DNA of 64,000 nucleotides from Spironucleus salmonicida. Lineage: Eukaryota. Positions 1 to 64,000 of the stretch are shown here, piece by piece (position 1 is the first letter of the stretch; the number at the start of each line of letters is the position of its first letter). A model generated the notes under the pieces. It did not search any database. It saw only the letters and a program-made list of their open reading frames with translations, and was not told the DNA's origin. The stretch lies in NCBI RefSeq assembly GCF_000497125.1, contig NC_090599.1, forward strand, positions 310,001 to 374,000, in the 5' to 3' direction. The position numbers were made by a program, and so were the translations under genes.

Positions 1-42
1 TCACATGGTGCTATCATGTTACCGATGATTGAGGAAGAGTGA
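1..42 (+). CDS. 3' end of a gene entering from the left (...SHGAIMLPMIEEE*)
   Basis: Open frame from base 1 ends in GAGTGA, the stop context typical of this window, followed by an AT-rich spacer. Confidence 0.4.
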   Translation, partial: SHGAIMLPMIEEE

Positions 43-310
43 TGGTAACGATTTGACATTTGTGTATAGGAATTTTATTAACTTATGAATAATTTAGTAT
101 AATAATTATATTTGTGTGGTCATATTAAAAATATTTATCAATATATTATATATCATATAATATAATATTAATTTAATTTAATTTAATTTATCGTCATTAC
201 TGTACTCCGATTATAACAAATTAAATACTTTAGAATAAATTATATTAAAAATAGTATGTAATTATTTATTATTATTATACTATTTGTTATATGTACAAAA
301 TATAACTAAA

Positions 311-766
311 ATGAACTTTTTAGAAACAATCCCAATTACTATTAACACTATTTTAGATGGAATCACTATTGATGAGAATTTATTAGTAGATAAATCTCTT
401 CTTCCATACGAAATTGTTGATATTATCACAGTTGCATATGATATATCGTAGATCGCATCGCAGCGTCTTTATGAAATAATTATTCCTCAGCTGAACGTTT
501 AGCCAATAAACCTTAGTCAAATCGTAGATATTAATATTAAAGTATCTTACTAAAATATCATTTTGAATCAAGCTTTGAAATTAAATTTATCATATTTTTG
601 TCCATATGAGATTGCTGATAACTTGATTACTGATTATTAATTAGGTGGAACTGCATTAGAATACGGAATATGGGCTAAGCTGATAGTTTTCGCATTATTA
701 AAAGGAATCTATGATGGTAGTGTTGGTGTTACTGGGGAATAAAATGTTGCTATTTTAGAAGAGTGA
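311..766 (+). CDS. 151-aa protein, possibly a divergent SNF5/SMARCB1-repeat protein
   Basis: Code-6 ORF MNFLETIPITINTILDGITIDE...DINIKVSYQNIILNQALKLNLSYFCPYEIADNLITDYQLGG...EE*; two internal PYEI-containing repeats; ends AGTGA. Confidence 0.6.
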
Positions 767-2435
767 GTTACTTGCTACTGAATATAAAAATTGTTTTTAT
801 TTTTTACTAGTTAACCGTTCATTATTAAGATTTTAAATGGTTTTAAGGCATGATTATATTGTATAATAAATTATGAGATGAATTTTTAATAACAAACAGA
901 AGATAGTATAATACTTATTCACTCATGCTTTGTTTCTCTATAACTTTTTGATCTATACAATACATATTTATTAATCAGCAAATTTTCAAATAATCTTAGA
1001 AGATATACATAAACAATATCTAATCAACTTTCATTTTTATATATACTAACTATATATGTGTCAATTACTATTTACTCCCTTCAGTAATAAAAATTATTTA
1101 TTGTGCATTTTTAAAATTAGCATATTAATTTTTAATTAGTGTGTTTTGCAATAAAAGTATAAGTCATAACATATTAAATTAAGCTATTATATGGTTATTA
1201 TAATTGCAGTCTGTTTAGCTTAATCATATTTATAGGTTCCTTAGATGTTATAATAAAATTGCGTAAATTTTCATTATTAAGTTTCATATTTGACCTATAT
1301 TAAGTAGTAAAAATGCTATACATATATATTATAATTATTAAACGTGTTTATATTTTTATTATCATATTATTTTAAAATATTGATTCGATTTTCAAAATTA
1401 AATAATTTGAAGATTTGAAGATTTTTAATATTAAATATATTTCAAATAATTTTAACTCATAAAATTTTGAAATAGCACCCGTTATTTTAATGTCATGATG
1501 CTTCTTGTTTAAGTTATATTCACATATATATCTACCATGTTAAGTAAACACTACATCCTGATTCAACATTAAAAAAATAATATTAATATCTTTGCGAAAT
1601 TAATTATAAAATAATCGTCTTTGACCTTATTCTATATGAATATTAATACTATTATTATGATCACATTATCATTATATTATGCAGATAACATTACAAATCT
1701 GTTCTCCTGTAAAGTAAATAAGATTTCACTCCCAGACAACACCACATTTTCCACATTAGACAACACCACATACTTTACAAAATTAGCTAGCACATGTACT
1801 ACAAAATATACCTAGTACAGATTTTTTCTAGCATTTTTCACAACAAAATTGCTACCCAGAAACATCAAAATTAGATCGCGCTTAGCCTGTAAAAACATCA
1901 TGAATCTAGAGTTCAAGAGCATCATTCTAAATTACTTAGAAACTACCCTTACAGAGACGCGCTATTTAGTGAGAATCATTTAATTTTGAAGAAAAAATTT
2001 ACACCTTTATTTTAAGTGATGAAGCTGTAAATACACAGCCAGTTAGTAGTGGTGTTGGATTCAGAGGTTACGAAGAGAAAATAAAAATTTGTTTTTAAAA
2101 CGTATCAGGAGAAACGGTTAAAAACTAAAGAGACTAAAAAATTGATTTTGATATAACTTAGATAGTTGATGATAACGCCATTTAAATAGAGTATCGATCC
2201 ACAATTTTTGGTTTTAGTGGTAGAGTGTAGTTAGTAAATGGTTATTAGTTTTCTTAAAACGAAGCAATAGTAAACAAATTATTAGGTTTAGAATTTTAAT
2301 ATATTGATAGAAATTTTGTTAATGCTTTTACTATATCCATTGACGTTTCCTGCAAAATAATCGCTATGTGCGACATTATAATAAATATCATTATATATTA
2401 ATTAATATATAATAAAGTCAATATAAGCATAATAA

Positions 2436-3134
2436 TCACTAATTAACTTTAAGATTTAAACAGTTGCATCTATTTTTGATCTGAAAAGAAGACCGTTGTG
2501 GTAATTATTTACTCAAATATGTAAGATTTTTATTTATCTTGACTGCTTCTACTAATGCAGCATCTTCATCAGCTGACCACTTACCTTTATGTATCTCTGG
2601 ATTTTAAACTCTTTACCAACGTTAATGAACTTAGTTTGACTTCAAATTTGTTGCAAATTTATCATTTAAAATTCTTGCTAAATTTTTATATGATAGGTTA
2701 CTATCTTATTATTTCAACTCATTTAACATTTATATTTACTCTTCGGACCAAAATTACTTTTAAGAACGTGTGCAATGTGGGTATGACGTGTCCTATGTAC
2801 TTGACTTGACTTCTTGATCTTATATTTCTAAAATTACTTAAGAATCCATAGCTACTTATTATGATTTAGAATAAAGTGACGACTAACTGGCATCCAAAAA
2901 CTCTTTTATAGTTATATTAATGTCGTTACAATATTGTGTTAGTTGTTACTTTTAAACTGGTAATACAAATGGAATAGGTGGCGAATTAACAAAATCTTGT
3001 ATAGCAGCGGCCCTATTAACCATTCTATCTTAGATTGCTTAAGTTTCTATTATTGGCAAACTGTCATTGTAGAAAAATTAATAAACTTCTGCTAAATGGA
3101 TGTCTAGATTAGTGCGTTTATTATGTTTTTCCAT
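2436..3134 (-). CDS. Myb-like DNA-binding protein (two Myb repeats), 232 aa
   Basis: KQFWSEEQIQML...NQVHQRWQRVQNPEIHKGKWSADEDAALVEAV...LPQRSSFQIKNR matches the R2R3 Myb pattern. Confidence 0.85.
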
Positions 3135-3168
3135 TATTTAGTAACTAATAATATATATCATACTATAA

Positions 3169-3555
3169 TCATATCTCATTCATAAAATCTATAAAATCAT
3201 TAAAAATATTTTTATAAACATTTTATTACTTTATTTTTTCTTTTCTAATTTGTTTTTTCAGATTTCTAAGCTACTTTTAGATAACATCAATATCATCATT
3301 TTGTGTAAATACCTTGAAAACTTAAGCTCTGAATATAGCTATGGCTACAATTAAAGTTAAATAACCCAATGATAAAAAAGGTAACCTATGAATAGGTAGT
3401 ATATGGAAAATCGAAAGCAATAATGTCGTTAATATCCAAAATAAAAGCCAGTGTAATAAATCTCTGTAATCTCCTTACTAATAAGCATAATAGGATGCTG
3501 GTAAAGAGTAAAGCACTAAAAATAAACAGATAATAACATCTACCACTATTCCCAT
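3169..3555 (-). CDS. Small membrane protein, TB2/DP1/HVA22 (Yop1/REEP)-like, 128 aa
   Basis: MGIVVDVIICLFLVLYSLPASYYAYQQGDYRDLLHWLLFWIL resembles the YPAYxS...DDTQWLxYW motif. Confidence 0.55.
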
Positions 3556-3671
3556 TAATTAAATCCTATAATCATATTAGTATTTAGTATATATTTTATA
3601 TACTCTCTTTATTATAATTCTATCTATTATTATCTAATTAATAATATTGCAACTTTCCTGATAAACTAATA

Positions 3672-4052
3672 ATGTCAGACGCACCAGTTATGCCTGATTT
3701 ACCATAGCTTCCGGAATAAATTGGAGAACACAATTAGGTTTCATCTAATCCTTAAGTTATTTAACCATAGATTATTTTTGTATAGTAAGTTTAATAACCT
3801 CAACCTTTGACTGTTTTCGATATTTATTGTAAATGTGTAGCACCAAAATTTGATTCCTGTAAATGTTGTGTTGGAGGTTGTACAGCATTATTTGCTGGAT
3901 GTGGTCTTTGTTGTTGTATTTCATGTTATGGTTCTTCGAAATTAGATAAATGTGATGTTTGCTTAGCTGGATTTGTTATGTGGCTTACTTCATCTTTTGT
4001 AGTAGGTTGGGTTGTGGCATGCATAGTTGGATGTTAAATATGTTATAATTGA
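3672..4052 (+). CDS. Cys-rich small membrane protein (possible SPEC3/Stum-like C-terminus), 126 aa
   Basis: P/Q-rich N-terminus, CCVGGC/CCCISC clusters, C-terminal GFVMWLTSSFVVGWVVACIVG. Confidence 0.7.
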
Positions 4053-4080
4053 AAATATTTTATCACTTATATTAGAATAC

Positions 4081-4569
4081 TCAAATAAAGTATTTTTTAT
4101 TTCGCCTATTTGCCAATACTTCATCTACAGTCTTTGTAACTTTGTATGGCTATAACTATGGCAGTACTTTCAGATCATCAATATCTAATAAGTCTGTAAA
4201 TGATATGTAATTCTTTTTTTTTGGTAAGATCTTAAATTTATGGTAATTTTATTCTACGAAAGAAGGCATTTTAAATAAACCTGGGACTTCTAACTGTTCT
4301 GCAGATTGTTTTATATATGTATTTAGATCATTATTATTTTATTAATATTGTGTAGAGTAGCATTATGGATTGGAATGATATAACTAATTACATATTAATT
4401 ATTCATAATTTGTAATCTAAGGTATATCGTTAATACATAATTTATCGGTTTTATGATGAATCCTACTTCGATAGCATCTTACTTTAGCTTTCTTTTAGTA
4501 AGCTTTACTTTACTAGAAAGTATCATCAATATCGTCATAGTGAATCGGTTTAGACTTTTAAAATTGCAT
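4081..4569 (-). CDS. Hypothetical protein, 162 aa
   Basis: Code-6 ORF MQFQKSKPIHYDDIDD...RRNKKYFI*. Confidence 0.55.
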
Positions 4570-4970
4570 TTATAACTGTCAGTTATAAATAAACAGCATT
4601 AACTAGATATGAGCATAATTAATGTGTTTTTTAGTTTTTATTGTAATTTAGTTATTTTTTATATTATTTGTAACCTAATTATTAACATTAAAAATTAAGA
4701 TATATATGATAATTATATTCAGTATTACAATCTTTTCCAAACAATGTTTTTATAATTGATGGCAGTTTAACCCTAATTATCTAAGAAACTATCAAATATT
4801 ACATTTATTCTATTTTCCTCATCATTATTAGTACAAATCTACCACTAAATTACATATTAATTATTTATCAAAACCACCAAGGCTTGATAATAAACTGTTA
4901 TGTTTATTAGTTATTATTATCTATAAAATCCTATAATGTGTTAATATATTAACAAGTGAAACAATTCAGA

Positions 4971-5270
4971 TCATAAATTAAGTTCCTCGATGAAAAGCTC
5001 AAAATCGAGCACTTCCCGCAAGTACTGCAGAATGGCCTTCGTGCCGCGCCCTGCCACCGCTTTGGACGGCCTCACCAGATAGTTCCCCTGGACACCAACT
5101 TATTACAGACGGCCAGCAAACAGCTTAGTTCGTGCATCCGAATGCTCTACAGCAGGTCCCAACAGTCCAAGTTCACTAGGAAGATACTAAATCGAGTTTT
5201 AGCCCAAATTTAGGTTTTGCAGCTTCCTTAGCCGAAATACCTGCTTCGAAACTGCCTTAATTTAATTTTA
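4971..5270. repeat. About 300-bp inverted repeat, copy 1 (partner 23650-23949)
   Basis: Reverse complement of 23650-23949 with about five substitutions seen by eye. Confidence 0.95.
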
Positions 5271-6815
5271 CGAAACATCCAAAAACTAGATATTTTCTTG
5301 TTTATATACACTTGGAGGTACAATGGACAATTTGTTTTGCTAAATATCCAAATATACCAAATTTTCAATTCTGTCCATGACAAAATCCTCCAAAATACAC
5401 TGCTATACTGTTAAATATTGTAATTATGGCATATCTGCACACTAGAAAAATTATAAATTTCGCATTTGTGATAAATCTACTTTCTACAGATTTGGAACAC
5501 TGGCCAAAATTATTTCTGGGATATCTGAAATTCCGCGTAATACAAGCTCTTTTAACTACGAAAACCGACCTAAATGCTCACAAAACGTGTCCATAGTGTC
5601 CTGGTTGAAACCTATGATTTTTTCTAATTTCAGAAGCACGATATTTTCTACATTGCTAGTAAATAGTGAACCTGGAAGCTTCTAGTTGCAAAATATGAGT
5701 TTCACACCAGAGTTTGTCATTGTATCAAGTTAAGTATTGTTGATTTATAGCTAAATGTTCTTATCGTTATTTTTTTCATCTAACTCCACCTCTTTTTTGT
5801 AAATTGCATGATCCAGTGGGAGCTTCGAAACGAGAAATTCCTTCGCTTTTAGAACACTGGCCTCCTGTGATATACGACTCATTTTGCGCATTGGATTTCC
5901 AACTAAAATTAGCCGTTTCAGGTTATTCAGGAGTCCGATTTCCCCAGGAATTTCTTGCAAGTTGTTGCAAGAAAGGCTCAAAATTTCTAATTTCGAGGCA
6001 GTCCAAAAGCAACCTTTTGGCAACAAAATATTTGAAATTTCGTTGTCATTCGCCTAAAATATTTATAAATTTTAAGCTAAAAAGAGATTTTCTGGAGTCG
6101 ATCGAAGTTAATTGTTATTCAAGTTTATCGATATTAAATTATATAATAATTATATATTCGAAAAAAGTTCGCATGAAAGGGGAGTTGACGAAAAACGATT
6201 CATTTCGAGATCTACGGAAGCCAAATTAGCGCAGCCCTCGTAGTTCGTAAGCCTATGAAGCAGATTGCGCTTTGCAGATAATTTAGTCAATTTAGTGAGA
6301 TTTTGAAGGTCCAAAGACGTAAGCTTATTAGCATCAATTTGCAGGTCGATAAGGCTCGGGCAGTCCACCGTCAAAGTCGACAGCGCGCACGCATTGAGCT
6401 CCAGCGTGACGATGCTGTCAGAGCTGATTTCGAGCGTTTTGATCGGATTTGAGGACAAAACGACAATTTTCAACTGGCCAAAACCTGAAATGTCCGGAAA
6501 GCTCGTCAGCTTGTTCGCAGAAAGATCGAGCAGCTTGAGGCTAGGGAGCTCCGCCGGCGCGAAGATTTGGATGAGATTTTTCTACAGAATCAGCGCTTCC
6601 AGGTTCTCTAATTTCTCGAGTTCCGCGCTCTCGATGGCTTTGAGCTGCGAATTTACAATTTCCAGGCGCTTGATTGGCATGGCCTCGTAAAAGCTAACGC
6701 CCGCAGAGATGGTCTCGGCGTCGTAAATTTCGCTAGGCAGTGATGGCAAATTCTGGTCCCTGAGTGACAGTACGCCCGTCTGCTTCGCTTTCGTGAGCAA
6801 TTTTTAAAGGTCCAT
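4971..6815 (-). CDS. Leucine-rich repeat protein, LRRC40-like, 614 aa
   Basis: Joins track ORFs 6582-6800, 6150-6473 and 5751-6026 in one frame; N-terminal LLTKAKQTGVLSL, LxxLxLxxN repeats, C-terminal GNYLVRPSKAVAGRGTKAILQYLRE. Confidence 0.85.
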
Positions 6816-6897
6816 TTCAGTGAAATTGTATATATAAATATATTATATTTTATATATAATAAATATGTAAATATACATAATAAACAATAATGCTCAC

Positions 6898-9882
6898 TCA
6901 AATAATTCCTTGACCGTACTCGACCAGCGGGTAGCCAAATGGAGAGCCGGCGGCCTCACAAAACAGATTCCTGAGTGCAGCTGGTAAGCTTTGCACTGAA
7001 AATCGCTCGTCGTCGGTGGCGTCGAAAACCAGCAGATCTGTTTGGATTGAGCTCCAAATCATTTTGTAAAAATAATTTGGAAGGTGGAAAACGTCCCAGC
7101 TGACATGTTAAAATGAGTACTCCAGGACGCGAGGACCAGCCATGACTGCGTATATTTTTGTATACTTTTGAGATTTTAGTGCGTGGTTCCACTACGGTTC
7201 ATTGGGATGAGAAAACAAAATATCTTTCTAATCGTCATTAATTTCCGCTAATTCAACATAACTTTATGCAAAATCATCTCCCATTAAAATTTGTTGTTAT
7301 GAGTAGTATACAGCATTTCTAAAGCAAGAAAGTATAACTTTTTACATCTCTTGTTATAATTGTCTATCAATGTCATTTTTAATAATGTACTAAATTGACT
7401 GATACAAATTTGGTATATCTGTATCTGCGTCTATATTTGTGTACGTGAAATTTGAATAATAACATAATCCTGTAACTGCATTACTTATTTTTGGCGATAA
7501 ATTCATACCAAAAAAATATCTAAGTGACTCCTCAATATTCTCAAACTGACCAGAACTAGATTATGATAATTATTAATATAACATAGATAACGCTTAAATG
7601 ATCTTTTGATCCAATTAAGTTAGTGAGATATATAGTAATCCTACAAATATTCTTATAAGTTCTTCTCTATAAAATTCAGAAGTAAAAACTCCAGATAAAC
7701 TATAATCATTTGTACTAAAATCTTCAGTAGAAATTGTTCCCTTATACTTAACTAGCCAACGATTAGTAAACAATGGTGCATTTTATGGCACTCTATTTTC
7801 TGATGTTTTAGGAACATGTTTTTACTCTACATTCTATTGCCCTAAAGTAATGCCAAATTAACGCCGCGGTGGATCTAGTACCTGTGGGATTGGATCTGTA
7901 TAACAAACTGAAGAAGATAGAACTGTACTAGCTACGCCTACCACATTAGTAACATTTGCTTTACTTTTGTCTTTAATAAAATCAACATATCTTTCTAAAC
8001 AAGTTCGCTCCAGCGTATGACACGATGTCTCCTTAGTCTCCAATGCATAAACTAAATAATTATGTCGAATTCTTAAAATATCGGAGCCTGTATTTAATAA
8101 AAATATCATTTTCTTTTCAGACATTAATACTTGAATTGTTCCTTATGGCATATAACCTTCCTAGAAATTAATTTTCCTTAACTATTACTAAAATTTTGTG
8201 TTTTACTTACCAAATAGTGATGAAACTGTAGAATTGTACAATTATATATCATCCTATTTATCAACACTATCATCCTATAATGAAGATACAATATCAGGAT
8301 TAAATTATCTACAATCTTTATATTAACATCTCTAGTTGAAAAATGCGATATGGTGAGGATGGAAAATAATAAATAATGGGGTACCGCCTATTGGTAATGA
8401 TGGAAAATCTAAAAAAGAGCATACTAGAAATATAATGCAATTATAGCAATATAGCAAATACCGAAACTTATACATTTTTAATTACCATCCGATCCTTGGC
8501 TCTTTAAAACATAACTATGATTAAACTTGCAAATATTTAAAGCTTTATATTAATCTATTAATTGAATAGAATATCCAAGAACCTCCAGCGATAGACAATC
8601 CAAAAAATGAATAACCTTTTATAATAAATGGAAGCCATCCCCCTAATAACATACCACATATATTTCCTAAAGGGTCAAATAAACCATTAACAATACTACG
8701 AGTAAAAATAATCATTAATACTATATTTTCAAAATAAGACTTTTATAAACAAAAACTATTAATATATTCGACAAAAACTAGAACAGACGTTATTACAGAT
8801 AGAATTATACTAAAAACTCCAATAACTATAGCAAACTTCCCATTATTTTATCTACTATTTTCAATTCTAGATAAGAAAGTTAATGGTAATATTAATAATG
8901 AGAAAGCACCACCAATAATTAAACTTAAATATTTAATATCTAATATTGTTTATATAGATTAGTGTAAACAAAACTATGGTATTTTGATATCTAAAAACTT
9001 TAATATTAAAGATACAACAATAAGAACTAATGACGAAACAAGCAGTATAATGTTTTATAGCAACGAACTTCTATTCCATCCATTACTACAAATGGATATA
9101 AAAACAATACCAATCGGTAATATTTAACTATAAGAAAAAATAGATACCAAAACTGCAGTACCAATATAAAATGCTGATGGGACAATAGCTTACATCCCAA
9201 CGACTCTAGTAATAAATTCAAATATAAACAATATGGCTGCCTAAAACTAAGGAAATATGCCAATAAATAATAAAAATGGAGTTACAATTATAAATATTGC
9301 ACCAACTAATGGTGATGCGATAGAAATTGGGCACCAAGCCGCAGTATAGAAAAATGTCGTAATACAAGGTTCTAATTCATTAACTGGGGTAAATTTGGCA
9401 ACTTACGTATCAATACCTCTTAAAGAAGGTACAATAAGTTAAGTGAAGAAAATTGAAGAGTATGCCGGTAATTAAAAAAAGTTCGTGAAACAAGAAAATA
9501 GTACAAATGAGGATATATTAAGAGCTAAATTAACTATCTTAATAAAAATTGGTTATACTTAACTCATAAGAGCGTTTGAAAACTCATCTTTAAATGATAA
9601 CTTCATGGAAATCTTTTAAGCTTCTCGCTCCTTAGCAATAAACGACATACTGAAGTAAAATATAGGAACAATAAATGCGACAACTAACTGAGCATAAAAT
9701 ATCTTAGAAAACGTAATCCCAATATAAATAATTGCTGATATAATATTTACGATAGAAGCTAAAATATGTGACTTAGTAGAGAAATTCCTGTCATCCGAAA
9801 TACAAATTCCAAATAATAAAGAATTTAACACTTTTCCAGCTATTTTTTTTGCAATTCCGTCATCAAATACTGGTGATGACAT
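6898..9882 (-). CDS. Pecanex-like multi-pass membrane protein, 994 aa
   Basis: Hydrophobic N-terminal half; PSLPIGGTPLFII, YALETKETSCHTLE and ILFSHPNEPQWNHAL resemble pecanex conserved blocks; start and stop are in frame. Confidence 0.7.
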
Positions 9883-10483
9883 TTTATGGAATTCTATATA
9901 ATTTATATTTATATATAATTATGAAAAAGATACTTGGCATTAGTAAGCTAACAATAAAATTAATTTTTATCTTCTTTATGCTTGCATATTTCAATATATA
10001 ATTTTATGCATAAAAGATTACATGCTAGTTTCGAACCTGGATTTTCTTTTGTTAAGATTTAGCAATAAAAAGCAAGTGAAAACTTTAAAACATAACTATT
10101 ATGTATAATAAGACTCATAATTGATATAAAATAATAAATTTATCTATAATTTGTCATACAAACAAAATGAACAGGGACTATCAAATTATATTTAAACATC
10201 TGCCTTATTATAGAGTATAATTAATTTTACAAAACAATAAATAGTGTATTAGAATCAATTTAGTAGGTAATAACTATCTATTTATATAAAGTTAAAGAAA
10301 TATAGATAATTAATTATTAATCGCCTACAACATTAATACTAAATATATATTACTTCATGAATATTCAAAATTATAAATGGATTTGTTCTTGTATTAATAA
10401 ATTCATAAAGTATACAAAAATTATTGTATAATTATTAAATATGTTAGAAAATTTATTTATAAATTTTTAAAAAAATTAAATTC

Positions 10484-11740
10484 TCACATACAAGTAACTT
10501 TTGAATTTGCATATACACATGTCCATCCATTAGTAATTATAAATATGCTAGAATTTAATTATACTGAGCAAAAAGTACTTCCACAATCTGAAAATTGATA
10601 TCCACCACCCATATTAAATTCGATTTTATTATTTATATCAGTTGTATAAATACTTTTAAGCTAAGTTAACTTATTTTTTTATTACCCAACAATTCCATAA
10701 TATGTAATCATGTTATGGGATGATTTTTTAGGTAACTCTAATGTAACTATACTTTAATCAACACTAATTGTATTTGTAGCATGTGTTATTGAAATTCTAT
10801 CTATTTGAGATCTTGATACAATATTATAACTACTTGATTTTTCTGAAACAAATACCCCTGAAAATGTAGCACTTATAAATTAAATCTAACCCTCATACTA
10901 TCTTAACTAAAAAAGTGGAATTTAGAAAGCTGAACCAATTCTCACCACCACTGAATAATCTGCATGGCATTTAGAGTTTCTGAATATTGAAAAACTATCT
11001 AAATTCATAAAATATATGGGAAATATAGAATTTGGATCTGAAATGATTGGTACATCAAATTAAGTATTACGTATAGTTGTTCCAATACTAACTAGCGAAC
11101 TTGCACCCAACGAGCTATAATTCTTTGTAATCAATTGTTAAAACCAATATCCAGAATTATAAAATGAAGGCTATATAAATGAGCGCCTTTTATCAGTTTA
11201 TCTAAAACGAAATTCAACCTACCCGTTCTGATTAGACTAATTTATTGTAAATCCCTACATTTATCCCTAATCTTTAGTATAATTTAGTATAAAACTATAA
11301 GGTACTTACTTATACCTCAATAATAAATCCTCGCTTTCCATAAATGCAGTATTGTTTAATTCACTAAAAATATCCTGAATTGATTCTACTGTTATTGACT
11401 TATCTAAAACTATTCCTTCATCATTTATCAACTCAGGAGAAGTATTCAGTGTCATTATATGCGATTCGGGGCTCAAACCACACATGAAAACAGAGCATGT
11501 TGTTAATGTTGCTAAAATAATACCAATACATAAAAAGTTAAAACTTAGGATAAATAAAAATTTACATCCTGGTGAGTATTTTGCATGATATAAATACTAT
11601 TATGGTGGTTGAACAGATATTTTAGCTGAGAAACTCTTATTGAAATCAACTAACTATGGTTATTATCCACTAAACTATTCTGATAAAATCTGTACCTGAG
11701 TATCTTTTCTACTACTTTTTGCCATTTCAGAATCAGTCAT
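10484..11740 (-). CDS. Hypothetical single-pass membrane protein, 418 aa
   Basis: Code-6 ORF MTDSEMAKSS... with a TM segment FLFILSFNFLCIGIILATLTTCSVFMCG. Confidence 0.65.
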
Positions 11741-11903
11741 TAAAAGAGTTTTATATTTATTTATATAATAATATTAATTCGGATAATTAGTTTTTTCGCC
11801 AAAATAAGCGCAAATAATAATATTAGTATGTTATTCTTCCTCAAGGTATTACTTCTAATAAATAAATATAGATTATTGTATAATCACCTTACGAACATTA
11901 ACA

Positions 11904-12497
11904 ATGTTGTCAAATACTTTTATTGATTAAATAGCAATTATTTTTTCACAAAAGTAAATAATTAAACTTAATATGTAATTAGCCAGTCAATTAGGGATGT
12001 TAAAGATACAAAACTCCATAAAAGATGATGGAACTGAACTAATGAGCAGCATAGACACGATTCATCAAGAAATTAAAAATGTAGTGGACAAATAACTATC
12101 TGACGAATATTATGATACATGTTATGAATTTTAAAGATACCGGTTAGAAACATAGCGATAATTGTAGAGTATCCTTGACAATAAAACATTTAACGAATAA
12201 AAAGACATTAAAAAGGAAATAAAATAAACTGTGAGAGAAGCAAAAGAAATTTTGCGACACTAATCCTGGAAAGTATTCGAATAAAGTATTTTAGATATAT
12301 AAAATCAAATTATTACTACCATGTCACACTATTAAATATGTCTATCTTAGGCTGAATAGTATATTATAGACTACTTTTCTATTAGATAAGAGCATATTCA
12401 ATCTTTATTTTATCCTTGTCTAAGAATGTAAAGACAGGAAATAATCTAACCTGATTAATAATTTTTATGTGATATTTTATTAAAAATACCAATATGA
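11904..12497 (+). CDS. Hypothetical protein, 197 aa
   Basis: Code-6 ORF MLSNTFIDQIAI...; start and stop in frame. Confidence 0.55.
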
Positions 12498-12670
12498 ATT
12501 ATCAAACTATTGGTTTCAAGATGATTTTTTACTATATAATTAGAATTATCAATTTGTTATTTTTTATTATCACATATTTAATTTTTTACTTACAAATAAA
12601 TAATTATTTACATTTCCAATACACTCTTCTATTTATATTATATACTATAATAAATATCTAATTATCAAAA

Positions 12671-13915
12671 ATGCAAAATTAACAAAAAATCCTTACCAGA
12701 ATTTAAAAGCAGAAGTAGGCTATTGATACTATCACCTAAATAGCTATGGCATAGCTTAATAATAACTATCTAGCAATTCAATAAATCGCTCCTGATTATA
12801 CAAATGACAAGAATATTATTCCTCACCTAATCGGAGATTTAGTGCATAGCCGAGAGGGCCCAACTGCAAAACCTATAAGATAAACATCGCAATCTAATCC
12901 AAAACTTCCATGTAAAAATAAAAATGAAACACCATAAAATACGAATTAGTTACTCAAAAAATAAGTCAACCCACGGGCTTAAAAAGAAAATTTATTATTA
13001 TCTACTTAAAATAAATAGTAAAACGTAACCACTGATCGAGAAGCTGCTAAACTGCCCATTAAACAGATTTCAAGCGATGCTAGTTTCTAGAAAGAAGCGG
13101 TATCTCCACGAGAGATTGTCTAAAAATGCGATAATCCAGAAGTATCGCTGGGTTAAGTTATTGAAAAAGATAGCTTTATGAGGTAAAATGGAGATATATA
13201 AACCTAAAGTTAATATATTAATAAGTCCATTTCAGTTGTTTCAGTATAAACAGATTAAGATGATAAATATATTTACAATTAAGATAAACAAACTAATCTA
13301 GTAAATTAAGAGAATTAACATGATACATCATGTAACAACTGTGATCTTATTTTATAAGATAAATTAGATATTTACTCGCTATAGTTGGAATAATTTTTCA
13401 TGCCAGCTGAACTACATCACTGCAGATGTGATAATTATAAAAACTGTATTTGTGGTTGTGATGGCAGGCAATTTATATTAAATGATATTTTAGACGAAAA
13501 TAGTTTGCAGGAAATTAATAGTTCAGCACCTAATTTTTTTAAAGCTATTTAACCTCACTAATGTGGTTAATATCGGCTTACACAATAAGTACCTATAGAA
13601 AATCAAATCGAATCTTTGATCACACTATTTCCAGATCTTAATTTGTAAAATAATTAGAATTCAGATGATAGTTCTTGGGAAGGGTTAATTAAATAAAGTG
13701 GATATATGTAAGGTCACACGCCTAAAAATTAAATAACTGAACATAATTATAGAGATAAGGTTCAATAAGTTAATTAATACCCCAAACAAATGAGTTTAAT
13801 TAAGGATTAGAATATACAAATCATTGATAAGGAAGTTTATATATCATAATGTAGAAATATGAATGACTTGGAATGGAAGTAAACTGTTCGCCTAAATGGT
13901 TATTAAATATAGTGA
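12671..13915 (+). CDS. Hypothetical protein, 414 aa, with a Cys cluster (CRCDNYKNCICGCDG)
   Basis: Code-6 ORF ending TAGTGA. Confidence 0.65.
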
Positions 13916-13916
13916 A

Positions 13917-14375
13917 TCAAATTATCTCAACAGTGTAACCAATATATGGTATTCTTTATTACTCTAGGAATATTTTTTTCTCTGACCAAAGCTAGTCTAC
14001 CCATCCATCCCAGGTTAACTCCTATTTTGATCGGAAAATAGAAGAATAGCAATAAAGTAATTGGTCTTCTCTAAAATCTACTGAAGAATTCCAAGCCTCC
14101 CGATGTCTAACCGAACTAATGAAATCAAGTGCTCTGGAATCAGGTGTACCTTCCGACTGAATTTAAAAATTTTGTATAGCAACTGGTATCGAGCTTGCTG
14201 GATTTATACACTTCGTGAAAGGTGGTTAATTTTCTGATAGCTTACAATTCTATGATATAGGATAAAATATTAGGTTTGGAGTAGAATTATTTAAGTAAAT
14301 CCTAATATTTGGATATGTTAGCTATAAATATTTTACTAGCACTAGATCAGTAGGAACAGATGGTAACCAATCCAT
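13917..14375 (-). CDS. Hypothetical protein, 152 aa
   Basis: Code-6 ORF MDWLPSVPTDLVLV...YIGYTVEII*; its stop abuts the stop of the convergent gene. Confidence 0.65.
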
Positions 14376-14417
14376 TTTATACTCAGAAAAATTAAATAAT
14401 ATATACTATAATAAAAT

Positions 14418-14975
14418 TCACTTAAACTAAATTTATTTATTCCTTATTTGAGTGCTTGTTTGCTATAAAGCAGAGAACTGTAATCTAGCTTTTTCTTTTC
14501 TTAGATTGCTTTCCTATAATATTTAGTTATAATTAAGAGGTTGGTTGCGTATATTAGTAAAATACTAATTAGTACTAGTTAGCTGCAGTTCGGGCATGTT
14601 TTATTCTAAATCATTATTATTTTACTATAATATTTGTTTTTATTAGCTTTAGAGGGTATCTGCCTCAAGAGATTTCTGCTATAATAAATTTGATACTGTA
14701 GAAAGTGAATTAATTAAAGATCTATTTTCCTCCTTCAGCTATTAAATTTCATCTTTTAGTTAAATTAATAGCTCCTCTTTATAGTTAATTTACGTATGTA
14801 TAGCTGTTTATGGCGTATGAAATCCTGATGTTACTGGGCTGCTAATTGGTATTTTTGTTTCCGATAAATAAATTTCTATTAATATTTTATACTCACAGGA
14901 ATTTTAGTGTTCTATAAGTTAATCTTAGTCACAATCTATAAATTAACATCCTAAAAGTTTGTATTTGCAAGTCAT
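14418..14975 (-). CDS. Hypothetical protein with a TRAF-type zinc-finger-like N-terminus and coiled coil, 185 aa
   Basis: MTCKYKLLGCQF...LIEHQNSCEY; ends AAGTGA. Confidence 0.6.
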
Positions 14976-15039
14976 TTATTTGTAAATTAATATATAATAT
15001 ATAATTAAATAATATTTATCTTTTCTAAATTTTATAGAA

Positions 15040-15858
15040 ATGTACATTAGAACTAGACAGGTTGCAGGATAAAATGGTGATATGTAGTAGACAGAAAGAA
15101 ATTCACATATTTATAATACGCTATCATAAAATGCATATAATAATCTGAAAGATACTGATCCTTCAGGAACTAGGCTTTATACAAATGCTAGTAATTTAAC
15201 AAATACGAATATTAATAAATCTAATGTTAGAACTCTACAAACTAATCATTTAAGAGCTCCTACATCGAATACATTTTTATCAGATGCTAATAATACGGCT
15301 TAAGAAAGCTACGAAAATAAAATGCTATTAGTAGATTAAATTCCATCAATATGTGACACTATAACAGCATTGAATATTGAAATATAAGCAATAAGGGAAT
15401 AGGGGTTTGATATCTAAAATGAAGTAAAAAGTTAAATATAAAAAGAATTTACTACCAAATATGCTGATCTTACCCGCCGAGTAGAGCAAGTTAGTCACTT
15501 ATCAAATGCAATATAAACTAAAAATGATGCGCTAACAAGTAGAGAATAATTGAGAGATAATATTATTAGTATTCATGATGAAGCTCTTACAAATTTTAGT
15601 TAAGTTTTATAAAAGTTAGAAAGAAAAATTAGCGATTTAGAGTCTAAATCTATTGGAAAAGATGAACTTGATGTAAGAATTAATAATCTTGAACATGATG
15701 TAAAATAAATGTGGTCATCCATGTAAAATTAAACTGTTGCATTGTAATAAGAAGTAAACTCAAATATTACGAATATTATGGGTATTCTAGGTTTATTGGA
15801 GCAGAAGAATAAAAGTGTACAGTTATAGCTTGAACAAATTAGAATGATTAGAGAATGA
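15040..15858 (+). CDS. Coiled-coil protein, 272 aa
   Basis: Code-6 ORF MYIRTRQVAG...IRMIRE*. Confidence 0.65.
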
Positions 15859-15940
15859 CATTTTTACTTATAATATATCTAATATATTATTTTACATTTA
15901 TTATTTTACTTCTAAAGCTCGTTTCCACTCCAATTGCCGA

Positions 15941-16105
15941 ATGTCCAAGTCTAAGGTACATACATCCAGAGGTAATTGCAAGAAAAACCATAAAAACGGT
16001 ATCAAGAAGTGCAGATTACCTGAAAACGCCAGAAGACCCGGCATGAATCAGAAGTACATTCGTAATGTCCATCACGCTCGTGTTGGTACTCTTGCTAAAG
16101 AATGA
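15941..16105 (+). CDS. RPL29: 60S ribosomal protein L29 (eL29)
   Basis: MSKSKVHTSRGNCKKNHKNGIKK...GMNQKYIRNVHHA. Confidence 0.92.
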   Translation: MSKSKVHTSRGNCKKNHKNGIKKCRLPENARRPGMNQKYIRNVHHARVGTLAKE

Positions 16106-16190
16106 TTAAATTTATAATGATAGATATATCAATTATTTTAGTATTAGGGTATTTTACTTAAATATAACATGTACTTTCAAGCATTATCAC

Positions 16191-16478
16191 TCATCCACAT
16201 TAAAATACTTGAAAAGCCAACTATCCAATATTAAAATCTATGAATCTATTTTTATCATGGGTAACATATGAGCTAAAGTTTCTACCAACGTATACATGCC
16301 ATGTGGATTTATATTCTTTGTCAACTTCTTTTTTGATGAATGCAGCAATATCTTTCTCAAGATTGAAGCGCTACAACGCGTTCTTAGAAATATTAACAAT
16401 GAAGCGTTCAGTGTCTTCGGGGACATCATTAGTGTTAATAACCACTTTAAAATCCTGACCAGCTTCTTATGCGGACAT
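16191..16478 (-). CDS. Dynein light chain, LC8 family
   Basis: [34 protein letters not shown]. Confidence 0.92.
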
Positions 16479-16813
16479 TTTGAAAACCAAAAATTAATAT
16501 TTTAATATAATACAGTTTTAGTAATTAATATTGAAATTGCGATAATTGTGTTTTCCATAATTTCTAAAATTTTGAAAGGACCTGAATCATTATATTATTA
16601 TTTACGTGGAAAATAAGAATTAAACATTAAATTAATAACTTTTTCGAGTTATTTCATACCTAAAGAATCTTTAGTATATTAAAACTTAATATAGTTAAAT
16701 AAAAGCTGCAAACCAACAATACATATTTTACCAATAAATATAAGTATATTACTGCAGTTTTCGTTATTTATAATATATTATCAGAAATCAGTGTATTTAT
16801 GACAATCCAAAAT

Positions 16814-17464
16814 TCACTCAAGAACTACCTTCAAATTGTTTAAAACACCAATTTCCTGAAGCAGCTAAAATGCCTTCTCCTCCTATCTGACCACTGAAGC
16901 CATTACGATTTCTGCTTCCTTATTATTAGCTAAATAGTGCATTTTATGCTTGTTTTTGATTTCCTTGAACTGGGATGCATAGGATTTTAGATCCTCAACT
17001 GTTTATTTTGAAGCTTAAAGCTGACCTAAAACGGTAGAAAGTTGTGAAGACTACGTAGTATTAAAAGATAGCTGGTTTTTCATTCCTAAATTTTCGGTCT
17101 GGGTGATTTCAAGCTCCTTAGCCGTTCTTTCTGCCTCGATTTGAAGCTGTTAAATTGTTACTTGCTCCTACTCGATTTAGGTTAATAGTTTCTTTTTTTC
17201 TGTGTTAATTTTATCAGTACGGTAGTGGATTTATTTGTTAAGTTTCACATAGTTAGCTTCCAGAGACTCTTGAAGACTAGTAAGCTAGGCACTGAATGCC
17301 TCTATTTCCTGCATTTTCTTCATAATTGATTCTCTGGCTGTGATCCCTTCTTATGACACCTCTTAAATTGTTTTAAATAATTCAGTGAGTTTTTCTTGAG
17401 ATTTTCCTACTTCTTTCATGTACATTTCTATATTTTAATCAACAGACTAATTTGTTTTAGACAT
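16814..17464 (-). CDS. Coiled-coil protein, 216 aa
   Basis: Code-6 ORF MSKTNQSVDQ...LKVVLE*; ends GAGTGA. Confidence 0.7.
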
Positions 17465-17683
17465 TAGAAAGGAAATATTGAGTAATATCTATAATATATT
17501 TGTATAATAATACAATACTAAATTATAAAAATCATTTATTATAAAAACTTTAATCATATTCTTTAAATATAAAATACCTTATATTATATATCTATTATGG
17601 TATAAAATAATTTTAATCTTATCAAATATAGTATATATTATAATATAGTGAATATCAATATAAGTTCAAGCCACTTCACTATT

Positions 17684-18115
17684 ATGATTCATTTCTTACT
17701 TGCTTAAAATAAGGTAGGTCGTACTCGTATTGCTAAGTACTATGTAAAATATACTCCAGAAGAACGCTCAGTATTAGAAAGAGAAGTGCACAGAATTATA
17801 ACTACCCGTGGTAATAAATAAACAAATTTTATTGACTATAGAAACTAAAAAATCGTTTATCGTAGATATGCGGGTCTATACTTTACTATTGCTTGTGATA
17901 ATACTGATAATGAGCTAGGTATGATAGAGGCCATTCACTTATTTGTAGAAACCATGAACAGACATTTTGGAGTCGTTTCAGAATTGAATTTAGTCTTCGA
18001 TTTTGCAGTAGTGCATCTCATCATGGATGAAATATTTTTAGCAGGGCATATTCAAGAGACTAGTATTCCTAGTATACTTAATAATGTTAAATAGCTCAAT
18101 TTGTTTGAAGAGTGA
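17684..18115 (+). CDS. AP2S1: Adaptor complex sigma subunit, AP-2 sigma-like, 143 aa
   Basis: MIHFLLAQNKVGRTRIAKYY...KIVYRRYAGLYF...EAIHLFVE...ELNLVFDF...MDEIFLAGHIQETS. Confidence 0.85.
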
Positions 18116-18203
18116 AATTTATCCTTATTTAAATGATAAGAATTTTATTAATTAGTAAATTTATACGAATTTTGTTAGAAAATAATTTTTCAATCAAATA
18201 AGA

Positions 18204-18761
<558 letters not shown>

Positions 18762-18842
18762 TTAAAGTGGTGAAGCGGCGAAGATTTGAGAATATTTCTT
18801 TATTATCATATAATAGTATATACTATAAATAATCGATTTAAG

Positions 18843-19370
18843 TCACTTTAAAAGTTTCGCCAACTCAATTGCTTATTCTTTAACATATGTCTCAAATGGT
18901 TCGACAATTTATCTTGATGGCTAGAGTTTTTTTAACTATTGCTCGATTATATCTAATTGCTAAGAACTTCCATCATCCATTTAAAGAACAGCTAGTAGTG
19001 TTTAAACTCTTTTTCTTTCTTAGATATCTGCACTGATAGCTGCTTAATTTTCTAATAAACGCTTTACAGCAAATAAAAGAATTTCAGCAGCTTATGAGGC
19101 CTTCTCTAAATCTTAAAATTCTCTATCAACTCTTTTCAATAAATCAGATGAGCCTTTTGCAATTGGATCTCCAGACGGATAATTTTTTAACTGAGTCTCT
19201 AATCCACTAAATGCAGCCTAAATTGATTATGCTAATTACTCTTGATCAGGTATTGACTGTAATAATTATTATATATTAATTGAAGACTGTTATACTTATT
19301 TTACTGGTTACTGAGGAGGTAATGAGGACTTTGCAGCTGTTGTTGAAGCGAAATTACTTCTTCCAAACAT
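18843..19370 (-). CDS. Hypothetical protein, 175 aa
   Basis: Code-6 ORF MFGRSNFASTTAAK...AKLLK*; ends AAGTGA. Confidence 0.65.
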
Positions 19371-19410
19371 TATTTTACTAATAAATTTTCTGTAATAATA
19401 TATAATAATA

Positions 19411-20754
19411 TCATTCACTGTCCTCACCGTCTCTCCACTCAGCTCTCTAAATAGCTCTTTCTAACTCTGGGGCATCACCAAAATTAGTTATAATAAACCT
19501 TAAAACCTGTCTAATATCTTCAATATTTTTATATTTTTATTTGTCAACATATTAGCTAACTGTAATATCCCAATAATTAGCAAAACTACACAATATCTAA
19601 CTTGAAAAATATTCAGGAATCTCATTATTATATTCTAAATTAACCATAAAATGCTAATCATAAAACTCTTTTGTAAAATACATTATTTGTTTATCAAACA
19701 TTTCGTCAAAATTTAAAATTTTTTCTTTAAAATTACGATCGCAAAAACTCAAAAACTCAAAATCATATGTTCTAATTTACTTTAAATAATTACTACATAA
19801 AGAACATATTTCGTTTTCAATACTATCTTCAAACCTAAATGACTTTGCAATAATCCAAATTTAGTTTGAAATATTCATGAATTTTTCAATTTCATAACTA
19901 GCTAAAAGCTCATTTTTAAGTTACTCTAATATTAAAGTCTGCAAATTTTCAATTCCTATTTCATTATTTGCCAAAAATAGATTATCTTCGAAATCTAACT
20001 CGATTTTGGTTTCTTCTAAAAATTCGCTTACAACTTTTAGAACAGTTAGTTGACATAGCTTCTTGATTTTATTAGTCAAAATCTTAACATTTTTAGCATC
20101 ACAAACGATATCATGTTTTCTAAAATTTGCTAAAAGATAAAATATAACAACTTAAGCTAGGATTGATTTAGTTAATTCCAGATAATTGCAATGAAATAAG
20201 CAGCATCCAACCTTAGAAATTTCAGTAAACTGAAGGTATAAATCAGCAAAGAAATCAGTTAAATTAAGTCTTGCAGCTGTTAAAAACTACCTTTAAATAT
20301 AAGGTTACAATTGTAACTCTGTCAGTTTTGGAGAAAATGCTAAGATAATATAATTAGATGGTGTGAAAAACCAATCAAATGGAAGGGGTGTGAGACGTAA
20401 TTAAGATATATATTAAACCTTTCTATTATCCAGATAACTATAAATTAAGTTGAAATCTTCTAAGATTCTTTCTGGTGGTTTAAAATTTGTAACGAAGCTG
20501 ACCATTTCTGATAGAAGGGCAAAATCTTCAGTTTCTAAGATATTTTTATAGAAAATTAACTTTTTGATGTCTTATTGTAGAGATTGTAAATCTTAATAAC
20601 TGATAGAAATTATGAATAAGTCTTGTGATGGAATTTAAACATCAATTGATGCATAATTCCTTGTTAATTCTTCATTAAAACTTTTTATTTACATTTACAA
20701 GTGGTGTTACTTCTATTATAGTCCTTACAGTTACTAGAGCTATGTTAAATGCAT
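19411..20754 (-). CDS. Hypothetical protein, 447 aa
   Basis: Code-6 ORF ending AEWRDGEDSE*; start and stop in frame. Confidence 0.6.
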
Positions 20755-21314
20755 TTCTAAATATGTAATATTAAATATATAATTGGTTATAATTAAAAAA
20801 TTATTAGATAGAATATAAATATTTAACTCAAAACAGATTTATTGGTGGTATTTACTATAAACTTAAGAATTTACTTAAATATATGCTTACTTATGATGGG
20901 GTTTAGGGGGTTAAAGTATTTTATACAAAATTCTCAGTATTAAAAGCAAAAGATTATTATTCACTATAAATTAATAAGAAAATAATTATTAAAAGGAATC
21001 ATTAATTTACGTCAGAAATATGATTATATTGTTAATAAAAAGTCAAAATAATTTTTGTAAGATTTCATATAATGCCACAGTTTTAATTATGGTTATCAAC
21101 TAAAGCATTAATCTATTATTTTGTATTATGCATACACAATTCTGTAATACATAATATTCTATTCCAAGAAATTCCATACAATTGCTGCCATCAAATAGAT
21201 TGACCTTAAACTAATTCATTTTACTTCAATCACTATAAATTTTGTTATTTTATATATTTATAAGTATCTTGTCTACAGTAATATCAAATATATATATTTT
21301 TTAGTAATACTAAT

Positions 21315-21713
21315 TCACTCATCACTTATCTATATAAGATAATCATAAAACTACTCTTCTTATAATTCATTTGCTTTGGAAATTATTTTATCTTATACTT
21401 ATGGGTCATTCTTCATCAGTAATTTAGGCAGTACTATTTGTATTATGATTGACCTTTTTTAATCTAGTAACTAACTTATTAATACTGCTTTAACATTCTT
21501 TAATTTGTCTTCTAGTTTCTCAACTTATTATTTATACATTAGACTTTTAATTGATTACAAATTAATAGGTTCACATGGCAAATTCTACTTGAAATAATTT
21601 TCGCATTAAATTTCCTTTTATGTAATATAGCAATTTAAATTTTCTATTAAATCATCTAATGAATAAATTTGTAGAAGATCTGATAAAGGTAAATTAATTT
21701 ATTAATCGTTCAT
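21315..21713 (-). CDS. Hypothetical protein, 132 aa
   Basis: Code-6 ORF MNDQQINLPLSDLL...ISDE*; ends GAGTGA. Confidence 0.6.
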
Positions 21714-21771
21714 TTTTGATTAATATTATCTATTTAATATTATACATATACAATGTTAAAATTTATTTATA

Positions 21772-22824
21772 ATGGGCGGGTGTATTTCCAAAAAGAAAAT
21801 GTAAGTGTCCAAACCACCTTTATTTTAGTCTTGTAAAGAGATAACTTCAATAGAAATATAATAAGTATCATAAGAATTAATTATGTTAGCTTCAAAACCT
21901 GTTGAAGAAAAAACCTTGAAAGAAGTTAGTATAGCTGTTAAAACTATTATTCTTAAAACTCATCCTAGTGAAATAAACACTCTGCAATTAGTATTTAAAC
22001 AAGAAATAGGTTAAAATTTGTTAGATGTTATTAAAACAGAAGTTGGCAAAAAAGAATTCCGGGTAATTGCAAAGTTATTGTCTAAAGAAGATGAACTTGT
22101 AATTTCACAAATTTAAAGACTCTAAATATTAATACCACCTTAAACATGGTTTATAATTGGTATGTTTTTAGGTATAAGTTAAGAGATATACGAATAATTA
22201 GAAGCTAAATTTCTATAAGATAAAAATATGCTCATCTCAGAGTATATAATTCAAATGTTAAATAGATTTACTTTTGAATAGATGGTAATTAAGAAATGGT
22301 TTAATTGGAAGTTTGTAAAGCTTGATTCTAATGAATAAATTATTAATAACATTGTATCACAAGCAAAAAATAAAATGTTTTAACCTGATAAATTTGTATA
22401 CTCTATAATTTAATTACGTTAAAGAAACTGTGTAGGACTATTTAAAGCATAATTCATAAAATAGGTTGGCCAAGATATTTATACTTTCGTTTAGTTTAAA
22501 TTTGATGAGGATGAATAAGTTATTGTATAATTAATTTTGGATATTATAATAGATCGAAGAAAAGCATTATTAGATTTCCTATTTGATATGGTAAATAATG
22601 GTGCAGAATATGATAATAATGAATTAAGTTTTAATTCCAATATTAGTATAAAAAGTATTATTAGAGGATTTACATTTGATTTAGACATGGTTTTGAGCTA
22701 TACTCACTTGTTTAGATATGAATTACCAGTAAAACAGGAATTTTCAGAGTTTTAATATTTACTGTTTAATTATGTTAAGGGATAAACTTATAGATACATA
22801 TTAGATCTATGGGGTTTTGAGTGA
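21772..22824 (+). CDS. Annexin / alpha-giardin-like protein with a predicted acylated N-terminus, 350 aa
   Basis: MGGCISKKK start; annexin-like segments (LQLVFKQEIGQNLLDVIKTEV); C-terminal LDLWGFE*. Confidence 0.65.
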
Positions 22825-22999
22825 GTATTTTATCCTTAAATATTTTATTCACTACTTTGAAATAGGTATTACTACTTAATTATCTTTTATTATTATTTAT
22901 TATGTTAAGTTATATATGAATGTTAAGTTTTTAATATTTTTTGTAAACAATAAAATACAATTTACGAATTAGCACTATAATAATTAAATGAAATCTTAA

Positions 23000-23949
23000 A
23001 TTATCATGGCTTTCAATTTACTTGTTACTTGAGTATTTTATTATTACTAAATATCTCTTTTATTCACATAACCAGTTTTAGTATATCAAATAGAAACGAT
23101 AAGAAGAACCATAACAATTTTATATTTAGTGAATGTAATTATTTTTCAATATTATTTCAGACCCACTAAGTATATTATGACCTGTCAGTTAGTTGTTTGA
23201 TATTGATTTATTAAATTCGTCACTTGTTATAACTAATACTGATAATATATAAATATTAAATTAGCATCAAAGTTATGATCGTCAAATATCTATGATTTAT
23301 ATTATAGTGATTTATTTGGTTTTAACTAAACTCATTAATTAGAAATATGTATTGTAGCTTAAAAAATCATATTTTATTGAGAAAAAGTAAATTTGATATA
23401 CCGTTTCTCTTTGTTTAATCATGCAACAACTTGATTACATTTTTATATTTTCTATCTTACAGAAATTTAATTTTTAATTCAAATATTTTAAATGTATTTA
23501 TCCGTAGCATAAGCTGTAAATAATCAAAAATATTATACTAAATAAAAACAAAATGTGTATTGTCTAAGTAATTAATATTATATTAAAAAATGAAATATTT
23601 ATACTAATAAAAGTAGAAATCAAATAGTTTAATAAGTTTTAATCATTCATAAAATTAAATTAAGGCAGTTTCGAAGCAGGTATTTCGGCTACGGAAGCTG
23701 CAAAACCTAAATTTGGGCTAAAACTCGATTTAGTATCTTCCTAGCGAACTTGGACTGTTGGGACCTGCTGTAGAGCATTCGGATGCACGAACTAAGCTGT
23801 TTGCTGGCAGTCTGTAATAAGTTGGTGTCCAGGGGAACTATCTGGTGAGGCCGTCCAAAGCGGTGGCAGGGCGCGGCACGAAGGCCATTCTGCAGTACTT
23901 GCGGGAAGTGCTCGATGTTGAGCTTTTCATCGAGGAACTTAATTTGTGA
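23000..23949 (+). pseudogene. Decayed inverted copy of the LRRC40-like gene; only the last ~300 bp are conserved
   Basis: 23650-23949 encodes the same C-terminus as 4971-5270; upstream there are only faint AT-shifted matches; left boundary approximate. Confidence 0.45.
23650..23949. repeat. About 300-bp inverted repeat, copy 2 (partner 4971-5270)
   Basis: Direct sequence comparison. Confidence 0.95.
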
Positions 23950-23950
23950 G

Positions 23951-24373
23951 TCAGATAACTTCACTGCAAACACTGATAAACAATTCATAACTGACAAAAC
24001 CATCCTAATCCGCTAATTCACGCATAATATCAACAACATCATCTTGGTGACATGGTATACCAATTCGGTTTAAATTTTTAAAGATGTCCACTTAAACCTT
24101 TTGCTTGTAATCAGTATCATTAGCTAAGAACAATATAGTTTTACTATCATCAGGATCTGCATTATCAAGAATATAAACTAATCTAACAAAGTCTCTTAAT
24201 ATTAATTTTTCAGGAAGTTTAGCTACCTCAGTTACTTTTTTCACTTATTCAACTGTAACAGGTATATTCAGGGAAAAAATAGCTTTTGGTACTTCCGATA
24301 ATTTCAAATATGAAATTTTTTCAACATCAGCTTCGATAAACAATTTTGTATAAAGCTCAGGATGATATTTCAT
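23951..24373 (-). CDS. Divergent calmodulin-like EF-hand protein, 140 aa
   Basis: LFIEADVEKISYL...LFLANDTDYKQKV...DVVDIMRELADQDGFVSYELF. Confidence 0.65.
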
Positions 24374-24430
24374 ATTAAAATTTTTAAAGTATATATAATT
24401 TATTAATATAAATATTAAATTAAATTGAAA

Positions 24431-27400
24431 ATGAACTTGTAATCATATTTTGCAACATTTGCACAATCAGACACTAATGAAGATATTTTTATGACGAGAC
24501 AACAATATTAAGAATTAGAATCATATATTAAATAGCTTTTTGAACTTTAGAATATTTAGTAATAATTACGTCATCTTTTTTCATCATTCCCTATTCCAAA
24601 TCCCAATGATAACCTTAGAATTGCTTGTAGAAAATATTATATAGTCTTATATTTTGCTCTTTCGTCTATGCGAAGATTTCCATAATTTTTACATCCTTCG
24701 GAGAATTCTGATAACTAAGCAAAGAAATTTGCACCAGGGAAAAAGAAAAATACTCGCCACATAGACTTAATGGATTAAATTGGGACTGGTGGTCACGAGG
24801 TTCTATTATAATTTATAGGTGTTGCGCTTTAAGCTCTGGATTTTATTAAATTTAGGTGTATTTCTGAGTTATCATTAAAAGAAACAACACGAAATTTATA
24901 TGGTACTGAATATTTAAGTTAGTGGGAGTATCAAGGGAAGAATGGATAATTGGATTATTGTGCTTTTAATGTAGATAAGTTATTGCCTATTGAATTAAAA
25001 GCAGTTTATCATATTGCTCTAGATGTTATTGGTTGTATAAGATCCAAAAATGTTATTAAAATAATTTAATATTATATCAATAAAAATTTATAAGAGTTAA
25101 AAGGAACTTTATAAAAGTAATTTTTAAATAGCTAGGAAAGTTAAGGAGTTTCTGGAATTTTAATTTAACCCAAATAAAGTGTATTTCCATATTAATGTAT
25201 TATAATTGGTGGTTTATTAGGTAGCTTAGGATCAATTTACTCTTAATCAATAGCGTTTTATATACATATTTATATTGAAGAAGTTGAACGTAAAAAATAA
25301 GACAAAGAGATATAGATGGATAACACATGTATTTAACATATTGTATAGGAAGTTTAATCCTTGATTTTAGGTGTAGTATCAATCTACTTTGAAAATAATA
25401 AAACATCCGATATAGTCGAATCGAAATATGATTTAGGAAAATAAAAAGAAGGCGTTAATTAACCTAAATAAATTGAAACTAAGTTTGATATAACATTTTA
25501 TGACACATTTCATTATTTAATATCATCAGTGTTGCTACCTTTAAAATAACTTGTACAGTTTTATTCAGATCAAAGCTCAATTCAAACATAATATTTTTAA
25601 TATTCGTTTTATATTAAATTAAATTAAACCTTTTACTAAAATTTATAATAAATTTATAACTTAGGCAACGTTATTTTGACATCAAATGATACCATTAATA
25701 GATTAACTGGGAAGCAGCTTAATTTTTTTGATATATTTAAACTATTGACTTTTAATATTGAAGAAGTAAAAGCTTAAGCAACTAATAAACCATCAAATTT
25801 ATAATGCGTTTTGCATAATTTATGGCCTTCTTAAACTTTATTACCAGATTAATTAGTACATTTATTTGATTATGACAATATTATTTTTGATTTTTCAGAA
25901 ATTATACATGTTTCTTTATTAAATTATAAATAGGATGATCTGAAAATTTTTTAACAAAAAATATCAGAAAAGAAACATGTCTTAGTATAAATTGAATGTA
26001 TTTCATGGATAAGTATTTTTAGAGGATTTATTTTATCATTATAGTATTTTTAAGCAGATAGAAATATATTATTCTATTAAATAGCAAAATATCAACTTTC
26101 ATACATTATCAGAGATTATGATCGTATAGAAAGAAATAGTTATTTCCCATCATTATGTTTTGGTGAATATTAAGATAGTTTATCAATGATTTAAGAATTT
26201 TCTGATTCTAACGTATTTTTTTAGGATATGTATAATGATAATATTTTTAGTTAGACTCCACAATAGCAATTACACATGATAAAAGATACTAATTTACCCA
26301 AGACTTAAATAATTAATTATATTAATTCGTTTATTGATGATTCTATTTTCTAAACTATAATTTAATTAGCAGATCATTATGTATGTTTATCATTTCAGTT
26401 AATTGAAGGTCTCGTTATAGTGCTCAAGCTAACAAAATATTTCTAGTCAGGGAAATCAATAAACTATTTAACTGCTAGTAAGTTGATTAACGTTATTTTT
26501 AAAACATAAACGATCATTTCAAAATAAATTTATTTACTGAAAATATTAGTTGAGTTAACTCCTGAATTCAAAATTGTGGTAACAGATATAATTTCATCTT
26601 TCATGCTCTGTAAAGAATAAGGAACTTCTATTGTAATAAAAGAATTAATATAACTGAAGGATAGTACAACTTTATAAAAAACTGAAGAGGATGAATTTTT
26701 AGAGATGGTATTTAATTAAATTAATGAATTTTCAAAATTATCATCATTTTTATCTTCGCCGTAATTTGAAAATGATATTACCAAGCCATATTACTTTTTA
26801 AAAGAGTAAGACAAATTAGTAATCTCAAATTTAAGAATTCTTTCAAATTTTTTTGTCCAGTCAGTTTTTAATGGAAGTGAATTTGGACAGTATATTAACG
26901 ATTGTAAAGAAAGCCCTAATAAATAGTTAAATATTATGTTAACAGTGTCCTGGTTCGCATCCTATTTACTAGGAGAATGTACATCTTTTAAACCAGAAAC
27001 TGAGCTGTTAGATAAAATTCAGTAATTATTACCATAGGTCAATAGTTAATATTCATAAACATCATTAGGACTATAAACATTTTAAAGATTTAGTATTCTT
27101 AAGCAAACTTTATTGAAATTATTTCACTAGTATCCATCTAATGAAATTATTAGCTAATTTTAATCTATTTTTAATTCAGTTATAGATATAAATGAGTTAT
27201 AGCTTATTTTATAACGACCATTATCCTTAGATACTTCTAATATATAAGATTAATATTAAATTTCAGAACGATTATTAGTTTAATTTTTCCTATCGGCATT
27301 AAAAAATGATATTGCTTCTAAATCGTATACAATTTCATATAAATTTCAGAATCTAGTTTATCAAGATATTTAATAGTATAATATTTATTTTAATCAACCC

Positions 27401-30400
27401 TAGTTTTCTGGGGAATTAGGATTAGCTTCTCCTGATTATTTATTAGCAGCCGCTACTATCATGAGTAAGCCACTGTATGATGAATTATTAATAATTTCAG
27501 AAGCAGAATTAATTTTTTTATAATAGTATATTTTGTCTATTGAAGGAACTGGCAATGAAGATTCATAAAAAAAGATAATCGTTGCCACTGATATATTAGT
27601 ATAATGTACAGTTTTATTCTAATAGGTAAACCTATGTATGGATTCATAAATTTTATTAGATGGTGCTTTAATTAATGTCTAATAATATATTCTTAAAACA
27701 CTGAGAATATTGTATTATATTATAAGATAGTACATTTTAATGAATTAAAGTATTAAAATTGATTCTAATCAATAGACAAATATCCATTTAACAAAATTTT
27801 AAATGACTAATTTTATACTTATGCAATCAATCTGTATTTTATCTAACTAAATATCTAATTTATAAATTACTTAAGATTCATGGATCTATTTAGATTAAAA
27901 TTAAGCCCAAATTAATTTATTTGATTTATTACTCGGTTTGTTAACATAATATTATCAATAGTTATAAGATGATTTTATTAGATAGCTTGTGTTGTAATCA
28001 ATAAAATAATTTTTGGTATTGATAGATACTTAACCTTCATAAATTAAAAAATCGTATGATTTATAATTTATTTTTGCGATTCATACTTTCTCACCCTTTA
28101 GTGCTGATCAGTTAAACAGAATTATTAGCAGCGGATATATTAATAATATGCCTTTGCAACAGTATCTGTAGTAACTTTTATCCATGGATTAGTGTCAATT
28201 AGTTTTATAATCTTTTATTAGTTTATCAATGAATCAAATAAATAATAAAAATATTTATCAAAAGTCTTAATTTATAAATAATATACTTAATCCAAATATA
28301 TTTAATATAGAAAAAGGTCTTATTTTTGTACTATGTTTCATTAAATAGTATGAATCTCAATGTTAAGAATTAATATAGAATATAATAACATTTAATTAAA
28401 GATTTAATATCTCGCAATAAATCTTAGAAATATTTAAAGATTTGCTAATTATTTATTAGTTTTTAGTTCAAATGAAATCAGATTAAGTGTATTCTTAAGC
28501 TATGTTGTTTCTAGATGAATTATACTATGCAACATTATAAGCTATATATCACTTATTTTCAAAAGTAAATTTAGTATAAGAGTCTTTTGCTATTAAATTT
28601 TTAGATATTATTTTTAAATACATAACAATATCCGATATGTTTTGGTTAGTGGAGACTCAAATAACTTTAGAATAACCATTTTTAGAATTATCAAAGCAAT
28701 AAACCTTTGAAATAAGTAAAATATTAATATAACTTCTTCCAATTTTATGTGTATCAGATAAAAATGATAAATTTATAGTTAACTATTCTCTACACACACT
28801 TACAGGATAATATTACACTCCAGATTCAGTAATTAGAATTCTTATTTTAGTTTAATCACTTTACATAGCAAATCCTATGCGTATTATTGAAGACTTTAAC
28901 AATATGTTGTTTAAACATCCGACTTAAGCTGCTATAGTTATATTTTCATTATCATATAAAAATCTATAGGAAGTACCTATATTTTATCAATATTTATTTA
29001 AAACAAAGTTAAATTTTAATAAGCATTTCGATAAATATCTTTTTGAAGTAGGATCTTCAAATATTTCGGATGATTCTGAATCCTCTGAATCTGCAGAAGA
29101 ATCAAACACGTTCTCTAAAAAACGCCTAAAATTTGGAGAGGATAATTTATATCGCATAATTAAAAAATATATTAACGAAGAGTAAAAATATCCATCTTTA
29201 GAAAAGGATGTTAATGAATATAAGAACAATACGAATAGCTTTATTTTATCCGGGTTAAAATCTTTATTCTTAACAAATCTATTATGCAAAAAAGACATAT
29301 ATTCTTTCATAGCACATGCAATTTAAATTATACTACCAATCAATCCATACATTCCTTAAGATAAAGATGATTATATTTAAGTTTGTTTTTAAGTCCACTG
29401 TAGAGCGACAGCAGATTTTTGTGGATATCAATTTGCCCCACAAGAGTTTTTATTCTAATAATATAATCTTTCAAATGTTAAGTATTAATTAAATATAAGA
29501 TTGGCTAAAAAATATATTGAATCTATGAGAAATGCATACTTTTTCGATAACAATCATTTAGTAACGTTATAATATGTTTAGAATATTTCAGGTTCTTAGT
29601 TTACAGTTTAACCAAGAACAGATGCCTGTAAGACTATAACATTTTAATGTCTATTTCCATAAGTACTTAGGCAAGTGTTTCCAAATATGTGGCCTGAGTT
29701 TTTACTAATAAATGTAGATGTTATTTTTTAACAAATAAACGAATTTATAACTGGTGAATAAACGTAGACAAGTCTAAATTTACCACCTGCCTTATAATCA
29801 ATTGAAATATAATGGTATTTATCGAAATCTTATAAAGACTAAGAGAAAAACTGGAATAATCAAAAAATGTAGAATCTTAACTTACTAGTTGCTATTATCC
29901 ATTAATTATCTTTGTCTAGAGATGATTCATTTACCCCGACAAATGGACTTGTAAAATCAGTGTATGATATTCATTTGTTTTTAGTTTAAAACATAAATAT
30001 AATACCACAAAAAGATAAAACAATAGTAATGATGAGATCTTTAGATGCTATATAATATTTACTAACTTCTCCTAAATCAATTATATCATAATTATTTCCA
30101 TAAATAATACCATAAACAGCAATTCAGTTACCAAAAGCAGAAATTGGAATATATTGTGCAAGGCTATCTGGTCATTTATTATCATAAAATATTTGCGTCA
30201 CTCCATAAGCTGTTTTATTATATGCAGCTCTATTTATGATGATTGGTAAAGATTTACATGGGTTTTAGTTTATATTAAAACATTAAGGATATTTCTTATA
30301 TAGCATTGATAAAGATAAACTTGAAGAAATTGATAAAAAATGTCAAGTTGAAGATGGTGATTAAATTATCAAAGAAGTGTACTATGAGTTATGTAAGTTT

Positions 30401-30460
30401 TATTAGCTAGAAGTTGTCGTGGGTGAAATGTTAAAAGAAAAAATAAAAGAAATAGAATGA
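24431..30460 (+). CDS. Very large hypothetical protein, about 2009 aa
   Basis: ATG at 24431 and TGA at 30458 are in frame; coding-like where spot-checked; no family recognised. Confidence 0.65.
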
Positions 30461-30508
30461 TTAATATATTATTTAATTTTATGTATTATTTCTTTACAAA
30501 ATTTTAAA

Positions 30509-32890
<2,382 letters not shown>

Positions 32891-33100
32891 TATTTTAGGT
32901 TTTATTTATTGATATTTTATAGAGTTAACCTATGCGCTAATGATTGACTGATTAAGTTTAATATTGCATAACATAATTATTAGAAAATTAATCAAGAATA
33001 AAATTCGTTATTTGCTTTTTTAAGATACTAAAAATTATTAAAATCTTTTAATTGAAATATTTAGATAATATATAATATCACTTCTAATTAACCTGCTATA

Positions 33101-34966
33101 TCATTTTATGTCCTGTAATCTTACAACGCTAGGATCTTGATTTTAATTACAGAGCTCTTCTTCTAATAATATTTTATCCTCCAAATTTACCATATCCTAA
33201 TCAAACTCTTATTAGGTTTCAAAAATCTTAATCTTTTCATACTATTATACTTTAGGTAATTATTATAGCTTCCACTCCACTTAACTAGGATTCTATCGCA
33301 TTAGTTATTAAATTTCCTAAATTTCGCGTTTCTCACTTGGTAATTCCATCCAGTCATTTTCTATCTGAACTTCCGGCGCCATTTATAGCTTACCTAACAA
33401 ATAGCTAATTTTACTGAAATTTGATGTAACCTACTAAGAATTTTTATATCGCTCCAATTCACTTTCTATGAAATTTTAAGAAAACACCATTATTTAAGGT
33501 GATATTTTTTCGAAAAACTCCAATTCAACAATTCTATTAATCAAATTTTTCTTTAATTACTAAGGTAAAGGAAGGGGATTCAAAGTAGAATAAATCTGTG
33601 ATGCAGCAAAATAGTTCCCTTGTGTGATAAGGAAATCATTCAGTTTTATAGGAGAGGCTTAGAATTTTAATACCAAGTCAGGATCTTCTTCCTGAAAAAG
33701 ATCTTGACATTCAATATTTTCAACATTGATAATTTCTGATCTAGAAGAATCTTGAATGTTAATTGCATTAAAATAAACTTGAAGATCTATTAAAGATGGT
33801 TCTTTATCTTTAATTCTATTATTTTTAATATATTTATTGTATTGAGAACCTATTATTAGACATGTACCTATTGAAAGATCTGTAACTAAATAAATAAATC
33901 TAGGATCAAAAATATATTATTTATTGCTATTTACAAGTTTAGTTTCAGTTTTCTTTAGCAAGTATAATTTTTATGATTTTTACAGTACTGAAAAACGGAA
34001 AACTACAGGTTACGTTGAGACTCTAGATGTCATTTCGCATTTAACAAAATGTGATCCTTAAATATCACGAATTGCAGAGTCCTTTTCAATAGCAGTTTGT
34101 AGATCTACAATATTTTGAATTTAATACTTAAATTTTTATTACAGACATTTTTACTGCTTAGTGAAGCAAGAATGCCGATCTCGCCACCAATTACAAAGTT
34201 AGTAAATAAATCCCGTATTTGGAGATACAACAGGCCTACGAACTCTAGTATGAGCATAAGATTCCTCATAAGTCATATCATTTATAAACATAAGATATGC
34301 AATAACTACAGATGCTGATCTGGATACACCTTAATAACAGTGAATTAAAATATTTTCGTTTTTAGATCTAGCATCTTGAATAAAGCAAAATGCGTTATAA
34401 AAAATATTTGTAATATTTTCCCAAGCCGCATCTTTTAACAAAAGAATAAGATTGTTTATATTTGGATCACATGGTTTCATCATACAGTCTCCACATAAAT
34501 TTAGGATGTATGTGATCTTATTATCTTTAAGCATTTATGGATCAGATGCAGGAATAATTCCAGATAGATACATGAAGTCAGTAATTTAGCTCATTACAGG
34601 TGCATATTTGTCGATTTTATTTTATTTTTATGTACGTACTGTTGCTAGACTACCCGCAGATGATTTAGAAGAATTTCTCTAAGAATTAATATTGAGAGCA
34701 GTTTAAATATTAAGTTTGATACCAAATCCACCAATAAATTTACTTATTGCTGGTATTGGTTCTTTTGGTTATATTTAAACATATTCGCTAGACTCAGATG
34801 GCTCGGAATCTTTCTATGTATTACTTGATTACTATATTAATGCAGTCTAAAGGTAATAAAATCTATCTGGTATCAATGGCTTAAAAGTATCTGTCTCTAA
34901 GAAAGTGCAAAGATCATTAAAGAAACCTTCTTTTCGTTAAGGTTAAGTAGAAAGTTTGAATTACAT
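33101..34966 (-). CDS. Dual-specificity protein phosphatase, 621 aa
   Basis: ILIHCY-Q(TAA)[14 protein letters not shown] catalytic motif. Confidence 0.88.
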
Positions 34967-35010
34967 ATGGAAAAACCATAGAAGTAATATTATATATAAA
35001 TTAATTAAGA

Positions 35011-35721
35011 TCACTATTCTTTTACTGAATTAGTAAAGTCTTCTTTAACTTAATCAATGTTTAATTTTGGTGCTGAATTTATAGTCTCTGGATTTTTTCT
35101 TACTTATTACGCCTTTAATTTAGTTGATGACATAAAAGTATTAACTTTTTCTTTGATTTTATTAAGATCTTCCTCATTTTTTAAATACTTATTCCCCCAG
35201 ATCATCCCCTACAATATTAATGACACTATAATTAATACAAATTAAAGTGATAAACATCTAGAAACAATATACATAACAAAAAGTATAGCTACTTATTTAG
35301 CTATCTAAACTTAATTTTAGCTTGAAAAAAATTATCTAAGTTTAAGAGTAATTAAGCTCGAAAGCTCTAAAGATGCGCTGAAGTCATAATCTCTATGATC
35401 TTAAGGTAATTATTTTTCTAAGAATGGTTTAAGTATAAATGAATAAACATGATTAAAAATAACAAAAAGTGCGATGATAGAGACTATGTTTGTAAGAAGA
35501 TTTTCACTAACACATTATGAAAGTAAAACTATGCACAACTAAAACGCTGATACTGCTGCTATAGCTAACATATTACCATTGAACGCTTATGGGAATATCT
35601 AGCATAGAACAACATAGTCTTATAACATAGATTACTAACTATTTTTCATTTCATTAAACTAATTAGAATCCACTGTTTGATAGAATTTACTATATTATTG
35701 CTTGTATAACTTAGCAATCAT
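35011..35721 (-). CDS. Membrane protein with two long hydrophobic segments (reticulon-like topology), 236 aa
   Basis: Code-6 ORF MIAKLYKQQY...FTNSVKEQ*; ends TAGTGA. Confidence 0.6.
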
Positions 35722-35853
35722 TTTAGAGGTTAGATACTATATTTTTATATATTGGATAATAATCAATTCAATTTTATAATTAAACTTATTTTAAATCTTG
35801 TATATTATTAATATTATATCAGTAATAATGTATATGAGGCTACCATTTCTTAT

Positions 35854-36285
35854 ATGTCTGACTCAGAGTCGTTAAATATTGCCGATTAATAACTATTAGA
35901 AAAAGAAGAGTTTAAATCTAATGACCCTAATATGATGTAGTTCTTAATTGAGAATGGACCAATTAATCATAATATAGTTTAAAAATTTGACTCAGAATTA
36001 GATCTTTTGCGTTCGCTTAATGGTTTCCGCGAATTCGTGAACCCTAATGATCTTCATTTTAATTATTATTTTGATGAAGATTCGTGGGCGTTGTATTCCA
36101 AAATGTAAGGTGCAATGCGCCTTGAACTTACAGAGTTTCGTTCTTATTTTGAAAAAAGTAGTTCTCACTTAAAAGAAAAATCTTTAATGGGTTACTATTA
36201 TGAAATGGGCTGTATTTAGACTTAAGATGCAAGGCCTTAAGATTATGATAACAAAGGACGAAGATTACAAGGAAGAAGATAGTGA
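35854..36285 (+). CDS. Fip1-motif protein (putative polyadenylation factor), 143 aa
   Basis: HFNYYFDEDSWALYSKMQGAMR resembles the Fip1 core YFNYGFNEDTWxxYCxKQ. Confidence 0.6.
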
Positions 36286-36300
36286 TCATTTATACATCAA

Positions 36301-37614
36301 TCAAAAGTCGAGTAAATCAGCACCTGAAATCTTAGGTTTCTATGATTAAGCTTATGGTTTAACTTATTAATGATGATTACTCTATACTTAAACTGGTGCT
36401 TGTTGTGTACTTGCTTATCCTACCATATCCGCAAACATATCAAAAGATGAAGACTTCGGCTATTATTTCTATTATTACTATGGTTATACAAATGCATTAG
36501 GCTAGAATGATTACTAGGCTGGCTAAAATGTTTATTGAGTAGGTTAGAATTGTGATTACACAGGTTAATATGAGTGTTAAGCAGGTTAAAATGTTTAAGG
36601 GGTAAATGTGGGCTGTTATTATGTCAAAGGCTATTATTACTATTAGACTTAAGGCTAAAATGTAGGAGTGAATTGTTATGGTGTGGAGTTGAATACTGGC
36701 TATTCGACAGTATTTTAAACTTAAACCTACGCTACTGGCTAAGATTGTTGGGATGGGGTAGGGCCGAACATATCATCAAAGAAATCAGTTGCAGCTGGCG
36801 GAACTAGCTGAGAAGCCGTCTAAATTTACGCTTACTACACAATTTCATGTTATAAAGGTACTTATTATGCAGATTAAACTGCTTACTATGGGACTTCTTA
36901 TTATATAGGTTACTACATTATTTGAGGTGGTGGTGGAGCTTAGGTAAATGGTTATTAGTTTGGTAGTTAGTACTATTATGGTGCTTAAACTTATTACTGG
37001 TGCATTTATTGCATCATTGGATTCTAATTCATTTATTGCATCATAGGATTTTGATACATCTACTACATCATTGGTTATTATTACATCATTGACGGCTACT
37101 GAATCATAGGTGTTAATTATTATGTTGAATTTGATTATGATGATTATTACATTTATGGTTACTATTATTACTAGACTTAAGCCAACTCTTATGTATTAAC
37201 TTCTTGTATAGCCTGATTACCTGAAGGATATTATGCTTACGCTTCTTAAGTCCATCGTCTTGTCTCATATTTCATTTGAATAAAATCTCTTGCACGTGCA
37301 GTATCATCATTGCTGGCATTAGGAAGAGGGAACTATTAAGAATTCCAACCTACAAAATACAATTCACCATCATGTTTATTTCCTTAAATATTTGCAACTT
37401 CTTCTGCTTTCCATTTTGATCCCGTAATAGATTTGACACGATATGCAAATTCACGATGAATTGCTGAACAACGAGTACATATAAAAGTTCCAAAATCGAT
37501 ACAAATATATGGTACAGCCAACGATGCACAATTAGCACAACGCTTATTATCCTGAATTTTGCGCAGAGCCTCTAACTACTTTTTAAGTTTTTCTTATTCG
37601 CGGTCTAATGACAT
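36301..37614 (-). CDS. ArfGAP, AGFG-type, with a Gln/Pro/Phe-rich tail, 437 aa
   Basis: NKRCANCASLAVPYICIDFGTFICTRCSAIHREFAYRVKSI...RDFIQMKYETRRW. Confidence 0.9.
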
Positions 37615-37735
37615 TTTTGATTAGGAAAGAAAGGAAACTTTATTAATTATCTGCTATATAATATTGTATACTTAGATGCTAAAAAATCTTTATAATTTAT
37701 TGGTATTTTAATTTTTATATAAAATAATGAAAATT

Positions 37736-38326
37736 TCACTATCCAGAACACGTAGTTTTTTTATTACCTTTAATCCACTTATATTATGTAGAAAAATCGG
37801 CACCTGGACATTACGTTAAATCTGTATCAACTTAACCTGATTATAGTATCAAAAAATCTATTACATATTCAAATTATTCTTTTTGCGATGGGACCATATG
37901 TAAATTCATTTATGTAAATATCTTTTATACATCCGGTTTTATTATTTAGCTCTATTTCTCACCTATAATAATGATTGGAATCATTCTAGTTACTAGTTAT
38001 AAATCTTTAGGAAGTTATTTTAATGAAAAAGCTAATTGTTACTACTATGCAACTTGCTAAGGTAGTAATATAAAAATAGCCGATGGCTAATACAATTCTA
38101 AATTTTATTTAACAAAAAAATCATGGGAACATATTTATTTACCAATAATATTAATTCTGATGCGTTTGGATTATCTTGTTATTTCAATATTATAAGGAAC
38201 ATCCTAATATAAGGAAATAATATCATCATTTGATATAGTTGGTACCATAGGCTTTATAAGTTATATTAATTAGTCGATATCAGTTATAAATGGGTTTGCA
38301 AAAACAAAGTTAAATATATAATCCAT
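37736..38326 (-). CDS. Hypothetical protein, 196 aa, with C-terminal KKTTCSGQ
   Basis: Code-6 ORF ending TAGTGA; contains IPIIIIGEK. Confidence 0.55.
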
Positions 38327-38451
38327 ATTATAAGAATTTTTCTATATGTATAATAATGTAAATACAATATAAATTTTTAGGACATTAAAATTACTATATA
38401 ATATTATAAATTTCATTGCTTTTTAATTTTCATTTCCACTCCACGTCGCTA

Positions 38452-38877
38452 ATGTCCAAGAGAGGAAGAGGTGGTTCTATTGGTACTAAATTACGTATTA
38501 CTTGCGGTCTCCCCGTTGGTGCCGTTATCAACTGTGCTGACAACTCAGGTGCTAAGTCTCTTAACATCATCTCAGTAGCTGGATGGAAGGGTCGTCTTAA
38601 CAGATATCCCATGGCCTCAGTTGGTGATATGGTTCTTATTACCGTTGGTCGTGATGGTAAGCCTGAACTCAGAAAGAAGGTTACTCCTGCGGTTGTTATC
38701 CGCCAGAAAAAGGTTTTCAGAAGAAAGGATGGTAACTGGATTTACTTTGAAGATAATGCAGCTGTTATTGTTAACCCTAAGGGTGAACTTAAGGGTTCTT
38801 CTATCAATGGCCCCGTATCTAAGGAAGCTGCCGAAAGATGGCCAAAGATTTCTACCGCCGCTCCTTGCGTTTACTGA
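38452..38877 (+). CDS. RPL23: 60S ribosomal protein L23 (uL14)
   Basis: [35 protein letters not shown]...[15 protein letters not shown]. Confidence 0.98.
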
Positions 38878-38908
38878 TTGTTTAATATTGGATAATAATT
38901 TAATTTGA

Positions 38909-39436
38909 TCACATAAACCACATCGCGATTCTCAATACTTGTTCAAGCCCAACTGTTATTTCACCCTTATCTTAATGATCCCATTCAACAAAAAGTTTCC
39001 TACCTAACAGACACATAGATGAAATAGAGTAAAATTATTCTAACCCGATAGAACCTTGACCAAAGTTCTCACATAAGGCAATTATAGCTGATTTTGTAAA
39101 GTTAAGATTCAACTCTAATAAGGCTTGCTTAATCTCAGGAATAGACATCGACTAAGCTTGATTATTGTTTCTAAAAGCTTCGTTTACACACAAAACAAAC
39201 GCATAAAGTGATGAAAACTATTCCTAATCTAACTAACACTAAGACGAAAAAACTCTGGACAGCAATTTTGCTGCAGAAGCCGGAAATTAAAAATTTGGAG
39301 TTGAAAATGCTTCTGATACTTCAACATAAGATATATATCCTGTGCCATCGGTATCTATTCTATTAAATTGCGTTTTTAACTGCTCTAAAATTTCGTTTGT
39401 AAGAGTATGACCATAATTCTTGATTATGAAGGACAT
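38909..39436 (-). CDS. EF-hand protein, penta-EF/PDCD6-like, 175 aa
   Basis: QFNRIDTDGTGYISYVEVSEAF EF-hand loop; length fits the penta-EF family. Confidence 0.65.
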
Positions 39437-39512
39437 CCGCAAAAATTTAATTTTTTAATTATAAAGTATTATGTTAAAATAAAATTTATTTATCTACCAC
39501 TTCCATTTTTTA

Positions 39513-41819
39513 ATGAAACTAAAATTATAGAAACTTCTTGTAAGTTCATCTGATGATTTGGCAGAATAGTTTTAAGAACATCCTGTTCTAAACTAATTAT
39601 TTAATTCTATAATTGAAAAACATTTTACAGGTGTTGATTTTTTCTTATAAACTCCTGATGCTATTTTAATCTATTTAGATGTTCCTAAAACTGATGAACT
39701 ATTGGCTGAATTATACTTATTTAAGTCCTAAATTTTAAATTAACTACATTTAGGCTTCCTATATCCACAAGTTTATAATGCAGTAATATTAGATTTAACA
39801 CCAGAGACAATCTAAATCTGTGCACCTTTCCATTATCCAAACATATAAACCATTGAAATTTCATAATTTTAAAATTTTCATGATAATGAAAACTTGTAAA
39901 AGGGTCTAAATGTTTAAATTATATATACTTCGGAGACATAACTATATATATGCTAAGGCTGCTCACCAAATTTGTAATTTTTATCAGAATCTGCTGACTT
40001 TATTGGAAATTTTATGGATTTAAATACTGATGAACAAAGAATTCGTAATTAGTTTGATGGAATAGGGGATACTCACCATACACCTTTTTCAATTGAGGCA
40101 TTGCCGTTTGAATCATTAGGCGACCCTCCACCGCCTGGAATACCATAATGGGAATCATAACCACTATTTTTTGATTAACCTTCATGGTCAAAATAATCTT
40201 TATCTCAACATCCTTCATAGTCAACTATGCGACTTTAACCATCATTTTCAGGTATAAGTTTAACTAATTAGCCAATTGAAATTATTCCAGATCCGGCATT
40301 TACAAAGTAAAGAATTCGCGGTAGAATTGATTTTCTTATTGAATAAGTAGGTGCTATTATAGTACCTAACTTTAATAGCATTCAGTCTTATGAACCACAT
40401 TCTATAGATGAAATTAGAAATTATAGATTGGAATAAGGCACTGGCTTAGTTGTGTGTTTTAATTTAGGCTGGTTTTCTTAGATTGGTGCTGATATACCAT
40501 CTAGAGGTGATATTGTTGAGTTTGAACTAGTTCCAGGATATGGATTTTCTGAATAGCATTCTACTTTAGGGAATGCAAAATCATCAACGTACCCTTTTAT
40601 AAATAATTTTGAGGAAAATAAGAACAATAAAATTGGCCAAACTTAAAAAAGGTAATAACTTTTTGCATCAGAAATAGATGAGTTTTATAAAAATAATGAT
40701 TTTGATATTGATGAATAAATAACATGTTCAGCTGACAAAATATAAGTTATCGAAAGAGTAAGTAGACCAGAAATAGCGAAAACATTAATGATTCACGGTA
40801 ATACTTATGAAGGAATTGTTTATACTTATAGTGATTAAGAAAACTACGGTTTTATAAAAAGCTTTGGATTATTGTAAGAGGGATATTCTTATTCATAAGG
40901 GTTTGAAGTTTATTTCAAAATATAACCACAAAAATCTAGTTTTATTCCAACAAGAGGGGATTTTGTGACTTTTAAGAGTCATTGGGTTGAAGATAAAGCA
41001 TAGGCTAGAGAAATTAAGTATTTAAGTACTCGAATTTCTGATACTTTTTCAGGTATATGCTTAGCCTTCTACCCTCCATTTGTTTTATTTTCCTGCGAAA
41101 CTGATTGCTAAAATCTATCAAACAATATATTTTTTAGTAAATGGAAATCGATACCACAATAAATACGTTAATATTTAAGAATAGGATCAAAGGTTCAATT
41201 TTAAATGGATACAGATATTTCTACATAATTTAGAGCAATAATTTTAGTTCCAGAAGCTAAAAAGTAGGGAGTATTTAGTCTATCCTATTCTCCTTCTTCG
41301 TTAGAAAAGGTCAAGCCTATAAATCCTTTCACATCTGGATTATTTTTAACGTAATTATAACCGATTCCTTTTATAAATGCAAAAATTGCCATATTAAGAC
41401 ATGTTAAATCTAACCTTGTTCCTAGAACTATCACCTCAGTTAGTCCAATAATTTACGCTGGAATGGAATTACCAGATATGGATTAAATTATATTAAATAC
41501 ATAATTACTAGTAGGTTAAACTGTCTTTTTAAATATAGATTTTGCTATTTAAGCCCCTATTGGTAACAATTAATATAGAATTCAGTTTGCATGTATATCA
41601 GAAAACTACGTGTTTTTTTCTACTTTAGAATCGAGTATTTATTTGGGTATTTCAAGATAGTCGATACCAGTTTGGGTTGTAGGTTTTCCTCAATATTTAA
41701 ATGTTTTATGGGCCTGGAAATTAGATGAATAGGTTGAGTCTGGACAATTTGATTGCGATGACGCATAATTTGATGCAATTTTAATAAACGGTATATTTTC
41801 GTTTTCAAAAGCTATGTGA
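39513..41819 (+). CDS. Protein with cold-shock (OB-fold)-like domain(s), 768 aa
   Basis: YEGIVYTYSDQENYGFIK...EVYFK...RGDFVTF...AREIK; start and stop in frame. Confidence 0.6.
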
Positions 41820-41855
41820 TTTAGTTTATCAATATTTAATATAAAAGTTAATCAA

Positions 41856-42287
41856 TCATCTGGCTCTCTTTTCACGCTTACCAGTGAAGAGGGCGTGGAT
41901 ACCAATACCACCAACCTTAATGACGATGAAACGGCACCCTGGGATATCACCAACTGTACGGCCAGAACGACCGAGAGAAGTAATGATAACTTACTCATTG
42001 TTATCGATGAAGTTGATGCAACCGTCACGAGGAACGAATGCAGTGATCTTCTTACCGTTTTTAGTGAGTTGTACACGGCAAGCTTTACGAACGGCTGAGT
42101 TAGGCTGTTTAGCAGAGATACCAACTTTCTAAGTAACGATTCCAGAGGCTTAGCAGGCACCAGCAAGAGGGTTAGCCTTGAGAGAAGCTAAGAAATGAGT
42201 CTTCTTGTATCCTTTATCAGCCCAACGGTTGATTCTGGAGGTGTTGACAAGCTTACGAGCAGCATTTATACCTGATGTGCGAGCCAT
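41856..42287 (-). CDS. RPS23: 40S ribosomal protein S23 (uS12), 143 aa
   Basis: AARKL...RWADKGYKK...[21 protein letters not shown]...AFVPRDG...GDIPGCRF. Confidence 0.97.
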
Positions 42288-42518
42288 TCGAGTGGAGTGG
42301 AAACGAAAAATTAAAATTAAAAGAATTAATAATATTATATAAATACTAAAGAATTATTTAAAATAATTAATGTCTCAATGAACTAGTAAGGTTAATTTTA
42401 GTTTAATAATTAGTTTATTTACGTTATAATTATTTGAAATAATTTCTAAGGTTACGTTATTCTGTAAAATATGTTATATTTGGGGTAATATAACATATTG
42501 TACTACATTTACACAATA

Positions 42519-42908
42519 ATGATAGTATAGCAGTTCAAGTACTTCTCTTCAACATTATCGTCGATCCACGAAACATCGGCCTTGCGCCCGGAAGCGCCCC
42601 TGCTGTATCTGACCTCCACCTTTTTCGACGGTCAGCACCCCTCGTTGGCCAGGAAATCTTTCGAGGTTCTACGCGGCAACTATGCTCTCCGGTCCCAGAT
42701 GAGGGGTCTCCAGTTCGCCGTGTTCGGGGTCGGCAACAGCGCCTTCACGTGGTTCTGCAGGGCAGCGTATGTGGCACGGGACGAGTTTGTGGGGTATGGT
42801 GCGGAGGAGATACTAGCGGTGCAGAGGTTCGATCGGAAGGGAGTAGATGACTTGGAGAGGGCGCTGCGGTGGTTCTGTGAATAGATGCTGGCGGCGTTGG
42901 GATGGTGA
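42519..42908 (+). pseudogene. Flavodoxin copy with a replaced N-terminus (no FMN phosphate-binding loop)
   Basis: MIVQQFKYF is fused to the body shared with 56819-57268; lacks YASERGYT. Confidence 0.6.
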
Positions 42909-43011
42909 TCTAGGGGAGTCTAGGGTGAACGGAATGGTATAAACTAAGTGGATTATATTGGTACGATGCGAAGTTTGCCTACACAACGGCGGCGGGCGGG
43001 ATGCATTGAGT
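42546..43011. repeat. Outer inverted repeat, left arm (partner 56716-57181)
   Basis: 466 bp, about five substitutions relative to the partner. Confidence 0.95.
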
Positions 43012-43105
43012 GGAGGAAGTAGAGAATACGAAATGACAACACTTATATGCATAAGTACAGTACTTTATTATTAAATATTGGTTTAGTAGTAAATTTAACA
43101 GTAAG

Positions 43106-43288
43106 TCATTCTACTACGCTATAATTGCTATTTTAATAGTCAAACATGCTATATAAAAGTTACGGAATGGGAGTTAATAACCATGGAGTATATAGTTAAT
43201 CAAGTTGTATTGGTGTGTAACAGTAATTTTTAATGCTTATTGGTTATGGTATGGGGTCATCCAAAACTTCTTTTACGTCTAGCCTCAT
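43106..43288 (-). CDS. 60-aa microprotein, paralog of 56396-56578
   Basis: MRLDVKEVLDDPIPQPISIKNYCYTPIQLDQLYTPWLLTPIPQLLYSMFDYQNSNYSVVE*. Confidence 0.7.
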
Positions 43289-44516
43289 TGTAATTACTCG
43301 AATATATTCTAATACATTTTTAATAAGTATTATATTATTATTATTATAGTAAAGATAAAAATTTAGATACAACACATTTATTAATAAGATATACCGATAT
43401 TTCAAACTGAGTCTTAAATTTAAAAATATGTAAATACAAACATTTAGAATAATAAACAATTTTTCGCCTGTCTTTTATTATCTGGGAAATTATCAAATTA
43501 TAATAGTAGTATATATCTACATATAAATTGTAAAGTAAGTTAGTCATTATAAATAATGTTATTTTAAACTGTATAAATCCATCTGAATAAAATTTTAGAG
43601 CTATAATAATCATTGATGAATTATATAATTAATAATATAATTTATTCTACTAAAGTGCCGGAAATACGATATAAATATTAATAATTCATTTATGATCCTG
43701 TAAGAATTTTTTAAATATATTATTTTTAAAATTCATGTATAAGATATTTCTACAATATAATAATGATAGATTTGTTTTATAATTATATCAAAAAATAAGA
43801 TAAAGTGAGAGCTACCTTTATCTTATGCTAATTAAAGAATCAACACAATTCAATTTGAATTTTCCAGAGTAGTCATTAATATAAATTTGACTGAAAGTAA
43901 CAAACCTAAGACAACTTGTTATTACAGTAACATAAGTTTAGATGAACTTGTAGTTAAGTAAATATAAGTAATAAATAATATAACCTTACGATAATTATAG
44001 TTAGCATGAGGTTTATATTGTAAGGATAATAGTGATGATGGAAGGTAAATTAAAACTTAATGTATATTCAAATTTCCAATAGTAAAAGGAAGTTATAAAT
44101 AAAACTTTACTCTAATAGTCTAAGTTGTTTTATTAATTATATCATCAAAAAGATTCATTGATCAAATAATAAAATAGTAATGGATAACGAATATTTACTT
44201 TTTTTGATAAACAGTGAAACAAAAATTATTGATCACATTTCATTTTATTAACTGAGTTAATTTAATATAATATATCAAGGTTAAAAGTAAATCTAAATAT
44301 AATTATAATAAAACTATTTTAATATTTAGATGTTTAGTTTGATTGTTATATATGATATACATTGATTTATGATTATCTTAAAAGAATAACAATAATAAAT
44401 ATAATAACTTCATTAGAAACTCAATAAAATTGTATTATTCATCCCTGCTGCCAGTATCCCGAAAAACTAAGACGGCACACTGTGTATAATATATGTTATA
44501 ATACCTCTAAACAGTA

Positions 44517-45155
44517 ATGATTAGCAATGAGCCTACACAGCTCCCCTAGATCCCTGCTACGATGTCAGGTAGGCCGCGTGCAAAGGACAAGAAGAGTCCA
44601 GAGGACTCATTCCCAGCTGAGATGTCACAGCGGGTGCCTTTCACCCTTCCCAAGACGGTATCGCCCACGCGCTACAGTCTCCGCGAGCCCGAAGTAAACC
44701 GCTCAATACCCATGTCCACGATGTCACGACGCAGCACCTTCGTGGACTCAGCCATCGCGAGGGGGTAGAAGCTACCTGGGCCCTCGTCCTACCACACTGT
44801 CAGTTTCGCCGTGCAGAGGCCGCGGGTCAATCGCACAGTCGTCACACCATAGACCCGTGATCTGTAGATCAGTATGCAGAGCACCACGAGGACCGAGTTT
44901 AGTGGCAGGTAGGCAGTGGAGGGCAGCTTCAAGTTCCTAGCCAGGACAGTCGGCGCAGCGGACTTCCGCAGCGTAGCAGAACGGTTTGTACCACCAGCAA
45001 TTGGCACTGCCGAGTTCCCAGGAGACGTAGTGCAGGGCTTCAAGAACTCGCGGTCCCGGAGCGCCCAACTGACCCTGAATAGCACGGAGCGGTTCCAAGC
45101 TCCCAGGGAAGAGCCGACGCGACGGTAGAAAGGGCTGCGCTGGTGGGACTACTGA
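44517..45155 (+). CDS. Hypothetical basic S/T/R/P-rich protein with a PGPSSY motif, 212 aa (copy 1)
   Basis: Code-6 ORF MISNEPTQLPQIPATMSGRPR...KGLRWWDY*. Confidence 0.65.
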
Positions 45156-45168
45156 GTGAGGAAGGACA

Positions 45169-45738
45169 TCACTGGGCCTACCGCCCCACTAGGAAGGGCA
45201 TCAGCTTCGCGGCGGCGAGCCCACGGTGGGAGATCCGGTTCTTCTCCTCCATGGTCATGGCTGCGTAGCGAAGGCCGCTTGCGTCGGCTCTGAAGACTGT
45301 ATCGTAGCTGAGGGCACCAAAACTGGAGACTCCCTCCGGGGGCACCATCTCCCCGTGGCACTAGCCAGAGAAGAGCAGCGGTTCGGCGCCGGGGCCTTCG
45401 CAGAAGGCATAGATGCACTGTGCGTAGGCCCGCTTGTCCTCGAAAGCCGAGAGGATCCGCACGAGGCCACCGGCACCCATGCTGGTGAGGAAGTCTTTCA
45501 CGTACGGCCCTGGGAGCTTGTAGTCGAAGGCTGCAAAGCACAACGACACGTCATCCGTTACAACCGGCCCCCCGTAGAGCGCGGCGGCTGCACGGCATTT
45601 AGCGGCGGCGACCTGCTCCGGCGAACCCTACAGCTCGGGAACGTCCAGTGAATGGCTGATCCAATCTACGCCCCCCGCCATGGATGCGAACTCGGCAATC
45701 TTGTGTGCGTTCCCGGTTACAAGACAGACTGGTTTCAT
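45169..45738 (-). CDS. ITPA: Inosine triphosphate pyrophosphatase (Ham1 family), copy 1
   Basis: VTGNAHK, PEL-Q(TAG)-G, VVTDDVSL, LPGPYVK, EEKNRISHR. Confidence 0.93.
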
Positions 45739-45763
45739 TTGGAGCGGGATACGAACCACACAA

Positions 45764-46291
45764 ATGTTCGGTGAGACTCCGGGCGAGAGGCTGGAGCGGC
45801 GGGTCTGCCGGAAATACCGCGGCATGTGTCTATTGGGGGTTCGGGTATCACAGGGGAGCTGGCGGTGCGGTGCACTGGCCATCATGTTACAGGTGCCAGT
45901 CGTATTGGCGTGGCAGTGTGGTTGGGGGCCTGGGCTGGCGCTGTTGGTCTCCTACGCCAGGGTGCTCTCCATGGTCCCCGCGCACGGCACAGCAGCAGAG
46001 GAGGCGGAATACGCTACTGCAGTGCAGCTGATAGCACTTGGGAAGAGCGCACGGAGGATGCACGCCCGCTGGAACAGCCTATCTGTGGAGTTACGGCTGG
46101 CTGTGCTGGGGGCGTGCGGTGTGGCGTCCGAGCTGCTAGGAGGATGGGCGGTATTGGCAGCGGTTGGTATAACGGATTTGTTGTGGCTGGTACCCTGTGT
46201 GGGAGAGAAGGTGCGTGCGGTCGTGCGGAAGGCCGCGGATGCCCTAGCTCCTCTAGTCGAGCGAGCAGGCTATGTGTTACGGAACGAGTGA
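45764..46291 (+). CDS. Hypothetical membrane protein, about 175 aa (copy 1)
   Basis: Two hydrophobic stretches; ends GAGTGA; start uncertain (alternatives 45824 and 45884). Confidence 0.55.
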   Translation: MFGETPGERLERRVCRKYRGMCLLGVRVSQGSWRCGALAIMLQVPVVLAWQCGWGPGLALLVSYARVLSMVPAHGTAAEEAEYATAVQLIALGKSARRMHARWNSLSVELRLAVLGACGVASELLGGWAVLAAVGITDLLWLVPCVGEKVRAVVRKAADALAPLVERAGYVLRNE

Positions 46292-46313
46292 TTAACGACA
46301 GTGCCGGAGTACT

Positions 46314-46528
46314 TCACTGGGAGGTCCTGTGTGCCAAGAAGGAGACACAGTGACCGAGGAGAACTGCTACGAGGAAGCCGTAGGCGACCTTCAGGGCGGA
46401 TTCGGGCATGATGCCGGTTTGCTTGGTACTCTTTCTAGTGTGTTAGTAGAAGTTACGGTTCAGAGTGGCACGGGTGGGACACAGGGATCCCGCCGCCTGC
46501 CTCCTCAAAATAAAACATACTTAGCCAT
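46314..46528 (-). CDS. Sec61beta-like tail-anchored protein, 42 aa, two exons (46521-46528 and 46314-46434), copy 1
   Basis: Mirror of 53896-54110. Confidence 0.7.
46435..46520 (-). other. Predicted 86-nt spliceosomal intron, copy 1
   Basis: GTATGTT...ACTAACACACTAG on the minus strand. Confidence 0.8.
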
Positions 46529-46657
46529 TACAATTAGAGGAATGATCTTTTATTCTAATATATGTTAATATAATACTTTTTTATATATTTTTGATTTCTA
46601 CTCGTCACTTAATTATTATTAATTATATAATAATCGCATATCGAGTAAAATTTCCAA

Positions 46658-47536
46658 TCACTACGTTTCCACCAATACTTATATTCCGAATTTAAGCATA
46701 AAATGTGCTCTTTCAAACGTTTACCCGGTCTTCCGGTTCTTTTCAACCTTAATCCACTCAAGCTCTTCATATACTATCATTCCTACATCCGCTATCAGTT
46801 TTTTTAGTAATAAAATATTAAATCCAATCAAAATAGTTGAATCTCCAGCACGTTAACAAACCACTCCATATTCAAATTGCTGGCTCTCTCTTCTAACAAT
46901 CCGATAATCGTTTTCGGAGTAATCTACAATCACACAAATACCTCCATTTTTGACAGCTGCTTTCGCCATTAAAATCACATTTTTAACCTCTAAAATCGAA
47001 CTCAAAACGAATATAATAAGCACAAAATCAAATTATCCCAGGTTAAACTTAGTTGCATCATCAACACATAAAGAGAGACGTTTTTCATCGTAAAACCGGC
47101 GTTCTTTAGCGTTAGAAATAGCTTGTTTTGAAAAATCAAAAGCTGTAATTTTAACTGCACCATTTTTCTCAAGTAGTGGGAAACATGTTGCACCCGTACC
47201 ACAACCAACATCTAGTACAGAAAAAACAATAGGCTGCTCAAGTGCAAAAGGAACAGAAAGTTATTTTAAATTTGAATCGTAAAGATTGATTTAAGAGCTC
47301 CATGTTGGGTTATGAGGGCACAACTTATATTTTAAATCAGTTTTATGTTCTTTTACCTCCTAATTAAATTTTATCTTAAGTTTGCAAATTGGGCAGATAA
47401 AAAATTTTGTTTTAAGGAATGAAACTTCCTATGTTGGTGGCAGTGGAAATAATTCGGGAATTAATTACCAGAGCCAGTGCCGATCACGATATGGATGATG
47501 TTATACTGAAAAAATTGCATTCCAGTTTTCCTCCAT
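46658..47536 (-). CDS. SAM-dependent methyltransferase, METTL2/METTL6 (tRNA m3C)-like, paralog B, 292 aa
   Basis: NWNAIF...YRDRHWL...PEL, VLDVGCGTG, FVLI..LSSI. Confidence 0.8.
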
Positions 47537-47562
47537 TTAAGGAGTGGAAAACAGAAAAATGA

Positions 47563-48399
47563 TCACTTCGCAGATATTCCTACTTTGACTATAAAATGTG
47601 ATCTTACAAATGTGTATCCTGTTTTCCGATTCATCTCCTATCGAGTCCATACAAATTTTTCATAAACAACAAATCCAATTTCGACCAAATACTATTCTAA
47701 AAGTTCCAAATCAAACCCTAGAAGCAAAGTGCCATCTCCCTCACGCACACACTAAATTCCAAAATCTGTCATAGTTCCATTTCTTTTAATCACTTTTGTG
47801 TCTAAATTGCTGTAATCCGTAATGAATAGGACACCATTTATCTTAAGTTGTGTTTTCATGTTTCGGAGGCACCCCTTCACATCTGGAATTGCACTCAAAA
47901 CGAATATTAATACGGCATAGTCGAATTACCCAATTTAACATGTCACTGCATCGTCTACGAGTCCCAAAATGCGTTCCTCGTCATAAAATTCTCGTTTTTT
48001 AAGCCAGTTTATTGCCGTCTCAGAAAAATCAAAGGCAGTAACTTTCACTGCTCCATTTTTCTCTAAAAGTGGAATGGATGTTGAACCTGTTCCACAACCA
48101 ACGTCTAGTAGCGATATTTAAGGTTCAATTTTACTAGCAAAGGGCACTTGTGCAGCACGAAGCTGGTCTTTTTATTGGGTCAAATCAATTTAAGACTGAT
48201 ATAAAGGCATGTGGATGCAAGATGCTCTGATTTCGTATAATTTAGCACACTGCGCGCAGGCGAATGTTTTACAGAGAATTTCCTCAGAGGAGCGGTGTGC
48301 AGGGACAGGGAACAATTCTGGAATCAATATCCAGAGCCAATGGCGGTCCTAATAAGGGTGTTTCTATGTTTTAAAAAATCGCTCCCATGGTTTGTTCAT
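47563..48399 (-). CDS. SAM-dependent methyltransferase, METTL2/METTL6-like, paralog A, 278 aa
   Basis: PWERFF...YQDRHWL...PEL, LLDVGCGTGSTSIPLL, DFSETAI, IFVLSAIP. Confidence 0.82.
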
Positions 48400-48421
48400 T
48401 TTAGGAGTGAAAAGAATAAAA

Positions 48422-50374
48422 TCATTCGAAGCCAAAAAGATCGTCTAAAATATTTTTCGCTGCAGCTTGAGGTTATGACACTGGGTACGCATCCTAGCTT
48501 TCGTCGACTGTTAAACCCTACAAATTGATATCAAGAGACTCCTCATCGTCTTCTGACTTTTACTTCTTCTCAATTGTGTTCTTGACAGCAACCCTAGAAA
48601 TAGAGCTGTACATCCCTAAATTGGGGACAAAGATGTTAAATGCATCAACGGGGTCTACAACTCTGGTGGCCTTGTTACCGTCAAAACCGAGCTCGCCACC
48701 AAAAATAATACTTCTAGCGTCAGCCAAATCATCGAGGCTCAGCAATCTCCAATAGAAGAACGCACGCTCTCTTACATCAGGAGAAAAAATTTTTGCCTCC
48801 TTATCCTTTCCAGTTGCAGCGGCTAGGAGACTCTATGCTAACGCCTAAGACTACTCGGTGGAGTTATGCAAAAATACTTTCACCGCGGCGCTCAGGAGTG
48901 CTAACTAAACACTCTCCTGTTCCTCCGAAAACTTATCACTGAAGTTTTCAATAACATCTGCGGCATTTTCAATCGATTAAGACTGAGCACCAATGACGTC
49001 AAACAGAGCGCATCTTGCGCTGGGATCATCCACAGCAGTAACAAGCTGCAAAATTTACAAAATTGCCGCATCAAAATACCCAGGATAGCAGCGTACAACG
49101 TCACGAATCGATACTATAGCCTCCTGTGCCACGACAGTATACGAAGTAGCTTTTTTGGAAGTTTTCTCTAAATATAGTGCTCCATCTCCATCGGCTTATT
49201 CATTCGAAACCTTTGAGACTAAATCTACCAAAATCTGAACACAATACCCGCTTGCATTGATGAGCTTAATCGCCAGCTTACCGATCAAGTTTACACACTT
49301 TTTGACGAATTTTTGCTCTACATCAGATACACAGTAATCTTTAAGCTCTTCAAGCAAAACTGATACATTTTCGTCATTTGCAACCTGTAGCAGTACCTCT
49401 AGTTTCTCCAATTTTATGTACAACGGATCTAAATAGCTTGGGAGTAATGGACGAATTTCAAATGATATCCATCCCGGGAAGGCTGAAATAACAGATGCTA
49501 CTGAGCGCAAAGTTAGATATTGAATTTATGGGGATTCTGTAGACAAAAGTGTAATAAATGATGGCACAGTTCTGGTAATGTATTAATATCTTTATTCATC
49601 TGGAAGGTATTTTACAATGTTCAGTATTGATTTAATAGAGTTAATAACGACTGATGGATTCGCATGTTAAAGTTTGGTAGAAATTTTCTCAACCGCAGCA
49701 AGGGCTTAGTATGTATCCTTAGGAACAAATTTTGACAGACTTTCTAAAAGATATACCAAACCCCATTCGTTAGACTCTGCAGTAGCAGTCAAAATGGTTT
49801 AGAAAATGTTATCGTCTTATTAAAATAATTACTCTTGATGTAACTACATGAGAGATGCCACTGCATTTGAAATAACTGCCTAATTTGAGTCTTACAATAA
49901 AATAATAAGCTCAGGGAGTAAAATCTTTAGTTGGTCTGGACTTGTGACACAAACTTTTGCACATGCTATAGCTGCAGTTTTTCTTACATATGGATCAGCA
50001 TCATGCATGGCTTTCACTAAAGGAGAAATCAGGTATTCAATAATTTAAACTAAAGGTATTGAACTCATAGTACGAATAGCTAATGCCCTAATAATAGAAG
50101 AATCATTATTATCTGCATCTTTGAGAAATGCGTTAACTGCCAATAAACATGACTTAGGCTATTTTGTAGAAAAATTCATAAGATAAAGATATACTAACTT
50201 CTTTAGTTCTAAATCTTTAGAGAATATTGTCTTAACTACATCTGTGAAAATCCAAGACACATCTCGTTATGATGTCATTGCTACAATAATTTCTTGCATA
50301 GTTATTTTTTTCATAAATTCTGAGCCCGTACGGAGTGATTCCTGCCACTCCTAGTTTTCCTATTTTCCTGACAT
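48422..50374 (-). CDS. Beta-adaptin (AP-1/AP-2 beta) trunk without an appendage, 650 aa
   Basis: DLELKKLVYLYLMN, IIRALAIRTM, DADPYVRKTAA, LYIKLEKLEVL, SPDVRERAFFYWRLL. Confidence 0.9.
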
Positions 50375-50433
50375 TGATTTGAAGTGGGTATATTCTTATT
50401 ATATACCAATAAAATTTACATACTTTGTACATA

Positions 50434-51828
50434 ATGATACGGCGAAATTAGCAAAGCAAACTTTACTCATCTAGAAATTCTGTTAGGCCGGTTCAATTTA
50501 CTTTAGAGTAGTAATATGAAATTAGGAATAAAATATTAAGCTAAATTTGTACAAAATGTGGCTAGTTTGTTGTAAAACTAATCGATGATTTTAATCATTA
50601 GATTTATATTCTAAAATCTAATAACACTAAAGATTTAATTGATCCTGTTGAATTATAGAATGGTAAATTTTAAGAACTTATATCGCAAAATTTTTAGCTT
50701 AATTAAACAATTTCATTTTTGGAAAATAAAATAACCAAGATAGATGAGAATAAATGCAATTAGACAAAAGAAATACTATTTACTAAATAATAAAATAAAG
50801 TTTTATCCAATAGACTGAATAAATAAATGTTAGAGTTGAGAGATTCTAATAAGGCAACTGTTTTAAAATATGAAGAAAAATTAAGTTCAGCATATTAATA
50901 AATAGATAATTAAAATCAAACTATAAGACATATGACTCAAGAAATAGAAAAAGTAAGTAAAAGATATAACAATATTCTTAATGGTACAAACGATGATAAA
51001 GCAAGTGTCACTTATCTTCAACAGTTGATAAAAGATACTAATTAATAGCTTCAGTAAAATTTCAAGGAAATCTACCAGTTAAAGATTTAGCTTCAGAACT
51101 ATAGTATAATGGAATAAGAACATTAAAAACTAAGTAATGAGCATAAATATATGTAAGGTTAAATTTAAAACCTTAAACATGATTTACTTGTTAGTTAAAA
51201 TAATTATTAAAGAATGGTTTAAATTAATGATAAATTTAAAGATAGTTTAGATCTATAAAGTAGCCAAATAATAACATAATTAAACTAAATTGATCTATAC
51301 AGTGAGTAGATAGAGACATATGAAAAAGAAGTAGAGTCTTTAAGCAACAGTCAAACCACACACTTTAAAATAGATATAACAAAGGTAGCAAGCAAAGATT
51401 TTGAATATATTACATCGCCAAAGCAACCTATAGTTGGGAATATTACTGATGCTGAAAAATTATTTCTATAAGAGTATTCTGATATATTCATATATAAGTT
51501 TGACCGTATGGTTTTTTATAACTAGAATAAAAAAGTACTATTAGATGAATACTATTCAATTCGCGACTAAATTTTAAACGTTAATATTCTTAAATAATGC
51601 GGAATACCAATAAATATAGCAGTTAGAGCAGCAAATGAAGAGAAATATTGTTTAAATGCTGCTTTATAATATTTATCTGCCAATAATACCATATATACGT
51701 TAGTTCATACTTAGTTAGAATAAAATGTATTTGGTTAAGTTGTTAAAATGATATTGGCTTAATATAAGGTTGGAATTTCAAGAAATTAGTTCTGGGTTAA
51801 GCTGGATACTAATATTTAATTTATATGA
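50434..51828 (+). CDS. Coiled-coil protein, 464 aa
   Basis: Q/E/K-rich code-6 ORF; start and stop in frame. Confidence 0.65.
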
Positions 51829-52047
51829 TATTTAGGTATTTTTTTAATTAGGCCTAGAAAGTATTCAAGTATTGTCTTAATAAATATATTACAGTACTAA
51901 ATTTGTTTTAAACTATAAATATATAAATGTATGATTTTTATTTTACTTTAATATTATATTAATTTTCTTAAGCCTTTATTGCTTGAAATTTATAAAATTT
52001 TATAAAAATAAATATGTAGTATTATATAAAATATTATATAAAATTAA

Positions 52048-52482
52048 ATGAACTTTATCCAAACACGCCTTGTAAAACCACTCTCTCCCACATAGAAGTA
52101 CCTTAAATCAATAACATCAGATAATAATGACCTAATATCTTAGTAAATTTCATAAGATTCAACGTTTCTTAATAATCTTATTGCCCGCCTCGCAGACTCA
52201 TTTAATTTCCTTCAGAAGCGTCAAAATTTACTCATTAAAAAAGTAAGAAATTAAACACTAGAAATTTAAAAGAATTAAACTAGAATTAATGAACTTTTGG
52301 ATTATTGTAAAGTGCTTGAAAGAGAAATGCATGCGAAGGCTCTAGTTTGTGTAAAAAGGGTCAACTCAGCGATATGGCATTTAGAATCTCTACATGCATT
52401 TATAGATGAAGTCAAGTTAAAGCGTGCAATTTTACGTTTCAAAAAAGTCCTTGAAAGTAGGGCCAAAGATGGTGATAAATGA
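52048..52482 (+). CDS. Hypothetical coiled-coil protein, 144 aa
   Basis: Code-6 extension of track ORF 52297-52482. Confidence 0.6.
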
Positions 52483-53081
52483 TAATTTGCTAGGAATTGA
52501 TTTTATAATATTTCGTAATATGCGTAATATTATATTACTTTAAAAACATGTAATAAAAGAAGTGATTCAAAAAAGTATAAATCTGTTATTATATAATAAA
52601 TGATGAAAGTAAGTATTAATAATGATAAATGCTTTTACTCGCATCGTGACAACAGGTTTATGCATAGTGGCAGGATATATTTGTTTGCAAACTTTATATG
52701 TTAAATATAAACTGAAAAGTATTCATTTTTAATTTGACTCATTGTCTTCTTAAACACCATAAAAATGTATTGTATTTGTTTCAGATCCATAAGCCTGTTA
52801 TTGGTGCTTGAAGTAAGCTGAACTTTGGAATGAGTAAACATAAAAATTTATAGATAATAAAGGCTATACCTTATTAAAACTAAATGTTTCGGATGGTATC
52901 CTACTAGCGCGAAAGTTAAAATTGAATCATTTTTCTGGATTCCCTGTTACTTTATTTTTTGATATAAATAGTGTGGAAGCTCAGAGGATTTATGGTGTAT
53001 TTAATATGAAAAAGCTAATCAAAACAGTAAATTAAATAAAGTGATAAAGTAATATTATATAATATAATAAATCAATCTAAA

Positions 53082-53774
53082 ATGTCCGAAAAGGACTTCT
53101 AAGAATTAATAGAAGCAATCACTTCACATTCGGCAAATGGAGTTGAAATATAATCTAGGATCCATGTATATTCATCTAGAACAGCTGATAATAATTATTT
53201 GCCCAATACATAAATTTTAAACTAGCAAAATAGGCCATCATCATTAGTGTCGTTCTCACCAACAGAGGTTATGGCACCTGCATTCTCTAATAATACAATT
53301 GCTGCTGCTTCAAAGACGTTTAATATACTTGTATAAGCAATATCATAAACATACTATGAAATTGACGATATTCTAATAACACCTTAAATGTTATTTTCAG
53401 TAGAGTATTCATCTGCAATTGAAGCTACTTCAGCCACATTAAGAGCTGCTTTAAACAACTCCTAAGAAATTATTTCTTATTTTAAACTTATTGTTGCATC
53501 TATTTGTCCTAAACATCATTCACATGTATTTACCATAGACTTTTAAAATTCATACAATTTTATTGAGACAGATGGAGGAATATGGAGTCAAAATTATCTA
53601 TTCTGGAATTATTTAACCAAAAAAGTTTTAGTTTTCACACTTGTAGCATTAGCTGAGGAAAGCTCAAGTTCTGAAGAAGACAGTGATAATCATAATGAAG
53701 ATTGCACAAAAAATCTACCCGATAACCAAATTGATAATGTTTTTGGTGATGCTAAATTTTTTACATTCGAGTGA
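53082..53774 (+). CDS. MAF1: Divergent Maf1 (RNA polymerase III repressor), 230 aa
   Basis: SRIHVYSSR (cf. GRIESYSCK), DGGIWSQNYLFWNYLTKKVLVF (cf. [21 protein letters not shown]), acidic tail. Confidence 0.72.
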
Positions 53775-53895
53775 GAGTAAGTATTAAAATTCTCTTAAAA
53801 TATTAACGTGGTTGATTACGTTTTAATTAAAATAATATATTAAAGAATTCATAATATATTATGTATTATCTTACAATTCAATTCCTCTAATTGTA

Positions 53896-54110
53896 ATGGC
53901 TAAGTATGTTTTATTTTGAGGAGGCAGGCGGCGGGATCCCTGTGTCCCACCCGTGCCACTCTGAACCGTAACTTCTACTAACACACTAGAAAGAGTACCA
54001 AGCAAACCGGCATCATGCCCGAATCCGCCCTGAAGGTCGCCTACGGCTTCCTCGTAGCAGTTCTCCTCGGTCACTGTGTCTCCTTCTTGGCACACAGGAC
54101 CTCCCAGTGA
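53896..54110 (+). CDS. Sec61beta-like tail-anchored protein, 42 aa, two exons (53896-53903 and 53990-54110), copy 2
   Basis: Spliced product MAKKSTKQTGIMPESALKVAYGFLVAVLLGHCVSFLAHRTSQ*; the P..L....F...V..H spacing resembles the Sec61beta TM; ends CAGTGA. Confidence 0.7.
53904..53989 (+). other. Predicted 86-nt spliceosomal intron, copy 2
   Basis: 5' GTATGTT and fused branch point/3' site ACTAACACACTAG; removal puts the upstream ATG in frame. Confidence 0.8.
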
Positions 54111-54132
54111 AGTACTCCGGCACTGTCGTTAA

Positions 54133-54660
54133 TCACTCGTTCCGTAACACATAGCCTGCTCGCTCGACTAGAGGAGCTAGGGCATCCGCGGCCTTCCGCA
54201 CGACCGCACGCACCTTCTCTCCCACACAGGGTACCAGCCACAACAAATCCGTTATACCAACCGCTGCCAATACCGCCCATCCTCCTAGCAGCTCGGACGC
54301 CACACCGCACGCCCCCAGCACAGCCAGCCGTAACTCCACAGATAGGCTGTTCCAGCGGGCGTGCATCCTCCGTGCGCTCTTCCCAAGTGCTATCAGCTGC
54401 ACTGCAGTAGCGTATTCCGCCTCCTCTGCTGCTGTGCCGTGCGCGGGGACCATGGAGAGCACCCTGGCGTAGGAGACCAACAGCGCCAGCCCAGGCCCCC
54501 AACCACACTGCCACGCCAATACGACTGGCACCTGTAACATGATGGCCAGTGCACCGCACCGCCAGCTCCCCTGTGATACCCGAACCCCCAATAGACACAT
54601 GCCGCGGTATTTCCGGCAGACCCGCCGCTCCAGCCTCTCGCCCGGAGTCTCACCGAACAT
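54133..54660 (-). CDS. Hypothetical membrane protein (copy 2)
   Basis: Mirror of 45764-46291. Confidence 0.55.
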   Translation of the reverse strand: MFGETPGERLERRVCRKYRGMCLLGVRVSQGSWRCGALAIMLQVPVVLAWQCGWGPGLALLVSYARVLSMVPAHGTAAEEAEYATAVQLIALGKSARRMHARWNSLSVELRLAVLGACGVASELLGGWAVLAAVGITDLLWLVPCVGEKVRAVVRKAADALAPLVERAGYVLRNE

Positions 54661-54685
54661 TTGTGTGGTTCGTATCCCGCTCCAA

Positions 54686-55255
54686 ATGAAACCAGTCTGT
54701 CTTGTAACCGGGAACGCACACAAGATTGCCGAGTTCGCATCCATGGCGGGGGGCGTAGATTGGATCAGCCATTCACTGGACGTTCCCGAGCTGTAGGGTT
54801 CGCCGGAGCAGGTCGCCGCCGCTAAATGCCGTGCAGCCGCCGCGCTCTACGGGGGGCCGGTTGTAACGGATGACGTGTCGTTGTGCTTTGCAGCCTTCGA
54901 CTACAAGCTCCCAGGGCCGTACGTGAAAGACTTCCTCACCAGCATGGGTGCCGGTGGCCTCGTGCGGATCCTCTCGGCTTTCGAGGACAAGCGGGCCTAC
55001 GCACAGTGCATCTATGCCTTCTGCGAAGGCCCCGGCGCCGAACCGCTGCTCTTCTCTGGCTAGTGCCACGGGGAGATGGTGCCCCCGGAGGGAGTCTCCA
55101 GTTTTGGTGCCCTCAGCTACGATACAGTCTTCAGAGCCGACGCAAGCGGCCTTCGCTACGCAGCCATGACCATGGAGGAGAAGAACCGGATCTCCCACCG
55201 TGGGCTCGCCGCCGCGAAGCTGATGCCCTTCCTAGTGGGGCGGTAGGCCCAGTGA
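54686..55255 (+). CDS. ITPA: Inosine triphosphate pyrophosphatase (Ham1 family), copy 2, 189 aa
   Basis: Same motifs as copy 1; ends CAGTGA. Confidence 0.93.
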
Positions 55256-55268
55256 TGTCCTTCCTCAC

Positions 55269-55907
55269 TCAGTAGTCCCACCAGCGCAGCCCTTTCTACC
55301 GTCGCGTCGGCTCTTCCCTGGGAGCTTGGAACCGCTCCGTGCTATTCAGGGTCAGTTGGGCGCTCCGGGACCGCGAGTTCTTGAAGCCCTGCACTACGTC
55401 TCCTGGGAACTCGGCAGTGCCAATTGCTGGTGGTACAAACCGTTCTGCTACGCTGCGGAAGTCCGCTGCGCCGACTGTCCTGGCTAGGAACTTGAAGCTG
55501 CCCTCCACTGCCTACCTGCCACTAAACTCGGTCCTCGTGGTGCTCTGCATACTGATCTACAGATCACGGGTCTATGGTGTGACGACTGTGCGATTGACCC
55601 GCGGCCTCTGCACGGCGAAACTGACAGTGTGGTAGGACGAGGGCCCAGGTAGCTTCTACCCCCTCGCGATGGCTGAGTCCACGAAGGTGCTGCGTCGTGA
55701 CATCGTGGACATGGGTATTGAGCGGTTTACTTCGGGCTCGCGGAGACTGTAGCGCGTGGGCGATACCGTCTTGGGAAGGGTGAAAGGCACCCGCTGTGAC
55801 ATCTCAGCTGGGAATGAGTCCTCTGGACTCTTCTTGTCCTTTGCACGCGGCCTACCTGACATCGTAGCAGGGATCTAGGGGAGCTGTGTAGGCTCATTGC
55901 TAATCAT
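55269..55907 (-). CDS. Hypothetical basic protein with a PGPSSY motif (copy 2)
   Basis: Mirror of 44517-45155. Confidence 0.65.
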
Positions 55908-56395
55908 TACTGTTTAGAGGTATTATAACATATATTATACACAGTGTGCCGTCTTAGTTTTTCGGGATACTGGCAGCAGAGATAAAATGGAGTCTAAAGT
56001 TGGAAGCTAGATTGAATTTCTATTATGTATTTATAAGATTGGTTCATTGTATGACTGTCCTCATTACTTATTCTTGGTTTTATCAATATGTTAATTATTT
56101 ATATTATAATGTTAAAAATTTAGTTTAAGTTTCATGATTTGAATATTACAAATTTTATTTGTAACGCAATTAATGTTTTATTGAAAGAATTAACTATATT
56201 AGATATTCACCAAGGAATTTTTTAATAGAATTTGTTTATTAGGGGAATTATGAGGTAATTACGAATATTACAAAAATATAACCTTATTAATAAATAAAGT
56301 AAAATGAAAATATAAATTAAACAAATTCTAGTGATATTATTTTATTAATATTTATTAATAATACAGTATGTTAGAGTAATCTAGAATAATTTAGA

Positions 56396-56578
56396 ATGAA
56401 ACTTGATGTTAAAGAAATATCTACTCGGTCAATGTAGGGTTCAATTAACATTGCTTCCGAATATTACACACCAACATAGATAGACGAGCTCTTAACACCT
56501 TGGTTGCTAACGCCTGCGCCATAGATAATATATAACCCTCTTGATTAGTCCTTTTGTAGCTACAGTACCATCGAATGA
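56396..56578 (+). CDS. 60-aa microprotein, paralog of 43106-43288
   Basis: MKLDVKEISTRSMQGSINIASEYYTPTQIDELLTPWLLTPAPQIIYNPLDQSFCSYSTIE*. Confidence 0.7.
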
Positions 56579-56715
56579 CGAATATATAATATTATAGATA
56601 CGTTAACTACAATATATATATATATAATTTTTTAATCAGTTTATACATCTAACAGTTTACTAGCCTTTAGCTGCCCTACATTTTCTAAAAATACCGACTT
56701 AACGAACTATCCTCT

Positions 56716-57181
56716 ACTCAATGCATCCCACCCGCCGCCGTTGTGTAGGCAAACTTCGCATCGTACCAATATAATCCACTTAGTTTATACCATTCCGTTC
56801 ACCCTAGACTCCCCTAGATCACCATCCTAACGCCGCCAGCACCTATTCACAGAACCACCGCAGCGCCCTCTCCAAGTCATCTACTCCCTTCCGATCGAAC
56901 CTCTGCACCGCTAGTATCTCCTCCGCACCATACCCCACAAACTCGTCCCGTGCCATATCCGCTGCCCTGCAGAACCACGTGAAGGCGCTGTTGCCGACCC
57001 CGAACACGGCGAACTGGAGACCCCTCATCTGGGACCGGAGAGCATAGTTGCCGCGTAGAACCTCGAAAGATTTCCTGGCCAACGAGGGGTGCTGACCGTC
57101 GAAAAAGGTGGAGGTCAGATACAGCAGGGGCGCTTCCGGGCGCAAGGCCGATGTTTCGTGGATCGACGATAATGTTGAAGA
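56716..57181. repeat. Outer inverted repeat, right arm
   Basis: Reverse complement of 42546-43011. Confidence 0.95.
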
Positions 57182-57268
57182 AATATTACTAGACTTTAGC
57201 ACTGATTATAATAATACTGCTGCCGCAGCTGTATACCCTCGTTCTGATGCATACACAATTTATATCAT
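56819..57268 (-). CDS. Flavodoxin, 149 aa
   Basis: MIQIVYASERGYTAAAA, TSTFFDGQHP, FAVFGVGNSAFTWFCRAA. Confidence 0.88.
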
Positions 57269-57410
57269 TTTTAATAATTATCAAATTATGTATAATAATT
57301 ATAAACTTTATTGTAAACATATACAATTATTAATTGTAATTAAATTATATAATATCTACTATACTTAAAAATAGTATTCACATTATTATACATTACAATA
57401 CGTAAATAAA

Positions 57411-58058
57411 TCAATCAAAAACAACATCGCCTAGCACTAGTTTTTCGCTCTTCTCATCAGAAAAGTTTTTTGCAGCCCCCACTTTCTCATTGGCCTCGCC
57501 TAGTAGCTCCTGCATCTGCTCGTCTATCCTACTGCACGGAATGACGAGATCCGCGTTCCGCGTTAGCTTCTGCACGAACTCTATCTTGAAGTCGCTCGAC
57601 TTGCTAGGCGCCGTTTCCTCAGTTTCCTCGCTAAGCTCACCGACCTCGTTTTTGACACCACATTCGGTTCCTTTCGGGGCGGGGACCAGGTTCTTGGCGA
57701 TGTGCACTTTCCGGAATTCTGCTTTCGCGATTTCGGCGATTTCGGCGTTGTCCAGCGTGACACCAATGAGATCGAACTGCTGCTGCAGCTGCAGGATACG
57801 CGCGTTCAGCCACAACTGCTCCTACTAGCTCGGCGTAAACTTTGGGAATTTGGTGCCCTGTGCTGACCCCGTCCGCGGCAGCTTCCTGGCCGCCGAGTTG
57901 GGCCTCGAAATTTTTCTTGGACTGAAGTTTTGAGAATTTTGGGGCTGCACCATCGGCGCCAACGGCGATTAACGCTCCACTGGCTTAATTTCGATGTCTT
58001 ATAAGTCTTGTATTGCAAGGGATGGTTTGACGGTTTTTGAGCGTGAGCAGCAGGACAT
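57411..58058 (-). CDS. Hypothetical protein with an MSCC N-terminus, 215 aa
   Basis: Code-6 extension of track ORF 57411-57815. Confidence 0.7.
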
Positions 58059-58216
58059 TTAGGTGAGTTCAGAAAAGTGTTAAAACATATAATAATTATT
58101 TTATTTTTGTGAAATAGTTAATAATAAATCCATATGTAGAAGTATACTTTAATTCTATGGAATTGTTATTTAATTATATATAAAATTAAGTTGAATTAAA
58201 AAATTTCCAATCTAAA

Positions 58217-58963
58217 ATGGATAAAATTACATACGAACGTGAAGTTTATGGGGCAATGTTTACTTCATGGCAGTTCTACATATCGATGGTCATTAGTTTT
58301 ATCACCAATAGTATCATAACTTTGTTCAAATCCATCCTATTTAATAAAGTGCATCATGGTTTGTAGAGATACAGTTTCAAGTAATAATTACAAAATTACA
58401 TTTTAAATTAATTAGAACAGCGCGATTTTTTCTCAGTATATGTCAAAATGCTTCTATCTTTTCTGTAATCATTACCTATTTCATAAATAATTCATATTTT
58501 TGTAGCCAAGGATTGTATGATATAGCTTTTAACAAAGAACTTACTTCTTTATATTTTCATATTAGCATATTATGTATTTTCGTTTTACACTAAAAAGTAA
58601 TAGCTGCAGCTTCCTTTTAAGTCATCTTTTTTCCTAACAATTTCAAACTATATGATTTTCGTTGTAGTATTTTTCGCATACTATTATTTTACTTAACGTT
58701 TGTTAACTTATAAAAATTTAACATATGATATTATATACTTATCATTTGAATTTACGTAGCTTTTTAAAACATTTTTTGTTATTTGGATGATACGATAAAA
58801 CTAAATGAGGGTTAATCTAAGTAAAATGTATGACATACCATTTTATGAAAATTACAAATAACATATTATCTAGACATTAAATATTTTGAAAAAATCTTCA
58901 ACAGTTAAAATTAATTTTGGATAATGTAAATCATTATAAAATTAAGAGTTGTAATTTGAATGA
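58217..58963 (+). CDS. Hypothetical multi-pass membrane protein, 248 aa
   Basis: Code-6 ORF with several F/I/L-rich segments. Confidence 0.6.
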
Positions 58964-59212
58964 GAATTTATTATTCAAGATAAATATCTTGAATAAACTA
59001 AGAATACAGTATGAAAATATATCAATTTCGTTAATGTTTTAATTGATAACTGTTTTTGTTGATAATGTATGATATTAAGGAAAATTATATGAAATTCTAA
59101 GAATTAAATACTACTTGATATTAATTGAATGAATAATAACTCTATTTATGTATATTATCATATTGACATTTATATATAGTAATAAAATAAACGTTAATAA
59201 ATTAATAGTAGC

Positions 59213-59800
59213 TCACATCTTGGCGTACCAGTCGAGGCCTCTAGGCTCAAATGGCTTGTCGGCCATGCACACGGGGCACTTCATGGGGGCCTTGGCGCCG
59301 ACGTGGACGTAGCCGCAGATCATGCAGATCCAGGTCGTGTCGTCCTTCTGGGCGAAGACGCTCTCGGTCTCCACGAGCTTGACCAGGTTGGCGAACCGCT
59401 GGGCGTGGTCGGCCTCGATCTTGGCGAGGTTGCGGAACAGGGCTGCGATGGCGGGGAAGCCCTCGTCGGCGGCCACCTTGGAGAAGGCGGGGTAGGCGTG
59501 CTCGGCCTCCTCGGTCTCGCCGGCGACGGCCAGCTTCAGGTTCTCGAGCGTGGTGCCGAGCTTGCCGGCGGGGTAGCAGGCGTTGATCTCGAGGTCGCCG
59601 CCCGCCAGGAAGGAGAAGAGGCGGAAGGCGTGCTGCTTCTCCATCTCGGCGTTGTTGGCGAAGATGTGCTGGATGTAGGGGAAGCCCTCGTCCTTGGCCT
59701 TGTTGGCGAACTGCATGTAGCGGTTGAACGCCTGCGACTCGCCCGCGAAGGCCTTGAGCACGTTCTTTTCGGTTTCGGAACCCTTGATTGACTTAACCAT
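59213..59800 (-). CDS. rbr: Rubrerythrin, 195 aa
   Basis: KAFAGESQA, ExxH di-iron motifs (EKQHA, EADHA), C-terminal rubredoxin WICMICGYVH...KCPVC. Confidence 0.96.
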   Translation of the reverse strand: MVKSIKGSETEKNVLKAFAGESQAFNRYMQFANKAKDEGFPYIQHIFANNAEMEKQHAFRLFSFLAGGDLEINACYPAGKLGTTLENLKLAVAGETEEAEHAYPAFSKVAADEGFPAIAALFRNLAKIEADHAQRFANLVKLVETESVFAQKDDTTWICMICGYVHVGAKAPMKCPVCMADKPFEPRGLDWYAKM

Positions 59801-60203
59801 TTGAAGGAGTGGTATTTTTTTTAGTATTGTATACTGTATAGCAATACTTTAATTATAACAATAATTAATAATAATCGCTTAGAAAAAAATATCAAAGTTT
59901 TATTTTATTGTTATAATATTGTTTCATTACTATTTTTACACAGTATACAATATTGTATATTAAAATTATGATAATATAATTATATAAATTTATTGCTAAG
60001 GTTGTTTAAATATTAAAGTTCTAATAAATGTTTTGTCGTTATGTTATTATTTGAGTAATATAATATAAAATATTTCAATTCTTACAATACGTTTCAACTT
60101 AACACAAATATTTAATTCAATATGTTTTATTATAAGTTTATAAACATATATATTTTTGTATTCATACTATATTATTATATTGTATTATAGATAGTTGATT
60201 AAA

Positions 60204-61535
60204 ATGAAACTAGGCCTTTTCGGATGTGGCGGTATAGGAGTGGAATTTCTACACTCAATCAAGTATTTGAACATCGAACACATAACTTTAGTAGATTTTG
60301 ATATGATAGAGCCCTCTAACCTCTCGAGATAGTTCATTTTCACCTAAAACGATATTGGGCATTCAAAATCTCACGCATGTGCTAATTTTTGTAAAATTCA
60401 TTTCAAAAATGCAACCATATATAATTTTGAATTCCCACTTCAATAGTTACCACTATAAAAATTTTAAAATTTTGACCTAGTTGTTTCCGCTCTTGACAAT
60501 GTTCCAGCGAGGAAATTTCTGTAAATGCGTTGTTTAGCATTTAGCTTGAATCTAATTGACTGCGGTACATCCGGACTATCCGGGTCAATCCGTGTTTTTA
60601 AATCCCGACTTCCATCAGCTTTCCCACCAAAAATTTCGTGCCACAACTGTTCAACATTGGAGTAGATAACGATTCCAGTATGCACTCTACGCAGCAAACC
60701 AGAGACTCCAAATCACTGCATTCAGTTCGCTCTTGCCACTGGAAATGGACTTTTAGGGAATGGTGAGTTTTCTGAAATTTAAGGAGATAGAAATGGAAAA
60801 TTAATTTTCAAGTAACTTTTCAAAAGCTAATTTGATGAGAATTTAGCAACCAAAACAGTTAATTAGGTTGAGTCTTGGATTTAAATAGTGTCAAATTTTA
60901 CTGACTGTACTGACTTTTTTGATGCTAATAACAAGCAGTAATTGTAATTTGTTTGCGCGGTTTCCCGGCTACGCGCTTTATAGTTTCACATAAAATTTGA
61001 CCTAACTGATATAGAGATTCAGTCAGTCGCAGGTCGAATCGTTCCTGCAGTGTGTTTCAGCAACGGCCTTATAGGGGCTCTGGCCGCGCAAATTTGCTAG
61101 GAAAAACTTGAAAATCAGTATATTTTGACTGGAAAAACGAGCCCTTATATCCGATACGACGAGGTTGGAGCTCCTGACTCAGGTTGCTAATTCTGCGGTG
61201 TAGAATGCTTCAGGGTAGCAGCAGAAGAAGCCGAAGACTTTTTGCTTGCAAAAGGTGACCACTTTGTCGTTTACGAAGGCGAAAAATGCGTTTATTAGCA
61301 CCAATCCAACGAGACGGATGACAGCAATGGCTGGTTCTCGGAAGAGGACAATTACGCCCCTAAAATCGTGTTTAAGTACGAAATCGGGTAACTTTTAACC
61401 ATTGTGTACAAAAACGGACAGAAACTGAACATAATCATCACCAGTAGCCAGCCAGCCGAGATGATGTGGGCAGCAGTCAAAAAGTGCACCGAAATCGTTG
61501 ACCTTGACGACGATGACAGCATTTCGTTCGACTGA
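60204..61535 (+). CDS. UBA2: Ubiquitin-like activating enzyme E1, UBA2 (SUMO E1)-like, 443 aa
   Basis: GCGGIG, DFDMIEPSNLSR-Q(TAG)-F, SALDNVPAR, CHNC...PVCTLRSKPETPNHCI, AGRIVPAV. Confidence 0.8.
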
Positions 61536-61602
61536 CCCAGTATCCCACTAATTCCATTTTTTGCTATATACATTATTATATATTATATACCAACATCAAA
61601 TT

Positions 61603-64000
61603 ATGTGGCAAAAGTTCTACCTTTCGCAGAACCTTACGTCGCAGAAGGCCTTCCAGCAGACCTTCCACAACCTTACAAACGCGCAGCTCCTGCAGCTCAA
61701 AAACAAGTTCGAGAACCTGCCGGACCAGCGCGCGAACGTGAACGAGTTCCCGTCGACGATCCTCATTTCGCACCTGCTAACAGCAGCGGCGCAGGGCCGG
61801 GACCAGATCTCGCATAGCGACATTTTGGCGAGCCTGGGGGCCTTCACGGACGCGCGCGCGCCGTACTAGCTGCAGCTCAAGAACCTCATCCTCATCCAGC
61901 GCGAGATCGACGCGTTCGCGCAGAACTTCATTGGCTGGTCCACCTTCTCGTAGCACATAATGCAGTCCGCGAACTTCACGCGCTCCGCGTCGCTCACGAA
62001 CTACTTCGCGCACCAGTCGATGCACCAGCTCATGTCGGCGAAGGTGCAGGAGCCGATTTACTCGCTCAACTACTCGCAGGAGACCGACTGCTTCATTGTG
62101 TGCCTCAAGGACAACCTGGTGCAGCTGGTTAACCGGTAGGGAAACGTCGTCCACAAGATCAAGACTACGAGCATGCCGGTCGCCGCTGCGACGTTCAGGC
62201 CCCATATTGATGATTACAACAGTTATGGGTTCGATTTGCGGCCTTCTTAAAGCGGTTGGAACCTGATCGTTTCGGGGACTGACCGGAAGCTGTCAATTTA
62301 CAATAACAACCAGCTCATTAACGCAATTCCCACGGAGAACGTGCACACCGTAATTAAAACGAATAATATAATTTACTTCAGGAGGCAGCGCGTCCAGCCT
62401 GCGATTTTCACTGGAGATGACAAGGGGTAGGTTCATTTTTGGCGGCTTAACGGCTAGGATTTGACTTTAGAAGAGGAAATTCCCGAACATAAATTAAAAG
62501 TATTTGTGGAAGAAGATGAAATTGAGGATGACGAGGAGGGGACAAATGAGGACGATGACCCTTAGATTCTAGTGGAAGTTAATGCGACAGATTCAGAGAA
62601 CATTGCAAAAAAGAAATTTGAAGAATATAAAAAGTATCAGGAACTAGCGCTGAAGATGCAAATTGCCGCGTAATCATAATAGTTATCACCAACACCGATT
62701 TGGTCTATTCAAGCTCACAAAAACTGGGTGAATACAATTATTTTAGAATTTATGGAAAATTCTGGACAATTTCTTTTAGCCTCTGGATCATCAGATGGAT
62801 CAATATGTACTTTTGATGTAAATTAAGGTATTAAGGCAGCCAGTTTGTTAAAGCATTCTAATGTGTCGTCTTTAGCGTGGCTTCACCAGAGAGGACTGTT
62901 AGTTTCAGTAGGTTCAGATCGCCAATTGAATATTTGGGTACCGTCATCTACACAAAATCACGTAACTTCACCTTAAGCCCCAATAGCATCGTTACCATAT
63001 TCTAATCATCCTTATATATCAGTTTTTGCATCTAAAACTAAGCCTGAGTTTCTTACAGTTGATGTAGTAGGAAATATATAATAGTGGGATATACGAAAAC
63101 TTGAACCCGTTTTTACGATTGTTGGAAATGCTTCAAGAAATGGAAAAGCAGTTTCTGCTGCATATAATGATCGTTCCGGACATATTTGCACTGCCACAAA
63201 TATGCTAGCTATTGCATATCCTTAAAATGCAAATTAATAAATTTAAATCACCCAATCTACTATTGAAAATGTTGCGATTTCGAGCTTAAATCCAGGTATT
63301 GTTATAGCTTCAGATCAAATTCTTTATATATGGGATTTAAGAAGTGGTAAATGTGTCGGTTAGATAGAAAATTTCATTTTTTCTGGTAAAACGGTAATGG
63401 AAGGAAAAGAAAGTGCAATCGGAACCATAATTGGAAAGGTAGATAATTCTGACACTGTAGGTTTAAATGTACTTTAGAATATGAATGGGGTTTTTAGCTC
63501 AGATCGAACGGGTGCTATAAATTTAATTTCTGGCATATAAACCTCTGAAAAAGAAACTCAACTAGAAATAAATTAAGGGACTGTGGAGGTGAAAAAGCAG
63601 GTTACTGCATTAAGTTTATCTCTTAATGGGTAGTATCTTGCTATAGCAACTGATGACGAAAGAATTGTTTTTTATCAAACATAAAATGGGTAAATGCTAT
63701 TGGAATTTCAAAGGAGTAAAGATGCAAAACCGGAATAAAGTGGTATGTTTGTAGAATAATATCAAAAAATGAATAAGGCAAAATCTATGTATTAGAAAGT
63801 TAAAGCAACAATGTAATTTTAAAACGATAAATTAGATAATTAGGAGTAAAATGTGGAAAATATTAAAAACTTTGGAGTTTGTACTGACATATTCTTTAGT
63901 GAAAGTAATTGTATGGAATTTTGGGTTTGCTTTAAGGAAAAAAAGATGATTATGACATATAAGTTTACTAGTAAAGAAAATTATTAATTAAATGCTAAAT
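61603..64000 (+). CDS. WD40-repeat protein, runs off the right end
   Basis: SGTDRKLSIY, TGDDKGQVHFW, AHKNWVNTI, LASGSSDGSICTFD, VSVGSDRQLNIW. Confidence 0.8.

Follow-up and report, generated by a model that had tools for sequence, protein, structure and literature searches.

In the available text of the study of duplication in Spironucleus salmonicida (PMC9509377), duplicated regions of at least 2 kb and at least 95% identity account for 19.2% of the genome, mostly as single-gene stretches, and their GC content is given as 44.7%, against 30.7% elsewhere. The sharp GC shifts in this genome had already been addressed in a 2007 survey, the accessible part of which found neither mutation nor selection an easy explanation for them (PMC1805757). 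The annotation contains about 4,900 hypothetical proteins, as stated in the available part of the genome description (PMC3916229). Diplomonad genomes in general contain thousands of unnamed ORFs, and among the very short ones genes can usually not be told from noise. This problem is worse where only one codon acts as a stop, since open frames of 60 codons are then cheap.

The locus analyzed here lies in a 64-kb stretch of S. salmonicida DNA, called the window below, and consists of two micro-ORFs of 60 codons, copy A and copy B. Both sit between two duplicated blocks of 2146 and 472 nt with a GC of 0.57-0.58, which are comparable to the duplicated regions described in the available text of PMC9509377. 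The micro-ORF pair itself differs from such blocks, with a nucleotide identity of 55%, saturated synonymous sites and a GC of 0.32-0.38. Whatever preserves the identity of the neighbouring blocks has not acted on the pair.

Two other groups are close to this locus. Like lineage-restricted microproteins and orphan genes, the micro-ORFs are short and intronless, had no homologue detected outside the lineage and were recognised through conservation between copies. What is particular here is that the evidence for purifying selection comes from a comparison of internal paralogues. The other known class comprises peptides with short linear motifs and substrates of proline-directed ([ST]-P) kinases. 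The encoded peptides share with [ST]-P kinase substrates three conserved Thr-Pro pairs in a context predicted to be disordered. However, Thr-Pro can arise by chance, and the resemblance is one of possible mode of action, not of family membership.

Genetic code and gene content of the window

The use of code 6, in which TAA and TAG encode Gln, was found valid for the window because long single ORFs in this code gave strong domain matches. The adaptin ORF, which contains 44 internal TAA or TAG codons, matched Adaptin_N at 3.3e-87 (Pfam), and further single code-6 ORFs carried MCM (2.7e-84), DSPc, ArfGap, ThiF, LRR, Pecanex_C and Maf1 domains. Two methyltransferases, Ham1 and rubrerythrin were also among the code-6 ORFs of the window. 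Under the standard code, only three ORFs of at least 150 aa were present. The Gln codons of twelve window genes (7,576 codons) comprised 363 TAA, 145 TAG, 107 CAA and 66 CAG.

Contigs from four runs of one study, guessed to be RNA, were placed on positions 40000-53800 (13.8 kb). Loose ends consisting of T-runs beside adapters suggest poly(A) RNA. Such ends were located 12-16 nt past the stop codons of three genes, those for S23, methyltransferase and adaptin. No splice joints were seen in the contigs across 40000-53800. Start contexts were counted in 12 genes, leaving out two HAM1 rows, adaptin and the truncated flavodoxin copy. A C-rich CACTCC-like motif was found 5-15 nt upstream of four of the 12 start codons, and AA directly preceded the ATG in 10 of the 12 genes.

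In S. salmonicida, according to the available part of the genome description, TGA is the only stop codon and overlaps the polyadenylation signal, with poly(A) some 14 bp beyond it. The same text places a C-rich motif around 10 bp ahead of the start codon and counts four introns and eight flavodoxins in the genome (PMC3916229). The window genes resemble this description in their TGA-only stop, in poly(A) close to the stop and in the C-rich motif before starts. Moreover, the 449-aa HAM1 ORF belonged to a 90% cluster together with a protein named HAM1 protein from Spironucleus salmonicida. The first-pass annotation had assumed code 6 and a diplomonad source, and this was borne out by the domain-bearing code-6 ORFs, the 3' ends and the HAM1 cluster mate.

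Two other sources of the DNA were considered. An organelle genome was rejected, as no tRNA, rRNA or Rfam match was found in the window. A ciliate nucleus was also rejected, given that no introns were seen, that the 3' UTRs were very short and that the HAM1 cluster mate is named Spironucleus salmonicida.

Some genes of the window had features of their own. The ribosomal protein S23/uS12 gene at 41856-42287(-) (Ribosom_S12_S23, 1.4e-38) showed a contig depth of 17,000-31,000, compared with 2-300 in its neighbours, and had a C-rich motif upstream of its start and poly(A) 14-16 nt past its stop. The rubrerythrin gene at 59213-59800(-) was open under the standard code too and had a GC3 of 0.94, while the GC3 of the housekeeping genes checked in the window was 0.26-0.41. 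The tandem methyltransferase paralogues MT1 and MT2, at 46658-47536(-) and 47563-48399(-), were 26 nt apart, and the adaptin gene ended 22 nt ahead of the start of the second methyltransferase. The gene-dense parts were compact, with gaps of 22-26 nt, as opposed to the spacers of 0.7-1.4 kb that bear the micro-ORFs.

The micro-ORF pair and evidence for selection

Copies A and B are each 183 nt long and encode 60-residue products under table 6 (Table 1). Each is the maximal ORF of its own frame, starting from the first ATG past the preceding TGA. The stop-type Gln codons are all TAA in copy A (4/4) and all TAG in copy B (4/4), and under table 11 they are read as four internal stops per copy. 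GC3 was 0.28 in copy A and 0.38 in copy B. The sequence GAATGA terminates both copies, and likewise the adaptin gene and a 2032-aa ORF. Two ORFs begin inside these GAATGA stops, at 42549-43109(-) and 56575-56982(+). Both are antisense to the flavodoxin gene, but the frame in which they run through the shared arm is not the same. The first of them, the only one of the two that was checked, was not found in the public protein sets.

Table 1. Positions of the micro-ORFs and of the surrounding features in the window
Feature	Position	Strand	Remarks
Micro-ORF copy A	43106..43288	-	60 codons from ATG to TGA; Gln encoded four times by TAA
Micro-ORF copy B	56396..56578	+	60 codons from ATG to TGA; Gln encoded four times by TAG
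Antisense ORF opposite A, 206 aa	42966-43586	+	open code-6 frame
Antisense ORF opposite B, 282 aa	56083-56931	-	open code-6 frame
AT-rich spacer A	43018..44437		1420 nt, GC 0.21, contains ORF A
AT-rich spacer B	55987..56709		723 nt, GC 0.25, contains ORF B
Outer repeat arm, copy A	42546..43017		472 nt, GC 0.57; differs from B at 6 positions
Outer repeat arm, copy B	56710..57181		inside full-length flavodoxin gene
Inner repeat arm, copy A	44438..46583		2146 nt, GC 0.58
Inner repeat arm, copy B	53841..55986		HAM1 and hypothetical genes
Flavodoxin-like ORF, A side, 5'-truncated	42471-42908	+	Flavodoxin_1 positions 35-141; convergent with ORF A
Flavodoxin gene, B side, full length	56819-57268	-	Flavodoxin_1 1-141 of 143, E 1.8e-11; convergent with ORF B
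212/220-aa hypothetical gene, A side	44493-45155	+	divergent from ORF A
212/220-aa hypothetical gene, B side	55269-55931	-	inner arm B
HAM1/ITPase gene, A side, 449 aa	45169-46518	-	Ham1p_like 2.1e-37
HAM1 gene, B side	53906-55255	+	inner arm B

The two peptides aligned without gaps, with 28/60 residues identical and 40/60 positives (BLASTP E 5e-19), whereas the nucleotide sequences were identical at 101 of 183 positions (55%). Two ATG-to-TGA ORFs of 183 nt with a gapless alignment and 28 identities were what the first-pass annotation had described, and translation and BLASTP reproduced them. Each peptide was further compared with every 60-residue window in the six code-6 frames of the whole 64-kb window using ungapped BLOSUM62 scores. 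The score of A against B was 151, and the next best was 33 or 21, depending on the query peptide, over a background with a mean of about -59 and an sd of 17. The A/B match is therefore far beyond chance. No third copy or motif match was found within the 64-kb window.

Identity was distributed unevenly over the codon positions, with 38, 42 and 21 of 61 at positions 1, 2 and 3, respectively. Given 101 identities in total, 21 or fewer at the third position had a hypergeometric P of 6e-5 (Fisher, 7.8e-5). The NG86 method under code 6 gave 35.1 synonymous and 46.9 non-synonymous differences, with a pS of 0.907, which is saturated, and a pN of 0.332. In the other two forward frames, pS was 0.45-0.55 and pN 0.44-0.47. 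Gln is kept at column 28 with the codons CAA (A) and TAG (B), and at column 43 with TAA (A) and TAG (B), changes that are silent only under code 6. Since substitutions occurred mainly at third codon positions, these results indicate selection on the encoded peptide.

The conserved island coincided with the ORF from ATG to TGA. Ungapped identity was 12-19/30 within the ORF, compared with 5-13/30 in the 300 nt on each side, and the ORF GC of 0.32 (A) and 0.38 (B) was at the level of coding sequences, compared with 0.16-0.25 in the flanks. Start, stop and the length of 60 codons were common to both copies. Judged from sequence comparison, the pair probably represents old, diverged paralogues of a protein-coding gene that is under selection on the strands given in Table 1. 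The selection signal comes from a two-sequence comparison and is assignable to the pair jointly, to neither copy alone. The first-pass annotation had stated that many of the differences were synonymous and had proposed purifying selection on a small protein. The NG86 counts agreed with the former, and the latter was supported by the third-position P value, the kept start and stop and the Gln column with CAA and TAG. The pairwise dN/dS-type check suggested there gave a pN well below pS.

Some features were counted against a coding reading. The codon usage of both copies was atypical for window genes: the log-odds were -3.4 bits for copy A and +0.5 for copy B, while in 118 real 61-codon chunks the 1st, 5th and 25th percentiles were -3.4, -0.5 and 4.0 and the median 6.6. 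CA or GA precedes the ATG of the two copies, in place of the AA found in 10 of 12 genes. The C-rich motif was not found upstream of the start of copy A or B.

A non-coding conserved element (for instance a small RNA, a promoter or a terminator) could also leave two similar stretches in which the open frames are incidental, as could partial gene conversion that left a patch behind. Both ORFs are indeed flanked by homogenised blocks with presumably active conversion, and in AT-rich DNA read with code 6, frames of 60 codons without TGA arise easily. The nucleotide-level similarity taken alone was not significant either, with a local score of 22 compared with 18 +/- 2.9 for shuffles (maximum 31). 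However, three-base periodicity of substitutions at P 6e-5 is unexpected for a regulatory element or a conversion patch, and a conserved start and stop stand 60 codons apart. In addition, both copies folded less stably than their shuffles (z +1.40 and +1.95), and Rfam gave no match for either even at E 1. We consider an origin of this kind very improbable.

The 3' end or an exon of a longer gene was rejected as a source of the pair, as the upstream frame was unconserved and the ORFs start at the first ATG after a stop. A remnant of a longer gene was also disfavoured because no longer protein matched the A+B profile, and an exon because introns are very rare in the lineage, as given in the available part of PMC3916229.

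The codon-position periodicity is shared, by construction, with the antisense frame that has the same wobble position. This frame also showed 28/60 identities, was open over 206 and 282 aa opposite copies A and B, and had slightly higher codon log-odds (-1.3 and +3.5, compared with -3.4 and +0.5 in the forward frame), although this advantage is small compared with the variation among real genes and the log-odds do not separate the two strands here. If the antisense frame were the selected one, the 60-codon ORFs would be its mirror image, which appears very unlikely. The BLOSUM score of the antisense frame was 102 against 151 for the forward frame (ratio 0.68), and its pN and pS were 0.375 and 0.726, against 0.332 and 0.907. 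Conservation ended at the forward ATG and TGA and did not extend along the longer antisense ORFs, which had no common start codon, no Pfam match and no entry in the public protein sets. Long TGA-free frames are, moreover, frequent in this DNA, with 83 ORFs of at least 200 aa in the 64 kb.

The strand comparison was calibrated with one real paralogue pair of like divergence in the same window, MT1/MT2, of which 120 of 251 aligned residues were identical. In each of the 15 sixty-codon windows of this pair the sense frame scored better than the wobble-sharing antisense frame, and the total BLOSUM scores were 653 (sense) and 399 (antisense), a ratio of 0.61. The calibration, the BLOSUM gap, the limits of conservation at ATG and TGA and the lack of a common antisense start thus favour the strand listed for the micro-ORFs.

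The inverted duplication around the pair

Copies A and B occupy matching positions in one inverted duplication, which had gone unnoticed in the first-pass annotation. In the direction of the micro-ORF, each half begins with HAM1/ITPase, followed by the 212/220-aa hypothetical gene in convergent orientation, by the AT-rich spacer that bears the micro-ORF, and by a convergent flavodoxin. The neighbouring gene blocks, which form the repeat arms, are 98.7-100% identical. The core of the inner arm, 44445-46543 and 53881-55979, consists of 2,099 nt without a single difference and carries the HAM1/ITPase and hypothetical genes. All 20 differences of the inner arm are confined to its terminal 40 nt or so. 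Contigs of the presumed-RNA runs covered almost exactly the identical inner block (44442-46517).

The outer arm covers most of the 5'-truncated flavodoxin-like ORF on the A side. At the repeat boundary 42546, profile positions 1-34 of this flavodoxin are replaced by unrelated AT-rich sequence. Since the outer boundary cuts the flavodoxin and the A side is without these positions, the A half is a partial copy. Both the A-side and the B-side flavodoxin copies were present in the public protein sets. The presumed-RNA contigs on the outer arm carried B-side letters and B-side flanks.

Outside the ORFs, the spacers aligned no better than shuffles, either upstream (1149/409 nt) or downstream (88/131 nt). 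The observed score was reached by 16% of 300 shuffles upstream and by 45% downstream. The earlier statement that the flanks do not align thus held for the immediate flanks, but beyond them lie the inverted-repeat arms of 472 and 2146 nt.

The partial nature of the A half raises the question of whether copy A is a relic. The gene may formerly have been functional, with only copy B, or neither copy, still being so. The flavodoxin without profile positions 1-34 on the A side, the outer-arm contigs matching B-side letters and flanks, the presence of copy B and the absence of copy A in public protein sets, and the poorer codon score of copy A would agree with this. However, despite saturated synonymous sites, copy A still begins with ATG, ends with TGA, has 60 codons and contains the entire conserved core, and a dead copy of such age would be expected to lose its frame or its periodicity. 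Loss of function in copy A or in both copies is therefore considered unlikely, and two copies of a selected gene remain the preferred reading.

Other observations concern the ends of the repeats. The outer-arm contigs extended 69-87 nt past the arm towards ORF B as far as an (AT)n run, where they ended some 45 nt short of the stop codon of ORF B; this result is uninformative on ORF B itself. The contigs of the B-side flavodoxin reached about 196 nt beyond its stop codon (56623-56818), compared with 12-16 nt in three other genes. A long 3' UTR could explain this overrun, as could a break in the assembly or a transcript that runs towards the flavodoxin from the side of the micro-ORF. A third inverted repeat pair was located at 4971-5283 and 23637-23949 (313 nt, 10 differences, GC 0.46), covering the 3' end of the LRR gene and a second ORF. 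All three repeat pairs in the window were GC islands.

We propose that one intronless 60-codon gene was duplicated as part of an old inverted duplication. The GC-rich gene blocks would have been kept alike by gene conversion. The AT-rich spacers, broken up by insertions and deletions, would have drifted apart, leaving only the ORF recognisable. A recent duplication alone is excluded because the synonymous sites are saturated and the spacers unalignable, whereas the gene blocks are 98.7-100% identical. An old duplication with gene conversion fits the genome-wide statements on duplication and GC in the available text of PMC9509377 and PMC1805757.

The encoded peptide and its significance

The peptides are acidic and rich in Pro and Tyr, with seven acidic and three basic residues and pI values of 4.23 (A) and 4.34 (B). 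The maximum Kyte-Doolittle hydropathy over 19 residues was 0.56 and 0.49 and the GRAVY -0.19 and -0.18, respectively. By Kyte-Doolittle hydropathy, neither a membrane-spanning stretch nor a hydrophobic segment of signal-peptide length was found. AlphaFold2 with the two-sequence alignment gave a mean pLDDT of 53.8, a pTM of 0.19 and a single helix at residues 26-32. The product is thus predicted to be largely disordered, which is a weak statement given the low confidence of the model.

Constraint was uneven along the peptide. Identity was 6/7 in residues 1-7, 2/16 in residues 8-23, 16/23 in residues 24-46 and 4/14 in residues 47-60. The 23-residue core reads Y-T-P-x-Q-[LI]-D-[QE]-L-x-T-P-W-L-L-T-P-x-P-Q-[LI]-[LI]-Y, and the ends are further constrained as M[RK]LDVKE at the N-terminus and YSxxE at the C-terminus. 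The [ST]-P sites T25-P26, T34-P35 and T39-P40 do not vary between the two copies, as a sequence pattern only. A short-linear-motif function is preferred because a disordered peptide with a short conserved core shows such an uneven pattern of constraint. The soluble peptide might act as a short-linear-motif ligand docking onto a folded partner protein, and the three conserved Thr-Pro pairs might, speculatively, be regulatory phosphorylation sites. Although it is the preferred mechanism, docking or a phospho-switch of this kind is proposed with low confidence. Proline-directed phosphorylation or docking at the repeated TP sites had also been suggested in the first-pass annotation.

A profile of both copies searched against 1.84 billion protein representatives (E 0.001) found only copy B itself, and the length of the peptide was no bar to this. 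The exact sequence of copy B was present in UniRef, EukProt and MetaClust as an unnamed protein, and copy A was absent from the same public protein collection. The neighbouring flavodoxin, HAM1 and 212/220-aa proteins were also present in public sets, with NCBI among their sources, unlike copy B. No Pfam family and no match among PDB sequences was found for either copy up to E 10. In the ESM Atlas, the best feature score for copy B was 0.87, under the lead level of 0.9, and its own model had a pLDDT of 0.45. A metagenome scan with the A/B alignment gave 291 pattern matches, none of which was confirmed, and a degenerate DNA pattern for YTP...TPWLLTP had no match in metagenome contigs. The protein and metagenome collections searched are not rich in diplomonads and ORFs of 60 aa are rarely called, so absence from them is weak evidence.

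No description of the peptide in print was found by a search of the full text of articles. None of the presumed-RNA contigs lay over 43018-44441, which includes copy A; an mRNA of about 200 nt could be lost in library preparation, so this result is neutral. The first-pass annotation had called the pair an unrecognised family. No named family or relative was indeed found, but copy B is already an unnamed entry in three databases. The family so far amounts to these two copies; no further member appeared at E 0.001 among the 1.84 billion representatives.

The finding is sound but modest, namely a two-copy pair in one genome, with one copy already an unnamed database entry. The comparison of internal paralogues nevertheless gives direct evidence of selection on a peptide of 60 residues, the Pro/Trp core of which is sharply conserved. 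If the peptide is not expressed, the pair would instead be a caution on inferring selection from only two sequences. The fish parasite Spironucleus is transfectable, which makes the micro-ORF a concrete candidate to be tagged there and used to identify its partners.

The residue identity of the micro-ORF pair (47%) is close to that of MT1/MT2 (48%). As a tentative interpretation, the micro-ORF may be a Spironucleus-specific, possibly de novo-born microprotein gene, the two copies of which would have been under purifying selection for about as long as the MT1/MT2 duplication has existed, in spacers that escape homogenisation. The saturated divergence of the micro-ORFs, set against identical GC-rich flanks, bears on the maintenance of duplicated genes and on GC heterogeneity. 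If the interpretation is true, the locus would serve as an internal clock, and identical GC-rich duplicated genes would be old and continually converted with a GC bias, not recent. GC-biased conversion would then be a possible mechanism behind the sharp GC islands found puzzling in the 2007 survey, as far as its accessible part describes them (PMC1805757).

What the first reader, a model, noticed from the sequence alone, without database searches (positions are those of the whole stretch)
53896..54110. Rare spliceosomal intron in a hidden 42-aa Sec61beta-like gene (present twice)
Seen: ATG GCT AA|GTATGTT...ACTAACACACTAG|A AAG. Unspliced, the ATG reaches TGA after 7 codons. Removing 86 nt gives MAKKSTKQTGIMPESALKVAYGFLVAVLLGHCVSFLAHRTSQ*, ending in AGTGA. 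Known: diplomonads have only a handful of introns, typically near the 5' end, with GTATGTT donors and a fused ACTAAC-n-AG branch/acceptor. Inference: the product is a minimal Sec61beta. The mirror copy is at 46314-46528. ORF callers would miss this gene, so the intron may be unannotated.
Basis: partly seen in the sequence, partly recalled or inferred. Interest (0 to 1): 0.85.

Follow-up and report, generated by a model that had tools for sequence, protein, structure and literature searches.

The report
Overlooked intron in tiny diplomonad gene
A very small gene, present twice in this intron-poor parasite genome, carries what looks like a genuine, previously unlisted spliceosomal intron just after its start codon, at nearly the same place as the intron in Giardia's Sec61-beta gene.

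Summary
ATGGCTAA (53896-53903) is followed by an 86-nt GT...AG element (53904-53989). Removing it gives a 42-codon frame that ends at TGA 54108-54110. A letter-identical copy lies on the minus strand at 46314-46528.

The window reads with TAA/TAG as Gln and is intron-poor, most probably Spironucleus salmonicida. The element has all the sequence hallmarks of that species' four published introns but is none of them. The peptide is absent from public protein sets.

Splicing itself was not shown. The only runs available are assembled contigs. Three of four run unspliced across the 3' splice site, and none shows the junction.

The product is a tail-anchored peptide. No profile search supports the Sec61-beta label: Pfam, PDB and 1.84 billion representatives gave nothing, an Asgard Sec-beta profile gave only a weak score, and the family's AGLxR motif is missing.

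However, Giardia's gene annotated "Sec61beta family protein" has a verified 41-nt intron right after ATGGC, with exon 2 starting AAAG. Here the arrangement is ATGGCTAA|AAAG: same phase, one codon later. That makes orthology plausible.

Odds: intron real about 0.85; Sec61-beta orthologue about 0.5. This is a new member of a known kind.

The parts
53881..53895 (+). 15 nt upstream of the ATG shared by both copies (ATTCCTCTAATTGTA). It holds a C-rich patch at -16..-8. AT-rich, TATA-like sequence lies further upstream in each copy.
   Evidence: Searches show where identity starts and the upstream sequence. Xu 2014 (passages) describes a C-rich motif about 10 bp upstream of start codons and TATA-like motifs at -60..-20 in S. 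salmonicida. I did not see the motif logo, so the match is by position and composition only.
53896..53903 (+). Exon 1: ATGGCTAA, encoding Met, Ala and the first two bases of a Lys codon.
53904..53989 (+). Candidate spliceosomal intron, 86 nt, phase 2, 52% G+C.
53904..53914 (+). Extended 5' splice site GTATGTTTTAT. It matches the published GUAUGUUUUAA at 10 of 11 positions.
   Evidence: (Hudson 2019 Additional file 5).
53918..53961 (+). Predicted internal G+C-rich stem-loop of 44 nt. It leaves 14 + 28 = 42 nt single-stranded.
   Evidence: centroid structure; z-score -1.33, not significant on its own.
53970..53989 (+). AAC-TTCT-A pyrimidine motif followed directly by the fused branch point and 3' splice site ACTAACACACTAG. 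The predicted branch A is at 53981.
53990..54110 (+). Exon 2 with stop codon TGA at 54108-54110. With exon 1 it encodes 42 aa, with a predicted transmembrane helix at residues 19-37 and a 5-residue tail.
54111..54122 (+). Putative 12-nt 3' UTR. One contig carries ten untemplated A's and then adapter after 54122.
   Evidence: table 7 (run X3). The published 3' UTR length of 9-14 nt is.
46314..46528 (-). Second, letter-identical copy of the gene: exon 1 at 46528-46521, intron at 46520-46435, exon 2 at 46434-46314.
53881..55979 (.). Right arm of a perfect 2,099-bp inverted duplication, about 60% G+C. It carries the small gene, a Ham1/ITPase gene (54686-55255, +) and an annotated 220-aa ORF (55272-55931, -).
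44445..46543 (.). Left arm of the inverted duplication.

Best explanation
This is a real, previously unlisted U2-type cis-spliceosomal intron of the Spironucleus kind. It sits after the eighth coding nucleotide of a tiny gene that lies in both arms of a perfect inverted duplication. Inferred steps: transcription starts a few nucleotides upstream of ATG 53896, from a TATA-like plus C-rich promoter. The reduced diplomonad spliceosome recognises GTATGTTTTA and the fused branch/acceptor ACTAACACACTAG. An internal G+C-rich hairpin shortens the 86-nt intron to the roughly 42 nt of effective length typical of this organism. Splicing joins ATGGCTAA to AAAGAG. The roughly 140-nt mRNA is polyadenylated about 12 nt after its TGA. 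It encodes a 42-aa tail-anchored membrane protein: a basic N-terminus, one C-terminal helix and a 5-residue tail. I propose it is the diplomonad-minimal Sec61-beta, orthologous to Giardia GL50803_0060002, inserted post-translationally into the ER membrane beside Sec61-alpha. What is shown: the sequence architecture, its uniqueness in the window, and the absence of the peptide from protein collections. What is inferred: splicing, translation, localisation and the Sec61-beta identity.
For: 1. The organism fits. Long uninterrupted ORFs for MCM, adaptin, a dual-specificity phosphatase (DSPc), ArfGAP and Ham1 appear only with TAA/TAG read as Gln. G+C content is strongly variable, as published for S. 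salmonicida.
2. The motifs match. The 5'SS matches at 10 of 11 positions. The last 22 nt match the four published S. salmonicida introns at 18-20 of 22, including the AAC-Y4-R motif. The 13-mer hits 2 times against 0.11 expected. No other such architecture exists in the window.
3. The centroid hairpin leaves 42 nt single-stranded. The published figures are 41 nt (folded Rpl30 intron) and 43 nt (short introns).
4. Unspliced, the frame stops after 7 codons; spliced, it is an in-frame 42-codon ORF. In that frame G+C at codon positions 1/2/3 (GC1/2/3) is 0.54/0.44/0.77, like the neighbouring Ham1 gene at 0.63/0.48/0.76.
5. One contig carries A10 plus adapter after 54122, 12 nt past the TGA. The published 3' UTR is 9-14 nt in 122 of 134 cDNAs.
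6. Promoter-like features lie upstream of the exon-1 ATG in both copies.
7. A Kyte-Doolittle hydropathy scan gives a best 19-residue window at residues 19-37, mean 2.07, followed by 5 residues.
8. Giardia offers a close parallel. Its 'Sec61beta family protein' gene has an RT-PCR- and 5'RACE-verified 41-nt intron after ATGGC, with exon/exon sequence TGGC/AAAG.
9. Xu 2014 could not find Sec61-beta in S. salmonicida.
10. The score against an Asgard Sec-beta HMM is 6.0 bits. It is reached by 11 of 1000 architecture-preserving shuffles, 0 of 1000 full shuffles and 0 of 57 natural TM decoys.
Against: - No spliced junction was seen. One search reports no joints in 4 of 4 runs. Contigs of 3 of the 4 runs (X1, X2, X3) run uninterrupted from inside the intron across the 3' splice site into exon 2, so the unspliced sequence is present in that material. 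The runs are only guessed to be RNA, and contigs cannot show absence of a rare form.
- Three published searches reported no further introns in S. salmonicida: a motif search in Xu 2014, split-read mapping in Hudson 2019 and a motif search in Xu 2022.
- The peptide has no detectable homologue. Pfam gave 0 families at E<=10 and PDB gave 0. The Atlas gave no usable hit. The word-index search gave 0 candidates of 22-70 aa. HMMER over 1.84 billion representatives gave 3 hits, all repeat artefacts.
- The A-G-L-x-R motif, invariant in 16 of 16 Asgard Sec-beta sequences, is absent. hhalign probability is only 31%.
- A 42-codon open frame is not significant in a genome with one stop codon.
- The hairpin's z-score of -1.33 is not significant.
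- I could not obtain the Giardia protein to compare directly.
Confidence: 0.5

Rival explanations
1. The intron is real and spliced and the product is a 42-aa tail-anchored membrane peptide, but it is not Sec61-beta. It would be another small membrane protein, lineage-specific or too short to classify.
For: Every direct family test was negative or weak: Pfam, PDB, the Atlas, 1.84 billion representatives and NCBIfam, which gave only a sub-threshold MtrF hit at E 0.082. The invariant AGLxR motif of Sec-beta is missing. hhalign gives 31%. Met-Ala-Lys starts and a single C-terminal helix are common features.
Against: The Giardia Sec61beta-family gene has an intron within one codon of the same position and in the same phase, with the same ATGGC...|AAAG context. 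These genomes have only 4-8 listed cis-introns, so two unrelated tiny genes sharing this would be a striking coincidence. The score against the Asgard profile exceeds 989 of 1000 architecture-preserving shuffles and all 57 natural decoys.
Confidence: 0.3
2. The element is not spliced, being either a decayed intron or a chance match. Transcripts would contain it, and any product would be the 31-aa peptide from ATG 54015, or the RNA would be non-coding.
For: Contigs of 3 of 4 runs include 64-83 nt of the element joined to exon 2, and no joint was reported. Published genome-wide searches found no further introns. A run-X4 contig starts with adapter directly before 53990.
Against: The full set of intron signals is intact and identical in both copies. 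The exon-1 ATG has promoter-like features, whereas ATG 54015 sits in G+C-rich sequence. Splicing puts the first ATG in frame. An 8-nt first exon would defeat split-read mapping, and an exact-motif search would miss the ACACAC variant. Giardia shows low splicing efficiency, with both forms present, for some of its introns.
Confidence: 0.12
3. The stretch is only an untranslated part or antisense overlap of neighbouring transcripts in a densely transcribed G+C-rich island, with no gene of its own.
For: Single contigs span the whole island from 53907 or 53912 to 55891 or 55979. Other ORFs overlap on the minus strand, e.g. 53664-54185.
Against: An untemplated A-run follows 54122, 12 nt after the in-frame TGA. 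The codon-position G+C pattern fits this frame. The overlapping minus-strand ORF is not in the protein collection. The intron and promoter signals would be left unexplained.
Confidence: 0.05

Closest known systems
Giardia intestinalis orfA / GL50803_0060002, 'Sec61beta family protein', with its 41-nt cis-intron (Kamikawa 2014, PMC4085374, whole text read; Microb Genom 2023, PMC10711314, Table 1 passages read)
   Same: A tiny ORF with a GT-AG intron and fused branch/acceptor placed right after the start. Exon 1 is ATGGC in Giardia and ATGGCTAA here, exon 2 begins AAAG in both, and both are phase 2. Both were originally missed by ORF-based annotation.
   Different: The intron is 41 nt in Giardia and 86 nt here. 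The position is shifted by one codon. Ours has a G+C-rich internal hairpin and a ...CACTAG end. Giardia's splicing is verified experimentally; ours is not. The protein sequences could not be compared because the Giardia protein was not retrievable and its supplement is a PDF I could not read.
The four published S. salmonicida introns: Rps24, Rpl30, SS50377_18398 and SS50377_17358 (Xu 2014; aligned in Hudson 2019 Additional file 5, read)
   Same: GTATGTTTTA donor, AAC-Y(3-4)-R motif, ACTAACA.ACTAG branch/acceptor and a 5'-proximal position. Effective length is about 42 nt. A hairpin is present, as in the 67-nt Rpl30 intron.
   Different: Ours is 86 nt, the longest, and has ACACACTAG instead of ACAAACTAG. 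Its interior is 52% G+C. The host gene is unannotated and present in two identical copies.
Sec61-beta / Sbh1 / archaeal Sec-beta family (Pfam PF03911)
   Same: Tail-anchored topology, a basic N-terminus and a very short luminal tail. The size is close to archaeal members: 47-73 aa among 29 Asgard sequences taken.
   Different: No Pfam match. The conserved AGLxR[FY] cytosolic motif is absent. The invariant Pro before the helix is only doubtfully matched. At 42 aa it would be the shortest member.
Long hairpin-containing introns of S. vortens, Giardia and Trichomonas vaginalis (Hudson 2019)
   Same: Internal base pairing brings the donor and the branch/acceptor to the spacing of the short introns.
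   Different: Those were confirmed by EST, RACE or RT-PCR. Here the structure is only predicted and its energy is not unusual for its composition.

Membership tests
Spironucleus-type spliceosomal cis-intron | GT-AG boundaries with extended donor GTATGTT(TTAA) | tested here: met
   GTATGTTTTAT at 53904-53914 matches at 10 of 11 positions.
Spironucleus-type spliceosomal cis-intron | Fused branch point and 3' splice site ACTAACAAACTAG | tested here: met
   ACTAACACACTAG matches at 12 of 13 positions. There are 2 hits in the window against 0.11 expected, and 0 of 100 shuffles gave 2.
Spironucleus-type spliceosomal cis-intron | AAC-[T/C]3-4-R motif directly upstream of the branch sequence | tested here: met
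   AACTTCTA starts at 53970. It is the only such site on each strand.
Spironucleus-type spliceosomal cis-intron | Position near the 5' end of the ORF; the intron interrupts the frame and its removal restores it | tested here: met
   The intron follows coding nt 8. The unspliced frame stops after 7 codons; the spliced frame has 42 codons plus stop.
Spironucleus-type spliceosomal cis-intron | Effective donor-to-acceptor length of about 41-43 nt, directly or after internal pairing | tested here: met
   The centroid hairpin spans intron nt 15-58 and leaves 42 nt. The fold energy itself is not significant (z -1.33).
Spironucleus-type spliceosomal cis-intron | Spliced junction present in RNA | tested here: inconclusive
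   No joint was reported in the contigs of 4 runs. In 3 of 4 runs contigs bridge the 3' splice site unspliced. Contigs cannot show absence, and no raw reads were available.
Sec61-beta (PF03911) | Match to the family profile | tested here: not met
   Pfam gave 0 families at E<=10 for the exon-2 peptide. PDB sequences gave 0.
Sec61-beta (PF03911) | Conserved cytosolic A-G-L-x-R-[FY] motif | tested here: not met
   A22, G23, L24 and R26 are invariant in 16 of 16 Asgard sequences. No such motif lies in the 18 residues before the helix.
Sec61-beta (PF03911) | Single C-terminal transmembrane helix with a few luminal residues (tail-anchored) | tested here: met
   The best hydropathy window is residues 19-37 of 42, mean 2.07, leaving 5 residues.
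Sec61-beta (PF03911) | Profile similarity to bona fide members | tested here: inconclusive
   An HMM built from 29 Asgard sequences scores 6.0 bits, reached by 11 of 1000 architecture-preserving shuffles, 0 of 1000 full shuffles and 0 of 57 natural decoys. hhalign probability is 31%. No eukaryotic members could be obtained.
Sec61-beta (PF03911) | Orthology to the diplomonad gene annotated as Sec61-beta (shared gene structure) | tested here: inconclusive
   Intron site and phase agree within one codon with Giardia GL50803_0060002, judged from published text only. The proteins were not compared.
Sec61-beta (PF03911) | Physical association with Sec61-alpha/gamma in the ER membrane | not testable with these tools
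   No Sec61-alpha of this organism was in hand. No complex prediction was run.

The most novel reading that the evidence does not exclude
The intron is an ancestral diplomonad intron that has been kept at the same site in the Sec61-beta gene in both the Giardia and Spironucleus lineages, while almost every other intron was lost. That would make it the first intron-bearing gene known to be shared between Giardia and S. salmonicida. It would argue that splicing is functionally needed for this ultra-short mRNA, for example for export, stability or translation. This runs against the published view that no diplomonad gene requires an intron.
Probability: 0.35. Interest if true: 0.75.

Novelty: new member of a known kind. 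Interest (0 to 1): 0.6.

Why it matters
S. salmonicida is listed with only four cis-introns, and its Sec61-beta subunit was reported as not identifiable. If this holds, it adds a fifth intron, present in two gene copies, and a candidate for the missing translocon subunit. It would also show that exact-motif and split-read searches miss introns with tiny first exons. The near-identical intron site in Giardia's Sec61-beta gene would give intron-loss studies a concrete case of long-term retention in two extremely intron-poor lineages. That case can be tested by removing the intron.

Tried and rejected
- Sequencing runs: no RNA holder listed. The 4 runs found (X1-X4, one study) are labelled RNA only as a guess.
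- Read laying, parts without cover: nothing lies between 53790 and 53906 in X1, and nothing upstream of 53990 in X4. These gaps cannot be used as evidence either way. Contig depths (for example 2567 for the 197-nt X3 contig against 269 for its neighbour) are not a measure of expression and I do not use them. The X4 contig that begins with adapter directly before 53990 is compatible with several readings, and I give it no weight.
- No whole genome is held for the window, so paralogues and other introns could not be searched.
- Rfam and tRNA scans of the window gave 0 hits. The G+C-rich island is therefore not rRNA or tRNA.
- Mitochondrial-type code 4 and the standard code give almost no ORFs.
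- Retrieving the Giardia gene: a scan of metagenome contigs with the published forward primer gave 3 loci. All three are chance matches in unrelated DNA.
- Reaching eukaryotic Sec61-beta: a search with an Asgard alignment gave 3453 hits, and the 120 listed carry only archaeal names or none. No eukaryotic or Giardia member was obtained.
- S. vortens intron genes in Hudson 2019 Additional file 2: none of the 10 listed is a Sec61-beta-like gene.
- Exact look-ups of 20 ORF variants in and around the island: only the MCM ORF and the 220-aa minus-strand ORF 55272-55931 are in the collection.
- Paper searches for the Giardia gene ids, for Giardia with Sec61 beta, and for Spironucleus with Sec61 found no report of a Spironucleus Sec61-beta or of this intron.
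- Supplements I could not read, which may bear on the claims: Xu 2014 Fig. S2 (PDF; its alignment is reproduced in the file read), Kamikawa 2014 Additional file 1 (PDF with the orfA protein) and the Hexamita paper's Supplementary Table 3.

Full report
**What is in the sequence**

- ATG lies at 53896 and exon 1 is ATGGCTAA (53896-53903).
- An 86-nt stretch at 53904-53989 begins GTATGTTTTA and ends GTAACTTCTACTAACACACTAG.
- Exon 2 runs to TGA at 54108-54110.

In scripts, the unspliced frame stops after 7 codons. The joined frame is 129 nt, which is 42 codons plus stop.

The second copy at 46314-46528 on the minus strand is real. It is part of a perfect inverted duplication. The arms 53881-55979 and 44445-46543 show 0 differences over 2,099 nt (edges). 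The arms are about 60% G+C in a background of about 25-30%.

**What organism this is**

With the standard code the window holds 3 ORFs of 150 aa or more. With TAA/TAG read as Gln it holds long uninterrupted ORFs with strong Pfam matches:
- MCM (2.7e-84)
- adaptin N-terminal region (2.8e-87)
- dual-specificity phosphatase (DSPc)
- ArfGAP
- ThiF
- LRR
- Ham1
- also Maf1 and rubrerythrin

There are no tRNA or Rfam hits. The MCM translation is present letter for letter in UniRef and EukProt. Its cluster representative lies on an NCBI contig of 1,696,856 bp.

The genetic code, the lack of introns and the strongly variable G+C content all match published descriptions of Spironucleus salmonicida. The variable G+C is described in Andersson 2007 (passages), and G+C-rich duplicated regions in Xu 2022 (passages). 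The intron signals below also match. I infer the window is S. salmonicida or a very close relative. No tool named the organism.

**Is it an intron?**

Xu 2014 (passages) lists four S. salmonicida introns sharing ACTAACAAACTAG. Hudson 2019 (sections 5 and 7, Additional file 5) gives their sequences: three of 43 nt and one of 67 nt. That paper also gives the extended donor GTATGTTTAAC and an AAC-[T/C]3-4-R motif just before the branch sequence.

The present element is none of those four, but it carries every feature:
- The donor matches at 10 of 11 positions.
- AAC-TTCT-A abuts the branch sequence.
- The branch/acceptor matches at 12 of 13 positions.
- The last 22 nt match the four known introns at 18 to 20 of 22 positions.

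The 13-mer with one mismatch allowed occurs only at these two places in the window. The expectation is 0.11, and 0 of 100 shuffles gave two hits. A relaxed donor...branch/acceptor scan finds nothing else, apart from an alternative upstream GTAAGT at 53777 that shares the same acceptor.

Hudson 2019 also reports that long diplomonad introns fold so that the single-stranded distance equals that of the short ones, 41 versus 43 nt in S. salmonicida. The centroid fold here is a 44-nt hairpin covering intron nt 15-58, which leaves 42 nt. The fold energy is not unusual for the composition (z -1.33), so this is agreement with a rule, not proof.

**Why earlier searches could have missed it**

Exon 1 is only 8 nt plus a short leader, which is too short for split-read mapping. 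An exact search for ACAAACTAG would skip ACACACTAG. The locus also lies in a duplicated region that the first assembly may not have resolved. These are inferences.

The papers state that no further introns were found, and I count that against my reading.

**Is it a gene?**

Upstream of the exon-1 ATG, both copies share ATTCCTCTAATTGTA and have AT-rich, TATA-like sequence further up. This fits the published layout of TATA at -60..-20, a C-rich motif near -10 and A's at the start. I did not see the motif logo.

G+C at codon positions 1/2/3 (GC1/2/3) is 0.54/0.44/0.77 in the proposed frame. The neighbouring Ham1 gene gives 0.63/0.48/0.76.

**The sequencing runs**

The only public runs that hold the stretch are four assembled-contig runs from one study. 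They are labelled RNA only as a guess. Laid on 53500-56200 they show the following:
- No joints were reported.
- Three runs have contigs that start inside the intron, at 53907, 53912 and 53926, and run unspliced into exon 2.
- One X3 contig ends at 54122 followed by ten A's and adapter.
- One X4 contig starts at 53990 directly after adapter.

The A-run lies 12 nt after the TGA. In S. salmonicida the poly(A) tail starts 9-14 nt after the stop in 122 of 134 cDNAs. I read this as a hint of a polyadenylated 3' end of this small gene. The tool itself warns that contigs cannot establish RNA ends.

Splicing was therefore not shown. The unspliced form is present in that material.

**What the product is**

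The 42-aa product has three Lys in its first seven residues. Its best 19-residue hydropathy window is residues 19-37, with a mean of 2.07, and five residues follow. That is a tail-anchored topology.

Direct family tests were negative:

| Test | Result |
|---|---|
| Pfam, E<=10 | no family |
| NCBIfam | only a sub-threshold MtrF hit, E 0.082 |
| PDB sequences | no hit |
| Protein Atlas | no usable hit |
| Word-index search, 22-70 aa | no candidate |
| HMMER, 1.84 billion representatives | 3 hits, all repeat proteins |

To test the Sec61-beta label further I collected bona fide members. PF03911 was found in 59 of 61 Asgard genomes and in 5 of 5 other archaeal handles. I extracted 29 ORFs of 47-73 aa (29 of the 35 loci returned were processed).

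Their alignment shows an invariant A-G-L-x-R motif and an invariant Pro before the helix (16 sequences). The motif is absent here.

An HMM built from the 29 scores the spliced peptide at 6.0 bits. That score was reached by 11 of 1000 shuffles that keep the N-part, helix and tail architecture. It was reached by 0 of 1000 full shuffles and 0 of 57 natural helix-containing decoys cut from ORFs in the window. hhalign gives 31% probability. This is weakly positive at best.

**The Giardia parallel**

Kamikawa 2014 (whole text read) found a 41-nt intron in a tiny unannotated Giardia ORF, orfA. They confirmed it by RT-PCR and mapped the mRNA 5' end. Their forward primer ends ...GAGATGGC at the exon edge.

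The 2023 re-survey lists this intron as row 33 of its Table 1. The entry reads:
- length 41 bp, position 4
- exon/exon sequence TGGC/AAAG
- GT-AG boundaries
- spliced 'often' (61.6%)
- gene GL50803_0060002, 'Sec61beta family protein'

So Giardia reads ATGGC|intron|AAAG, and this window reads ATGGCTAA|intron|AAAGAG. The context is the same, the phase is the same and the site is one codon further on. Both proteins start Met-Ala-Lys.

Diplomonad genomes have 4 to 8 listed cis-introns among thousands of genes. That two unrelated tiny genes would share this structure seems unlikely. I therefore put orthology to the Giardia gene at roughly 0.6-0.7.

The Giardia annotation itself is not something I could verify. 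Its protein sequence was out of reach: the primer scan of metagenomes gave only chance hits, the supplement is a PDF, and the search listed only archaeal names or none.

Xu 2014 states that Sec61-beta and Sec61-gamma could not be identified in S. salmonicida. My paper searches found no later report.

**Verdict**

| Claim | Status or odds |
|---|---|
| Observation | confirmed |
| Intron-like element is genuine and spliced | about 0.85 |
| It encodes a tail-anchored peptide | about 0.8 |
| That peptide is the diplomonad Sec61-beta | about 0.5 |

It is a new member of known kinds: a fifth S. salmonicida-type intron and a minimal Sec61-beta candidate. The interesting twist is possible conservation of the intron site with Giardia. 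The decisive tests are junction-string searches in raw RNA reads, RT-PCR/5'RACE, and a direct comparison with the Giardia protein.

Noticed in passing
44445-46543 and 53881-55979; also 42546-43017 and 56710-57181: There is a perfect 2,099-bp inverted duplication with 0 differences, plus a second, outer inverted pair of 472 nt at 99% identity. Together they form an interrupted palindrome of about 14.6 kb around a 7.3-kb centre that holds adaptin, two methyltransferase paralogues and Maf1. The segments between the inner and outer arms differ in length (about 1.4 kb against 0.7 kb). This could be recent duplication, gene conversion or an assembly effect.
   Followed up: partly
54123-54685: A 563-nt G+C-rich stretch lies between the small gene and Ham1. 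It holds a 175-203-aa minus-strand ORF (54136-54660 or 54136-54744) with hydrophobic segments. The ORF has no Pfam or NCBIfam match and is not in the protein collection with any of 8 start choices tried. Ham1 itself (54686-55255) is also not in the collection with any of 5 starts tried, although its Pfam match is 1.6e-37.
   Followed up: partly
55979: Contigs of 3 of the 4 runs stop exactly at 55979, the last base shared by the two arms of the duplication. This is what a graph branch would produce if both flanks are present in the material.
   Followed up: no
53777-53989: An alternative donor-like GTAAGTATTAAA lies just after the Maf1 stop codon, 213 nt upstream of the same acceptor. It is present in copy A only. 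It is probably a chance match.
   Followed up: no
59213-59800 (-): A rubrerythrin gene (Pfam 9.3e-28) is open even under the standard code and sits in a G+C-rich patch.
   Followed up: no
46658-47650 (-) and 47563-48732 (-): Two adjacent methyltransferase-domain paralogues lie next to the left arm of the duplication.
   Followed up: no
53082-53789: A Maf1-domain gene ends at TGA 53772-53774. A run-X1 contig ends at 53789, 15 nt later. This is in line with the very short 3' UTRs published for S. salmonicida.
   Followed up: no
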